A DNA stretch of 56,059 nucleotides, from positions 1 through 56,059 of the IMG/VR virus record IMGVR_UViG_3300033146_004156. The stretch is one strand, 5' to 3'. This DNA comes from a virus. Lineage: Duplodnaviria; Caudoviricetes. Positions 1-56,059 of the stretch are shown piece by piece. The notes below the pieces were generated by a model that was given only the letters and a program-made list of their open reading frames with translations, made no database searches and had not been told where the DNA came from. The first letter of the stretch is position 1. Every line of letters starts with the position of its first letter. The position numbers and the translations under genes were made by a program.

Positions 1-329
1 GCAGAAGGTATTATAGACCATTCATTACCACATACACATTTATGAAGTATCTTTATATCACTACCTTTATACCCTTCTAAAGGTATAACTTTTATATCTT
101 TCTCTTCCAGTTTTTCTAAATACCATTTATTTGATTTAACATAAATTCTTAATTGACACCCGCATATACTTCCGCTCAATACGCTATTAGGAGTTATAAA
201 CCAATCACTATCACATATACATTTATGTAAAATCTTTACTTTACTACCTTTATACTCTTCTAAAGGTATAACTTTTATATCTTTCTCTTTTAGTTTTTGC
301 AAATAATCTTTATTAGAAAATCTCTTCAT
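1..329 (-). CDS. Partial (runs off left edge) Zn-ribbon-repeat protein, probably the N-terminus of a Hef-like homing endonuclease
   Basis: Not in the ORF track. ATG at 329 follows an AGGA RBS and gives MKRFSNKDYLQKLKEKDIKVIPLEEYKGSKVKILHKCICDSDW..., with two ~61-aa repeats (183-nt offset) carrying HKCxC..W motifs. Similar to the N-terminal repeats of 25513..27000. Confidence 0.65.
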   Translation of the reverse strand, partial: MKRFSNKDYLQKLKEKDIKVIPLEEYKGSKVKILHKCICDSDWFITPNSVLSGSICGCQLRIYVKSNKWYLEKLEEKDIKVIPLEGYKGSDIKILHKCVCGNEWSIIPS

Positions 330-358
330 ATTTATCCTATACTATTAAAGTAGTATAA

Positions 359-366
359 TATTTATA
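359..366 (-). promoter_or_regulatory. T4-type late promoter TATAAATA, followed by a hairpin (337-358) that overlaps the RBS of the endonuclease gene
   Basis: Minus strand reads TATAAATA-ttatacta-ctttaa-tagtatag-GA-taaat-ATG. Confidence 0.6.
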
Positions 367-416
367 AATTAAAAGATAAATATATCCAGGAAACATATAC
401 TTAATTTCTAAAAGCC

Positions 417-683
417 TCAGCAAAATTCGGGTGCAGCGTCTAAAATGGCTGTTTTATTAATAACATTTTCAGACTTAATAAAAAATGTTTCACCATCTTT
501 AATATCTGTATTCTGTGCATTAATAACTTTTACAACGATTTCAACGATTTCTAACGTAAAACCATCGTCGTATTTTTTAGCTACAACTTTTCCATTTTTA
601 AATACATCTTCTACTGAGAAAATAACTCTATCATTTTCCTCTAGTGGAATACCTAAATTATCTTTTGCGATTTCTTGTGCCAT
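417..683 (-). CDS. Small hypothetical protein (SH3/KOW-like beta protein), paralog of 697..936
   Basis: Likely start MAQEIAKDNLGIP at 683 with a GAAGGA RBS. Shares KD.xGIP..xD.V.F, VIN and ILD..PEF with its neighbour. Confidence 0.7.
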   Translation of the reverse strand: MAQEIAKDNLGIPLEENDRVIFSVEDVFKNGKVVAKKYDDGFTLEIVEIVVKVINAQNTDIKDGETFFIKSENVINKTAILDAAPEFC

Positions 684-696
684 TTTTCTGTCCTTC

Positions 697-936
697 TTAT
701 ACTGAAAATTCTGGAATACTATCAAGTATTCTCGAGCGGTTAATTACGACTGTATTGTATTTCCATTTTTTATATCCTGAAGTATTTTTAACATAGACTT
801 CAAATAAATTGGAATTTTTTCCTCTTAAACGGATTTTTTCAACTTCTCCATCCATTAATTCCCCACCAGCTGGAAAACTAACAGTATCACCAATCTGAAT
901 CGGAATCCCGTAAAAATCTTTTACTAAATTAGCCAT
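697..936 (-). CDS. Small hypothetical early protein, paralog of 417..683
   Basis: ORF with a GAAGGA RBS directly downstream of an early-type promoter; ends ILDSIPEFSV. Confidence 0.75.
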   Translation of the reverse strand: MANLVKDFYGIPIQIGDTVSFPAGGELMDGEVEKIRLRGKNSNLFEVYVKNTSGYKKWKYNTVVINRSRILDSIPEFSV

Positions 937-960
937 TTAATATCCTTCTTTATATACTAT

Positions 961-994
961 ATTATACCATAAAGAATATTAAACGGAGCTTAAA
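961..994 (-). promoter_or_regulatory. Host sigma70-type (early) promoter
   Basis: TTTAA-gctccg-TTTAA-tattcttta-TGG-TATAAT on the minus strand. Confidence 0.75.
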
Positions 995-1015
995 TTATAG
1001 TAACTTAAGAAAGAA

Positions 1016-1258
1016 TTACCAAATTTCAATTTCTTCAGTTTTATCTAAAAACTTCTCAAGGTCTTCATCTTTGATTATATTATTCTTAACACAATCTCTA
1101 TAAAGTAAATCTTTAAAGTCTTGGCTATCTTCCAATAAGTCACCAATTTCTTGGGGGTCTTTATCGTATGTCTCACAGTAATCTAAAATCTTTTCAGATA
1201 AAGATTCACCGTGCATTTCATTAATATCATTTATTAATTCAATTATATTGTTATTCAT
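1016..1258 (-). CDS. gp33: Late-transcription coactivator, gp33-like
   Basis: 80-aa acidic protein with SLSEKILDYCETYDKDPQEIGDLL, resembling the gp33 core; in an operon with gp55. Confidence 0.6.
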   Translation of the reverse strand: MNNNIIELINDINEMHGESLSEKILDYCETYDKDPQEIGDLLEDSQDFKDLLYRDCVKNNIIKDEDLEKFLDKTEEIEIW

Positions 1259-1741
1259 TTATACTCCATAGTATTCGGGCTCAACAAATAATTCAAAGTA
1301 TAGTTGAGTTAGCCCTTTAGTTAATTTTTTTGATTTTGGATAGTCTGGGAATTTCTTCTTGTGACGTTTATCTTTCGATAATTTATATCTTTTCTTAAGA
1401 TAATTGTAAGAACTCTTTTTAAGTTTTTTAGGTTTTGGGATATTAGTCGGGTGTAATACTTCCATGTGCTCTTTCTGTAGATACACGATTAAATTATTAA
1501 GATATGTAATTAAATCTGTAAGTTTATGAACACCTGCTCGCCTAAACCTAGACTTAATAACACCCTCTAAAGAATTACAAGTACTGTGTAATACACCTCT
1601 AATCTCTCCAGAATCATGGTCGTGGTCCAGTGCGGCATCATTTTTATTAATGTGCTGCTCACATAATGGACAAATATTTTCTTGCTCAAGTAAAAGTTCT
1701 TCGCGGAACTCTTTAACTTCTGAGTTTTTCAGTTGTCTCAT
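1259..1741 (-). CDS. gp49: Recombination endonuclease VII (Holliday junction resolvase)
   Basis: CPLC...LDHDHDSGEIRGVLHSTCNSLEG EndoVII signature. Confidence 0.9.
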   Translation of the reverse strand: MRQLKNSEVKEFREELLLEQENICPLCEQHINKNDAALDHDHDSGEIRGVLHSTCNSLEGVIKSRFRRAGVHKLTDLITYLNNLIVYLQKEHMEVLHPTNIPKPKKLKKSSYNYLKKRYKLSKDKRHKKKFPDYPKSKKLTKGLTQLYFELFVEPEYYGV

Positions 1742-2787
1742 AGAGTGCTTCCACCTTCTCTAGTAAGACTAATATTAACATTATTTTCTTTTACATAATC
1801 ACTAATGTTATTATATTCATCCATTGAAATTCTATAATCATCTGGATAAGTAACTAAAATATCTTCACAGTCAATAACAATTTTTTGAATCTCTTCAAAT
1901 AATGTATTAGGAATATTAATAATATTAACATATTTATTTATCTCAGATGTATCAGTACCATACGTACTTTTATTAGGTTCACGGTGTTTCATTTTCTGAG
2001 TCTCAATAAAATCTGCTTTAATTTTCTTTAGCTCATCATTTTGTTTATTAATAGTTGCAACATAAGCATTAAAAATAATTGTACTAATATAAGTAAATGC
2101 AGATACAAATTGTCCAGATATTTGCGACTGTTTATAACTATCAAATCTCCAAGTATATTTAAAGATATGTTCAGTAGAGAGTGACTTCATCTCTGGCTTG
2201 TAGCTGTATCCACTAAAATTCGGACGAGTAATAATCTTATTCATGACTACCATCACCATTCCACCGAAAAAATTCTTATCTCTTCTGATAAAGGTAATTG
2301 CACTTAAGTCTCTAATTTTATTTCTAATATCTCTCTTAATTTTTTGTAAACCTGGGCTATTATCTGCATCAAGTTTTTCATACTCAGTTCTTAACTCCAT
2401 AATTTCGTCAATGTGTATACCATTTTGTTTTGGCGGAGCTGTTAAGAATACCATTTTGTTATGTAACTTTTCAAAGTCTTTTTTAATTAATTGAAACTTA
2501 CCATAATTTTTACTTTTTTTATCAGTAACTTTTCTATTTACATGTCTATTTAAACTTATATTTAAACTTAGTGGATTTATGTTTTTCTTTATACAGTTTA
2601 TTAATAGTTTAGAATTGTTAAATAATATTAATTCTGAATTGAGAATAGGTTCACATAAGTAATTAATTTTTTGTGTGCTTTCATATTCTTTAAACTCATC
2701 TGTTGTTTCTTCTTTTTCTTCTATTATTTCTTCTATTATTTCTTCTATTTCTTCAGATCCTTCTACATTTGTAGAGGTGTTTTGCAT
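1738..2787 (-). CDS. gp55: Late-promoter sigma factor gp55, with N- and C-terminal extensions
   Basis: RPNFSGYSYKPEM...KYTWRFD...AFTYISTIIFNAY matches the gp55 core; TATAAATA late promoters occur throughout the window. Confidence 0.85.
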   Translation of the reverse strand: MQNTSTNVEGSEEIEEIIEEIIEEKEETTDEFKEYESTQKINYLCEPILNSELILFNNSKLLINCIKKNINPLSLNISLNRHVNRKVTDKKSKNYGKFQLIKKDFEKLHNKMVFLTAPPKQNGIHIDEIMELRTEYEKLDADNSPGLQKIKRDIRNKIRDLSAITFIRRDKNFFGGMVMVVMNKIITRPNFSGYSYKPEMKSLSTEHIFKYTWRFDSYKQSQISGQFVSAFTYISTIIFNAYVATINKQNDELKKIKADFIETQKMKHREPNKSTYGTDTSEINKYVNIINIPNTLFEEIQKIVIDCEDILVTYPDDYRISMDEYNNISDYVKENNVNISLTREGGSTL

Positions 2788-2805
2788 TAGTTTCCTTTAT
2801 ATACT

Positions 2806-2838
2806 ATTATATACAGTTAGTATTAAACCTAGATTAAA
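2806..2838 (-). promoter_or_regulatory. Early sigma70-type promoter of the gp55-gp49-gp33 operon
   Basis: TTTAA-tctagg-TTTAA-N11-TATAAT. Confidence 0.7.
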
Positions 2839-2851
2839 CGGAGGCTAAAAT

Positions 2852-2859
2852 TATAAATA
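2852..2859 (+). promoter_or_regulatory. Late promoter TATAAATA for gp3
   Basis: Exact T4 late consensus 21 nt upstream of the ATG, with an AGGAG RBS. Confidence 0.75.
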
Positions 2860-2880
2860 AGCTAAGATATAGGAGAAAAT

Positions 2881-3378
2881 ATGGCAATTAATAATAATAG
2901 TTACAGTACAAATACTAATATAAGTTTTGGTTCTGCTGAACTAGATGATTTATGGTTACAAGCACAAAGTTGTTCTGTACCAGGTATTTCAATGAGCCCA
3001 ATAAAAGCTGGTGGCCGTTCAGGAGCACAAACAGCATTTGCTGCAGATACTGTAACTTATACAGATTTAACAATTGATATGCAGATGGATAAAGATTGGA
3101 AAGTGTACGATATTATATATAAGTACTTTTTAGATGGATTAAATGTTGAAAAAGGCACGTTTAGTAATGCAAAGAAATTTGATTTATGGTTAGATATACA
3201 TATAGGTAAAGGTGATGTAATTAAAAAATTCTGGTTTTATAATTGTAGATTAATGGATATTGCAGAAATACCTGTAGATGTTTCAGATGATTCTGACGCA
3301 ATTAATGAAATAAGTCTCACATTCCAATTTGATTATATGGATTATGATAACTCATTTTTTGAAGCTGGAGTAGAATAA
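2881..3378 (+). CDS. gp3: Tail tube terminator / tail completion protein
   Basis: QAQSCSVPGIS...DTVTYTDLTIDMQMDKDWKVY...LTFQFDY, the gp3/gp19-fold pattern. Confidence 0.75.
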   Translation: MAINNNSYSTNTNISFGSAELDDLWLQAQSCSVPGISMSPIKAGGRSGAQTAFAADTVTYTDLTIDMQMDKDWKVYDIIYKYFLDGLNVEKGTFSNAKKFDLWLDIHIGKGDVIKKFWFYNCRLMDIAEIPVDVSDDSDAINEISLTFQFDYMDYDNSFFEAGVE

Positions 3379-3379
3379 A

Positions 3380-3784
3380 TTAAGTCCAACTTCCTCCATC
3401 CATAGAAATATCAATAGATGACCAAGCACCTGAAGAAGTAACTAAATCGTAGATTGTTTTACTATTCCAAGTTGCTTGTAGAGCAGATCTATCAGCAGCT
3501 GAAATATTACTGTTAAATACATATTGTTGTATAAATGATGCAGACCTCGTTACTTCAAGGGGTTTTGATATATTATTATATGGTGTTGTATCATTAATTA
3601 AATAATTCTGTATAGTACCATCTGGTAATGTATCTGAATTAATTCCACCAGAAATCCAAGTCCACATTTCATCTAACTCTAATTTCACTTGATGTGGTGC
3701 TTTGTTTAGTACATCTTGTGAACCAACATACCCATTTTTTACCTCGTAACTATCTACGAAAGCCCCAATTGTAGTTTTACTCAT
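3380..3784 (-). CDS. Hypothetical virion-associated protein
   Basis: 134-aa ORF with an AAGGA RBS, last gene of the baseplate block. Confidence 0.65.
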   Translation of the reverse strand: MSKTTIGAFVDSYEVKNGYVGSQDVLNKAPHQVKLELDEMWTWISGGINSDTLPDGTIQNYLINDTTPYNNISKPLEVTRSASFIQQYVFNSNISAADRSALQATWNSKTIYDLVTSSGAWSSIDISMDGGSWT

Positions 3785-3806
3785 TTCTTTCCTTTTTTAT
3801 TTTATA

Positions 3807-4484
3807 TTAAAATACAATTTGCCACGTAATTCTAAACGTAGTAGTATTTTCTTTAACTTTTGCTGGGAATGTTCTCATAGCAAAAATCTTTCCGTTTTTT
3901 GGACCACTAATATCTAATATTGGAGGAACACTATAACCAGGGTCTTCGTCTTTTTTTGTATAAAGAGCTGCTTCTGTCCAAGCTTTCACACCATTTGGAC
4001 CACCATTGGCACTATGAGCATCAATTGTTATTACATATTCAATTGTACTAACATTAATTATATTAACTTTTATTTGTGCATCACCAGTAGTAGTTGCTCC
4101 ATGCAGGCTGCTGCCTTCATAAACTAAAGTCGCAATACCATCACCAATTCTTGATTGTGGATCAAATACAATAGTGTATGTTTCTGTTTCTTGTTTATCT
4201 TCTGCAAATAATTGTGTTCTTTCATACTCAAAATCTCTCGCCACCAATAGATTGCCATTGGTAACATCATGGCCCGAATCACCTAATACAAATTTATTAA
4301 TATAATCTGTTTGGGGCATAACACCCATTGTAGCATTAGCCACTGATGCTTTTGATCTTTCCATAATCATATTTTGTTTTTCGTAAACATCAATAACTTT
4401 GCCAGAGGCGTCTATTGATTCAATTTTGAAAAATCCTTCAGTTGCTTTTTTAGCAGTTTCAGCGATTTCTTGCTTTATAACCAT
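3807..4484 (-). CDS. Baseplate / tail-fibre attachment protein
   Basis: G.F.I...VID..EKQNMI at the N-terminus and WTEAALY...IFAMRTFPAKVKE...RITWQIVF at the C-terminus, typical of myophage baseplate-periphery proteins; late promoter at 4502-4509. Confidence 0.6.
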   Translation of the reverse strand: MVIKQEIAETAKKATEGFFKIESIDASGKVIDVYEKQNMIMERSKASVANATMGVMPQTDYINKFVLGDSGHDVTNGNLLVARDFEYERTQLFAEDKQETETYTIVFDPQSRIGDGIATLVYEGSSLHGATTTGDAQIKVNIINVSTIEYVITIDAHSANGGPNGVKAWTEAALYTKKDEDPGYSVPPILDISGPKNGKIFAMRTFPAKVKENTTTFRITWQIVF

Positions 4485-4516
4485 TATTTCTCCCTTTACA
4501 ATATTTATAATTTAAA

Positions 4517-6319
4517 CTAATTTATTATAGTAGCAAAAAATTTATTAAAACTTACATTTGTATTGTTATGAGAAACTTTAGTTCTTAATTTATTATCAGA
4601 ATTAACTAAAATTTTATTTCCAAACTGCTTTACTATGGTTGCTGAATTATTTTCATTTATAGTATAATCACTAGATTGTAATGTTAAAGGGGTTAATATA
4701 CCATTACTTTTAAAAGTAATGTTTGTCTCAGTTGTATATACTTTTTCTGGGATTTCATTAATATTATCAATAATATATTTGTAAAATGAAACTGTACCTG
4801 TATCACTATAAGTACCTTGTAATATTTCACCGGTTCCGCCCAACTTAAATGTTCCAGTAACTACAATTTCATTTATTTTATCTACTGCAATTGCATAACA
4901 TCTATAATTGTTTTGGGTTCCAGATACATCTTGCAATAATTGCCAATTATTACCATCATCTTTTGTAATATATACCGCACAACCTGCTTGCTCATCAGTA
5001 CCCATTAACCAAACACTATCACTTAGATAAGTTAATCCGTTTAGTGCATCGACTTCTAAATTATTATCAGTTCTGAATGGTCTTCCTAAATCTTCCCACG
5101 ATTCTCCGTAATCTGTAGTTCTATAAATTCTATCTGCATCATTTTCACTTGGATACCTCCCACCAGAAAAAGCAACAAGTCCAGTTCCACTTTCATTTGT
5201 TGTGCATGTGTAAGAAGCGTAAGAATTAATATCATCTTTAACAACATACCATGAATTTCCACCATCGATACTTCTTAAAATTGTACTATCTTGAACAGTG
5301 CCTATACCTCCACAACCCATATTACAAATTATAGTATTATTCCCCATGAACATCATACTATAAGTTCCAAATCTTGCAGTTGTTAAACCCGGTGTACCAC
5401 CTAAATCTGTAGTATTGTCATATACTTTTGTCCAAGTTAACCCTAAATCTATACTTTTAAATATTTCACCTGAACTATCTGGGTCTGTACCATTTGCCGC
5501 AATTAAAGTATTAGCTATATAAACTGTATTGTCATATCCATAACACAGACCTCTAAGATTTGTAGTATCAACATGTTTAGGATATATAATTTCAGTCCAA
5601 GTTATCCCGTAATCTTCAGTTCTAAATAATTGTCCAGCAGGAGATGTTCCAGCTAAAGCAACACCATCTTTTAAATATACTAACCCAAAAACCGTATTTG
5701 CACCATTACCCAATACGCCTCTATCTATCCAATTTTGCCCATCATCTGATGTAAACATTTTTGCAGAACCTTCAGAACCGCAAATAAATTTTCCATCGTC
5801 ACAAAAAACTATACGTTCTGCTGATGATTCACCTGTTGTTACTAACTGAGATTCAATATCACTAAAAGTTAAACCACTTTCATTTTCATAAGTTACACCG
5901 GTAATATTATTATTTATTACAAAACTTCCATCTTGTAATGCTACCAATATATTATCACCATTAGATATTTTTTCATTTGTTCGTAACTCTCCAACATTTA
6001 TAGATTCTGATATATTAGGGTATGTCCAAGTACCATTAATATTATCTACCCCTGTAATGATATTTTCAGAAGTGAAATCTTCAGATAAAGATCTATACTC
6101 ATTAATATAAGCAGTAGTTGGATATGCTCCCGATGTAACTATAGATGTATCAATTTCATACATACCATCTTCAAATATTACGTTAGTAACAATTATATCA
6201 GTACCATCAACATTTATTATTTCGTCATTCCATATTTCAGTGGTAGTTTTAAAACTATCCACTGCCGATACTTCTATTATATTAACAGTGCTGATTCTAT
6301 TATTTGAAAGTAAACTCAT
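4517..6319 (-). CDS. BNR/Asp-box beta-propeller protein, putative receptor-binding or glycan-processing baseplate appendage
   Basis: Six Asp-box motifs: TSDDGQNW, RTEDYGITW, KSIDLGLTW, RSIDGGNSW, RTTDYGESW, ITKDDGNNW. Confidence 0.75.
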   Translation of the reverse strand: MSLLSNNRISTVNIIEVSAVDSFKTTTEIWNDEIINVDGTDIIVTNVIFEDGMYEIDTSIVTSGAYPTTAYINEYRSLSEDFTSENIITGVDNINGTWTYPNISESINVGELRTNEKISNGDNILVALQDGSFVINNNITGVTYENESGLTFSDIESQLVTTGESSAERIVFCDDGKFICGSEGSAKMFTSDDGQNWIDRGVLGNGANTVFGLVYLKDGVALAGTSPAGQLFRTEDYGITWTEIIYPKHVDTTNLRGLCYGYDNTVYIANTLIAANGTDPDSSGEIFKSIDLGLTWTKVYDNTTDLGGTPGLTTARFGTYSMMFMGNNTIICNMGCGGIGTVQDSTILRSIDGGNSWYVVKDDINSYASYTCTTNESGTGLVAFSGGRYPSENDADRIYRTTDYGESWEDLGRPFRTDNNLEVDALNGLTYLSDSVWLMGTDEQAGCAVYITKDDGNNWQLLQDVSGTQNNYRCYAIAVDKINEIVVTGTFKLGGTGEILQGTYSDTGTVSFYKYIIDNINEIPEKVYTTETNITFKSNGILTPLTLQSSDYTINENNSATIVKQFGNKILVNSDNKLRTKVSHNNTNVSFNKFFATIIN

Positions 6320-6331
6320 ATTTATCCTTTA

Positions 6332-6377
6332 TGTAACGTCATATTTGTAACGTCATATTTGTAACGTCATATTTGTA
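6332..6377. repeat. Tandem repeat of TGTAACGTCATATT, 3 copies plus a partial, spanning the stop codon of 6353..9916
   Basis: Exact 14-nt units at 6332, 6346 and 6360. Confidence 0.95.
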
Positions 6378-9300
6378 TTAGTTGTAAACTCTTCCATACT
6401 AATATAGTTAATATCTTCAGGATTAGCAATATATGCAGTGTTATCTAACCACTCAATTTTTGTACTTAATATATTACCTTTAAATCTAGGACTTGCAGTA
6501 AAAGCAATAATATTATCACCGTTCCATTCACCCATCCATCTTTTAAATCCACTTGAAGTATATTTAATAGCTTTATTAATTTCCACTTCAGTCCAGTTTG
6601 CACTGGCAAAATTTTCAGTTTTAAAGTTTATAGTACCTCTATTACCTACAGCTTTATACCTTGTTGTTATTACTTTATTATCTTGTAATATTTCTTTATA
6701 ATCAACAGTTTCTGTATCTAAAACATTTACGTTTTTGTCAGAAGCAACATAATATATATAAGAGTAATCTTCAGCATTCCCATCAGGTACAACTCTCCAA
6801 GTACCACCATCACTATAACTAGAACCTTGATTGCTTGAACCATTTTTTAAATTAACACCAGTTAAATTAGTAGTAGCTTCATATACTATTGATGTAATAT
6901 CACCAGCAGGTGATGAAGTTAGATAAGTTACTGTTTGGTTTGTATTTATATCGGCTTCTATAATATCTGGATTTATTCTTACTGTATAATCATAATCCGC
7001 AACTGCCCCAATTCTCATCTCTAAAAATGAATCTTGTTTTTCTTCCATTCTACTATCCATTTGGATTTCAAATTCAACTCTTACATATGTAAAAGTTCCA
7101 GGTTCAGGAACCATATCAAAACTTCTATAAACACTAGTTGAAAAACTTCTTTCATATACTTCCCATAACGGATCGTCTATATAGTCCTGCGTATTAAGAT
7201 CATATGACCCTGTTTTTTTAGATTTATATGTTAAGCCTATTTGCCCCCAAGGTGCATTACTACCATTGCCTGGCGGTGGACCAGTAATTTCTACATCATA
7301 ATCCACTAAATCTCCAACAGCTAGTGTAACATTCTGTGTGTCGCCCGTTGTAGCATAATCTGAATTTGGTTTACAAATAGCATAGTTTGATGTAGGTTGT
7401 CCTATAATTTCTTCTATATTCCAATCAGTTTGGGAATACCATTTTAATGGGTCAATAAAATCATCATCATTAAGAGCATCAATAATTGCAATACCATTAT
7501 CCGAATCTATTTTTAAATCATCTTTTATATATGCTGAAGATGGATGTCCCCAAGGTATAATGACACCTTTTGGTATACTTTCTATGCTACCAATAACAAA
7601 ACCGCCTTGATTTGTTATATTTTCCGTTTCTTCTTCTTGTAATGAATCAACATTAACTAGTGATACCGTCCATCTCTCTACATCTAAGAAATTTTCAAGA
7701 TTTAAATCTATACTTCCCATATCTCTAAATGCTTTATATCTAGTTCTTAAAGTACCATCACCACTCTCACTACTTGCAACAGCATAATCAACTGTTTGTT
7801 TTTCATTAATATTTACCACTTGTGAATAACCAGTAGTAACAAATTCAGATTGACCATAGTGCCATTCATTAATAATCATATTACCATACTCTAAAGTTGG
7901 TAAAAATTGTGCATCGCTGGTGCCCACCAATGGACCAATTGTTGGTTCAATATCTTCTTCATCATTATGATCATAATATAAAGAAGTCATTTTTTCGGCA
8001 TTATCACCAAGCCAACCACTAGTATTTTCGCCACCCGCATTAAATATATCATGTGTATATAATAAAGGGTAAGGAATATCGCCATTTTTAAGATAAACCG
8101 TACTATGCTCATGATTTTCATAAACCCTATTAGGGTCATTTGGAATTATTCTAACATTTGATACAGCAAAACTAGCATTTATAGATTTAGTATATATTTC
8201 AATTTTCTCTTTACCTTTTGCTATATAATCTATTGTATATAATATATTTTCTGTTAATTCATATTCAATAGGGTCATATAATGGAGTTGGCCAGCTATTT
8301 CCATCTGGGTCATATTGTTCATTATTATTTATTCTAATAAATACGCTATCACCATCTTGTAAATCAAATACTTCGATTTCTATAACATAAGCGGAGTCTT
8401 TTATCATACTAACTTCTTGAGTTAATCTATTATCTTCATTATTACCAGAATCATATACTCTAGCTTTATTTTCAACTATGTTCCAAATAGAATCTTCGAT
8501 AAGTACACCAGCATTATTGTACTCTCCACCTTTCCAAAAGTTAACACTATCAAATGTACTATTATATACTATATTATTTGACCTATTTAGTGGTACATCA
8601 AAATAATTTATTCTTCTATCTGTATTTCCAGATGGTGGAGCATATGTATAAGATATTAAATATGAGCCATTAGCTAATATATATTTCTCATAATCATAAT
8701 CTCTAAATTCACCAAAATATATTTTTCCACTCTCAAAATTTCTTAAAGATGAACCACTAATTCCACCTCCAGAAATTATAACATTACCAGCATTATCGTA
8801 TTCAATTCTTTTACCATAAATTTCATTTATTGCAGAACTACAATCACCATCTGGACATAAACTTTTTACACCAATATTATCAGCTAAGTATATAAATTCA
8901 AGATTAAAATAGTCTATAAATGCTATTTCTAATATTTTTCTGTATATATAATTAAAACCAACAGGGTGTGCTAGTGGCATTACAAATGATTCAAAAAATT
9001 CAGGTAATAAAGAACCTTCTACTTCATATGAAAATGGTGTACATGCATCAGCATCTAAATTGGCAGCATCAGATATACTAAATGTTGCAATTCTTTTTAC
9101 ACCAATATCATTACAATCGTAATTTGTTGGCCCTGGCGCTGTTGGTATTGGAGATGGAACGTAATGTTCACCTTCAGTATTTGTACCAGGTCTTTCTAAA
9201 GATGGATAACCAGGTCTTGTATCTTCCCAGTCCCCACCAATAACTGGAGCAGTTCCAGCATCATCACCACAAATTATGAAACCTTTTGAAAATCCTAGAC

Positions 9301-9916
9301 AAGTTTCATGTTTTATATCAAAATGATATGCATCTCTTAAAGGACCTTCAATACCTGCAAGCCATGCTAATTTATAAGCATACTCAATTGCAGTTGCAGT
9401 ACCTTTTTTTTCTTTAAATGATTTACCTAAAACATATCTTTCTGCAGTATACATACTATGTTCATCATCAAAAAACTTCAAAGTATTATTAGTAACAGCT
9501 TCAGTATTTAATGAATTATATTTCGCTAGAATACCATCAAGACTATTTTTTAATTTATAATCATTTTTAGCTTTTCTCCAAATATAATAGAAATTATTCA
9601 AATACATATTGGCAAATTGTTCTTGAACATTTATAATACTTGGTATATTTCTATTTTTGCTATATGCATCTAATATATTTACAGATATTGGAGATTCTTC
9701 AGTAAGTAATTTAACAAATGCATCGAGTATTGCTTCATTTTCAGAAACTATACTCTTTGGCGATATTGTTTTTACTATGCCTTCGAATACTTTATCAACA
9801 TTATCGTTTGAACTATCCAAATTAGATGTTGATTGGTCAAATAAACCAGGTTGCGACGATGTTTCATTAGTTAGTCCAGCAGCCGGAGAAACCGGTGTTA
9901 TTGGAGTATTTGCCAT
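6353..9916 (-). CDS. Baseplate wedge protein, gp7-like, with long accessory C-terminal domains
   Basis: KKGTATAIEY and FVMPLAHPVGF motifs (gp7/P2 gpI family); immediately follows gp6. Confidence 0.65.
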   Translation of the reverse strand: MANTPITPVSPAAGLTNETSSQPGLFDQSTSNLDSSNDNVDKVFEGIVKTISPKSIVSENEAILDAFVKLLTEESPISVNILDAYSKNRNIPSIINVQEQFANMYLNNFYYIWRKAKNDYKLKNSLDGILAKYNSLNTEAVTNNTLKFFDDEHSMYTAERYVLGKSFKEKKGTATAIEYAYKLAWLAGIEGPLRDAYHFDIKHETCLGFSKGFIICGDDAGTAPVIGGDWEDTRPGYPSLERPGTNTEGEHYVPSPIPTAPGPTNYDCNDIGVKRIATFSISDAANLDADACTPFSYEVEGSLLPEFFESFVMPLAHPVGFNYIYRKILEIAFIDYFNLEFIYLADNIGVKSLCPDGDCSSAINEIYGKRIEYDNAGNVIISGGGISGSSLRNFESGKIYFGEFRDYDYEKYILANGSYLISYTYAPPSGNTDRRINYFDVPLNRSNNIVYNSTFDSVNFWKGGEYNNAGVLIEDSIWNIVENKARVYDSGNNEDNRLTQEVSMIKDSAYVIEIEVFDLQDGDSVFIRINNNEQYDPDGNSWPTPLYDPIEYELTENILYTIDYIAKGKEKIEIYTKSINASFAVSNVRIIPNDPNRVYENHEHSTVYLKNGDIPYPLLYTHDIFNAGGENTSGWLGDNAEKMTSLYYDHNDEEDIEPTIGPLVGTSDAQFLPTLEYGNMIINEWHYGQSEFVTTGYSQVVNINEKQTVDYAVASSESGDGTLRTRYKAFRDMGSIDLNLENFLDVERWTVSLVNVDSLQEEETENITNQGGFVIGSIESIPKGVIIPWGHPSSAYIKDDLKIDSDNGIAIIDALNDDDFIDPLKWYSQTDWNIEEIIGQPTSNYAICKPNSDYATTGDTQNVTLAVGDLVDYDVEITGPPPGNGSNAPWGQIGLTYKSKKTGSYDLNTQDYIDDPLWEVYERSFSTSVYRSFDMVPEPGTFTYVRVEFEIQMDSRMEEKQDSFLEMRIGAVADYDYTVRINPDIIEADINTNQTVTYLTSSPAGDITSIVYEATTNLTGVNLKNGSSNQGSSYSDGGTWRVVPDGNAEDYSYIYYVASDKNVNVLDTETVDYKEILQDNKVITTRYKAVGNRGTINFKTENFASANWTEVEINKAIKYTSSGFKRWMGEWNGDNIIAFTASPRFKGNILSTKIEWLDNTAYIANPEDINYISMEEFTTNTNMTLQI

Positions 9917-9947
9917 ACATTTCCTTTATCTATTTATTATTTGTAAA

Positions 9948-12900
9948 TTATTGAATATCGAATTTAACTTGTCTTAATCTTGGCATAGTGTTTTCAGTAA
10001 AAGGAATATTATCCGAGTTACTATCTATATTACTTGGATATACCACATGAAAATAACCAAATCCATAATCAGTAAAACATAAAAATTCTGGTATTCCACC
10101 TACACCCGTTAAAAAACCATCACCATTTTTACTTTCAAAATTTAAGTGAACTTCAATTAATTGTGATCTTTCATTTCTTATTAAATATTTACCAACAACC
10201 ATATCGGTGCCCGGCCCATCACCAAATGCAGGAATACTATCTCCAAGATAAATATTTAATTCATCGACATCATCAGATTTATTAAAATCTACAGATGTTT
10301 TATAACTTCCATCAACGTTTGTTAAACAATATAGTGATTGTGGTCTTAATACTCCAGTCATACTACTATGTGTATTTTCCCAGATCCCGGTAGTAAAATC
10401 TTCACTTTGTAAATTAATATTATTTTTAAATGTATTTGAATAATAGTATGAATCACCTGTAGAATCACCTGCACCATAACCTGCTGCAAATACTCTAATT
10501 GTATCATCAGCAATAATATCAACTATATCATTTAATGGTAACCATTTTGTAGTATCATAAAAGTTTTCTTCATTTAAATCTATATCATCGATATCGGTTA
10601 ATGCTTTGTAATATTCATATATATCACCACCCATATATCTTCTAATAACATTAGTAGTTTTAATTGATATTACGCCTGAACTTTCGCCATCAGAAAATGC
10701 AAATGAATGTAATTCTAATTCATATTTTGTTCTACCAAGTACAAATCCGTCTGTATCTATTTTAGGTAAAAATTTATTACCATCAAAATAAAATCCGTCT
10801 GTATATAATTTTTCATATGGAAATGCCAACTTAGTTATTATTCTATTATTAGTACCACCATTTAAAATCATACTAAATGCGTCATACATGTGACTTGAAA
10901 TTGAAACATAATTTTCGAGTGCTAGCTCAATACCAGAATTATCACCTAAAACTTCATCTATTCTTCTTTGTAAATTTGATGCATAATAATTAAAATCAAG
11001 TCTTTCAACATGATTCTTAAAGTATTCATTTATAACATCAAATATTAACTGATTAGTGTCGGATGCTGTTTTTGATAAATCATATTTAATTACTTTTACA
11101 ATATAGTCAAAATTGATATAAACTGGTTGTCTATTTTCATGATTCATTGTCATAATTTTGTATGGCTCTAACTCTGAAAATATACTACTGTCACTCTCAC
11201 CAGTAGGTGTATCTGGAGCAATATATGTTTCATTTCTTTTTAAATACCAATTATCTTTTAAATTATCTATAGCTTCTCTATTGACATTATATAATTCAAC
11301 ATCATCTAAAAAGTTATTATATCTAATATCAGAACACTGTGTTAATGTTTTCTCAGTTTGAAGAGAATCACAACCAGGTAAACTTCCACCATCTATAAGT
11401 GCATTATAATAAGATGTATACTCTTCACCAAGAGTACTACCTAAATATGAAACATAGTTATTATATTCAGATAAATCACTCTCATATTTAGCCAATTGTT
11501 CTAGATATTGTCTATATAGAAAGTCTTCTTTTTCCCAAGTAATGAATAAAATTGTAGCAGGTTGAGCTAACCAAGTCTTATATGCATCTCCGGCCCCATT
11601 TTCTGAACCACCATAATTACTAGTTGAGGTATACCAATTTTTATCATTAGTAATAAAAGTGCTAGCATTAGCTAAACCTTGTATATACTCAGCTTGCAAT
11701 GCAATATAAGTTGCATCTTGTATAATTTCAAGTCCTGCAGTTGGGATTGTTGTAATATTAGGATTTTCTATCCAGTCTCCAGGTATTTTTGGGAGTTCTG
11801 GAATTTGTGCTAACATCCATTGATTTCTTTCTTCAGGATAACTAATAAGTGGTTTTTGACCAGGGTTTTTAACTTCTTCTGGTGGATTCGGTATTACATT
11901 ACCAGGAGCAAAAGTATTCCATCCCTCTGGTTGTTCTAAGTAATTAACAGGTCTAGGTTTCCATCCCTCTGGCTTCTCGACTGTATCTTCATTCGGGTTT
12001 TTAACAAATGGAAATATTGGATGTCTAGGCATTGTCTGTAAATCAAATTGTAGATTGGCTAAATCTTCTTCATTAACCGCATTACTGTCACTATTTAATG
12101 AAGTACTTAAAAACGAACGTACAGTTCTTTCAGGGAAAAAACTAAATAAAATTGTAGCCGATACTTTAGCATCAGTAAATTCTTCTTCTGAACCCCAACA
12201 TTTTGTCCACTTAACATTTTCATGTCTTTGTGTTATTGAAACGTAATCTAATGCCGTTACAGCTCTATTTGCACTATTATGAAATACTGGAGCATTTTCT
12301 TTAATACTTTCAATACTTTCAATTTCAGTCCCTTGGTGTGTAACTTCACTTAAAGACACATTTATTTGGTCAGATAAAATACTATTTTGTACTGTAAATT
12401 CTTCACCTGATTTACCATCAGCGCCTTTTGAAATTAGAACATTACTCTGAATAAGTGTATTAATTCTAATAGGGTTACCATATCCACCGACTTCAAAAAA
12501 TATTGATGGCATTTGTAAAAATATATTTTGTAATCTAACAAATTTACTTCTAGCAACATCATAAGAACTATCAACTAAGAATTGGTTATATTTAGACCAA
12601 GGTTGTTTTTTAATAATTTCACCATTATCATCAACATAAGTTAACCAAGTTTCAATACCATCATCTTCTACATTATTAAATGGTATTAAATAATTTTGTT
12701 TAGTTTTTGGTATATTATTTTCAATTTCTGTAAAAGCTCTTACTGATAATAAATCATTATCTTCATAAGATATTAAATCGCCCTCTTTTACTTCTATGCT
12801 AAAATCTTTATCAAATCTATTATTATTTGTAATATTTAGAATTGATATTTCATCACCCATATAATAATATTTGTGACCGTTACTTTCAAAAATGGTATAT

Positions 12901-13292
12901 TTGGGTATTATAAGTTTATAAACATCAAAATCACTAATTGGTAACGGGTCACCATTTTCATCTAGTGTTTCAGAAAATTCTCTTCTTTTGAGTGTAATAT
13001 TAAGTTTATATCTCCAAGAAGTCCTTTGAACAGCTTCATAACCTAATTGACGACCACCAAAAAGTACGTTCATTCTTTTAGTGGCTAGTGGTAATATCAC
13101 TTCTTGTAAATTTATTGCAGTATTTGTATTTAGTACATGTACCAGATATGTCATAATATCTGCTATTTGGCTAATATTAGAGCCTGGGTATAAAATATCT
13201 GTTAAACCATTAGCTAATAAAGCTTCTTTAACTTTTTCTTCTATTTCATCAAATGAAAATGGTATCAGTTCTACTGGAATTTCGCTAGCCAT
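9948..13292 (-). CDS. gp6: Baseplate wedge protein gp6, with a central Pro-rich insertion
   Basis: PFSFDEI...YPGSNISQIADI...LATKRMNV...LGY N-terminus; ESIESIKENAP..NRAVTALDY. Confidence 0.9.
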   Translation of the reverse strand: MASEIPVELIPFSFDEIEEKVKEALLANGLTDILYPGSNISQIADIMTYLVHVLNTNTAINLQEVILPLATKRMNVLFGGRQLGYEAVQRTSWRYKLNITLKRREFSETLDENGDPLPISDFDVYKLIIPKYTIFESNGHKYYYMGDEISILNITNNNRFDKDFSIEVKEGDLISYEDNDLLSVRAFTEIENNIPKTKQNYLIPFNNVEDDGIETWLTYVDDNGEIIKKQPWSKYNQFLVDSSYDVARSKFVRLQNIFLQMPSIFFEVGGYGNPIRINTLIQSNVLISKGADGKSGEEFTVQNSILSDQINVSLSEVTHQGTEIESIESIKENAPVFHNSANRAVTALDYVSITQRHENVKWTKCWGSEEEFTDAKVSATILFSFFPERTVRSFLSTSLNSDSNAVNEEDLANLQFDLQTMPRHPIFPFVKNPNEDTVEKPEGWKPRPVNYLEQPEGWNTFAPGNVIPNPPEEVKNPGQKPLISYPEERNQWMLAQIPELPKIPGDWIENPNITTIPTAGLEIIQDATYIALQAEYIQGLANASTFITNDKNWYTSTSNYGGSENGAGDAYKTWLAQPATILFITWEKEDFLYRQYLEQLAKYESDLSEYNNYVSYLGSTLGEEYTSYYNALIDGGSLPGCDSLQTEKTLTQCSDIRYNNFLDDVELYNVNREAIDNLKDNWYLKRNETYIAPDTPTGESDSSIFSELEPYKIMTMNHENRQPVYINFDYIVKVIKYDLSKTASDTNQLIFDVINEYFKNHVERLDFNYYASNLQRRIDEVLGDNSGIELALENYVSISSHMYDAFSMILNGGTNNRIITKLAFPYEKLYTDGFYFDGNKFLPKIDTDGFVLGRTKYELELHSFAFSDGESSGVISIKTTNVIRRYMGGDIYEYYKALTDIDDIDLNEENFYDTTKWLPLNDIVDIIADDTIRVFAAGYGAGDSTGDSYYYSNTFKNNINLQSEDFTTGIWENTHSSMTGVLRPQSLYCLTNVDGSYKTSVDFNKSDDVDELNIYLGDSIPAFGDGPGTDMVVGKYLIRNERSQLIEVHLNFESKNGDGFLTGVGGIPEFLCFTDYGFGYFHVVYPSNIDSNSDNIPFTENTMPRLRQVKFDIQ

Positions 13293-13301
13293 TTAAGTCC
13301 T

Positions 13302-13712
13302 TTAAATTTGTTTATTACGTTGTGCAATTGAAGTCATTGTATTATGAGATATAGAAAGATTTCTAAATACTTCTTGACTATTAATATAAATTACATAATT
13401 TATTACTATTTCTAAGTAATTATACTCTTGTTCTTTATTTATTTTTATTGAGATAAGTCTAGCTCTAGGCTCATATTTTTCTAGAACATTTTGCATTGCT
13501 ACTTCCATAGCTTTCTCTTCAAAAAATCCCATATTATCGAATAAGAATACCGATATTGGATTGCCTAACCAAGGTTTTCCTGGCACTTCGCCAATCTCAA
13601 TAGTGAATAAATTTTTTATGGAGTTTTCTATAGCTTGAATATCTTCTGCAAGTTTATAACCTACCTGCACTTCTGCTTTTGTGCGTGGTGTTAAATCGGT
13701 GTATACAGCCAT
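13302..13712 (-). CDS. gp25: Baseplate wedge subunit gp25
   Basis: AIENSIKNLF...GEVPGKPWLG...YEPRARL. Confidence 0.9.
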   Translation of the reverse strand: MAVYTDLTPRTKAEVQVGYKLAEDIQAIENSIKNLFTIEIGEVPGKPWLGNPISVFLFDNMGFFEEKAMEVAMQNVLEKYEPRARLISIKINKEQEYNYLEIVINYVIYINSQEVFRNLSISHNTMTSIAQRNKQI

Positions 13713-13716
13713 AACT

Positions 13717-13749
13717 CTTTCCTTTATTTGTATTATTTATAAAGGAAAG
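13717..13749 (-). promoter_or_regulatory. 11-bp RBS-sequestering hairpin with an embedded late promoter (13734-13741) upstream of gp25
   Basis: Minus strand CTTTCCTTTAT-aaataatacaa-ATAAAGGAAAG-agtt-ATG; TATAAATA straddles the 5' arm and loop. Confidence 0.7.
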
Positions 13750-13755
13750 GAGAAT

Positions 13756-14652
13756 TTATTTTGGTGTACCAACCCAATTAAAATCACCAGCTCTCTCTTT
13801 TGGGTCAACAGGCGGTGCATCGCTTACTGAAGGAGTAGTACCTGCCTTATAAGGGTGTCCGTGACTTTCATAAATATCTCTTAAAGAGCTTAAATTTCCT
13901 AAAGAATCTGCAACATCTCCTTTGGCTGTAATATCAGTTCCTGATGTAATTGTAGTTCCGGTTTCTAAACTTCCAGTAACTTTTAAATCACAGTCAATAA
14001 CCATATTTCCATCTGCTCCAACTGTAAAAAGCCCAGGTGTTTCTTGCCAGATATTCCCATCTTTAGATGCTTGAATTGTAATATCACCATCATTAGAGAT
14101 TTCGACTCGTGCTCCAGTAGAATGCTGTATTCTAATCCTTGAGTTATTTGGAGTTCCATCAATTTCAACTATATTACCATTATGGTCTTCGTACACTTTA
14201 TTATTTGGATAAGTTGCTAAATATGCAGTATCTTTTTCTTCAGTAAATCCATCTCTTGAAACTCTATCACCTGTAATATCTGGCTCTAATTTTTTACCGT
14301 ATGTTAATGGATTATCTGCTTCATTTAATCTTACTGGAAACTTTCCGTTAGGGTCTCTAAATCCACCTTCAACTTCTTTACTAGTGAAAATACCTTTTGT
14401 AGTTCCTATAAAAAGAAAATTAGTATAAGTACTATTTAAATTAAAACAATAACCCCAAGTACCAATTAAAATATTAGTGCTTGACCCTAGTGTATTACCT
14501 GCATCAAGCGGTGCTAGAACATCACTCCAGGGCATATCGGTAAGTGCCACAAGTTCTAAATCTTTTGTATGAACACCTTCAACACGTATTTTAACTCTTC
14601 CTAAGTGTTCAGGATCTTTATTATCTTCTACTACACATCTAAATAATTCCAT
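13756..14652 (-). CDS. gp5: Baseplate central spike, gp5-like, without a lysozyme domain
   Basis: VVEDNKDPEHLGRVKIRV OB-fold start, YPNNKV..HNG..EIDGTP..RIRIQHSTG beta-helix start, C-terminal SHGH motif. Confidence 0.85.
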   Translation of the reverse strand: MELFRCVVEDNKDPEHLGRVKIRVEGVHTKDLELVALTDMPWSDVLAPLDAGNTLGSSTNILIGTWGYCFNLNSTYTNFLFIGTTKGIFTSKEVEGGFRDPNGKFPVRLNEADNPLTYGKKLEPDITGDRVSRDGFTEEKDTAYLATYPNNKVYEDHNGNIVEIDGTPNNSRIRIQHSTGARVEISNDGDITIQASKDGNIWQETPGLFTVGADGNMVIDCDLKVTGSLETGTTITSGTDITAKGDVADSLGNLSSLRDIYESHGHPYKAGTTPSVSDAPPVDPKERAGDFNWVGTPK

Positions 14653-14655
14653 AAT

Positions 14656-15822
14656 TTACTCCGGGTTTCCTGCTGCATAATCAGCCGCAGATAGTTCTAA
14701 AAATTGAAAAAAGTTTCCTGTAATAAGTTTATCTATTACTCCAGTAACCACATAAACAGCACTAAATACTTCATCGGCTTCTTGCGTTTGTACACTTTGC
14801 GCTCTTGGAATAATCAACTTAATTTTTGTATACATTCTTGTAATATTTAAACCTTGAATGACTATCGTTAATTGTTGTTGTTTATTAATAATATCACGAT
14901 AATCTACATTATTTCCCATAAGTTCGTTATCAAATAAATGACTAATTTCTCTAACCCCTACTGATTCTACAAGGTCAGGTAATTTTAGTTCCCCCATTCC
15001 AAATGTAGAATTAATTTCTTGTGAGTCGTATGCGGTTTTTGCACTGATTTCTTCGGGGTCGTATTTTAAATCTTTAATACTTAACATACTACGATTTGCA
15101 TTAACTGCTCGCTGTGTGCTTTTAAAATTTGATACTTTACCGTTATACTCTAATATATTCCAGTGAGGATATTTACTGTTTAAATTTAATGTAAAATCAA
15201 ATTCTTTTGGTTCATGTATTGCTCCAAAATCTGAAAACTTTCTTGATGAAAGATGTATACCATCTCTATCAGAAAACATCAGTATATTAGTATATTTATT
15301 TTGTTGCTTGATAAATTCTAATACAGACATATTTGCTGGGGTTATAATATTATCAATCTTTTTATCATCAACTTCCATATAATAGCTTGCAGTGCCACCT
15401 GCCATATCAATTAAATCTGCATATATTTCTAACATGGTTTTCTTACTATATGCTTTGGATATAAAAGTATTGTTTAAAGTATTAGCTATATAATCTTCAA
15501 ATTTCATAGTAACATTTATTTGATTATTTTTTAACCTTAAAACATCAAGACTAGTCATTATACAGTCTAGCGAAATTTTATTATCATTTATATCAATTAA
15601 TTCAATTAATATTAAAGCGTAAGTTAAAGGGGCAAGCTCTGTTAAGTTCATTGTATCAACAAATGTTACTCGGCCTTTAATAATATCATGATAATTAACT
15701 TGAATATCAATTATATCTTGTGACCTTAATTTTAAACCATTTACAGTGACATTAAGGAGTTTATGTTTAGCTTCTTTTAGTACCGGAGTACTATCGAATG
15801 TATCAGTAGGATTAAAAGACAC
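14656..15822 (-). CDS. Baseplate hub protein, gp27-like
   Basis: 388 aa between gp53 and gp5, ending SAVYVVTGVIDKL...LEL like hub proteins. The call is largely positional. Confidence 0.55.
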   Translation of the reverse strand: MSFNPTDTFDSTPVLKEAKHKLLNVTVNGLKLRSQDIIDIQVNYHDIIKGRVTFVDTMNLTELAPLTYALILIELIDINDNKISLDCIMTSLDVLRLKNNQINVTMKFEDYIANTLNNTFISKAYSKKTMLEIYADLIDMAGGTASYYMEVDDKKIDNIITPANMSVLEFIKQQNKYTNILMFSDRDGIHLSSRKFSDFGAIHEPKEFDFTLNLNSKYPHWNILEYNGKVSNFKSTQRAVNANRSMLSIKDLKYDPEEISAKTAYDSQEINSTFGMGELKLPDLVESVGVREISHLFDNELMGNNVDYRDIINKQQQLTIVIQGLNITRMYTKIKLIIPRAQSVQTQEADEVFSAVYVVTGVIDKLITGNFFQFLELSAADYAAGNPE

Positions 15823-16310
15823 TATGACTCCTCTAATGTTATTCTATTATCTTCTCTATTCTTATCTATTAACGAAATGAGTGCATTTAATTTTTCAGGT
15901 TTCGGAACAGTAATGGATTTTCTTTTTGAATTAATATCTTCTATTGTAACACTTATGTTATCAAATATTGAAAGCGCATCTTCAGTTAAGGTAGCATTAA
16001 GGTCTAATTCTTTCTTAATAATTGTGTGTAAGCTGCTAACTTGGTCCATTATAATATCACTATTATAAAACATATTCCATAAGAAAACATCATTATTCGC
16101 TGCCAATATAATATCTGCATAATTCTCTGATTTATATAATTTATAAGAAATACCTTCCAACTTCTCATCCATTTGCATTTCATAAGTCATGAAATAATCA
16201 GGTTTACTTTTAAATAATTCAAGCATTTTTCCGTAATATATACTTGTATAATCAGTTACATTAAGGCCATCAATAACTCTTCTATCATATTTGTATAATG
16301 AATTTTTCAT
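15822..16310 (-). CDS. gp53: Baseplate wedge protein gp53 (LysM-like)
   Basis: DEKLEGISYKLYKSENYADIILAANN. Confidence 0.8.
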   Translation of the reverse strand: MKNSLYKYDRRVIDGLNVTDYTSIYYGKMLELFKSKPDYFMTYEMQMDEKLEGISYKLYKSENYADIILAANNDVFLWNMFYNSDIIMDQVSSLHTIIKKELDLNATLTEDALSIFDNISVTIEDINSKRKSITVPKPEKLNALISLIDKNREDNRITLEES

Positions 16311-16316
16311 ATTTTC

Positions 16317-17309
16317 TTAACTATCCTCATTAAATTCGGCATTATCTGATCTACTAAAACCATCAACATCAAGACCAGTTTTTGCATCATACCCACCAAA
16401 TGTTGGAGGTTTAAGAGGGTCACCTTCTCTCTCTTTAATATTACTTTTATCTTGCCAGTCTTCCATGGTTTTCATTCTTCTCTCCACTAATTCAAGAGTT
16501 AAATTAATTTCTTTAGGCATACCATCTTCAAAAATTTCCATTGCTCCACCACTTCCATATGTAATATTAACTGTTTGTATCATCATTTCTTCATATCTTA
16601 ATACTTCATTAAGTAATTCATTAGTTAAAGTAACTTTACAAAAATAAGGTGCCAATAATAATGCATTAGCAAGCTGTAATTCTGGAGCAGAATATAATTT
16701 GAACAATCTAATTATATTTAAAATAGTTTTTGTCTCTTCTTTGCTTTGAGGAGATATAATCCAAGCTAGTGATAACGACCTTAGGCCTGTACCCTTATAT
16801 TCTTGTACTTTATCTGGATTAGTTAATAATGCTCTTGAGCCTGTAAACTTTGCCATACCGGATAGAGCATTACTAACACTAAAGTCTCCACCCATATCCA
16901 TAGCTTTACTCATTAGATTTGAAACAACACCTTGCCCTTGTAAATATTCGTTAGAGATAGACTCAGCAATTCCGTTTGTTAATGGCATGAATATTGAATC
17001 TTTATAAGTTTTAGCATTTGCATCAATTGCGGCGCTATCAAGATCTGCCGATGCTTTACCATTAGCACTTGCATTAACTCTTTTACTAAATGCATTTGCA
17101 ACTTTATTACCAACAGCTTTACTTGAACTACCGGCTTTTTCTAATGATACTTTAGGATTTCCTTTTCCAGTTGCAAATTGCACACCGGCATCAACAACAC
17201 TAGTTAAAGCAGTTACTATATTCTTACCCAAATCTGGACTATAAAAATCAAATGCTATGTAATTTTGTTTACTTAAATCATTTGGAAAAATATTTAATTT
17301 AGTACTCAT
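16317..17309 (-). CDS. gp48: Baseplate tail-tube cap
   Basis: NPDKVQEYKGTGLRSLSLAW.ISPQSKEE...GMPKEINLTLELVE. Confidence 0.8.
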   Translation of the reverse strand: MSTKLNIFPNDLSKQNYIAFDFYSPDLGKNIVTALTSVVDAGVQFATGKGNPKVSLEKAGSSSKAVGNKVANAFSKRVNASANGKASADLDSAAIDANAKTYKDSIFMPLTNGIAESISNEYLQGQGVVSNLMSKAMDMGGDFSVSNALSGMAKFTGSRALLTNPDKVQEYKGTGLRSLSLAWIISPQSKEETKTILNIIRLFKLYSAPELQLANALLLAPYFCKVTLTNELLNEVLRYEEMMIQTVNITYGSGGAMEIFEDGMPKEINLTLELVERRMKTMEDWQDKSNIKEREGDPLKPPTFGGYDAKTGLDVDGFSRSDNAEFNEDS

Positions 17310-17318
17310 TTAATCTCC

Positions 17319-19217
17319 TTAAAAATCAAGTTCACTATCAAAATCGACATTAGCTTTAGTTTGTAATAATGTGTGTTCATTATTATCCGCAGATAATTTA
17401 GAAATTTGTGCGTTAAATTCATTATTAATTCTATCTTGCTCTGTGATAATTGCTTTATTAGATGAACTTTCGCTATTCTTTTTGCCACTTTTAATATTTA
17501 TATTTTTCCCACCTACTGTCGTAGAACTTGATTCTGTAACATTTACAGCAACTGATGTTGAAGTTGAATTATCACCTGCAATATTTGTAGAACTCTGTGA
17601 TGAATTATTAGTTGTATTGGAGTTGTTAAGTGTAGTATTTGTAACTTTATTACCTTGTGTTTTCTTAATATTGGTATTCACTTTTTTAACACTACTATTA
17701 TTATTTACAACTTTGTTATTAGCTGTGTTATTCATATTTGATGTTACCACTTTAGAATTAGTAGTATTTCCGGTACCATTTAAGCCATCACTCCCTGCTG
17801 TACCTTCTCCAGCTCTTACATCTTTATGCTCTTCTGTGTTAACTGTACTATAATTAAAAGTTTCCTTAATAATTTTTGCTTTTTCTTTTTCTTCTTTTTG
17901 TTTTTTTACCTGATAATCTAGCATTATTTTTGCTATCTTTGCTGGTTTATTTTGTTCTGTTCCAGAGTGTCCACTCATTTGGCTTTTCATCATTATTCTT
18001 AAATCTGTAGTTGTAATTTTACCTTCTTCAAGAAGTTTTACCATTAGTTTCTCATTAAATCCATCATCTCCATTTTCATCAACCACAACACCCATATTTA
18101 TTAGCGCTTTATATCTGCCTTGCTCTTTAAATGTTCTGCTCGGCCCATCACTAGTTTCTTCTGCTATTTTTTCGGCTTTTTCAATAATTGCTTCTTCTTC
18201 TAACGTTACGGCTTTTTCTAAACCCGCCAACGAAGCAAGTTTAGGCATTGATGCTATTATCTGATTTTTTAACCATCCACTTATACCATATTTTGCAATC
18301 TCATTCATCATTTCTCTAAATGTATTTTCTATTGCTCTCCAATTATCGCCGAATATAGCAGTTAAAACTGGAGATGTTATATTTTCATATACCCATTTAA
18401 ATGCATTACCGACACCGGATGTGATTACTTCCCACCATCCACCATTTTCTGTAACATAAGTGGATACACCGGCCCATAATTCAGCACCTTTTGTAATTAT
18501 CCAAGAACCAAAATTAAGAACTGCATCACCAATAGCGGCGAGGCCTTTTAAAATACCCATACCAGCATCAATAAATACTTGTTTCCAACCACCTTGTGAT
18601 TGTGCCCATCCATCTAATGCTTTCCAAATATTTATTGCACCTTTTTTAATAACGTCCCATAACCAGCCTATCATTCCACCAGGGTGGTCACTTGCTGCGC
18701 TCCACCAAGCAATTAGGGTTGTAATTGCTGCTATACCAAGACCTAATATCATATCTAAAATCGACATTTTTTCTTTTACTTTAAGTGGTTTATCACTTTT
18801 TACTGTTGAGGTTATTAAATCATCTTTTTTCTTCTGATTAATATCATCTTTTTGTACTTTCTTAGCACTATCTTTAGCTATTTTTACTAGCTCTGTTTGA
18901 TTGTCCGCTATAGATTCCATATTTTTTAACATTTCAGTAGTAAAGAATTTAGATTGATTTTCTGCTTGATTTCTTTCTTGTTTAGTTCCACCTTTAACTG
19001 TAAGCTCTTTATTATTATCTACTATAAATTTACCACTCTTAAGTGTTGCTTCCATATTTTTTGCGCCAGCAGCGGAAGTACACGGTGCTAATGAATTTTC
19101 GGGAGCTTCGGGGGCTTCGGTTGTTTTATCTATTTTTTTAGAAGTTGTAGTAGTTACTGCATCTTTTGCAGGAGCTACTTTGTCTTTAGTAAACATCCCT
19201 GATATCATTGGTAACAT
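17319..19217 (-). CDS. Tape-measure-like protein (gp29 position)
   Basis: Long helical protein with periodic W/G-rich amphipathic repeats and an N/T/S-rich tail, located between gp26-like genes and gp48. Confidence 0.6.
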   Translation of the reverse strand: MLPMISGMFTKDKVAPAKDAVTTTTSKKIDKTTEAPEAPENSLAPCTSAAGAKNMEATLKSGKFIVDNNKELTVKGGTKQERNQAENQSKFFTTEMLKNMESIADNQTELVKIAKDSAKKVQKDDINQKKKDDLITSTVKSDKPLKVKEKMSILDMILGLGIAAITTLIAWWSAASDHPGGMIGWLWDVIKKGAINIWKALDGWAQSQGGWKQVFIDAGMGILKGLAAIGDAVLNFGSWIITKGAELWAGVSTYVTENGGWWEVITSGVGNAFKWVYENITSPVLTAIFGDNWRAIENTFREMMNEIAKYGISGWLKNQIIASMPKLASLAGLEKAVTLEEEAIIEKAEKIAEETSDGPSRTFKEQGRYKALINMGVVVDENGDDGFNEKLMVKLLEEGKITTTDLRIMMKSQMSGHSGTEQNKPAKIAKIMLDYQVKKQKEEKEKAKIIKETFNYSTVNTEEHKDVRAGEGTAGSDGLNGTGNTTNSKVVTSNMNNTANNKVVNNNSSVKKVNTNIKKTQGNKVTNTTLNNSNTTNNSSQSSTNIAGDNSTSTSVAVNVTESSSTTVGGKNINIKSGKKNSESSSNKAIITEQDRINNEFNAQISKLSADNNEHTLLQTKANVDFDSELDF

Positions 19218-19852
19218 TAACTTCCTTTTTTATCTTCTTTAACCTGAATTAAACCTAAAAATATTTCCCGTTCATATGGAATCATTGTGTCAGTATCGCG
19301 TTTTGTCATATTAGTGAAAGTACTAATATCTAAATACTGTTCAAATATATTTTTAATCGGATATTTAGAGATAATATTAGGTACTTCTGGTTTAGTTCTA
19401 AACCCAGTACCACATTTTTTACAAAATAATTCACAAATGGGGTCAAATATCTTTCTATTTGTCTCATCAATATTATTCTCTAACTCATTATATTCAGTTA
19501 AGCTTTTATTATTTATAAAATCTTCGTCTAATTCATCTATATCTTCAATTATTTTATAATCTTCTACTAAATCTTTAAAAAACATTTTAGGTATTGATAA
19601 ATTAAAGAAATCTTGGTAACCACAATTCTTACAAGTATGCGTAATCTCTATTAAATCTGCTACTGATATTTCTCTGAGTTTAAAGATAAATGCTTCTGCT
19701 TCTAATTCATTAGCTGCTTCTATCCCAAGTATTTTACATATTTTTACTAAAGTAAACGAGCTTTCCATAGTTTGAATAAGTGCATTCTTCTCTTGCTCAG
19801 TGGTATAAGGATTAAAATTATTTAAATTATCCTTAAATTCGTCTTTAGTCAT
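19217..19852 (-). CDS. Baseplate hub assembly chaperone, gp26/gp51-like
   Basis: Likely start MTKDEF at 19852. NPYTTEQEK, KLREISV, two CxxC pairs, and C-terminal MIPYEREIFLGLI (gp51-like). Confidence 0.65.
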   Translation of the reverse strand: MTKDEFKDNLNNFNPYTTEQEKNALIQTMESSFTLVKICKILGIEAANELEAEAFIFKLREISVADLIEITHTCKNCGYQDFFNLSIPKMFFKDLVEDYKIIEDIDELDEDFINNKSLTEYNELENNIDETNRKIFDPICELFCKKCGTGFRTKPEVPNIISKYPIKNIFEQYLDISTFTNMTKRDTDTMIPYEREIFLGLIQVKEDKKGS

Positions 19853-20537
19853 CAACTTTTCTAGGTAGAAGTGGCTCAAAGAATGATGGAATTTTATCGA
19901 AAATATAATCTGATTCAACATTACAAGATGGACATAGTACTTTTGACCCTATTGTTACTCGAGATTCATTATCAATAAAAGTTTGTGCTAGCTCATTAGA
20001 ATCTTTAATACTTAAGTTATCACTAATATTTAATATCTGCTCAAAATTTTTGATTTTAACTCCAGCATATTCTTCTACATGAAGCATCAATTCAATATCT
20101 TTAGCAAGTTCATCTGGATACTTTGCAGAAATAGATTCTATACTGCCTTTATTAATTTCTCTCCATTTTATACCATTGGCTTCAAATGGAAAAGAAGCAG
20201 GTCTATATGTAAATGTTTTATCTAATGTGGTATTAATTATAATTTCTTTATCACAATTATTACAATTAATTGTAAATTCTACATCGTCACCTGTGCTCAT
20301 TATTCTGAGATTAAATAAAATATATTTAATCTCATCTGGTGAGTAATATTGTTCATTATTGTTTATATAGGGAATTACAAGTGTATCCAAAATATCATCT
20401 TCGGTAATATTTTCACCTTTTTTTCTGAAAATTTTAACAAAATCTTTCTTTGTTTTACCCATCCAGGGTGAAATCGAAACTGTTTTTTCAGCTGATAACT
20501 TTAATTCTATGGCACTATCTGCATTATAATATGTCAT
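19845..20537 (-). CDS. Baseplate hub assembly protein, gp26-like
   Basis: YILFNLRIMSTGDDVEFTINCNNC and CPSC motifs. Confidence 0.7.
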   Translation of the reverse strand: MTYYNADSAIELKLSAEKTVSISPWMGKTKKDFVKIFRKKGENITEDDILDTLVIPYINNNEQYYSPDEIKYILFNLRIMSTGDDVEFTINCNNCDKEIIINTTLDKTFTYRPASFPFEANGIKWREINKGSIESISAKYPDELAKDIELMLHVEEYAGVKIKNFEQILNISDNLSIKDSNELAQTFIDNESRVTIGSKVLCPSCNVESDYIFDKIPSFFEPLLPRKVDD

Positions 20538-20553
20538 TTTTATCCTTTACTCT

Positions 20554-20586
20554 ATTATAGCGTATGTATATTAAAAGAATATTAAA
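20554..20586 (-). promoter_or_regulatory. Early sigma70-type promoter at the head of the hub/baseplate operon
   Basis: TTTAA-tattct-TTTAA-N11-TATAAT. Confidence 0.6.
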
Positions 20587-20590
20587 GGGA

Positions 20591-21160
20591 CTAATTACTT
20601 TTGAAATTATCAATAAAAGTTGATTCACCAAATCCCGTGAAGTCTTCATTTGAATATTTATTTGATATAAATGAGACATCGAATTCTGCAATTTGTGAAC
20701 TTGAATTATCAAAGTTTAAAGCACTTACAGATGTAATTAAAGCATTAGATGTTCTAAATATATTTACTATATTACTATTAAATTCACCATTACCAGTATC
20801 TTGATTAATACTAATACTTGTTGCTATATCTTTAGGATATTTATATTGTTGTGCCATCCAAATCCCTTCAAAAAATCTTCTTAAAAATCCACCATTAAAA
20901 TCTCTAAATTTTATAGTAAATCTAAAAGATTCAAACATTCTTACACCAAGTCTTCTCTCGCCACCCATAATATTATCAGCCTCTGCTGATGATAAAGTTG
21001 GTGCATCTATTGTCATCAATGATTTTTCAATTGAGTCTTTAAACGCATCTAAAGAGCCAAAATATTTCGTTGCTGCCGGATTAGACATATACACATCAAA
21101 GTTATCTGTTAAAGTCCAATTTGTATTTAGTGCATTTTGCATCACATCTTTGATAGCCAT
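20591..21160 (-). CDS. Tail tube family protein (gp19/gp54-like)
   Basis: IDAPTLS...FTIKFRD..LRRFFEGIW...VSALNFDNSSSQIAEFDVSF. Confidence 0.6.
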   Translation of the reverse strand: MAIKDVMQNALNTNWTLTDNFDVYMSNPAATKYFGSLDAFKDSIEKSLMTIDAPTLSSAEADNIMGGERRLGVRMFESFRFTIKFRDFNGGFLRRFFEGIWMAQQYKYPKDIATSISINQDTGNGEFNSNIVNIFRTSNALITSVSALNFDNSSSQIAEFDVSFISNKYSNEDFTGFGESTFIDNFKSN

Positions 21161-21175
21161 AGTAATCCTTTTAAG

Positions 21176-21187
21176 TATTTATAAATA
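21176..21187. promoter_or_regulatory. Palindromic bidirectional late promoter TATTTATAAATA
   Basis: Two overlapping TATAAATA elements between divergent genes starting at 21160(-) and 21205(+). Confidence 0.75.
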
Positions 21188-21204
21188 GTTAAAAGGAGTT
21201 TTCT

Positions 21205-21918
21205 ATGGCATCAGCTAATATTATTTTACATTCAAATGGTGGGAATATTGCTAGACCTACTAAATTTGATGTAATTATTACTTTTCCAACAGACCTTGAT
21301 ACATCTGTTAATGGACAAGTATGGAATACTCTAGTTAAAACTATAACAATACCCACCACTAAAATGGAAACAATTGAATACAAATATAAAGGTCATATTA
21401 TACCTATTCCAGGCAGAGTACAACCAGATTATATTTTACCAATTTCATTTTTGATAGATGAAAATTATCAATTAAATACAGCCCTATTACAATGGATTGA
21501 AGGTATGGATAAGTTCTTTAATAGCACAACAGGGACAATAGAAGATAAAAGAGATGATTTATATAAACCGACTGGTAATATTAAAGTCATAGGGAAGACT
21601 TGGGAGAATATATCAATAATTGAATATAATTTTGAGAATGTTTATCCAATTTCCGTAAGCGGGACTGAATATTCAACTGAATCAGTTGGTTCATTGTTAG
21701 ATTTTAGCGTTGAATTTTCATTTACTCAATTTTATACAACTAATCTTCCAGAAAAAATAGGTCCAATAGAAGGATTTGTTAATGATGCTATAAATGAAGT
21801 TACTGGATTTGTTAATGATCAGAAAGATAAATTAATGAATAGTATTGGTGATTCAGAATTTAGTAAAACAACATCAAGTGCAATCGAAAGTACAAATGAT
21901 TTTTTTAAATCACTATAG
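21205..21918 (+). CDS. Tail tube family protein (gp19/gp54-like)
   Basis: GNIARPTKFDV, KTITIP, YNFENVYPISVS...FSVEFSF. Confidence 0.75.
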   Translation: MASANIILHSNGGNIARPTKFDVIITFPTDLDTSVNGQVWNTLVKTITIPTTKMETIEYKYKGHIIPIPGRVQPDYILPISFLIDENYQLNTALLQWIEGMDKFFNSTTGTIEDKRDDLYKPTGNIKVIGKTWENISIIEYNFENVYPISVSGTEYSTESVGSLLDFSVEFSFTQFYTTNLPEKIGPIEGFVNDAINEVTGFVNDQKDKLMNSIGDSEFSKTTSSAIESTNDFFKSL

Positions 21919-21927
21919 GATAAATAA

Positions 21928-22596
21928 ATGATAACAGAACTATTAAATAGTGTTGCCAGTGGAGCTAGAAAAAATAAATATAGAGTGCTTTTACCAGTTG
22001 ATGGTTCATTAGGTAAAGAGATGGATATATTAATTCATACTACAACATTACCAGGTAGAACTTTAACACCAGTTGAAACTGTAATAAAAGGTCATAAAGT
22101 ACAACTTGCCGGTGAAACAAGTTTAGAAAGTACATGGGAAGCAACATTTTATAATACTGAAAGTTTAGACGCTAGAAATCATTTTATAAAATGGATGACC
22201 CAAGTTCATAATAATGATGTTGATACATCAATGCCAGCATCCGGTGTTTTAGGTGATATAGAAGGATTTGTTAATGATGCGTCGGCTGCTGTCGAAACAA
22301 CTACAGCATTAATAAACGATCCATTAGGCACATTATTTGGTGGTGGTGGTGGTTCAGCATCTTATCAAAAAGATATAACTATTCAACAATTAAATTATGC
22401 CGGAGAGAAAGTGGCAGAAGTAAAACTTATTGGTGCTTTCCCAACCAGTGTTTCGGCACTAGACTATGATGATAGCACTGGCGAAATAAGTACAACTAGT
22501 GTAATATTTAATTATACAAATATAGAAGTAGCTGGAATATCTGAAGAGCCTGGTGGAATTAAAGGTTTGATTAATACAGCGAAATCTTTTATTTAA
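21928..22596 (+). CDS. Tail tube family protein (gp19-like)
   Basis: SGARKNKYRV, TTLPGR, W.ATFYN, GAFPTSVSALDYD. Confidence 0.8.
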   Translation: MITELLNSVASGARKNKYRVLLPVDGSLGKEMDILIHTTTLPGRTLTPVETVIKGHKVQLAGETSLESTWEATFYNTESLDARNHFIKWMTQVHNNDVDTSMPASGVLGDIEGFVNDASAAVETTTALINDPLGTLFGGGGGSASYQKDITIQQLNYAGEKVAEVKLIGAFPTSVSALDYDDSTGEISTTSVIFNYTNIEVAGISEEPGGIKGLINTAKSFI

Positions 22597-22628
22597 AGAT
22601 TTATAAATATAAAAAATAAGGAATTATA

Positions 22629-23201
22629 ATGGCAAATATTAGAGATTTATCAGCTACTGTTGGTGCTGGTGCAAGAGCAACAAAATACCGTGTAACTTTT
22701 GCATTCCCAAGTGGGATATCTGGAGTAACAAATCTTGATGAGGTTGATGTTTTAGCTAAAACTGCAACAGCTCCTGGTAAAGAAATAGGACAAATAGAAC
22801 TTTGGAGTCAAGGAAGAAAATTAGTTATTCCAGGTGATACTGCTTATGATGGTACTTGGGCTGTTGATTTTTATCTAACAGAAAATCATTCACTAAGATA
22901 TGATATGATTAAATGGATGGATTCTGCTGATAACTTCCAAAAAAATACTCACTCTGGAAACCCTGGTGCAATTTTTGCAGACTTAAGATTAGAGCAACTT
23001 GATAGTGCTGGTGTAGTATCTGCAACTTATACTATGCATAATTGTTTTGTATCTAATGTTGGGGAAGTTTCTTATGCAGATGATTCAGCCGATACTATCG
23101 CAGAATTTAATTGTATATTTACTTATTCTGACTGGGTTATTGGGAATGATGCTGAATCAATTTATACACCTATAAGTGCTACAGAGAATGAAATAGCATA
23201 A
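22629..23201 (+). CDS. gp19: Major tail tube protein
   Basis: GARATKYRV...ATAPG...GRKLVIPGD...W.VDFY...EQLD...EFNCIFTYSDW; own late promoter at 22602-22609; adjacent to the sheath gene. Confidence 0.85.
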   Translation: MANIRDLSATVGAGARATKYRVTFAFPSGISGVTNLDEVDVLAKTATAPGKEIGQIELWSQGRKLVIPGDTAYDGTWAVDFYLTENHSLRYDMIKWMDSADNFQKNTHSGNPGAIFADLRLEQLDSAGVVSATYTMHNCFVSNVGEVSYADDSADTIAEFNCIFTYSDWVIGNDAESIYTPISATENEIA

Positions 23202-23202
23202 T

Positions 23203-23339
23203 TATAAATATATTAAGTCAAACGTGTAATTAGTTTTATATTGGACTTTAGAATGCCGCTTTAAGTGAAGAGCTTTTAGCCTAGAAAAAGTATTCTAAAT
23301 ACACCTCTTTGATTAAAATAAAATTACAAGGAAACAAAA
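23203..23339 (+). promoter_or_regulatory. Late promoter (23203-23210) and ~125-nt structured 5' leader of gp18
   Basis: Nested complementary segments gtcaaa/tttgat, gtgta/tacac, agttt/ggact and tttagaatgc/gtattctaaa. Confidence 0.55.
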
Positions 23340-25496
23340 ATGGCAAATTACTTAAGTGCTGGAGTCTATGTAAAAGAAATAGATAACTCTGCAATAGTTC
23401 CAAGTGTCTCTACATCAATGGCGTATTTCGCTGGAAACTTCACAAAAGGCCCCATAGAAGAACCTTTCGTTATTACTAATAAGAGCGAATTAGAATTCTA
23501 TTATGGTAAACCAACAGACAAAAATTACAGAGAATGGTTCCAATGTTCAAAATATTTTGATTATTCAAATCAACTTATAATATCAAGAGCGTATACTGAA
23601 GGCAATTTAGAAAATTCATTTATTAATACGGGTGAAACTAATGAATGGGTTGCTGGTTCAACTATTATTAATAGACTAGATTCTATAGATGCTATATATG
23701 TTGGTACAATTATTACATTTAGAAATCAAAATAGTGGTACACCTGCTGATAGATATGTTGTTAAGGAAATTATATTAGATGATATGGATGGTACTTATAC
23801 CATCAGTTTTAATAGAATAGATGAAAACAATGAAGAAATAGCTAGTCCTAATGATGGTTTAATTGAACCTTTAACAACTAACAGTTCAATTTGGATTTAT
23901 AAAGAACACCAAAATGCTGGTGCTGACGCTCATCATAATTTAAGTGTTTTAGGTGCGGTGGCAAATCCCACAATTAACCAAAATTTCGCTTTATATAAAA
24001 ATGAGCAAGACTTTGATTATAAAAAAGAACATATTTCCATACCAGATGATGTTAAATTAAAATTTATAGCAAAAACAGCTGGTTCTGCTAACAATAATAT
24101 TAATATTGCAATTGTTAATAGCTACGATTTTTATGATTATTATGATAGTACTATTGACAGTTATGTTGATACAAAATGTGAAGCATTTAAAGGTCAAAGT
24201 ATATTAAATTATTTTGAGTATCCTCCTGTATATAATGAAGAAGAAGGTATTGCTGAAATAGGTATTGTTATACAACAAGGCGATAATACAGAGTCTTTTA
24301 TAGTATCTTTTGATGAAGCAGCTGTTGATGGTAATAACAGATCAAAGTATATTGAGAATGTTATTAATGAGGGTTCAAATATTGTTAACGTTATTGATAA
24401 TAAATCACTTAATAAATTCGATGTGACTGTTTTTATTGCAGATGAAGCAGAAGATTCTGAAGGTAGATTATTTAAAGAATATAGTACTTATATTTATTCA
24501 TCAATATATAAAGATTCACAAGGTAGCACAAGTGAAAAGCCATTACCTGCAGGTACTGAAACTAATGATGTTTTTGGCCCACTTAATTTTTTTGGTGGTG
24601 AGTCTCCATTAGTAACAGAAAGTGATTTATATGATGCTTATTTTGAAGTTATTGATAAAGAACTTTACGAAATTGATATAGTTATTGGTAATTCTGAAGA
24701 TGATGGAGCAGGTGCTATTTCTTTAGCAAAAGATAGAGCTGATTGTATTGCCTTTGTGGGTGCTAGATATGAAGATGTTGTTGGTAAAAAATCAGCAGTT
24801 GCAGTTCAAAATTTAGTTGATTATATTCTAAGAAATCAAGATTCTCCACTAGAACGTACTATGTTCGCTGCATTCTTTGGTAACTACCATAGAATTTATG
24901 ATAATTTTGCTAAGAAATATAGATGGATTCCGGTTGCTGGTGATATGGCTGGATTAAGATCAAATACAAATACTAATCAAGCTTCTTGGTGGGCATCTGC
25001 TGGACTAAGACGTGGTGTTATTCGTAATATTGATAAAATTTCTTTTTCTCCTAATCAGGCTCAAAGAGACCAACTATATAAAAATAATATTAATCCTATT
25101 GTTAGTTTTCCTGGTGAAGGTAACTTATGTTGGGGGCAAAAAACATTATTAAACTATTCAAGTTCATTTGATAGAGTTAATGTTCGTGGACTTTTCAATA
25201 CAATTGAAAGAGCAATGGCTAAAGCTGCAAAATCGACTGTATTTGAATTTAATGATCCATTTACAAGAAATGCTGTGCTAGCAATGTTTAATCCTTATTT
25301 ATCAAGTGTAAAAGCTGGTAGAGGTATTGCTGATTTCAAAGTTATTTGTGATACTACTAACAATACTCCTGATGTTATCAGTAGAAACGAATTAATGGTA
25401 GACATATATATTAAACCTGCATATGCGGCCGAATTTATCCAACTGAGCTTCAACAATGTTGGTACCCGTTCATTTTCTTCGGTTATAGGGGCATGA
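23340..25496 (+). CDS. gp18: Tail sheath protein
   Basis: YLSAGVYVKEID N-terminus; WWASAGLRRG, LYKNNINPIV, WGQKT, FDRVNVRGLF, FEFND. Confidence 0.97.
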   Translation: MANYLSAGVYVKEIDNSAIVPSVSTSMAYFAGNFTKGPIEEPFVITNKSELEFYYGKPTDKNYREWFQCSKYFDYSNQLIISRAYTEGNLENSFINTGETNEWVAGSTIINRLDSIDAIYVGTIITFRNQNSGTPADRYVVKEIILDDMDGTYTISFNRIDENNEEIASPNDGLIEPLTTNSSIWIYKEHQNAGADAHHNLSVLGAVANPTINQNFALYKNEQDFDYKKEHISIPDDVKLKFIAKTAGSANNNINIAIVNSYDFYDYYDSTIDSYVDTKCEAFKGQSILNYFEYPPVYNEEEGIAEIGIVIQQGDNTESFIVSFDEAAVDGNNRSKYIENVINEGSNIVNVIDNKSLNKFDVTVFIADEAEDSEGRLFKEYSTYIYSSIYKDSQGSTSEKPLPAGTETNDVFGPLNFFGGESPLVTESDLYDAYFEVIDKELYEIDIVIGNSEDDGAGAISLAKDRADCIAFVGARYEDVVGKKSAVAVQNLVDYILRNQDSPLERTMFAAFFGNYHRIYDNFAKKYRWIPVAGDMAGLRSNTNTNQASWWASAGLRRGVIRNIDKISFSPNQAQRDQLYKNNINPIVSFPGEGNLCWGQKTLLNYSSSFDRVNVRGLFNTIERAMAKAAKSTVFEFNDPFTRNAVLAMFNPYLSSVKAGRGIADFKVICDTTNNTPDVISRNELMVDIYIKPAYAAEFIQLSFNNVGTRSFSSVIGA

Positions 25497-25519
25497 AATT
25501 AGGAGGAAACTCCTAATTT
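25496..25519. terminator. Hairpin between convergent gp18 and Hef-like genes, probably a bidirectional terminator
   Basis: AAATTAGGAG-GAAA-CTCCTAATTT: perfect 10-bp stem with a GNRA loop. Confidence 0.75.
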
Positions 25520-27000
25520 AATACAAATACATAATTTCCACAATCGTGTATTTGTCTATATCCATTTAAAAACATATTTTCTGTTTCTGTTTTCTTTATA
25601 TCAAAGATTTCTAGTTTACTTAATTTATGCTTTTGAAATTTATTTCTTGACCAAAGAATTCTTTCTTTATTAAAATAAAAATAATTTGGTACACTTATAT
25701 TTTTTAGATTAAATCCAAGCATTTTATATAAATGGCCATCACTCCATCTCCGATTGGCATATGAAACAATTCCACCAGTATGTAATAATCTAAAGTTTTT
25801 TAATAATTTAGATGCTCCACCTATAATAGAATGGTTTATTTTATTACAAAACCTAATCATTTCATATTTAATATTTGCATCTTTAATAAATCTGGCTTTA
25901 CTGAAAGTCATCACAGAAACTAATTCGGTATTATAAAATAATCCATAATTTAAACTTGAAGTGCCTTTACCCTGCAAATGATTATTTTCACAGAATATAC
26001 TTGCTTCACTAGATGTTATTTTTTTAAATACTGTTTTCCGCGCATAAATTTTATTTTTATTCTTTTTTAGTTTATTTCTTATTACACTTTTCCACTTATC
26101 TTTATTTTCGTACCATTCATTTTCGAAAATTTGCAATAAATGTATATTATTATTAATACAGAGATTAGTTTTATCATTATGTTTGAATTTATTAAATTTA
26201 TCTATATTACTTGGAAATGTTAAACCTCTTGAATGCCATAGTAAACCGTTATATTCTATTGCAATGTTATAATCTGGTAAAAAAATATCTAGTTCTTTTC
26301 CATTAAGAATTTTTCTATTATTATGTAAAATATTATTTACACCTAACGATTTAATATATTCTATAATTTCTAGTTCTACATTAGAATTTTGTTTAGAGCA
26401 TTTAAGGCAAGTACCTCCACGCATAACATTGGAAATTTGCATATTACTTATATTACCACATTTACATTTAAAATCAAGATATATTTTTCCAGGTATATAT
26501 TTAGATATTAATTTCATATTATTGTTTTTATTTTTCAATACATCTATAAATTCCTTTTCTGTATATGCTCTTATATTGCTTCTTTTATTAAATGTACATG
26601 TTTCACATTCTTTTCCATTATAAACTTTTTTAAGTACTTCTTTAAATTCATTACCGCATTTACATTTAAATAAATATTCTTTATTAATACAAGTGGATTT
26701 TTCTAAAAGCTTAAATCCAGCAGCCTCAATACTTTTTATATATTCTTTTAATTTATTATCACTGTTACTTGTGGAACGCTTTAATATTGCACAGTCGCTC
26801 CGCCCACACGTTTCATTATATCCACCCTTAAAAGATAAGAATTTTTTATTTTTACCACAGTCGCATTTTGGAATTTCTGCTATTTCAAAGTATATATGAT
26901 ATAATTCTTGCGTTGTTATATCTAAATGCCTAGTTTTATTGACCTCTAGTTGATATTCATTTCTTAATAAATTTTCTTGTATATATTCTTTAGTTATCAT
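25513..27000 (-). mobile_element. Free-standing Hef-like homing endonuclease gene
   Basis: N-terminal CxCG Zn-ribbon repeats; Vsr/DUF559-like nuclease motif ELDIFLPDYNIAIEYNGLLWHS; conserved IYARK...YANRRWSDG C-terminal region; early promoter at 27024-27056. Confidence 0.85.
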
Positions 27001-27090
27001 TATTTTATCCTATTCTATTCTATATTATAACATAATATTCTTAAACTTAGTTTAATAATTATTAGATATAATAAATAAAGTAAGTCGTAA

Positions 27091-27207
27091 GACCTTTCTG
27101 AAACTGAAATAAAAGAATTAAAAAGACTTAAAGCCCACTTAAAACAAGTTGATGAGCATATAACACAAATAGAAATCCAGATGTTTACTAAACATCATAC
27201 GGATTAA
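27091..27207 (+). pseudogene. Start-less 38-codon gene remnant
   Basis: Open frame DLSETEIKELKRLKAHLKQVDEHITQIEIQMFTKHHTD* with phage-like codon use, preceded by an in-frame TAA and no RBS or start at its 5' end. Confidence 0.4.
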
Positions 27208-27557
27208 ATAAAACATTCTGGGTAAGTATTTTTAAATTCTTTTAACGGAATTCTAGTACCTCCGATTTTATTCCAAATACCTTCTCTCTGAATAATCCTA
27301 GTTTTTATTAATATATGCGTTAGTCCAGTATCTAATAATTTAATTGGGTCTTTTAATACTTCAGCAACTTGTTGAGGTGAATTATAGTAATCAGTAAATA
27401 TTCTCTGACCACCTTTCACATACATTATATTTATTGCGATCTCTTGAGGTAAGTTCCAAGGCTTAGTATATATTATACTCCAGTATATTTTATCTTTTGT
27501 TTTATACTCTCTTATATAACAATTATCCCAATTAATATTTTCAATATAATTATCCAC
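27204..27557 (-). CDS. Hypothetical early protein ending YPECFI
   Basis: 117-aa ORF (GTG start) in an early operon. Confidence 0.65.
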   Translation of the reverse strand: MDNYIENINWDNCYIREYKTKDKIYWSIIYTKPWNLPQEIAINIMYVKGGQRIFTDYYNSPQQVAEVLKDPIKLLDTGLTHILIKTRIIQREGIWNKIGGTRIPLKEFKNTYPECFI

Positions 27558-27563
27558 TTGTAG

Positions 27564-27971
27564 TTAGATACCGTATTGAGAGTGAGAACTTTTAAGTAAT
27601 TGTTTCATATAAGCAGCTGAACATTTATAATTTGCATCATTTAATGTATATACAACAGGATATTTTGAACTTCTTGTTTTATAACCAAGAATTCTTAATG
27701 TACCACGGTCAGTTGCAATTTCTTCAAATAATGCTTTAACTGGAATTCCATGTCTTGACGAATAATTTTTAAAATCTTCAGACTCTCTAGTTTGAGGAAA
27801 AACACCATCTTCAGTTTCAACATCTTTAGTAATAGTAATTTTTGTAGTAATATCTACACCAAAACTAGCACCAGCACGTTTAATATTAATACCGTTTTTT
27901 TTAGCGTATGCTGCAATAACTTTGTCTAAACCGGCTAAATAATCTTTTGTTTCTTTTCTTGAAAATGACAT
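27564..27971 (-). CDS. Hypothetical early protein
   Basis: GAAGGA RBS; early promoter at 28016-28049; 5' leader hairpin AAGAGC-GAAG-GCTCTT (27990-28005). Confidence 0.75.
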   Translation of the reverse strand: MSFSRKETKDYLAGLDKVIAAYAKKNGINIKRAGASFGVDITTKITITKDVETEDGVFPQTRESEDFKNYSSRHGIPVKALFEEIATDRGTLRILGYKTRSSKYPVVYTLNDANYKCSAAYMKQLLKSSHSQYGI

Positions 27972-28066
27972 ATTAATCCTTCTTTTTTAAAGAGCCTTCG
28001 CTCTTGATATACTATATTATAACATAACTTAGATTAGTTCTAGCTTAAATTATTAAACTTAACCAA

Positions 28067-28426
28067 TTATATATGTGTCATTAATGACATTTTTCTTTTA
28101 ATAATATCTTGATATATACGAGCTATTACTTTATAACGTTCATAATCAAAAATTAATTCTGCATATTTTATAAGAAACTTAGAATAATATTCTTCTGATA
28201 CTTCGGTAGTAAATTCTTGTAGAGTCATTTCAAAATTATAATGGTATATTGAACTTATATCAAAGCCCTCATTATCGATTTCACTTTTAAAATCTTCGTA
28301 AGCAAAATATGTAAGTGCTTCACCTTTTTCTTCCAATAGATATAAAACATTTTGCATTTTTTTTGCAAGTTCAACCAACGTATAAGCTTGGCCTTCAATA
28401 TTTTCTGTAGTTTCTAAAATATTCAT
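28067..28426 (-). CDS. Hypothetical acidic early protein
   Basis: Likely start MNILETT at 28426 (GAAGGA RBS); early promoter at 28482-28515. Confidence 0.7.
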   Translation of the reverse strand: MNILETTENIEGQAYTLVELAKKMQNVLYLLEEKGEALTYFAYEDFKSEIDNEGFDISSIYHYNFEMTLQEFTTEVSEEYYSKFLIKYAELIFDYERYKVIARIYQDIIKRKMSLMTHI

Positions 28427-28580
28427 AATAATCCTTCTTTTCAAGATGAGATTCAAAACACTCTTATCCTTTATATACTATATTATACCATGTTTAACAT
28501 TAAACCTAGCTTAAATTCGCCTCAAGAACCGTTTAATTCTGTAATTCTTTCGTATTTTATAAATAACTAAAAGGATTATT

Positions 28581-28916
28581 ATGGATTTTAATAGCTTCAA
28601 GAAAAAGAAAACAATTACAGAATCGAAAAATGAATTAGAGCTAGAATTAAAAATACTAGAATCTTCATTAGAATCAGCAGCAGATTTAACAACTGGCGAC
28701 AGAACAATAATTGAAAAGAAAATTATATCTGTTCAAGGTAAAATAGAATTACTTGAAAATACAGTTGCTGGTGATATTGCAGTTGCAACTACAGATTTTA
28801 GTTTATGTTCTGGAAAAGAAGATTGTGAATGTGGTAAATGCGCACTACTAAAAAGACCAGAACTTAAAGAAGCGGTTATAAAAGCTTCACCATTTACTGG
28901 ATTCTTCGGGAGTTAA
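28581..28916 (+). CDS. Late hypothetical protein, possibly an internal head protein
   Basis: Late promoter at 28558-28565; MDFNSFKK..ITE N-terminus; ENTVAGDIA motif. Confidence 0.65.
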   Translation: MDFNSFKKKKTITESKNELELELKILESSLESAADLTTGDRTIIEKKIISVQGKIELLENTVAGDIAVATTDFSLCSGKEDCECGKCALLKRPELKEAVIKASPFTGFFGS

Positions 28917-28918
28917 TA

Positions 28919-29764
28919 ATGGCTTTAGATTATGATACTCAAATAAATAATACTTTAATATTTAATAGTACTCGTACATATACACTTGCAATTTTAGATG
29001 GCTTAAATAATATTAAACATTTTGTAAGAAATGAAGATGGTTCAGCTTCCGAAAAAGTAGTACCTATTACATTTGGTAACTATGAGAAATCTATAGCTTT
29101 AGCTGATATAGACCAAGCTACTTTAGAACAAGGTAACTGGAATTTTGTTCCAAGAATGGTCTTAAGTTTTGAAGGTATGACTAAAGCAGGTGAAAGAACT
29201 ACGAATAAATTCCAGAAACTTTCCAAGAAGATTGAGTACGAGGGTAAGACTTTATTAAATTATGGTTTCAATTCAGTACCTTATGACTTTCAATTTGTAT
29301 TAACACTACAAGCAAGAGGATTAAATGAAGCATTTCAAATAGTAGAACAAATTTTACCTATGTTTCGTCCTTCTTATAATATACAGATTCAAGAATATCC
29401 AATGTTTGATGAAATGACGGAGACTCAGTTACAGATAACAGACCCTAGCTTTGAAATTATAGATGAATTTGCTGCAGAAGATATAAACTTAATTAATGTT
29501 ACATTTTCACTAAACTTAAGAGCGAATCTTTATATGCCTTTACAGTTAATTGCACCTATCGAGACTGTTAAACTGTTTAATCATTTATGGGAAACTCAAG
29601 ATTATAAAGAAAGCCAAAAAGCTTCATATTACAAATGGAATGTTTGTGCAGAAGGTAATCATAAAATTTATAATACTGAGATTGAAGAACATTATGCTCC
29701 GCCTAAGCTAAATGATAAACCAAAAATACAAGAAAAAGAAAAAGTGGTTTGCGAAAAACCATAA
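28919..29764 (+). CDS. gp15: Tail sheath stabiliser / tail terminator
   Basis: VPITFG, VPRM, VPYDFQF.L...QIVEQILPMFRP. Confidence 0.9.
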   Translation: MALDYDTQINNTLIFNSTRTYTLAILDGLNNIKHFVRNEDGSASEKVVPITFGNYEKSIALADIDQATLEQGNWNFVPRMVLSFEGMTKAGERTTNKFQKLSKKIEYEGKTLLNYGFNSVPYDFQFVLTLQARGLNEAFQIVEQILPMFRPSYNIQIQEYPMFDEMTETQLQITDPSFEIIDEFAAEDINLINVTFSLNLRANLYMPLQLIAPIETVKLFNHLWETQDYKESQKASYYKWNVCAEGNHKIYNTEIEEHYAPPKLNDKPKIQEKEKVVCEKP

Positions 29765-29805
29765 ATATCGTAAGATATTAAGAAATATAAAAACAAGGAA
29801 TTATA

Positions 29806-31074
29806 ATGGCATCAACAGGTATATTACAAAGAAGAGATTTAAAAGCCAATTTAATAAGTGGAATTCCATCAGATATTAATTATGGTTGGAGCGGGCAAGT
29901 TGCGATTGGTGAATTTGTTTTTGCCACAGACTTTAAAGAAATTGGATTTGTTGACAGTACAGATACATTAGTTTGGAGAGATATTGATGACTTTGGTAAT
30001 TCAATTTCGACAATTGAAGATCTATCTAATGTGGATGTAACTGGATTAACAGATACTAACATATTACAGTATGATTCAGCCACTTCTTCTTGGAAACCCG
30101 TAGCATCAACGCTAAGTATAACAGAATTAACTGATGTTGATACTGCGACTGTTGCTCCTACAGATACTCAAACTTTAGTGTGGGATAATGCTAATTCTTT
30201 ATGGAAACCTGGCACAATTGATACTGGTGATACTTCATCAGGTTTAGAAGCTATAGATGATGGTAATGGTATAGGTTGGAGATTAATAGGAACAGACCCT
30301 TTAAATTATGGAAATATTGGACTAAATAGTATCGATTTTTCATATTCTTCTGGTAGTTCTAATATATTTGGACCAACACAATCCAACTCTTTTACAATTG
30401 GTTATAATACTATAGCTTCAGGTAAAATGGCTTTTGCTGGAGGTTATACTACTGTTGCTTCTGGTGATAGATCTTTTGCTGGTGGCGGAGGAACTGTTGC
30501 TTCGGGTGATGCTTCTTTTACTTATGGAACAGATAATATAGCATCTGCAACAAATTCAACTACTTTTGGGCAGGGTATTAATGCAATAAATAATGCTTCT
30601 TTTGCGTTAGGAAGTTTTAATGTTGGTACTGATATTAACACAATTTTAGAAGTTGGTATTGGTACATCAGATAGTATAAGAGCAAACGGATTAGAAGTTT
30701 ATTTAGATGGAACTGCAACTTTACCAGAAGCAACTCCAGCAGAAATAACTAATAGAGGTGACCAAGCAATTGCAACTGTTGGATATGTTAATACAGTTGC
30801 CGGTGGCGGTGGCGGTGGCTCTTCTACTCCATTAGATATAGAAATAGCATTTGCAAATATTACAAATATGTTATATGATGTAAATAATTATTTAACTAAA
30901 ACTGTTTATGCTGCATTTGAATCTTATAATGCTGGTTATACAAGTAATTATACTTATGGTTCAAATAATAATCTTGATACTTTAATTATTAAAAATGATG
31001 TTGCGGTGGTTGTATTAACAGTTACATACGGATATGATGCAAATAATAATCTAATAACTGTAACTCGTACTTAG
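29806..31074 (+). CDS. Fibre/adhesin protein with LxDVD repeats and YadA-like head repeats
   Basis: DLSNVD/ELTDVD..L.WD...W repeats; ~14-aa T.ASG..(S/A)FAGG repeats; paralogous core in 45464..46906. Confidence 0.7.
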   Translation: MASTGILQRRDLKANLISGIPSDINYGWSGQVAIGEFVFATDFKEIGFVDSTDTLVWRDIDDFGNSISTIEDLSNVDVTGLTDTNILQYDSATSSWKPVASTLSITELTDVDTATVAPTDTQTLVWDNANSLWKPGTIDTGDTSSGLEAIDDGNGIGWRLIGTDPLNYGNIGLNSIDFSYSSGSSNIFGPTQSNSFTIGYNTIASGKMAFAGGYTTVASGDRSFAGGGGTVASGDASFTYGTDNIASATNSTTFGQGINAINNASFALGSFNVGTDINTILEVGIGTSDSIRANGLEVYLDGTATLPEATPAEITNRGDQAIATVGYVNTVAGGGGGGSSTPLDIEIAFANITNMLYDVNNYLTKTVYAAFESYNAGYTSNYTYGSNNNLDTLIIKNDVAVVVLTVTYGYDANNNLITVTRT

Positions 31075-31083
31075 GACTAAAAT

Positions 31084-32457
31084 ATGAGTGCTACATTAGC
31101 AGAAGACGTAATAGTATTGGATAAAGTTGGTGGAAATATTATATGTGGTTATGGTTTAAATATTTCTAATTTTTTCGGAGAAACATTAAAAAATAAATCT
31201 ATATTAGATCCAATGGCAGAAACTAAATGGTATTGGCCTTTTAATTGTAAAGATTTATTAACCGATACAATAGTGAATAAAGTAGCTATTTCTAACGGAA
31301 TACCAGAACAAGATACACTATTATATAATAATTTTTCGTATCCATGTGTAAAATTAGATTCAACAGAGTATTTAGGCATGGGGTTGATATATAATGGTAG
31401 TGTAAATGAAAATACTTTTCAAAAAACTACAACAATTTCATTTATTTTTAATACTGATAAAATAGTATACGGTAGTAAAATAGCACAAGGGCATCACACT
31501 ACTGGAACAGCTGTATTATTAACTAGTAATTTATTTGGTTTACATTTTACTTATGATAACACTACATCATTAACACTGGGTATTTATAATTCAAATGGTG
31601 ATTATGATTATTGTTATACATCTGGGATAAACTTTCAAATAAATACTAGTTATCATGTGACTTGTGTCTTAGATGCTGCCACATCATCAGCAAAAATATA
31701 TATCGATGGTATATTAAGAGGTTCATCAACAATTTCAGGGATAGTACAAACATATTATGATGCTAATGTATATTTTAATTGGTCAACAACCTCAAATCAA
31801 GGAAATATTAAAATAGCTAATTTTAAACTTATTAAAAAAGCTTTAAGTGCTTCTGAAGTTTTAACATTATCTACTGAAGAAATTAATGTACAAGTATTCG
31901 TCCCTATTAAAATTTCAACAAGGAAACATTTTCCAGAAGATCAAGAAGAATCAGAAGACCCAGTTGATACATCTGGGTGGTACCACATCACATTTAATTC
32001 CGATACTTATGGTGATTATGATTTAGATACATTAACTCCAACTTCAGGATTTGGCGGAACATTTGCGAACCATTCGCTAGATTCAAATAATTATTTGACT
32101 TCTACAGGTGCATCTTCTAATAATAGTTTTAAATCTAGAGTTGTTGATAGTATTCATCTTGAGGCAGATAGAAATTATACAGATAAATCAACAACTAGTA
32201 ATTATCGTTGTAAAATTACCTGGGACCCCAATACTAGAACTTGGGATAGAACAGATAATGTAGATTATTGGTTATATCCTATAAATCAAACCGCAAGTAA
32301 TTCTCACTCATTAGGTGTAATTACATCAGACCCAAGATTCTTATGTGATGTTTATGATACAAATACATCGGATTCAAACTCTAGTGGAGAATATTCATTA
32401 TTTCCAAAAAATGCTTTTATTTATTTACATAACGGCGAAAGAATAGAGGAGATATAA
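31084..32457 (+). CDS. Cassette gene A1: LamG/ConA-like lectin domain protein (1 LamG plus a C-terminal domain)
   Basis: MSATLAEDVIVLDKVGGN; HVTCV..KIYIDG..KALSASEV. Confidence 0.75.
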   Translation: MSATLAEDVIVLDKVGGNIICGYGLNISNFFGETLKNKSILDPMAETKWYWPFNCKDLLTDTIVNKVAISNGIPEQDTLLYNNFSYPCVKLDSTEYLGMGLIYNGSVNENTFQKTTTISFIFNTDKIVYGSKIAQGHHTTGTAVLLTSNLFGLHFTYDNTTSLTLGIYNSNGDYDYCYTSGINFQINTSYHVTCVLDAATSSAKIYIDGILRGSSTISGIVQTYYDANVYFNWSTTSNQGNIKIANFKLIKKALSASEVLTLSTEEINVQVFVPIKISTRKHFPEDQEESEDPVDTSGWYHITFNSDTYGDYDLDTLTPTSGFGGTFANHSLDSNNYLTSTGASSNNSFKSRVVDSIHLEADRNYTDKSTTSNYRCKITWDPNTRTWDRTDNVDYWLYPINQTASNSHSLGVITSDPRFLCDVYDTNTSDSNSSGEYSLFPKNAFIYLHNGERIEEI

Positions 32458-33896
32458 TGTCAGCAGAATTAGGTGTTTTAAATAAGATTAGACCACATAA
32501 AGATTTTTATGGTATTCATAAAGATGATTTTAATTCAAATAGAAGTATAGATATATCTAGAGTATTTGATAAAACTCCAAATATTGGCGATAGTACTGTA
32601 GATATTCATGATATTTTTGAAGATGGTAGTTGTTTAGCTACATATCAATTTAATGGGGATGTTACAGATTTAGGTGGGAATTATGATGGAACAAATACAA
32701 ATATAATATTTGAAGATGGAGTATATAATGAATCTAGTAAATTTAGTGGTAACTCATATTCAGATTTAGGATTTAATCTAAACACTAAGTCATTCTCTAT
32801 ATCTATGTGGGTTTATCAATCTAATAATGCATATATATTAGGAAACGTTCAATCTTCAGCTTCTGATTATGGTATTATTTTATATTCTAGAGATGGTTTT
32901 ATACAAATGAGATTCTTCAATTCAAGTGGAACATATTCTTCATTAGATATTATATGTAATAATAATTCTTGGAACCATATAACATATACATATAATAGAG
33001 ATTCTCATATTATAAAAGGATATTTAGACGGTATTTTATTTGATTCAACGATAAATCTACATTTAATAGATATTTCTGCAACATATAACTTAAGATTGGG
33101 TGGATTTCCTAATCCTCATAGTTCTGGGTTTATTGGAAATGTGGATCAATTCCGTGCCTTTAATAGAGTATTAACAGAATTAGAGATAAAAAAACTCTAT
33201 TATGAACAACCACAGAAAAAAATTGTGATGGATATTGAAATGCCTCAAGAATATATTAGTACAGTAAGTAATGTAGACCCATTCGATGATGATTCTGGAG
33301 TTGCTCTTTATCAGTTCGATGGAGATGCATTGGATACTGGTGGTAATTATCATGGAACTAATTCTGGAGTTACATTTGAATCCGGTAAGTATAATCAATG
33401 TGGTGTGTTTAATGGTTCCAATTCTTATATTAGCTCTATTACCACTAATCAACAAGTATATTGTGTTAGTTGTTATATAAACATTAATGATTTTTCAGAT
33501 AGTGGTATTTATAATACACTATCAGATTTTTCTGAATATTCAACTTCGGGAATATTGCTAGCTTTAGATTCTTCCTCACAGAGTATAGTAGGGTTATGTA
33601 GGGATGGCACAAATAGTTCAACTGTAAGTTTTAGTGCTAACATTGATAAGTACTATTTTATAGTATTACAAGTTGATTACAAAACAGTGAGTTTATATAT
33701 AGATGGTAATCTTGTGGATACTCACATTAATGCGAATGATTTTATAATTGCACAAAAAAATACACAAATTGGAGTTTATGGTATTAGTGGTGTGTCATAT
33801 CACTTTAATGGTAAAATAGATCAACTAAGAATATTCAACAGAGCTTTAGATGAAAAAGAGATAAATATATTATATAACGAAAGGGTCTTAAGATGA
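32457..33896 (+). CDS. Cassette gene B1: two LamG domains
   Basis: Two YQF.GD..D.GGNY.GT ... DQ.R.FNR.L..EI..LY modules. Confidence 0.85.
   Translation: MSAELGVLNKIRPHKDFYGIHKDDFNSNRSIDISRVFDKTPNIGDSTVDIHDIFEDGSCLATYQFNGDVTDLGGNYDGTNTNIIFEDGVYNESSKFSGNSYSDLGFNLNTKSFSISMWVYQSNNAYILGNVQSSASDYGIILYSRDGFIQMRFFNSSGTYSSLDIICNNNSWNHITYTYNRDSHIIKGYLDGILFDSTINLHLIDISATYNLRLGGFPNPHSSGFIGNVDQFRAFNRVLTELEIKKLYYEQPQKKIVMDIEMPQEYISTVSNVDPFDDDSGVALYQFDGDALDTGGNYHGTNSGVTFESGKYNQCGVFNGSNSYISSITTNQQVYCVSCYININDFSDSGIYNTLSDFSEYSTSGILLALDSSSQSIVGLCRDGTNSSTVSFSANIDKYYFIVLQVDYKTVSLYIDGNLVDTHINANDFIIAQKNTQIGVYGISGVSYHFNGKIDQLRIFNRALDEKEINILYNERVLR
33243..33404 (+). repeat. 162-nt direct repeat, second copy at 38841-39002
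   Basis: Only 4 mismatches by eye; encodes the 5' edge of a LamG module in B1 and B2. Confidence 0.9.
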
Positions 33897-33949
33897 GTGC
33901 AGAATTAGCAATACTTAACAAAGCAAAAAACGAATCTGGCCATACTGTT
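33808..33949 (+). repeat. Direct repeat spanning the B/C gene junction, second copy at about 39406-39556
   Basis: Shared ggtaaaatagatcaa..agaatattcaacagagcttta..gaaaaagagataaatatattatataacgaaa and atgag(t/c)gcagaattagcaatacttaacaaagcaaaaaacgaa. Confidence 0.85.
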
Positions 33950-35986
33950 GCAGCACCTTATTACGATGTAGATGAAACTAAACTGGATATTAGTGAAAAA
34001 ATTATAGGTAAAGATACAACCAATATTCATAATGTTTTCAATGATGAGAGCTGTATCGCTACATATCAATTCAATGGAGATGCTAATGATTTAAGTGGGA
34101 ATTATAATTTCACTAGTAATTTAGTAGATTATGTGGATGGTAATTTTCATAAAGCTATTGAATTTAATAATATCAATTCGCTATTAACATCTACAAGTTT
34201 ACAACCAATATTTGCACAAACAGATATTTCTATAAGTCAGTGGATTAAAGTAAAAGATTTTACATCCTTTGAATATATATGGAATGTTGGCGCAACCGTA
34301 GATAACTTTGCAATGACTCTTTATTTTAATAATGATACAATAGTATTTGGTTTAGTTGATAACGAGTATAATACACATAATCTTGTTGTACCCATAATAA
34401 AAAATAATGAATGGGTGCATATTGCTATAGTTCTAAATAATACTCACAGTAAATTATATATTAATGGAACGCTTGCTGGAGAAAACACTGATGTGTTTAC
34501 AAGAATTAGTATAACTCATGGGTTATTTGTTGGCGGGTGGGGTACTCATATAGATTTAAATAAATATACTGGACAATTAAATCAGATGAGAATATTTAAT
34601 AAAATATTATCAAATACTGAAGTTAAAGATTTATATAATGAATACAATATAGTCTCCGGATACGAAGGAACTTACTCAACAACAGATTTACACGATATCT
34701 TTAATGATGGTTCTGCAATTGCCACTTATACAATGGATGGTAATGTTAAAGATCTTTCAGGAAATTATGATGGTGTTGCTACTAATATTAATTATGCTAA
34801 GGGTAATTTTTATGGTTCAAGAAGTTCAGTTTTTGATGGGGCATCAAATATTGATTTATTAGAGCATGCATCGGCTTTTGAATCTAATAACTATTCAGTT
34901 TCGGGTTTTGTAACATTTAATAAACTCGAAGGGCAGAGAGGCATATTTAATAGTTTTTATTATCAAGCAAGTAATGTGTATTGGGGAATATTTATAGGCT
35001 ACTTCGGTTCTGCATTACAGGTTGTTCATATGAATAATGGTCCATGGGGCCTGGATGAACAACTAATTTCATTAGACTGCCTTATAGAAGATACTAAACA
35101 TTTTATTACAATAACTAGTAATGATGCATATGTTAAAATATATGCCGACAACATTTTAATTTCAGAAAAACAACTACCTTTAGCTGGTTGGGCTACAACA
35201 AAGGCACAAAAAATAGGGGATCTATTAACTGCTCAAATAGAGCAACTAAGAATATTTAACAGAGCATTAACAGAATCCGAAATAAATACACTATACACTG
35301 AAACTTTACCTCGCCCAATATCTGAAGATATTTCTGATATTTTTGAGGATAATAGTATTTTAGCTCATTATAAATTTAATAATAATGCAGTTGATGAGAC
35401 TGCAAATTATAATGGAACAGTACTTGATACTACTTATACAACAGGAAAATTTAATAAAGGTTTAGAGTTAAGTGGATATGGAAATAGTTATTTAAGTATC
35501 CCGCTTAAATTAAGTACAGTTTCATCTATTAGTTTATGGATAAACTTTAATAATTTTGACCACCGTATTGGTATATACAGTGAGTGGTGGAATTCATATG
35601 ATTGTTGTCATAACATGTGGGCTGCTGGTGGAGAAATACGAACACATACCCAACATGTTTGTACTTCTAGTGGTCAAACAAATGATTACCGCTCTAATTT
35701 AAAATTAGATTTAAATACTTGGTATAATGTAACTGCGATTTATGATGATACTAAACATGAAGTATATATTGATGGAATTAAAGTTATAGATGGCACTATA
35801 CAAGCTTTTACAGGAGGAAGGAATTTACGTTTTGGACCTTATTATCAAGATGTTTCAGTTTATCCAGATAGAACATTAGATGGTAGTATAGACCAAATAA
35901 GAATTTTTAATAAGGCTTTATCACATAAAGAAGTCTTAGATTTATATAATGAAATGCCAGAATTAAAGGCGGTAATACAAAAATGA
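33893..35986 (+). CDS. Cassette gene C1: three LamG domains
   Basis: MSAELAILNKAKNE; three modules ending RIFN(K/R)(I/A)L; C-terminus PELKAVIQK. Confidence 0.85.
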   Translation: MSAELAILNKAKNESGHTVAAPYYDVDETKLDISEKIIGKDTTNIHNVFNDESCIATYQFNGDANDLSGNYNFTSNLVDYVDGNFHKAIEFNNINSLLTSTSLQPIFAQTDISISQWIKVKDFTSFEYIWNVGATVDNFAMTLYFNNDTIVFGLVDNEYNTHNLVVPIIKNNEWVHIAIVLNNTHSKLYINGTLAGENTDVFTRISITHGLFVGGWGTHIDLNKYTGQLNQMRIFNKILSNTEVKDLYNEYNIVSGYEGTYSTTDLHDIFNDGSAIATYTMDGNVKDLSGNYDGVATNINYAKGNFYGSRSSVFDGASNIDLLEHASAFESNNYSVSGFVTFNKLEGQRGIFNSFYYQASNVYWGIFIGYFGSALQVVHMNNGPWGLDEQLISLDCLIEDTKHFITITSNDAYVKIYADNILISEKQLPLAGWATTKAQKIGDLLTAQIEQLRIFNRALTESEINTLYTETLPRPISEDISDIFEDNSILAHYKFNNNAVDETANYNGTVLDTTYTTGKFNKGLELSGYGNSYLSIPLKLSTVSSISLWINFNNFDHRIGIYSEWWNSYDCCHNMWAAGGEIRTHTQHVCTSSGQTNDYRSNLKLDLNTWYNVTAIYDDTKHEVYIDGIKVIDGTIQAFTGGRNLRFGPYYQDVSVYPDRTLDGSIDQIRIFNKALSHKEVLDLYNEMPELKAVIQK

Positions 35987-36606
35987 GTAAAGAATTAACT
36001 AGTGCTAGAAGTGTTGTAGCTTATGGTATGAGAGCAATAAAAGATGAAAATTTTAACTCTGAGACAATGATTGATGTTACATTAGATGCTTCCATGAATA
36101 ATCCTGTATCGTCAGGCACAAAAATTATAATACCATATCGAGATGGTGATTATGAACAAGTCTATGAAGTACCTAACAAATGTGTTAGATTATCAGATGG
36201 AACTATGTGGTGTCATACATACAATGTTCCCGATAATAGTAATGAAGCTGGAGTAAAAGCAGCTATCAAAGCAGAATTTGGTGACTCTGCTGTAATTTTA
36301 GATTGGTCCGATTTAATTGCGTATCATTCAGTCAATGGGGATTTACAACCTATGTTTGATTTAGCTACAAATCTTAACATAACACTTTATAGCGGTATTT
36401 ATGGAATATGCCAATATTATGGAGACTATACCCAATCAAGTTCAAAAAAATATTTTGTTGCTAGTGAAGCACAATATCATACATCTAGTTTTTCTGTATT
36501 TGCAACACTTGGGGTTGGTGAAGGCACACACGGAGATGATTTAGCAAATATGAGTTCTGGAGATGGACAATTTCCTTGTTATGTTAAAATTCCGACACCA
36601 GTATAA
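35983..36606 (+). CDS. Cassette gene D1: scaffold with a non-LamG passenger domain
   Basis: MSKELTSARSVVAYGMR...TMIDVT N-terminus shared with 41681..42988. Confidence 0.7.
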   Translation: MSKELTSARSVVAYGMRAIKDENFNSETMIDVTLDASMNNPVSSGTKIIIPYRDGDYEQVYEVPNKCVRLSDGTMWCHTYNVPDNSNEAGVKAAIKAEFGDSAVILDWSDLIAYHSVNGDLQPMFDLATNLNITLYSGIYGICQYYGDYTQSSSKKYFVASEAQYHTSSFSVFATLGVGEGTHGDDLANMSSGDGQFPCYVKIPTPV

Positions 36607-36609
36607 ATA
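36602..36609 (+). promoter_or_regulatory. Late promoter at the start of the second four-gene cassette
   Basis: TATAAATA overlaps the D1 stop, 17 nt before the A2 ATG. Confidence 0.65.
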
Positions 36610-36626
36610 GTATAAAAAGGACTTAA

Positions 36627-38678
36627 ATGAGTGCAGAATTAGCGGAAGATATACAAGTCCTTGATAAAATTGGTGGAAATAAATTTTCAGACACTAAAGG
36701 TGTATATATAATAGTTGATGATTTTACATCACATTACAAGTTAGAAAGCAATGCACTAGATGCAACAGGAAACTACAATGGTACTGAACTAGGAAATACA
36801 TACGAATTGGTAAATGGTAAAGGGTCAGTAGCTAGTTTTGATGGAGTGGATGATTATATAACTATACCTAGTGATGCTACATCATTAGATAATACTACAT
36901 TTTGTTTTTGGTACCGAGTAACAGGCACAGGAACTGGTGGAGATGATTCTGAATTACCATCTGATGTGTTCTTCAGTAAGGGTAGATATAATAGTTCTTT
37001 CACTGGAATGGTTGTACTTAGAGCAAACGATGCTACAGTAGCCAAGGTAATGTATCATAAAGGATCTGGAGTTATTGGTAATGCATTATACGTGTTTGAT
37101 ATACCAGCTGAGGTAGGAACTTTCCACCATTTAGCTTTCCATCATGATAATTCAGGTGTTGATAGTGTTCTTACAGTATTTATTGATGGAGAATATCATG
37201 GATCTCATTCTACTACTAACTCAACATTTGATAATTCTTTAGATTTAATGATAGGGGCTGGACTCACATATAATAATGGGACTATAGGTGATTTTCTCAA
37301 AGGTAACATATCAAACCTAAGAATTTATGATAGAGTATTATCTTCGCTAGAGATAAATTCAATTTATAACTCAGAATTGGATAATACACCAAAATATAAA
37401 AACAAACTAAGTGTCTTAGACTTCTTAACAGATACTGACCCTACTCCTCAAGATTATGTAGCGTATTACCCTTTGACTGGAACAGCTGAGGATAAGACTG
37501 GAAATTATGATGGTGTTGAGAATGGTGGTTTAACTTATGTTGATGATTCTGAGAGAGGAAGTGTTGTAAATTTTGATGGAGTTGATGATATTATTTCTGA
37601 TTCAATATATAATATTAGTGACTCAGGTAGTTTATCATATTATATTAAGTCTAATGATTTAATTAAACAACATATTCAAACGAGTAAATTTTTCTGTTAT
37701 AGAGACTATATTTTTATATGGGATGCCAATAATGGAAAGGAAAATTATACATCATATAATATGAGTAGTTTTATGAAAACAGGTGAATGGAATCACATAT
37801 ACGTAGATACAAATACTATAGCCGTTAATGGTCATATTATAGATGTCACAGGAGTAAGCGGGGTAGCTTCGTATATATATGATGTGGGGACTATTGGTGG
37901 AGGTTTTAATAGAACGAATGGATTTTATTACGCTAACACTCAATTATCAAGTATAAGAATCTATGATAGAGTACTATCAACAAAAGAAATAGAAACAATT
38001 TACAACTATGAAAAGATTACACATAATGTTCCAGTAGATGATGGACTAATTGCTTATTATCCATTGAAGAAAAATTCGAAGGATAATTGGTACAATCAAT
38101 TCAATGGCACTGATACAGGTGTTGTTTATGATGGACAGAGTGCTAGTTTTGATGGAGTTGATGATAAAATCGATATTAGTCAAATTTCGAGTCAACTAAA
38201 AATACAAAATTTTAGCATAAGTTGTTGGGTAAAAAAGGTAGATGATTCAAATGTTACATTTTTCGGCTACACTAATCATAATTACTATTATGGATACACT
38301 CTTAATTCAATTAACTCTAAGTATAGATTCACATCATATGGTGATAATGGAGTAGCTCAGATTGATATTCAATCAGAAAGTAATATCGTAGTTGGAAAAT
38401 TTCAACATGTAGTGGTTACAATTTCTGACAATAATATTCGTATGTATATTAATGGAGAGATAATCATATCTGAATCAAGTCAAAATATTCTGTTTGATAC
38501 TACCATGTATAGTCTCATAGGCGAAAATTCAATCAGAAACGATTATAATAGATATATGAAGGGCAACTTATCTGATTTCAGATTTTACAACAAAGCTCTG
38601 AGTGATAATGAAATAAAAGAAATCTACGACACTGAATTACCAGAATTTATAGATTTAACAATACCAAAAAAAGGATAA
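36627..38678 (+). CDS. Cassette gene A2: three LamG domains
   Basis: MSAELAEDIQVLDKIGGN; three SFDGVDD/NFDGVDD...R(I/F)Y(D/N)(R/K)(V/A)LS modules. Confidence 0.85.
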   Translation: MSAELAEDIQVLDKIGGNKFSDTKGVYIIVDDFTSHYKLESNALDATGNYNGTELGNTYELVNGKGSVASFDGVDDYITIPSDATSLDNTTFCFWYRVTGTGTGGDDSELPSDVFFSKGRYNSSFTGMVVLRANDATVAKVMYHKGSGVIGNALYVFDIPAEVGTFHHLAFHHDNSGVDSVLTVFIDGEYHGSHSTTNSTFDNSLDLMIGAGLTYNNGTIGDFLKGNISNLRIYDRVLSSLEINSIYNSELDNTPKYKNKLSVLDFLTDTDPTPQDYVAYYPLTGTAEDKTGNYDGVENGGLTYVDDSERGSVVNFDGVDDIISDSIYNISDSGSLSYYIKSNDLIKQHIQTSKFFCYRDYIFIWDANNGKENYTSYNMSSFMKTGEWNHIYVDTNTIAVNGHIIDVTGVSGVASYIYDVGTIGGGFNRTNGFYYANTQLSSIRIYDRVLSTKEIETIYNYEKITHNVPVDDGLIAYYPLKKNSKDNWYNQFNGTDTGVVYDGQSASFDGVDDKIDISQISSQLKIQNFSISCWVKKVDDSNVTFFGYTNHNYYYGYTLNSINSKYRFTSYGDNGVAQIDIQSESNIVVGKFQHVVVTISDNNIRMYINGEIIISESSQNILFDTTMYSLIGENSIRNDYNRYMKGNLSDFRFYNKALSDNEIKEIYDTELPEFIDLTIPKKG

Positions 38679-38681
38679 GAA

Positions 38682-39503
38682 ATGTCAGCAGAGTTAGCAA
38701 CAATACAACAAATTAAGAAAAAGAAAGATATGTATGCAATACATGAAGATAATTTTATTCCAAATAAACAGATTGATATTTCTGGGATGTTTCCTGAGAC
38801 TACATTAATAGATAAGAAAATAGTCCTAGATATAGAAGAACCTCAAGAATATATTAGTACAGTAAGTAATGTAGACCCATTCGATGATGATTCTGGAGTT
38901 GCTCTTTATCAGTTCGATGGAGATGTTTTAGATACTGGTGGCAATTATCATGGAACTAATTCTGGAGTTACATTTGAATCCGGTAAGTATAATCAATGTG
39001 GTTATTTTGATGGAAATCATCAAATTACAACAAATGTTCCATATTTTACAGGAGACTTTACAATCAGTGCTCATATCAAAACAGATGGAACAGCTGGAGG
39101 ATACTTGGCATCTGAATGGAATTCTTCTGGTGGGTATGGTATTTTTATTTCTATCGGACATGATGCTATTGGACTTGGGGCATATAACGGGACTAATCAA
39201 ATATCTACATGGGGTTTGGTAGATCATGACAATGGTAATAGCTGGAATCATGTCACATTCTCCTTTAATGGAACTACTGATGTTGACGGTGTTAAATTAT
39301 TTTTCAATGGTAAGGAAGTTGGATCTGGTTCATCAACTAGTGCAGTGTTAAGTGGTGCTTCACATCCTTTATATATTGGAACTACAATGCATAGTACGCA
39401 ATTTGATGGTAAAATAGATCAATTCAGAATATTCAACAGAGCTTTAAACGAAAAAGAGATAAATATATTATATAACGAAAAAATTGAAAGGCATCTTACA
39501 TGA
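38682..39503 (+). CDS. Cassette gene B2: one LamG domain
   Basis: N-terminus and PQEYISTVSNVDPFDDDSG block shared with B1. Confidence 0.85.
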   Translation: MSAELATIQQIKKKKDMYAIHEDNFIPNKQIDISGMFPETTLIDKKIVLDIEEPQEYISTVSNVDPFDDDSGVALYQFDGDVLDTGGNYHGTNSGVTFESGKYNQCGYFDGNHQITTNVPYFTGDFTISAHIKTDGTAGGYLASEWNSSGGYGIFISIGHDAIGLGAYNGTNQISTWGLVDHDNGNSWNHVTFSFNGTTDVDGVKLFFNGKEVGSGSSTSAVLSGASHPLYIGTTMHSTQFDGKIDQFRIFNRALNEKEINILYNEKIERHLT

Positions 39504-41659
39504 GCGCAGAATTAGCAATACTTAACAAAGCAAAAAACGAAGCCGGTCATACTGTTTGTGTTCCAGAATATGATTACGATCCTTCTGATGAAGTTGATAT
39601 TAGTCGTAAAGTTTTGGGTGAATCTACACTTAATATAGTAGATGAAGCAACTATACACAATACTGATCCATTTGGTGATGGTAGTCTAGTGCATAAAATG
39701 GAAATGAATGACATTAATCCTACCATTGGCACAGCTGTAACAAATAATAATATTACTTTTGTTGATGAAAGTATGTTTGGTGGATCAAGTGTGTTTAATG
39801 GCACAAATTCAACATTTCTTTACGATGCAGATATTAAACCTGTTTTGACTAATCATTTCACAATAAGTGCATTTTGTAAAGCAAGTTCGATAATCAATAG
39901 CTCATATATATATTTGAGCGGTTGGACTACTCAAAATGCTAGTAGTTTAATACAATTACATCCTACTGGAATTTATGCATCTATCATTGATGGTTCTGGG
40001 CACTGGCATAATGTCTCATACATACGCACACCACCTATAAATGAATGGATTAGTATAATACTCATTTATTCAAGTACAGGATTGAAGTTATATGTGAATG
40101 GAGATTTAAAAAACGAAATATCAGGATCATTCAGCATAAAAAACATAGATGCAAATGTGCAAGTTGGTGGTTGGTATGATAATAATTCTAATTATTTCGA
40201 TGGTTTAATAGACCAAGTGGAAATATATAATAGACCATTAGAACATCATGAAGTACAAAAAATTTACAATTTAAGATCTTCTAATTATTACGAAGATACT
40301 ACAGATGTTAGAAAAATCCATGATATCTTTAATGACAGTTCTGCGATTGCCACTTATACAATGGATGGTAATGTCAAAGATTTAAGTGGAAATTATGATG
40401 GAGTTCCAACTAATATTAGTTATGGAAAGGGCGATTTTTATGGTAGTAGAAGTACTGTATTTAATGGTGTTGATAGTAAAATAATGATACCTAATCCTGA
40501 TGATTTTAAGATTGAAAACGATAGTGTAAGTGTATGGTTTAAAGTTGAGCACTCATCTAATGCAGTTGTTGTATTTAATAATAATACAGCTTCTTCTGGT
40601 GGTGGACGGACAATCAATGGTGGATTTTTAATAAAATTGGTTGATGGAACTATTCGCACAGATCATTTTATGAAGGACGTTGAGACTAATACAGACTACT
40701 TGGGTAATACTAACACTTCATATGCTGGTATATCTGTCACACCGTATAATTCAAACACTTGGAATAATTTAGTTATTGTTCGAGAATCCCTAAACACACA
40801 CAAAATATATTTAAATGGCATATTTGTAAATTCAGTATCCACATTGCAAAATATGAGGTGGAGTTCAGACTCTAGCAGGGATAATGTAAGTATAGGTATG
40901 TTATATGAAAGTGATACAGATTATTTTCCACTAAATGGTGAAATAGACCAACTAAGAATTTTCAACAGAGCCTTAACTGAATCTGAAATAAATGTACTTT
41001 ATACAGAAACTCTTCCAAGACCTCAAACAGTAAATAATTCTGATGTCTTTAATGATGGTAGTATTTTAGCTCATTATAAGTTCAATGGAAATGCATTAGA
41101 CGAAACTGGTAATTATAATGGAGTTGAAACAAATGTAACTTATGATGATGATGGTAAGTTTGGAAAATGTTTAGAAATGCCAGATATTGGTAATACTGGA
41201 AAAATTAATACTGGGACGATAACAGGTGACGTAATATCCTTAAGTTTATGGGCCAATATACCAATTTTTAAAGTTAGTGGGAGTTTATTCTATACTACAT
41301 CAAAAATTGGTATATATCTTATTGATAATGGGATTGCCATGCATTACAATAATGTTTGGTCTGGACCATTAAATTGTGTATTGCCTATAGATAATTTATT
41401 TCATCATTATGTGGTTACATCAAGAGACAATTTGTGTGTGTTGTATATAGATGGTATAGATAGTGCACAATTTGATATTACTGGAGGCACTCCACTAACA
41501 AATATAGAAATTGACATCGGCGGGGATGGAACCAGCTCATATTGCTTAAATGAATCTTTGACTGACCAACTAAGAATCTTCAACAGAGCCTTAACTCCTT
41601 TAGAAGTCTTAAAATTATATGAAGAAAAACCAGAATACAAAGCGGTTATTACAAAATGA
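39500..41659 (+). CDS. Cassette gene C2: three LamG domains
   Basis: MSAELAILNKAKNE; C-terminus PEYKAVITK. Confidence 0.85.
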   Translation: MSAELAILNKAKNEAGHTVCVPEYDYDPSDEVDISRKVLGESTLNIVDEATIHNTDPFGDGSLVHKMEMNDINPTIGTAVTNNNITFVDESMFGGSSVFNGTNSTFLYDADIKPVLTNHFTISAFCKASSIINSSYIYLSGWTTQNASSLIQLHPTGIYASIIDGSGHWHNVSYIRTPPINEWISIILIYSSTGLKLYVNGDLKNEISGSFSIKNIDANVQVGGWYDNNSNYFDGLIDQVEIYNRPLEHHEVQKIYNLRSSNYYEDTTDVRKIHDIFNDSSAIATYTMDGNVKDLSGNYDGVPTNISYGKGDFYGSRSTVFNGVDSKIMIPNPDDFKIENDSVSVWFKVEHSSNAVVVFNNNTASSGGGRTINGGFLIKLVDGTIRTDHFMKDVETNTDYLGNTNTSYAGISVTPYNSNTWNNLVIVRESLNTHKIYLNGIFVNSVSTLQNMRWSSDSSRDNVSIGMLYESDTDYFPLNGEIDQLRIFNRALTESEINVLYTETLPRPQTVNNSDVFNDGSILAHYKFNGNALDETGNYNGVETNVTYDDDGKFGKCLEMPDIGNTGKINTGTITGDVISLSLWANIPIFKVSGSLFYTTSKIGIYLIDNGIAMHYNNVWSGPLNCVLPIDNLFHHYVVTSRDNLCVLYIDGIDSAQFDITGGTPLTNIEIDIGGDGTSSYCLNESLTDQLRIFNRALTPLEVLKLYEEKPEYKAVITK

Positions 41660-41680
41660 TAAACAATATAAAGGAAAGAT

Positions 41681-42988
41681 ATGTCAAGTGAATTAACACA
41701 AGCAAAACAAATTAAACCTTATGGTATGAGAATTATATCACCAGAAAGATACGATGAAAATACAATGATAGATGTTACAGAATCTGTAGAAAATTCCCGC
41801 ACTAATGTTGAGCATGTTGTAATAAATGGTAGTACAACAACATTAGAAGATTTAAGTAATTACGCAGATATTTCAGCAATTGAAGCATCTGGCACGTTTC
41901 TAACTGATTCAACTTATGGAATTTCTTGGGGGCAACATATTGAATCTGATACATCATTAGATTTAATTATAGATGATGTCAATATATCAGAAGTACAATT
42001 TACTATAAGTGGTATATTAAATTCAAATTCGTTAGGATGGATGCATATTCTTATATATAATGCCGATGAAGAATATATAAGTTCTTCAACTATTAGAGAT
42101 GCCTGGGCAGCTGATTCAGTAGGCCAGACTTATGTAAGAGATGATATACTAATACAATCTCAATCAGCAATTAATATTATAAACGATACCATTATAGTTA
42201 AAGATATTAATATTACAAAAATAGTGGTTGGAATTTATTATATGCCTGGTTATAGTAAATCTCCAAGATGGATAAATTATTTAAAATATATTACTTCTAC
42301 TATAAAAGATGTAGAAATTAACACAACACACATTCACGATATTTTTGAAGATAATTCTATACTAGCGACTTATAGATTTAATGGCGATACTAAAGATATT
42401 GGTGGGAATTATAATGGTACTAATAATGGAGTTACATTTAATTCTGGAAAATTCGGAGAAGCTGGTACCTTTAATGGTGTGGATAGTAATATAGATATTG
42501 AGAATAATTCAAAATTTAATGTAAATACAACAGGTGCTATTACAATTTCTGGGTGGACTAAACTTGATAATTTTACAATAGAAAGTTATTTATTCAGCAC
42601 TAATAGTAATTCAAATACAACTTACAGCTATTATTTAGGAATAAATAATACTTCTAAAGTTGCATTATGCGGACATTGTAATGGAACTAATTGGAGTAAT
42701 GCGCATGGTACTACTGTTATAAAGCCAAATACTTGGTATTTTTTAACTGGTATTATAGTTAATGGTGGAGGTATTTCTATTTATCTTAATGGTAAATTAG
42801 AAGGGACAGCAACAGCACAACCAACAACTAATAATGTTATTGATGTTTGTATAGGGAGAAGTAGAGAATATTATTTAGATGGTAAAATAGATCAATTAAG
42901 AGTATTTAATAGAGCTTTAACAAAAGATGAAGTTTTAACTCTTTATAATGAAAGAGAAGATTATAAATGTGTAATTCCTATGCAATAG
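41681..42988 (+). CDS. Cassette gene D2: passenger domain plus one LamG domain
   Basis: MSSELTQAKQIKPYGMR...TMIDVT; HIHDIFEDNSILATYRFNG...DQLRVFNRALT. Confidence 0.8.
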   Translation: MSSELTQAKQIKPYGMRIISPERYDENTMIDVTESVENSRTNVEHVVINGSTTTLEDLSNYADISAIEASGTFLTDSTYGISWGQHIESDTSLDLIIDDVNISEVQFTISGILNSNSLGWMHILIYNADEEYISSSTIRDAWAADSVGQTYVRDDILIQSQSAINIINDTIIVKDINITKIVVGIYYMPGYSKSPRWINYLKYITSTIKDVEINTTHIHDIFEDNSILATYRFNGDTKDIGGNYNGTNNGVTFNSGKFGEAGTFNGVDSNIDIENNSKFNVNTTGAITISGWTKLDNFTIESYLFSTNSNSNTTYSYYLGINNTSKVALCGHCNGTNWSNAHGTTVIKPNTWYFLTGIIVNGGGISIYLNGKLEGTATAQPTTNNVIDVCIGRSREYYLDGKIDQLRVFNRALTKDEVLTLYNEREDYKCVIPMQ

Positions 42989-43427
42989 TACCTTTTCCCA
43001 AATCATCATATTTTTGAAATAACTCTAGGTCTTTTTTAAATTTTACAGTTAAAGTATTATAAATTTGTGCTTTAACTGTGAATCTTTCGTAGTCACCTTT
43101 AACATAACATTTTTCCATATCTCTTAATAAATAATGATAACGAACTAAATTTTTAGTATAGTCACTAATAAATGGAATATCTGCAATCATTAAATATGAT
43201 GCTTCTTCGTGGTCAGTAAAACTATATTCTTTATTAATAATATCTTCTGGTTTTTGATAAGCGGTAAATGGTTTTCCAATATCATGCAAAAATGCAGCAG
43301 GAATCATTTTATAATTACCGGCTTTTACTGTTTCATAAACAACTCTTAAGGTATGAACAACAACACCATGTTTGTGCCATGCATTCTGCCTCCAAAAAGC
43401 TGTTGTCATAATCGCTTTAATATTCAT
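42978..43427 (-). CDS. HD-domain phosphohydrolase
   Basis: WHKHGVVVHT...AAFLHDIGKP...DHEEAS...VRYH; early promoter at 43452-43485. Confidence 0.85.
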   Translation of the reverse strand: MNIKAIMTTAFWRQNAWHKHGVVVHTLRVVYETVKAGNYKMIPAAFLHDIGKPFTAYQKPEDIINKEYSFTDHEEASYLMIADIPFISDYTKNLVRYHYLLRDMEKCYVKGDYERFTVKAQIYNTLTVKFKKDLELFQKYDDLGKGTIA

Positions 43428-43534
43428 ACAATCTCCTTCTCTTTATAGTATATTATAACATGTTTAACGTTAAAGCACGGTTAGTTATTGGAACTAGTTT
43501 TGATAACTAATATTCGTTTAAAATTAGATTTAGA

Positions 43535-45382
43535 CTAACCCCAAGTATTAATAGTTGGTGTATACTTCTTGATTTTATCAACAATTTTACCTGTTAGTAT
43601 TGATAAATCTATTTTTTTACCAGCTTCTTTAACTTTAACGTACGCAGAATCTACAACATAGAACCCACCTGTTTCTGAAGCTTTAATCGCTGAATCTTGT
43701 CCCTTTTTATTAAAGGCAAATACGATAGCTCCATCCATATACTTCTTGATTTTAGAACCCATATTAACAATTTTTTTCATTGTTAATGCTGCTCCCTCGT
43801 GAGTATCAATTAAAATATCTTCAGGTACAACACGACTTCTTTCTTGATTTTGAGTTAAAGCAACTTTAACATCATTAACAACCCAAACAATATGGATATT
43901 TTCTTTAGCATAACCAAGTTCTGCAGTGTCCATAATAATATCGTTAAGCTTTTGGATATCATCTAAAGTAACATCAAATATAATATTTGGTTTTCTCTCT
44001 GGATTAGATGCAGCGATTGTATCAAATAATCTTCTTTGTTTCTTATCAGATATACCTAAATCTTTAACAATTTTATGTACTACTGAAACATTTTTAGGAT
44101 TCTTTAAATCAATATCTTTTAAAGATACTCCCATCTGTTTCATAACTTTATCATTTAACATAGGAGATTTCATAGCAAATACTTTAAGAGCATCAACATC
44201 TAAAATCTTCCCTTCAATTCCTAAAAGATTTTGAGTCACAAATCCTTTACCTGAATTATGATTTACTAAAAAATTCTTTAGTATAAATCTTTTATCTTCT
44301 TCTTCTATACTAAAACCATAATAATTATTTTCTGGTAATTCTTTTATTTCAAACCCCATTCTTAATACATTTTTATTCTTTTTATTAATAGGTTGTTTAT
44401 ATTCTAACACAATTGGTAAATCACTAAAATCATTTCCACTAATAGAAATTCTGTGATATTGTCTTATTTCACCATTCCAATTGATATTTTTTACAACACT
44501 TTTTGTTCTATAACCCAATGAACCACATAAAAATTCAATATCTTCTTTTAAACCATCAAATTTTGTTAAAATTTCAAACATTCCGCCAATATTACAACCA
44601 TCGGAATCTATTAAACCGGCAAGTACTTTTTTTCTATTTTCACTTGAAGTAATTAATAATTCTTTTGGGATTCGTTTTTCTGTATTAATATAACAATTAT
44701 CTCTAACATAATTAAGAAATGGGTTAATTTTTGAACCCTTTGTTGTAAGAGAATATGTTTTACAACCTAATTTTGTTGTTTTAATTGGGTTAAATGAATA
44801 ATTATTTATTTCATATTTTTCACTAATATGAGATATTAGTGGAGAATCATTCTCAATTGTAAAATTGGGGGTATTTCTTGTACCGTCTCCAAGCCAAAAT
44901 CCAATTAACCAAGGGTCTATTTCAAAATCATAATTATTTTCAAATTCAATTAATTCCGATTTATATAACTTAAGATATTTTTTAACTGATGGTTTAGTTT
45001 TTAAATATTCCGAATAAGTAAGATTATAAATTTGGCCTTTTTTAAATCCACATTTATTTGTGCTGCAAATAAATGTATGAATATGATTAATATTACAAGT
45101 ATAAGAGTCACCCTTATTTGTTGTAACTTCTAACATTTTTTCTCTACCAGAATGTAATTCTTTAACAGTACGAAGTTTTGAGTCGGGTCCCATTAATTTA
45201 TCATTAATATTTATATCTTGCACTTTTTTATATTCACCATTATACATTAGTATTTCTGTATCTTTAGTATGACACCCGGCTCCACCAGCTAATATAACAA
45301 TATTTCCAAATTTTGGATATGCTTTTTTACCTAGTGTAATTAGTACTTCATTAATAAATTCATTTTTAAAATCAAATTTCAT
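43535..45382 (-). CDS. P-loop NTPase/kinase (AAA_33/zeta-toxin-like) interrupted by an intein
   Basis: Exteins join to IVILAGGAG|SGKGF (Walker A); later LDVD, NIIFDVT and ALTQNQERSRVVP motifs. Confidence 0.85.
   Translation of the reverse strand: MKFDFKNEFINEVLITLGKKAYPKFGNIVILAGGAGCHTKDTEILMYNGEYKKVQDININDKLMGPDSKLRTVKELHSGREKMLEVTTNKGDSYTCNINHIHTFICSTNKCGFKKGQIYNLTYSEYLKTKPSVKKYLKLYKSELIEFENNYDFEIDPWLIGFWLGDGTRNTPNFTIENDSPLISHISEKYEINNYSFNPIKTTKLGCKTYSLTTKGSKINPFLNYVRDNCYINTEKRIPKELLITSSENRKKVLAGLIDSDGCNIGGMFEILTKFDGLKEDIEFLCGSLGYRTKSVVKNINWNGEIRQYHRISISGNDFSDLPIVLEYKQPINKKNKNVLRMGFEIKELPENNYYGFSIEEEDKRFILKNFLVNHNSGKGFVTQNLLGIEGKILDVDALKVFAMKSPMLNDKVMKQMGVSLKDIDLKNPKNVSVVHKIVKDLGISDKKQRRLFDTIAASNPERKPNIIFDVTLDDIQKLNDIIMDTAELGYAKENIHIVWVVNDVKVALTQNQERSRVVPEDILIDTHEGAALTMKKIVNMGSKIKKYMDGAIVFAFNKKGQDSAIKASETGGFYVVDSAYVKVKEAGKKIDLSILTGKIVDKIKKYTPTINTWG
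44255..45274 (-). mobile_element. 340-aa intein with a LAGLIDADG homing endonuclease
   Basis: Starts CHTKDTEILMYNG; block B TCNINH; DPWLIGFWLGDG and LAGLIDSDG motifs; ends LVNHN followed by Ser. Confidence 0.95.
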
Positions 45383-45405
45383 CGGCTCTCTCTAGTATTT
45401 TTATT

Positions 45406-45417
45406 TATTTATAAATA
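45406..45417. promoter_or_regulatory. Palindromic bidirectional late promoter TATTTATAAATA
   Basis: Lies between divergent genes starting at 45382(-) and 45464(+). Confidence 0.75.
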
Positions 45418-45463
45418 TTATAAAGAATATAAAGAATATTAAATTAATAGCAAGGAAGAAAAT

Positions 45464-46906
45464 ATGGCTACAGTATGGGGTGAAATATCAGGCTTTATCA
45501 CAAACCAAGTAGATTTAAATGCTTTAATAGATGTTAAAAGTAATGGTTTAAATAAAGTAACAGAAGAAGTAGGAAAAGATGGGTGGATACTAAAGGATAA
45601 TAATGGTAGATTATTATCAAATCCAGTAGGTGCCTACTCTATTGACTTTACTTGGCAAGACCAATCAAATCCAGTAAGAGTTGTTGGGGCAATAGGTAAT
45701 TATAGTTTTGCAACTGGTAGAAATACACTAGCATCTGGGTTTAATTCTACAGTATCTGGTGATAGTTCAGTTGCATCAGGAAATAATTCAATAGCATCTG
45801 GATTAAATACAACAGCATCTGGAGATTACAGTTACGCAGCAGGAAGAGACAATATTGCTGAAGGCTTACAATCATTTGTAGTTGGTGTAAATAATAATGC
45901 AATATCTAATTCTAGTTTTGCTGCAGGTAATACAAATATAGTAGAAGCGCATGCTACAAATCCATTTCAAACCGCATTAAATGGGTTCGCTTCTGGAAGT
46001 AATTTAATAGTAAATAATCCAAATCAAGCAGCGTTTGGTTCATATAATGCATTAGATGAATCAGACAATTCTGGTAAATATAAAATATTTACTATTGGAA
46101 TTGGATCATCAACTCCAGGTATTAGACAAAATGGGTTCGAAGTTTATAATGGAACCGGTCTAGAAAGAGGATCTGTAAAGGCACCTTATTTACAACAATC
46201 TACTATTGAAGCGGATATTACGGGTAAAGTTTTAATTACTAAAGAATATTTAGAAAGCGCTTATAATCATGCATTTGATGATGCTCCCATAGATGGAAAA
46301 ATTTACGGTAGAAGTAATAAATCTTGGAAACAAGTAGCAGATGGAGCATCGACGCAAGTATATTATAAAGGAACTGTAACCCCTCCCCAAGATTTTACTA
46401 TTCCGAATTCTCCCGATTTTCTTTTCTCGGCTGGAGATATTTACATGCAATATCAAATCCCTCATTTTGTTACTGATGGTAATGTTAATGATGTTGATGG
46501 TAATACTGCTTTATATGATGGGAATTATGCATATGATTCTGAATACCGTGAATATATGGTTAAAGATACTGGTTCGCCGAGAACTGGTAATGTTGCAGAT
46601 TTTATCTGGATAGAAATTACAAATGGTACATTAAATGAAGCACCATCTAATAATGTAAATTATAATAGAAGAAATGATAAGTGGGTGGAAGCTGCAATTC
46701 AAAAAGATGTATTATATAATAATAAAACATATTACAGACGTAATAAAGAATGGGTGGAAGCAGATTTAAATATTGTATTTAAAGGTGTTGAAGAACCCAA
46801 TACATTAGACGATTTCGGAGCAACTGGTGATAATTATATGAGGCAGAAAATAGATACTCCCCCTAATAATTATGTACTAAATTCAGAACCTGGTAGTCCA
46901 GATTAA
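45464..46906 (+). CDS. Fibre/whisker-like protein with YadA-like head repeats and three fibritin-foldon-like motifs
   Basis: VWGEISG..TNQ.DL start; ASG..S.ASG repeats; DAPIDGKIYGRSNKSW, EAPSNNVNYNRRNDKW, DVLYNNKTYYRRNKEW. Confidence 0.75.
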   Translation: MATVWGEISGFITNQVDLNALIDVKSNGLNKVTEEVGKDGWILKDNNGRLLSNPVGAYSIDFTWQDQSNPVRVVGAIGNYSFATGRNTLASGFNSTVSGDSSVASGNNSIASGLNTTASGDYSYAAGRDNIAEGLQSFVVGVNNNAISNSSFAAGNTNIVEAHATNPFQTALNGFASGSNLIVNNPNQAAFGSYNALDESDNSGKYKIFTIGIGSSTPGIRQNGFEVYNGTGLERGSVKAPYLQQSTIEADITGKVLITKEYLESAYNHAFDDAPIDGKIYGRSNKSWKQVADGASTQVYYKGTVTPPQDFTIPNSPDFLFSAGDIYMQYQIPHFVTDGNVNDVDGNTALYDGNYAYDSEYREYMVKDTGSPRTGNVADFIWIEITNGTLNEAPSNNVNYNRRNDKWVEAAIQKDVLYNNKTYYRRNKEWVEADLNIVFKGVEEPNTLDDFGATGDNYMRQKIDTPPNNYVLNSEPGSPD

Positions 46907-46915
46907 AGGAAAATA

Positions 46916-47740
46916 ATGGCAAATTTTTACACATACGACTTAAGAAATACAAGTGGTAATATTATATCTGGGACACCCGATGTAGTTAGAATTTATATTA
47001 GAGATGGTTATAGATTAGAAGTTGCATTAGTTGATGTAACGGCAATAAACCCTAATATGGAAATAACAATTAATGGCTTCTCGTTTAATTTTGGTGATGC
47101 TTTAACATCAGTAGTTAATGGAGATCAGACACATATTTGGAATTGGGGACTTAGTTTTCCTGGTGTACAAGGACTTTATAATTATCTTGAAACTAATGGA
47201 AGTGTTTTTAATATTTCTACAACTGATTTAGATTTAAATGTGCCGTATAGTGAATATACAAAAAACGGATCTACATGGGATTTAATATCTTGGGGAGAAG
47301 TGAAAGAAGCACCGTCAGATAATGCTCAGTATATTAGAAAAAATAAAGGTTGGTCTGTACTTGCAGCAGTAGAAGAAGCACCGCCCGGTAGTTTAGAATA
47401 TACAAGATCTAATGGTGGTTGGAAAGTGGTTGAACATATTCCAGAAGTATTAGATGATACTAAGTCATATGTTAGAAAATATGGGCAATGGGTAGAAGCT
47501 TATTTTGCAGGTGGACCAAAATTTAAAACTTATGAATATACTGCCACAGAAGGTCAATCTGTTTTTAGTGGTGTAGATAATAATGGTGAAACCTTATTAA
47601 TTAGCAATAATGTTAATGTACAGTGTTATTTAAATGGTTATTTATTAAAATTAGGTGATGCCACAATAACATCAACTACAATTACATTAACAAACAGTGT
47701 TACTTTAAATAGTAGTTTAAGTTTTATAGAATATTTATAG
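46916..47740 (+). CDS. Fibre-associated protein with three tandem foldon-like motifs
   Basis: EAPSDNAQYIRKNKGW, EAPPGSLEYTRSNGGW, IPEVLDDTKSYVRKYGQW; C-terminal YTATEGQSVF..YLNG virion domain. Confidence 0.7.
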   Translation: MANFYTYDLRNTSGNIISGTPDVVRIYIRDGYRLEVALVDVTAINPNMEITINGFSFNFGDALTSVVNGDQTHIWNWGLSFPGVQGLYNYLETNGSVFNISTTDLDLNVPYSEYTKNGSTWDLISWGEVKEAPSDNAQYIRKNKGWSVLAAVEEAPPGSLEYTRSNGGWKVVEHIPEVLDDTKSYVRKYGQWVEAYFAGGPKFKTYEYTATEGQSVFSGVDNNGETLLISNNVNVQCYLNGYLLKLGDATITSTTITLTNSVTLNSSLSFIEYL

Positions 47741-47749
47741 AATATTTAT

Positions 47750-48017
47750 ATGAGATTAGATGAAATTAGAAAAAAAAATTAAAAAGAACTGGTGCATATT
47801 CAAGATATATTTATGAAAAATATATGAAGTTAGATAGAATTATAGATTTAACGTATGTTTAAGAGAATACATCCGAGGTTTTAGATGCAGTTATTTGAAA
47901 AATTTTAAGTAGTACGCATACAGCGGCAAAGGAGCTACATATATTTTAACGATAGATATTACAACTTTAGAAAATGAAAATACAGAAATATTTAGTAAAT
48001 ATACTAAATTTAGATAA
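47750..48017 (+). pseudogene. Decayed small gene with a frameshift in an A9 tract and internal stops
   Basis: MRLDEIRKK, then a shifted frame LKRTGAYSRYIYEKYMKLDRIIDLTYV*ENTSEVLDAVI*, then YAYSGKGATYILTIDITTLENENTEIFSKYTKFR*. Confidence 0.45.
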
Positions 48018-48025
48018 GGATATTA

Positions 48026-48334
48026 ATGAATAAAGAAAAAATATTAGCAGATTTTACAGCAGATTTTAAAAAAGCTAAAGGCGCAATTGAGGAAATTTTA
48101 GAGCATAATAGAGCCATTGATGGTTTTTTAGTAGAGGATTTAACTCAAGGAGATTATAATAAGCTCGAGGAGCACATCGAAATTTCTAAAATAATACTTG
48201 ATGGTATTAAGAGTTTCAATGACCTGTACAAAAATGCCCCGGCTGTTTTAGAAAGTATAGATAAACTTCCAGGCGATGATAAGAAAAAAACTGGCACTTC
48301 ATTAGAAGATGTTATGAAAAAATTAGAGGATTAA
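48026..48334 (+). CDS. Probable terminase small subunit (gp16-like)
   Basis: Helical ADFKKAKGAIEEILE...EISKIILDGIKSFNDL pattern and C-terminal GTSLEDVMKKL resemble T4-like gp16; weak similarity judged by eye. Confidence 0.45.
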   Translation: MNKEKILADFTADFKKAKGAIEEILEHNRAIDGFLVEDLTQGDYNKLEEHIEISKIILDGIKSFNDLYKNAPAVLESIDKLPGDDKKKTGTSLEDVMKKLED

Positions 48335-48336
48335 AA

Positions 48337-48438
48337 ATGGCAACACAAGAACAATTAGACTCAGTAAGAGATTTACATGAGTTAAACTATAAAGGTTTAG
48401 CTGGATATAGAGAAGGGGGAATATCTGCTACTTCTTGA
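48337..48438 (+). pseudogene. Truncated third member of the MAT.(E/A)Q..V..LH family
   Basis: GAGGA RBS; MATQEQLDSVRDLHELNYKGLAGYREGGISATS*; similarity to 50711..50947 appears to continue past the TGA. Confidence 0.55.
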
Positions 48439-48584
48439 TTTAGTTTAACAGATTTTAACGAAAATCCACCTAATTTAACATACGTTGCAGGAATAATTTC
48501 CCAGTCGTCAGCCATAGCTGGAATAATTTTTGTTTTTTTACTTGTGAATTGTTTGAATAGTCTCGGGTTGAAATCGCAATACAT
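48387..48584 (-). CDS. Small hypothetical early ORF whose 3' half is antisense to the 48337 gene
   Basis: AAGGA RBS and early promoter at 48617-48649. Confidence 0.45.
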   Translation of the reverse strand: MYCDFNPRLFKQFTSKKTKIIPAMADDWEIIPATYVKLGGFSLKSVKLNQEVADIPPSLYPAKPL

Positions 48585-48649
48585 TTATATCCTTCATATT
48601 TAATATATTATATTATATTATAACATATTAGTATTAAAGGAATATTAAA

Positions 48650-48823
48650 TCATTTATTTAGTATACTAGATAATATATTAATAATATTTTTTGACCTAAA
48701 ACAATTTGGATATTCAATATGAAATTCATTAAATTCCTCTAATATCTTCTCTACTTCTTCTAAATCTTCCAAATCTACTTCTAAGTATTTATCAGTTAAA
48801 ATTGTTATTTTAGTTAAGATGAT
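48650..48823 (-). other. 57-codon open frame with no AUG, in frame after the gp14 stop
   Basis: IILTKITILTDKYLEVDLEDLEEVEKILEEFNEFHIEYPNCFRSKNIINILSSILNK*; an AGGA lies 6 nt before an ATC. Confidence 0.4.
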
Positions 48824-49615
48824 TTATCCTAGAGAACCAAATACTGAATCAGTACTTGAGATTGTTTGACCTTCGACATCTTGGTCAACTTTAGTATCTT
48901 CTAAAGCATCGAAATATTTATCTAAGTCCTCGAAACTTTCTTCATAAGCATCTGTAGGACCAGTTTCTTGATAATCAATTTTAGGTGCTTGTGATGGATC
49001 TTGAGGTAAGTTCTGAGGTTTAGTACTTAAATCATCTTTCTTATCTTTGTCATATTCCATTTCATTTTGTTGACTATTATAGTAAACAGTAGTTGTAAAT
49101 GTATATACAGAGTTATCGTCAGCATAAGTAAAAAGATTATTCATCCCTTCAGTTTGCTGAGACACATCTGTAATTTCTAAGATTGTACCAGATGGTAAAA
49201 CAAGTAATCCATTTAAGAATAAAGTATATACGTTAGCTAAATGCTCTCTTCCAGTAATTGGCGGGTTTATACCATTTTGAATATCTCTTTCAACTTCTTC
49301 TTTAACTTCAAGCAATATGTCTTCTAATGATTTTCTAGATACGAAGAATGTTATACTTCGCTTGTTGTTTAATCCCCATAAGTTCCAATCCATCGAGCCT
49401 TCAAATCCTGCTGAGTCTTCTGGGAGCATATATAACTTTTTACTATTTCCTTCTTTCATTTTAAGATGACTGAAATCTTTTAGAACTGGGTCAATATTCA
49501 TGCGTTCAGTTAGCAAAAAATCTACCTGTACCCCATACATATTGATAACTTCAACTATATGGTTTTCGGCTAATTGATACTCGTTTTTCCCATTACGATT
49601 AAGATTAAAACCCAT
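48824..49615 (-). CDS. gp14: Neck (head completion) protein
   Basis: EYQLAENHIVEVINMYGVQVDFL, ITFFVSRKS, and an acidic C-terminus ending DSVFGSLG; late promoter at 49634-49641. Confidence 0.8.
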   Translation of the reverse strand: MGFNLNRNGKNEYQLAENHIVEVINMYGVQVDFLLTERMNIDPVLKDFSHLKMKEGNSKKLYMLPEDSAGFEGSMDWNLWGLNNKRSITFFVSRKSLEDILLEVKEEVERDIQNGINPPITGREHLANVYTLFLNGLLVLPSGTILEITDVSQQTEGMNNLFTYADDNSVYTFTTTVYYNSQQNEMEYDKDKKDDLSTKPQNLPQDPSQAPKIDYQETGPTDAYEESFEDLDKYFDALEDTKVDQDVEGQTISSTDSVFGSLG

Positions 49616-49732
49616 ATTTTTCCTTTATTATAATATTTATAAATAAACATACTGAATGGTATATAGGGTCTACATCAATAGAAAAAATATTGCGAAGATA
49701 TTGAATATATGCAGTGGTTAAATAATATTTAA

Positions 49733-49975
49733 TTATTCACCCTTTGCAACTTTCATTTGTTGTTTTTGTTCTTCCTCTTTACGAGCTATTTCTTCTTCCA
49801 TATCTTTTTCAGTACGGAATTTTTTAGCTATAGAATTTTTTTCTAATGTTACTTTTTGAAGCTTTCTATCTTTTTCTTTTTGTTCGTGCTGCTCTTGCTT
49901 AACAATTTCGGCAGATTTTCTCATCTCTTCATTTTCTTCTTCAGCAGTTTTACTTAAAAACATTTCTAAAAACAT
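49733..49975 (-). CDS. Small charged coiled-coil protein
   Basis: AAGGAG RBS; MFLEMFL N-terminus. Confidence 0.7.
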   Translation of the reverse strand: MFLEMFLSKTAEEENEEMRKSAEIVKQEQHEQKEKDRKLQKVTLEKNSIAKKFRTEKDMEEEIARKEEEQKQQMKVAKGE

Positions 49976-50001
49976 ATATGCTCCTTTATTTAATCTCTAG
50001 T

Positions 50002-50022
50002 GAACACTCAAAAAGAGTGTTC
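50002..50022. terminator. Intergenic hairpin (terminator or processing site)
   Basis: GAACACTC-AAAAA-GAGTGTTC immediately downstream of 50030..50440; no clear U-tract. Confidence 0.5.
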
Positions 50023-50029
50023 TAAGGAA

Positions 50030-50440
50030 TTAAGAAATTATAAATTCTACAGAAGATGTTTTACCACCAAGTACTGCAAAGATTGAAGTTGTTCCAGCAC
50101 TTACACCAGTAACTATACCATCAGTATCAACCGTAGCTACAGCCTCATTAGTAGATATATATGAAGGTAAACTTGCATCAGTACTATCAGATGCATCTCC
50201 AATATCAGAGTATTTAATTAATACTGTTAATTGTTCTGTAGCAGTTCCAGTAATTGTACCAGTTCCAGTAATTGTAAAATATTTTACAATTAATGCACCG
50301 GCAGCAACAACCGCAGCAAGTTCATAAGGGTCAGTATGAACAATATCATATTGGCCAATATCTTTATCATATTCATTTAATGTTTCATTAACACCTGCAT
50401 GTAGTTCTGCAACTGCTTGAATTTGTTCTGTAGTTGCCAT
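50030..50440 (-). CDS. Ig-like (Big_2) domain virion decoration protein
   Basis: STNEAVATVDTDGIVTGVSAGTTSIFA is a Big_2 signature; N-terminus MATTEQIQAVAELH. Confidence 0.8.
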   Translation of the reverse strand: MATTEQIQAVAELHAGVNETLNEYDKDIGQYDIVHTDPYELAAVVAAGALIVKYFTITGTGTITGTATEQLTVLIKYSDIGDASDSTDASLPSYISTNEAVATVDTDGIVTGVSAGTTSIFAVLGGKTSSVEFIIS

Positions 50441-50441
50441 A

Positions 50442-50687
50442 TTAAGCTCCTATACTTTTGTGAAATATTGCTAATTTTGCTTTCTTAAGAGCAAATACTT
50501 CGTCTTCAGTTAATTTAGTTTTTTTAGTCTCAACTTCTTTAGTCTCAACTTCTTTAGTCTCAACTTCTTTAGTCTCAACTTCTTTAGTCTCAACTTCTTT
50601 AGTCTCAACTTCTTTAGTCTCAACTTCTTTAGTCTCTTTTATAAAAGAAGAAACTAAGTCTTCTAGTATTTTTTTCTTTTTAGCCAT
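50442..50687 (-). CDS. Low-complexity protein with (KEVET)x7
   Basis: ORF with an AAGGA RBS. Confidence 0.75.
   Translation of the reverse strand: MAKKKKILEDLVSSFIKETKEVETKEVETKEVETKEVETKEVETKEVETKEVETKKTKLTEDEVFALKKAKLAIFHKSIGA
50523..50636. repeat. Perfect 15-nt coding minisatellite TTTAGTCTCAACTTC, 7 copies plus a partial
   Basis: Identical units with no synonymous variation. Confidence 0.97.
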
Positions 50688-50710
50688 TATATTATCCTTT
50701 AATTAACGAA

Positions 50711-50947
50711 TTAACCGTTTGAGTCTGTTTTACCAGCATAATATAATTCATACGGGTCTCCACCAGCAATAGTATTTGGATCAAGTGCACCAGCATTATC
50801 TGTACCTAAATTACCGTTACTAGTTTGTGCCGCATATCCACCTTCGCTATATTCTGTATTTACATCAGCTGAAGCTGTAGCTCTATCTGATTTAGTTTCG
50901 GCCTCATGTAATGTTTTTACTACATCTATTTGTGCTGTTGCTGCCAT
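50711..50947 (-). CDS. Small late protein, paralog of the N-terminus of 50030..50440
   Basis: MAATAQIDVVKTLHEA and DPYEL are shared; late promoter at 50975-50982. Confidence 0.75.
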   Translation of the reverse strand: MAATAQIDVVKTLHEAETKSDRATASADVNTEYSEGGYAAQTSNGNLGTDNAGALDPNTIAGGDPYELYYAGKTDSNG

Positions 50948-50993
50948 TTTAAATTCCTTAGTTTTTATTTACTTTATTTATAAAAGTAAATTA

Positions 50994-51404
50994 TTAAGAA
51001 TTTAAAGCTCTTAACCTTGCAAGTTCTTTACGACCACCAGCAACATCAAATGGATTTTTAGGGTCTAATTTAGAACCTTTTTCAAATCCAGGTAATTCTA
51101 AAATAGGAACATCATTAATTGGTGTTTCAGTATCTAATTCTAATTCTTGTGAAGGCGTTTCATCATCGTCCACCAAATCTTCGGGTTCGTCAACGGTAGG
51201 AAGTACATTATCGTCTTCAGTTTCAACAGGTTCTTGAATTTCATCTAGTACCCCTTCGTCTTCAGCACTTCCTGTAGCTTCATCCAATTCGTCGATAAGA
51301 ATATCTCCAGCATCGAAAGCTTCTCCGACAACTTCTTCTGAAGTTTCAACTTGCGTTTCAAGTTCAGGTTCTTCATTTTCTACCTTTTTCTTATGTTTAG
51401 CCAT
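50994..51404 (-). CDS. Highly acidic, probably disordered protein
   Basis: MAKHKKK, then a long D/E-rich tract and a basic C-terminal helix; AAGGAG RBS. Confidence 0.75.
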   Translation of the reverse strand: MAKHKKKVENEEPELETQVETSEEVVGEAFDAGDILIDELDEATGSAEDEGVLDEIQEPVETEDDNVLPTVDEPEDLVDDDETPSQELELDTETPINDVPILELPGFEKGSKLDPKNPFDVAGGRKELARLRALNS

Positions 51405-51420
51405 TTAAGCTCCTTTATAT

Positions 51421-51475
51421 ATTATACTTCTTTAACATTAAACTAATATTAAACTAATATTAAACTAATATTAAA
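51421..51475 (-). promoter_or_regulatory. Early-type promoter whose TTTAA box is tandemly amplified (11-nt unit TTTAATATTAG x3)
   Basis: TTTAA at 51471, 51460, 51449 and 51438, then N11-TATAAT. Confidence 0.7.
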
Positions 51476-51485
51476 TTATTAAATT

Positions 51486-52295
51486 TTACTTTATACCTAG
51501 TTTTTTCTCGTAATATTCAATAGCATCAGAAGCTCTTTCGGCTAAAACATCAACCGAAGGTTTAACTTTAACATCATACGTACTCTTTAATAAACGTTGA
51601 TGTAATGGACTTGAAGCCCTATATGCGTCTCTTGACATTAAAGCATCTACAATTTCAAAATCATATCCGATAATTTCATTATATGCTTGGGTTTCTTTAT
51701 AACGCATAGCTATAATTTCTTTTTTATATTTAGTAATAACTTTCTTAGCTATATCAAAATAATCTATAATTAATTTTTGTCTTTCTTTACCATTAATGTA
51801 ATCAAAGCTATCCATTATTTCATAACGAGATTCGTTAAATAAAGGGTATTTCTTAGTCATTAATTTTCTCATATCTGTAGATATTTTAGTAAACAATACA
51901 GCTATATCATGGTCTAAAATTTGGTTTTGTTTAACCCAACGTCTACCATGAGAATCTGGAACAGTCCAAATATCTTCATTAGCATCAATAGAAAATCTGC
52001 CTTTTAATACAAATGTTAGCGGCATATCGGCATTATCAATATCCATTGCTCCACTAGAAAATATTTCATTATTATTCCATTTAGTGAAACAAGATACACC
52101 TTTTTTAGTGCCTTGTAATTTTTTAAGTCTTTCAATATTTGTATATACAGTTGTGTGTAAGTAAATGGCTTCAGGATTGTTAAAAACATCTTCAAACATT
52201 TTAGGAGACAAAGGTAAATCGAAATTTATAATATTCTCTATAATTTTTTTTGAACTATCGTTTTTCTCTGTTATAAATTCGCTTTTAAATGTCAT
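51486..52295 (-). CDS. Late hypothetical protein, likely an internal head protein
   Basis: MTFKSEFITE N-terminus; late promoter at 52311-52318. Confidence 0.7.
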   Translation of the reverse strand: MTFKSEFITEKNDSSKKIIENIINFDLPLSPKMFEDVFNNPEAIYLHTTVYTNIERLKKLQGTKKGVSCFTKWNNNEIFSSGAMDIDNADMPLTFVLKGRFSIDANEDIWTVPDSHGRRWVKQNQILDHDIAVLFTKISTDMRKLMTKKYPLFNESRYEIMDSFDYINGKERQKLIIDYFDIAKKVITKYKKEIIAMRYKETQAYNEIIGYDFEIVDALMSRDAYRASSPLHQRLLKSTYDVKVKPSVDVLAERASDAIEYYEKKLGIK

Positions 52296-52322
52296 TGTAT
52301 TCCTTTTTCTTATTTATATAAA

Positions 52323-54218
52323 TTAGCTGTATTGACTCATATTATTTAGTTCTCTTAATGATGTGAATTTTTCATCTTCATCAAATGTATTATTAATTTT
52401 ATCCATCATAGCTTCTCTTGAATTTTCATATTCAGAGTTTCCATCACTGAATCCACCAACATCAAGTAACGAATAATAATCAGCTGTTTCAACACCCTCA
52501 TCGTCTTCAATATCGATTCTTAGGGCTTTAAGAAAAAGGTGGTGGTCGTCCATAACTTTTATATGTGTAAATGGTGCAAGTGAAATTGCCAATGACATAA
52601 CCATATCATCTTTTGAACCATCACTTGCCACATATTTACCATTTTCATTTAGTTCAAAAGTTAATAATTCTTCTATTGTAACTTTATCATTAATAATTAA
52701 TTTACCTTCTTCTATAAAAGCTTTCATTAAACTTAAAATTAATGGACGTGTTTTTTGTGTTGTTCTAAACCCATGCCTTTTACTATACCCTTTATTATTG
52801 GTATCTCTTTCTCTAAACAAATTAGGATATTCATATGTATACCATAGTGTATCAACTATCGATGTACCAATACCATCATTAACTTCAACTGTTATAAATG
52901 CTTCATTATAATAATTACCAAGTTCTGATAAATGCTCGCCCATTATCATGTAATCTACTTGTAAAGCCCCGGTGGCAACTTGTACAAATGGAAATTTTGT
53001 TATATCCATTACTTGAATACCAAAATTATCTATTCCATCACCTGATGGGTCAACACCAATTGCATAATTATGCCCTTGTTTTACTTCTTCATAAATATTA
53101 ATTTTATGAAATATCTCAGGTATATTAAGTTTCTTTGAAGTTGTTAAATTCTTTAATACCTCGCCATCGATTAATGTTGTACTTGAACCTAAAAATAAAT
53201 TTTCTTCTGTGCTTTTAAAGAATTTTTCGCCATATTTTTTAACAGTAATAGCACGATATTCTTCGGGAGTAAGTAATATGCCATCTTTATTATATCTAGG
53301 TACCTCTTTCCAACTATTTTCTACTAAATTATACCCATTGGTCCCGGCTTTCGCACCTGTTACCAAATGTGCCCAAAAATTTAAACCTTTAGCCGTACTA
53401 GTCATTATTACTTGTTTAGTTATTAAAGATGCCATGGTAGGAAATACTGAATCCTGAAAAGCATCCCATTCTTTTTTATTATAATAAGCGACCTCATCTA
53501 AATATAAAAGAGATATACTAAAACCACGAAATGCATCACCGTGAGGGCGAGATGTCATTATACGTGTGCCATTTTCGAACTCAATACTTCTAGTGTTCCA
53601 TGAGTCCATATTTGGAGCCAACCATATAGGTAATTCTACTAATATTTTTTTAATTTTATCAAGAACTTCTGCAGCAGTGCTTTCCCTATTTCCAACTATT
53701 CCAGTATTAAATGGGTCTTTTCTAGACATACTATTCCATAAAATATAGTTTGCGCTCCCCACTGTTTTTCCTGACTGACGCGAAAAACTTACACATAAAT
53801 CTTGCCCCGTTAAAAAAGCATCATCTAATTTTAATTGATAATCTCGGGGTTCACCACGTTGAACACCATTTCTTGTTAGAATAAAAGAATATAATCGTTT
53901 AAAATATCTATAATCATTATATACTTTTTCAATTTCTATCTCGTGTAAAATATTTAAATCTAATTCAGTGCCTATCGAACGCAGTGTACCAATTCCATTA
54001 TAACTTATTCTTTTGTTATATTTATCATGATAATAACCACTTTTTTTCTTAAATGAAAGTAATTTTAACAATCCGTCGTGCTCGGCAAAAGTCCAGTCTT
54101 TGGTATTTTTCACAAATTTAAGAAAAGTAATACTCTCTAATAATTCTGGTAATATTTGTTGTATGGTTTCATCATCCATTTTAGCAATATTATGGAGTAG
54201 TTTTTTAAATTTATTCAT
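52323..54218 (-). CDS. gp17: Terminase large subunit
   Basis: PRDYQ, SRQSGKT (Walker A), LYLDEVAY (Walker B), TSTAKGLN, GVDPS and DDMVMSLA nuclease motifs. Likely start MNKFKK at 54218 overlaps the upstream stop. Confidence 0.95.
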   Translation of the reverse strand: MNKFKKLLHNIAKMDDETIQQILPELLESITFLKFVKNTKDWTFAEHDGLLKLLSFKKKSGYYHDKYNKRISYNGIGTLRSIGTELDLNILHEIEIEKVYNDYRYFKRLYSFILTRNGVQRGEPRDYQLKLDDAFLTGQDLCVSFSRQSGKTVGSANYILWNSMSRKDPFNTGIVGNRESTAAEVLDKIKKILVELPIWLAPNMDSWNTRSIEFENGTRIMTSRPHGDAFRGFSISLLYLDEVAYYNKKEWDAFQDSVFPTMASLITKQVIMTSTAKGLNFWAHLVTGAKAGTNGYNLVENSWKEVPRYNKDGILLTPEEYRAITVKKYGEKFFKSTEENLFLGSSTTLIDGEVLKNLTTSKKLNIPEIFHKINIYEEVKQGHNYAIGVDPSGDGIDNFGIQVMDITKFPFVQVATGALQVDYMIMGEHLSELGNYYNEAFITVEVNDGIGTSIVDTLWYTYEYPNLFRERDTNNKGYSKRHGFRTTQKTRPLILSLMKAFIEEGKLIINDKVTIEELLTFELNENGKYVASDGSKDDMVMSLAISLAPFTHIKVMDDHHLFLKALRIDIEDDEGVETADYYSLLDVGGFSDGNSEYENSREAMMDKINNTFDEDEKFTSLRELNNMSQYS

Positions 54219-54885
54219 TAATAATCCTAGCATACCAATTAACAAATTTTATATTGCCATTATTTTCTAATTGTATTTTATTACACTTTAATTTTGGTAC
54301 ATCATATATTTTAATACTATGTTTATATGATTTAATTATTCGATGATATGGTAAACTATTTTCTTTACATATTAATATTAAATTGCCATGTGATTTATAT
54401 TTTAATTCGCCATTATTATCATAAATAAATATTTTTAATGCTCTGGGATTTTTATTACCGCTCACATCTGGGGCTGTATCTTTATTTTTTTGTATTCTTT
54501 CTTCTGAATGTTTTTTACCAGTCAATGCCAATGATATATTATTTTTATGCTTTTCAGATAAATTTAAGCCTTTGTTTGAATAATAAAACCCTTTAGAAGT
54601 CTGATTGGACTTATTTAAAAATACAGGGTTATTTCTAACATTTAGCCTATTATGATATTTGGCTTCAAATATATTAGCATATTGTCTATCATTTAAATTT
54701 TGGTATATTATTTTATAATTATAATCTTTGGGATTGTTTTTTTGGTCTTGAATAAAAAGTTTATTTGAAGAAGAAGAAAAATAATTAGTGCCAATATCAC
54801 CAAGTGGTGAAATTTTGCTACTTCTTGAACCTACATAGTAAAATTTTGTTTTCTTGTTTGTTATTCTATATACATAATGAAACAT
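54211..54885 (-). mobile_element. Free-standing GIY-YIG (Seg-like) homing endonuclease gene
   Basis: HYVYRITNKKTKFYYVGSRSS, YFSSS, FLNKS, and NUMOD3-like LSEKHK/GKKHSEE repeats. Confidence 0.88.
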
Positions 54886-54904
54886 TATATATCCTTATAA
54901 ATTG

Positions 54905-54988
54905 AATTATAAGAGGAGTTTCCAGACCCAAATTAATTATGTAGAAGGAGTCTGGAAAAGCTTCTACATAATTAAGTCTCTTATAATT
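54905..54988 (-). ncRNA. Candidate structured RNA (nested stems plus pseudoknot) in the endonuclease/terminase leader
   Basis: 11-bp outer stem 54905-15/54978-88; perfect 15-bp stem 54933-47/54961-75; loop 54948-58 complementary to 54919-29. Confidence 0.6.
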
Positions 54989-54996
54989 TATTTATA
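54989..54996 (-). promoter_or_regulatory. Late promoter TATAAATA for GIY-YIG and gp17
   Basis: Exact consensus abutting the structured element. Confidence 0.7.
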
Positions 54997-55031
54997 TTTT
55001 AGGATTTTAGGATTTTAGGATTTTAGGATTT
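54997..55031. repeat. TTTTAGGA x4 tandem repeat over the stop codon of 55023..55205
   Basis: Units at 54997, 55005, 55013 and 55021. Confidence 0.95.
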
Positions 55032-55205
55032 AAACCCGTCACCCGCAGTTTTTAACCCATACGATGTATAAACTCTCGACATTTCATGTTGACAAACTTC
55101 GCAGAATTCTTCTCTTGAAGATTCCATCATTGGTTTACTAACAGTAACCTCTTTATTACACTCATCGCATTCACCTTGAACACATTTATATACGTATATT
55201 GCCAT
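55023..55205 (-). CDS. FmdB-family zinc-ribbon protein
   Basis: MAIYVYKC...C...EEFCEVC..EMSRVY...GDGF. Confidence 0.8.
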   Translation of the reverse strand: MAIYVYKCVQGECDECNKEVTVSKPMMESSREEFCEVCQHEMSRVYTSYGLKTAGDGFKS

Positions 55206-55255
55206 TATACTCCACCTTCTCCGTCTAATTTATTATCGTTATTTTCCCATTTCAT
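55205..55255 (-). CDS. 16-aa micro-ORF translationally coupled to the FmdB-like gene
   Basis: AGGAGGT RBS; MKWENNDNKLDGEGGV*; its TAA overlaps the next ATG (TAATG). Confidence 0.5.
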   Translation of the reverse strand: MKWENNDNKLDGEGGV

Positions 55256-55281
55256 CTTTTTACCTCCTACAGTAATTGTTT

Positions 55282-56019
55282 TTAATCGTTCCAGTAACCT
55301 GAAGTTCTACCTTCGATTTCTGTTTTGTGTTTTTTTCCATCCCACTCAAAAGTAGCGATAGTAATTGGTGTGTCCATTGAAGCACCTTGATAAGAAGTCC
55401 AGCTTTTAGAAGATGTTTCTTCTTCTATCTCATAATGGAATTTATAAGTATCAGTAAAAATAATTGAATCTAAATCACCTTTTAAAGCAATCTGGATTGC
55501 CCAACCAATAGCTTTTGAAGATTCTGGAGCTGACTCTCTTGCTTCTTCTGCAAAATTATCTTTAACCATTTCAACGAATTTTTTAGATTTGTACATCTTT
55601 TTAATTTTGTCTTCATACTCTTCAATAAAAGCAGCAACATCATCTTTATTAAGGTTTTTATTCTTAGCAAGATATTTAGCATCATAAATGTCCATCTTAC
55701 GACCTTTTACAACTCTTGCAACAGCTCTACCGAAACTTCCAACATTGCCCATCTTTTTTGCTTGTGCAAGTGTAATTAGTTCAAATGTTTTCTGAGGTAC
55801 AGAAGCTCTTGCTAAAAGATTTTCATATTCATCCCAGTACATAGAACCTGGTCTAAGTCTACTACGAAGTTTTTTACCTTTTTCTTGGTCTTCAAGTTTC
55901 TTTTGAAAACCTTTAAGTTTTTTAATCTCTGAGTCTGTTAGAGGTTTATCAAGTGGTTTAAGTGCTGAACTTTTACCTCTTGGTCTTTTAACTGCTTCTG
56001 TAAACATTTCTTTAAACAT
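55282..56019 (-). CDS. Late hypothetical basic protein, likely an internal head protein
   Basis: MFKEMFTE N-terminus; AAGGA RBS; late promoter at 56039-56046. Confidence 0.7.
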   Translation of the reverse strand: MFKEMFTEAVKRPRGKSSALKPLDKPLTDSEIKKLKGFQKKLEDQEKGKKLRSRLRPGSMYWDEYENLLARASVPQKTFELITLAQAKKMGNVGSFGRAVARVVKGRKMDIYDAKYLAKNKNLNKDDVAAFIEEYEDKIKKMYKSKKFVEMVKDNFAEEARESAPESSKAIGWAIQIALKGDLDSIIFTDTYKFHYEIEEETSSKSWTSYQGASMDTPITIATFEWDGKKHKTEIEGRTSGYWND

Positions 56020-56059
56020 ATTATTCCTTTTATTGTATTATTTATATTATCTCTTATAC

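Follow-up and report, generated by a model that had tools for sequence, protein, structure and literature searches.

What do eight consecutive late genes encode when all of them open with much the same five residues, fall into four classes and run through those classes twice in the same order? In the window, as we call the whole stretch of 56,059 nucleotides of phage DNA analysed here, such genes occupy positions 31084-42988 in the order A-B-C-D, A-B-C-D, and each begins MSx(E/T)L (Table 1). The initial annotation had pointed to eight consecutive genes with a common MS..L start, paired in order, and this holds at exact coordinates: a six-frame scan counting open reading frames of at least 40 aa found eight M-S-x-[ETDQ]-L openings in the window, and all eight belong to genes A1 to D2. 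The Ser-2 codons comprise AGT and AGC as well as TCA, and the use of both serine codon families indicates that the shared start is maintained at the protein level; a reading of it as a feature of translation initiation only was rejected on the same ground. Genes within each cassette overlap or nearly abut, the DNA repeats between the cassettes lie at a constant offset of 5543-5706 nt, and B1 and B2 share a 200-nt repeat tract that is 92% identical. The window was compared with L015 and L016, two contigs from metagenomes that belong to the rare lineage of the window phage.

Table 1. Position and character of the cassette genes, the adjoining fibre genes and the late-promoter-like boxes in the window.
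Feature	Coordinates	Strand	Character	Basis
Late-promoter-like TATAAATA	28558..28565	+	16 nt upstream of orf111	Position
gp15-like tail sheath stabiliser/completion protein	28919..29764	+		Pfam PF16724 (E 4.5e-33); phrog_227
Fibre protein, candidate anchor, 422 aa	29806..31074	+	Residues 87-422 match L015 fibre residues 440-843	
Fibre terminal domain	30826..31071	+	Residues 341-422, after GGGGGG linker	Conserved in L015 and L016 fibres
A1	31084..32457	+	A-class head ~1-32, one LamG, C-terminal domain ~270-457 without assignment	Pfam, BLASTP
B1	32457..33896	+	B-class head ~1-45, two LamG	Pfam, BLASTP
C1	33893..35986	+	C-class head 1-40, LamG β-sandwiches 41-251, 262-472, 478-691	Pfam, structure model
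D1	35983..36606	+	D-class head 1-33, then 170-aa domain; zero LamG	Pfam, BLASTP
Late-promoter-like TATAAATA	36602..36609	+	Overlaps D1 stop, 18 nt upstream of A2 start	Position
A2	36627..38678	+	A-class head ~1-25, three LamG	Pfam, BLASTP
B2	38682..39503	+	B-class head and conserved linker ~1-58, one LamG	Pfam, BLASTP
C2	39500..41659	+	C-class head ~1-41, three LamG	Pfam, BLASTP
D2	41681..42988	+	D-class head 1-33, middle domain ~35-213 without assignment, one LamG	Pfam, BLASTP
Second fibre gene, 480 aa	45464..46906	+	Counterpart of N-terminal half of cassette-bearing L015 fibre	51% over 453 aa
Fibre-like protein, 274 aa	46916..47740	+	Where L015 has fibre end and A-B-C-D	Synteny; phrog_3904 'tail fiber protein'

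BLASTP matches between partners are confined to residues 1-18 in A1/A2 (78%) and to residues 1-33 in D1/D2 (55%), and are full-length in B1/B2 and C1/C2 (37% over 749 columns in the latter); the B proteins are also related to the C proteins, beginning at residue 1. The nearest neighbour is of the same class for 20/20 heads, and identity over residues 6-36 is 0.33-0.51 within classes versus 0.19-0.29 between them; on these alignments, the four head classes are an objective grouping. The heads measure ~20-58 aa, are hydrophilic and, by inspection, contain no signal peptide or membrane segment. The four short scaffolds proposed at the outset are thus borne out in their class pairing and need revision in their make-up, with scaffolds of only ~18-33 aa in A and D, and with B, C and D heads that form one set of paralogues, the A head being distinct. 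In B1, the linker preceding the second LamG is the one that stands immediately after the head in B2. A YD-like look (YxYD..NNL) of the B, C and D heads and of the terminal domain of the fibre is a visual impression; no RHS/YD-repeat family matched the fibre or the heads in Pfam at E<=0.01. The L-x-E motif is a capsid-targeting or prohead-protease signal of T4-type phages, and a reading of the heads as such signals was rejected, as L-x-E occurs in A heads alone and the reading leaves class-specific, ordered heads unexplained.

Distal to the heads, Pfam finds Laminin_G_3 (PF13385; ConA-like lectin/glucanase superfamily) in seven of the eight proteins, at 43.8-150.9 bits against a gathering score of 27.6 bits, and none in D1. 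The 14 stretches agree, gene by gene, with the roughly 14 LamG modules, unequal between partners, of the initial annotation. A model of C1 (pLDDT 81) contains three confidently folded β-sandwiches that match LG-domain arrays, and its head residues 1-40 stay below a pLDDT of 50; a head that does not fold alone beside confident modules fits a segment that becomes ordered on a partner. The LamG strings, as modelled in C1, look monomeric. Fold matches of the modules have identities of 9-18%, and their nearest solved relatives are distant (an arabinanase accessory domain at E 2.6e-6 and the pentraxin PTX3 at E 6.8e-4). The modules are related to solved structures remotely and at the level of the fold only, and any glycan binding by them is putative. 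C1, A2, C2 and D2 also match phrog_8510 ('virion structural protein'; E 2.2e-11 for D2). For D1 and for residues 270-457 of A1, atlas look-up scores were all under threshold and named no family, and a single-sequence fold of D1 reached a mean pLDDT of 36.

L015 carries a fibre gene followed by a single A-B-C-D cassette and L016 a fibre end followed by A-B-C, cut after C, so that the class order is the same in 4/4 cassettes, counting the two in the window. Conservation of this order in relatives had been set beforehand as a refutation test, and both contigs agree with it; cassette number, predicted to vary, does so between one in L015 and two in the window. In two sequencing runs from two studies, contigs of 200-600 nt at a depth of ~2-8 include some identical to the cassette region; all joints in these runs, with sides of 21-36 nt at 85% likeness, are flagged as unreliable for cassette-number variants. 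One of the runs is labelled hydrothermal vent metagenome; it may be the sample from which the window itself came, and its label is not taken to indicate a habitat. The L015 and L016 proteins match those of the window mainly over the first 22-60 residues (35-63% identity), with one B match extending to residue 87, and by Pfam the domains attached to their heads are FG-GAP propellers and DUF285 leucine-rich repeats, with no LamG. The heads are therefore the conserved part of these proteins and the distal domains exchangeable cargo, of which LamG is one of several kinds. The display of glycan-binding lectins proposed earlier stands as to the presence of LamG modules and needs revision in that the display is not specifically one of lectins. 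Each of these kinds of cargo is a generic binding fold, and the ligand could be something other than a host receptor, a point against a role in host recognition.

Beyond these two contigs, the searches gave no further cassette. Viral contigs scanned for close relatives of D1, C1, P0015, the C head, the B head and the fibre end yielded no cassette relative, some of the scans returning loci that share generic fibre or LamG segments only; a genome-collection scan with C heads confirmed 0/4 stretches, and megablast of positions 28500-43000 gave no match. Among 50,697 phage records, tblastn found none with A1 or the A protein of L015, two with D2 (LamG part only) and six with C1 (LamG part only, none over residues 1-48).

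The cassette is linked to a fibre end. At 3/3 loci, all of one rare lineage, a fibre gene with this same terminal domain of ~82 aa ends 9-11 nt before the start of gene A. L015 is syntenic with the window at 43.5-48.3 kb, where flanking genes are 97% and 75% identical, and its fibre corresponds to the second fibre of the window (51%) fused to the C-terminal part of the fibre that precedes A1, with the cassette next. The same fibre end and cassette at a different locus, behind a different fibre N-terminal half, indicate that the two move as one module; this change of locus is the sole independent event among three loci of one lineage. The fibre that precedes A1 has weak matches to trimeric autotransporter adhesin heads (E 0.013 and 0.039) and no Pfam family at E<=0.01, and the second fibre matches YadA_head repeats. 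For the terminal domain, identity is 41% over the 140-aa alignment, and no further homologue was found among proteins of 232-739 aa. The anchoring on this fibre that the initial annotation proposed thereby gains a genomic link, in the adjacency and in the joint movement of the fibre C-terminal part and cassette, and binding itself stays putative. A complex prediction with three copies of fibre residues 283-422 and the B, D and C heads, the C head serving as partner and the A head being absent, scored 0.33, 0.12 and 0.07, where the mark is 0.32; run without controls, it speaks neither for nor against binding.

The surroundings are those of a T4-like (Straboviridae-type) late operon, with T4-type tail families (gp15, sheath, tube and baseplate by Pfam and PHROGs) and TATAAATA boxes, which we take to be promoters from the T4 late consensus. 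Within the AT-rich window the octamer shows no enrichment (28 found versus 24 expected), and many copies lie 15-35 nt 5' of starts, including the first box in Table 1, which precedes orf111, gp15, the fibre and A1 to D1 and, by its position, is likely the start of a transcript through gp15, the fibre and A1-D1. The second cassette, as had been claimed, has a TATAAATA box of its own. In the Va1 group, the nearest cultured phages, an annotated tail-fibre gene likewise follows gp15; these genes have no BLASTP similarity to the window fibre or cassette, and position alone is common.

These observations are brought together in a model that we hold to be probable, if not by much, in which the cassette proteins are monomeric adhesins docked by their N-terminal heads on the distal module of the fibre, and duplication has provided two alternative subunits per class. 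The eight genes would encode virion-displayed adhesin subunits on one plan, a short docking head followed by exchangeable binding domains, here zero to three LamG β-sandwiches and three domains of unassigned fold. Each class may have a separate docking site on the distal module of this trimeric fibre, possibly also docking onto neighbouring heads, and the fibre end would become a tip of several subunits in contact with the host surface. Tandem duplication of the cassette, the second copy having a late promoter to itself, would then yield two subunits per docking class, which could mix, and a wider binding repertoire. The terminal domain, at 82 aa per chain, is small for four docking sites, a point against docking.

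It is unlikely, though deserving of serious weight, that the proteins are virion adhesins or decorations docked elsewhere, at the baseplate periphery, the neck/collar or the capsid, with the fibre merely co-inherited in the operon. The cassette follows gp15, a neck/tail-completion gene, as does the whisker gene of T4; cassette 2 has no fibre gene of its own; phrog_8510 is filed under 'head and packaging'; and beads-on-a-string monomeric domains resemble capsid decoration proteins, of which T4 Hoc is one. Such docking is harder to reconcile with L015, where the cassette is found at the other fibre locus, well away from gp15, and the fibre C-terminal part alone moved along with it, and with the abutment of gene A on the fibre end at every locus. 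A variant on fibre docking that we regard as improbable holds that the fibre end and the heads are one split structure, in which the terminal domain of each fibre chain is completed by the A head together with the three paralogous heads of B, C and D, whose order of elements would be helix, strand, YD-like turn, strand, giving at most 12 monomeric arms per trimeric fibre and stochastic 2x2x2x2 choices per chain. If true, this would imply a non-genetic mixed particle population, unlike the trimeric one-spike-one-receptor logic of branched systems.

That certain of the proteins, those of the A class foremost, act in fibre assembly or as chaperones and have no lasting part in the virion seems very unlikely, the more so as A1 and A2 bear LamG modules, the B, C and D proteins reach 972 aa with binding-type domains, unlike known small chaperones, and the MSAEL start is common to all four classes; it is favoured by the position right after the fibre gene, as for tail fibre assembly proteins, by the small size of the L015 and L016 A proteins (263 aa, no recognisable binding domain) and by the unlikeness of the A head to the others. 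Least credible is a role as non-structural late proteins, released at lysis or intracellular (for example in host envelope binding), in which the N-terminus would be a sorting or processing signal. The first five residues, alike in all classes, could be such a common signal, but this leaves class-specific heads in fixed order unexplained, the heads lack the signal peptide or membrane segment noted above, and the genes sit tightly packed inside a tail/fibre operon.

[quoted passage not shown] As in those systems, the putative RBP genes are adjacent, and the A-D proteins combine a short conserved N-terminal peptide (~20-58 aa here) with variable distal parts that are swapped. Those systems dock, however, on T4 gp10-like domains, and none was found among the window proteins by Pfam or PHROGs, the window being ~36% of the genome; this may tell against fibre docking, as does the second cassette standing without a fibre gene. 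Their cargo, as described there, consists of trimeric tailspikes or depolymerases, whereas the strings here are LamG, FG-GAP or leucine-rich and apparently monomeric, and no β-helix or depolymerase family is among the Pfam matches of the cassette proteins and their relatives. Four paralogous head classes in fixed order, with the whole set duplicated, also set the locus apart from those branched systems.

A second parallel is the gp38 adhesin of T2/T6/S16-type phages, which attaches to the fibre tip by an N-terminal domain (PMC3157838) and is likewise a separate monomeric adhesin gene beside a fibre gene in T4-like phages; its attachment part is N-terminal, its specificity part C-terminal, and its modular build makes changes of host range easier (PMC3157838; PMC12032242). 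Unlike gp38 as described there, the present locus has four classes and eight genes rather than one, a far shorter attachment part, and LamG and other folds as cargo instead of a glycine-rich-motif domain. No gp38 family matched the eight proteins in Pfam at E<=0.01, LamG-type families alone being listed, and the glycine-rich-motif pattern is not apparent by eye in the eight translations. Multi-LamG phage proteins in BFVD are named structural protein, putative adhesin and baseplate wedge subunit; tandem LamG/ConA-like jelly-rolls resembling those here occur in Synechococcus phages S-PM2, S-SKS1, S-CAM4 and ACG-2014h and in the 'putative adhesin' of Pseudomonas phage PaBG (Foldseek E 1e-38 to 1e-18). 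Those are single large proteins, without MSAEL-type heads in the C1 tblastn search, and we know of no four-class cassette among multi-LamG phage proteins. The locus is a putative variant, new in form, on receptor-binding systems already known, whether branched or with a tip adhesin.

What is understood of how T4-like phages recognise their hosts comes mainly from trimeric fibres and from gp38 as a single tip adhesin. The locus suggests another design in a distant T4-like lineage, with four fixed docking heads, swappable folds (LamG, β-propeller, leucine-rich repeat) and a duplicable set. If the heads dock on the fibre end, they would be compact natural plug-in tags and would explain how adsorption is re-tooled in uncultured phages; docking would also supply a testable rule for metagenomes, by which a gene immediately 3' of a fibre gene would be marked as receptor-binding by its class-specific N-terminal head. 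In two other uncultured lineages, a short-head gene with three LamG lies directly 3' of a fibre-like gene.

The eight cassette genes lie exactly at the coordinates assigned by the initial annotation, and its count of 14 LamG modules agrees with the total of Laminin_G_3 stretches found by Pfam, which number 1, 2, 3, 0, 3, 1, 3, and 1 from A1 to D2. The ORFs overlap or abut (spacing -4 to +21 nt), each is preceded by an AAGGA-type ribosome-binding site, and all eight ORFs of at least 40 aa that open with M-S-x-[ETDQ]-L in a six-frame scan are cassette genes. Their Ser-2 codons are variously AGT, AGC, or TCA, and this mixture argues that selection maintains the common start in the protein sequence. 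In an alignment of the eight N-termini, the short class-specific heads of B, C, and D share one layout (MSxEL, a basic/hydrophobic stretch, an aromatic-Gly/Met strand, and phi-D-(I/V)-(S/T)), and the A head forms a separate type, MSAELAxD..phi..K-phi-GGN. By BLASTP, similarity is limited to residues 1-18 in A1/A2 (78%) and 1-33 in D1/D2 (55%), but extends over the full length of B1/B2 and C1/C2, with B also related to C. Pfam returned no family match for A1 ~270-457, D1 34-207, or D2 ~35-213.

Relatives of these proteins are rare. Word-based searches of 5.8 billion proteins recovered one partial C-type relative, P0002, and no relative of D1. Exhaustive HMMER searching with C1 gave 16,983 proteins at E<=0.001, nearly all generic LamG proteins; among the matches listed, where N-termini were inspected in proteins below 1,300 aa, at least five carry heads of the cassette kind, three of the C class (P0002, P0006, and P0009) and two of the B class (P0015 and P0109). 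The longest contig recorded for both P0006 and P0109 is 158,915 bp, and the two proteins probably derive from one related genome. An alignment of C heads confirmed 0 of 44 stretches in IMG/VR and 2 of 28 in JGI metagenome contigs, namely L015 and L016, two contigs of the same lineage. On L015 (11.1 kb), the gene for an 848-aa fibre precedes four genes of 263, 377, 260, and 972 aa, whose products begin MSAELAADV..KKVGGN (A), MSAELAVLNKIK..MY..LDISGIFP (B), MSAELAILNKAKN.SG.T..DYD..LDIS (C), and MSAELAIANQVKSYGMR (D), in the order A, B, C, D; L016 (2.5 kb) holds A, B, and the beginning of C. With class labels taken from gene position for 15 heads and from reading of the sequence for the 5 database proteins, the nearest neighbour belongs to the same class for 20 of 20 heads, and identity over residues 6-36 is 0.33-0.51 within classes versus 0.19-0.29 between them. 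The heads were absent from all deposited phage genomes searched by tblastn (50,697 records).

Behind these heads, the contigs carry distal domains other than the LamG modules of the window. FG-GAP_2 repeats are found in the B proteins of L015 and L016 (70.8 and 74.3 bits) and, together with DUF285 leucine-rich repeats (47.5 bits), in L015-D (51.7 bits); L015-C has a LamG match below threshold only (23.2 bits; cut-off 27.6), and neither A protein has a Pfam match. BLASTP similarity to the window proteins lies mainly within residues 1 to 22-60, although one B match extends to residue 87. This confinement of similarity to the N-termini, together with the differing distal families, marks the heads as the conserved and defining element and the distal domains as interchangeable.

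Within the window, DNA repeats between the cassettes at a constant offset of 5543-5706 nt indicate a tandem duplication that was followed by divergence and some recent exchange. A 200-nt tract of B1 (33216-33415) is 92% identical to B2 (38814-39013), although the rest of the pair is far less alike (46% amino-acid identity at best), which suggests that gene conversion has recently taken place between the cassettes. B1 has the appearance of a B2 into which one more LamG was inserted, separating the head from the conserved linker KIVxDIExPQEYISTVSNV. The borders of the LamG modules are conserved in the DNA in 7-8 copies and could act as recombination sites. Because the late-promoter-like octamer TATAAATA is not enriched overall (28 found versus 24 expected), its reading as a promoter rests on its position (see table).

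Positions of features in the window
Feature	Position	Remark
Fibre gene upstream of A1	29806-31074	
Cassette A1 B1 C1 D1	31084-36606	plus strand
Cassette A2 B2 C2 D2	36627-42988	plus strand
Second fibre gene	45464-46906	
TATAAATA octamer	36602-36609	18 nt before A2
TATAAATA octamer	28558	16 nt before orf111
Tail-tube paralogue (phrog_45)	2881-3378	
Tail-tube paralogue (phrog_45)	21205-21918	
Tail-tube paralogue (phrog_45)	21928-22596	
Tail-tube paralogue (phrog_45)	22629-23201	
HNH/homing endonuclease gene	25513-27000	free-standing
HNH/homing endonuclease gene	54211-54885	free-standing, minus strand
Large terminase gene	52323-54245	

In the window, L015, and L016 alike, gene A starts 9-11 nt downstream of a fibre gene; L016 opens with 78 nt coding for a fibre end that matches the L015 fibre end exactly. 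The upstream fibre of the window and the L015 fibre are alike from approximately residue 87 (440 in L015) through the C-terminus, including a final ~82-residue domain after a glycine linker, with 41% identity over a 140-aa alignment. The surroundings of L015 correspond to window 43.5-48.3 kb, not to the gp15 locus: its outermost genes correspond to 43535-45382 (first gene, 97% identity) and 48026-48334 (last gene, 75%), and its fibre matches the second fibre in the N-terminal half (51% over 453 residues). Taken together, this synteny and the fibre matches argue that the fibre C-terminal part and the cassette moved jointly between the two phages, to another fibre locus and onto a different fibre N-terminal half. 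Since the three loci come from a single lineage, the adjacency does not count as three independent observations; the independent event is the relocation of fibre end plus cassette. Among proteins of 232-739 aa, a search with the fibre terminal domain found the query alone, a rarity equal to that of the heads. Pfam detects YadA-head-type repeats in the L015 fibre and the second fibre; for the upstream fibre, the evidence is limited to weak matches in the PDB. The end of the Fibritin_C profile, a foldon-like motif, is matched weakly (~20-24 bits, near the family cut-off) by three proteins: the second fibre, the 274-aa protein encoded just after it (46916-47740), and the L015 fibre (1961-4507).

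Two further observations concern this neighborhood. The 615-aa P-loop/zeta-toxin-like protein encoded at 43535-45382 (minus strand; phrog_5268) is split by an intein with Hint and homing-endonuclease domains; its L015 orthologue (275 aa) lacks the insert and is 97% identical on both sides, giving a clean intein-plus and intein-minus pair. In L015, the zeta-like gene and the fibre are separated by a 276-aa gene (1034-1864, minus strand) with APS-kinase-like and cytidylyltransferase-like matches; compared by BLASTP with the window ORFs of at least 60 aa, it matched none.

Secondary receptor-binding proteins (RBPs) of multi-RBP phages retain a short conserved N-terminal docking peptide and exchange the distal portion (PMC6872550), and the gp38 adhesin of T2-type phages binds the fibre tip through its N-terminal domain (PMC3157838). 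The cassette proteins resemble both, in their conserved short N-terminus with swapped distal parts and in an anatomy that matches an adhesin attached N-terminally to the fibre tip, and by this analogy the eight proteins are read as putative fibre-associated adhesin subunits of four candidate docking classes, for each of which the cassette duplication would provide two subunits. Unlike known multi-RBP systems, the window proteins contain no gp10-like branching domain detectable by Pfam or PHROGs; the cargo consists of strings of apparently monomeric binding folds rather than trimeric spikes, and the four heads are paralogous, fixed in order, and duplicated as a set. Among the paper titles and abstract openings surveyed on LamG in T4-like and other phages, tail fibres, receptor-binding proteins, and virions, none describes such a cassette.

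The phage that carries the cassettes is itself distant from deposited phages. The window is a 56-kb piece of a viral record with an estimated completeness of 36% and has a G+C content of ~30%. It carries a T4-type structural module comprising baseplate wedge and hub proteins, a tube cap, four tail-tube paralogues, a sheath, a gp15-like sheath stabilizer, a head-closure protein, and the large terminase. The sheath is 41% identical to that of the Vibrio phage Va1 group, gp15 is ~35% identical to Campylobacter and Vibrio phage proteins, and a set of 50,697 phage records searched by megablast with 28500-43000 gave no match. Three of the four tail-tube genes stand in tandem immediately upstream of the sheath gene, and the module is interspersed with two homing endonuclease genes, one adjoining the large terminase gene.

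Predicted from a 49-row alignment, the C1 model (mean pLDDT 81) comprises three beta-sandwiches (41-251, 262-472, and 478-691) with low-confidence linkers between them; pLDDT is <50 over residues 1-40, where a tentative helix spans 2-14. Foldseek matches in the PDB, at 9-18% identity, are tandem LG-domain proteins (neurexin and laminin) and the jelly-roll subdomain of clostridial toxin binding domains, a likeness of the predicted model at the level of fold only; the nearest solved chains by sequence are an arabinanase accessory domain and the pentraxin PTX3. Multi-LamG proteins are common in the viral structure library, under names that include structural protein, putative adhesin, and baseplate wedge subunit. 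A large separate population of ~620-690-aa three-LamG proteins bears other short heads (MNNRLINTKVAGGGG..., MIRNLFGG..CRTID...) and forms dozens of 50%-identity clusters among the matches listed. Two such loci from other uncultured lineages, L018 (9998-11881) and L020 (9965-11950), were examined, and in each a lone three-LamG gene, its short head of another kind, comes right after a fibre-like gene. This population and the two loci suggest that placing a short-headed LamG string behind a fibre gene is a widespread and so far undescribed arrangement in uncultured phages.
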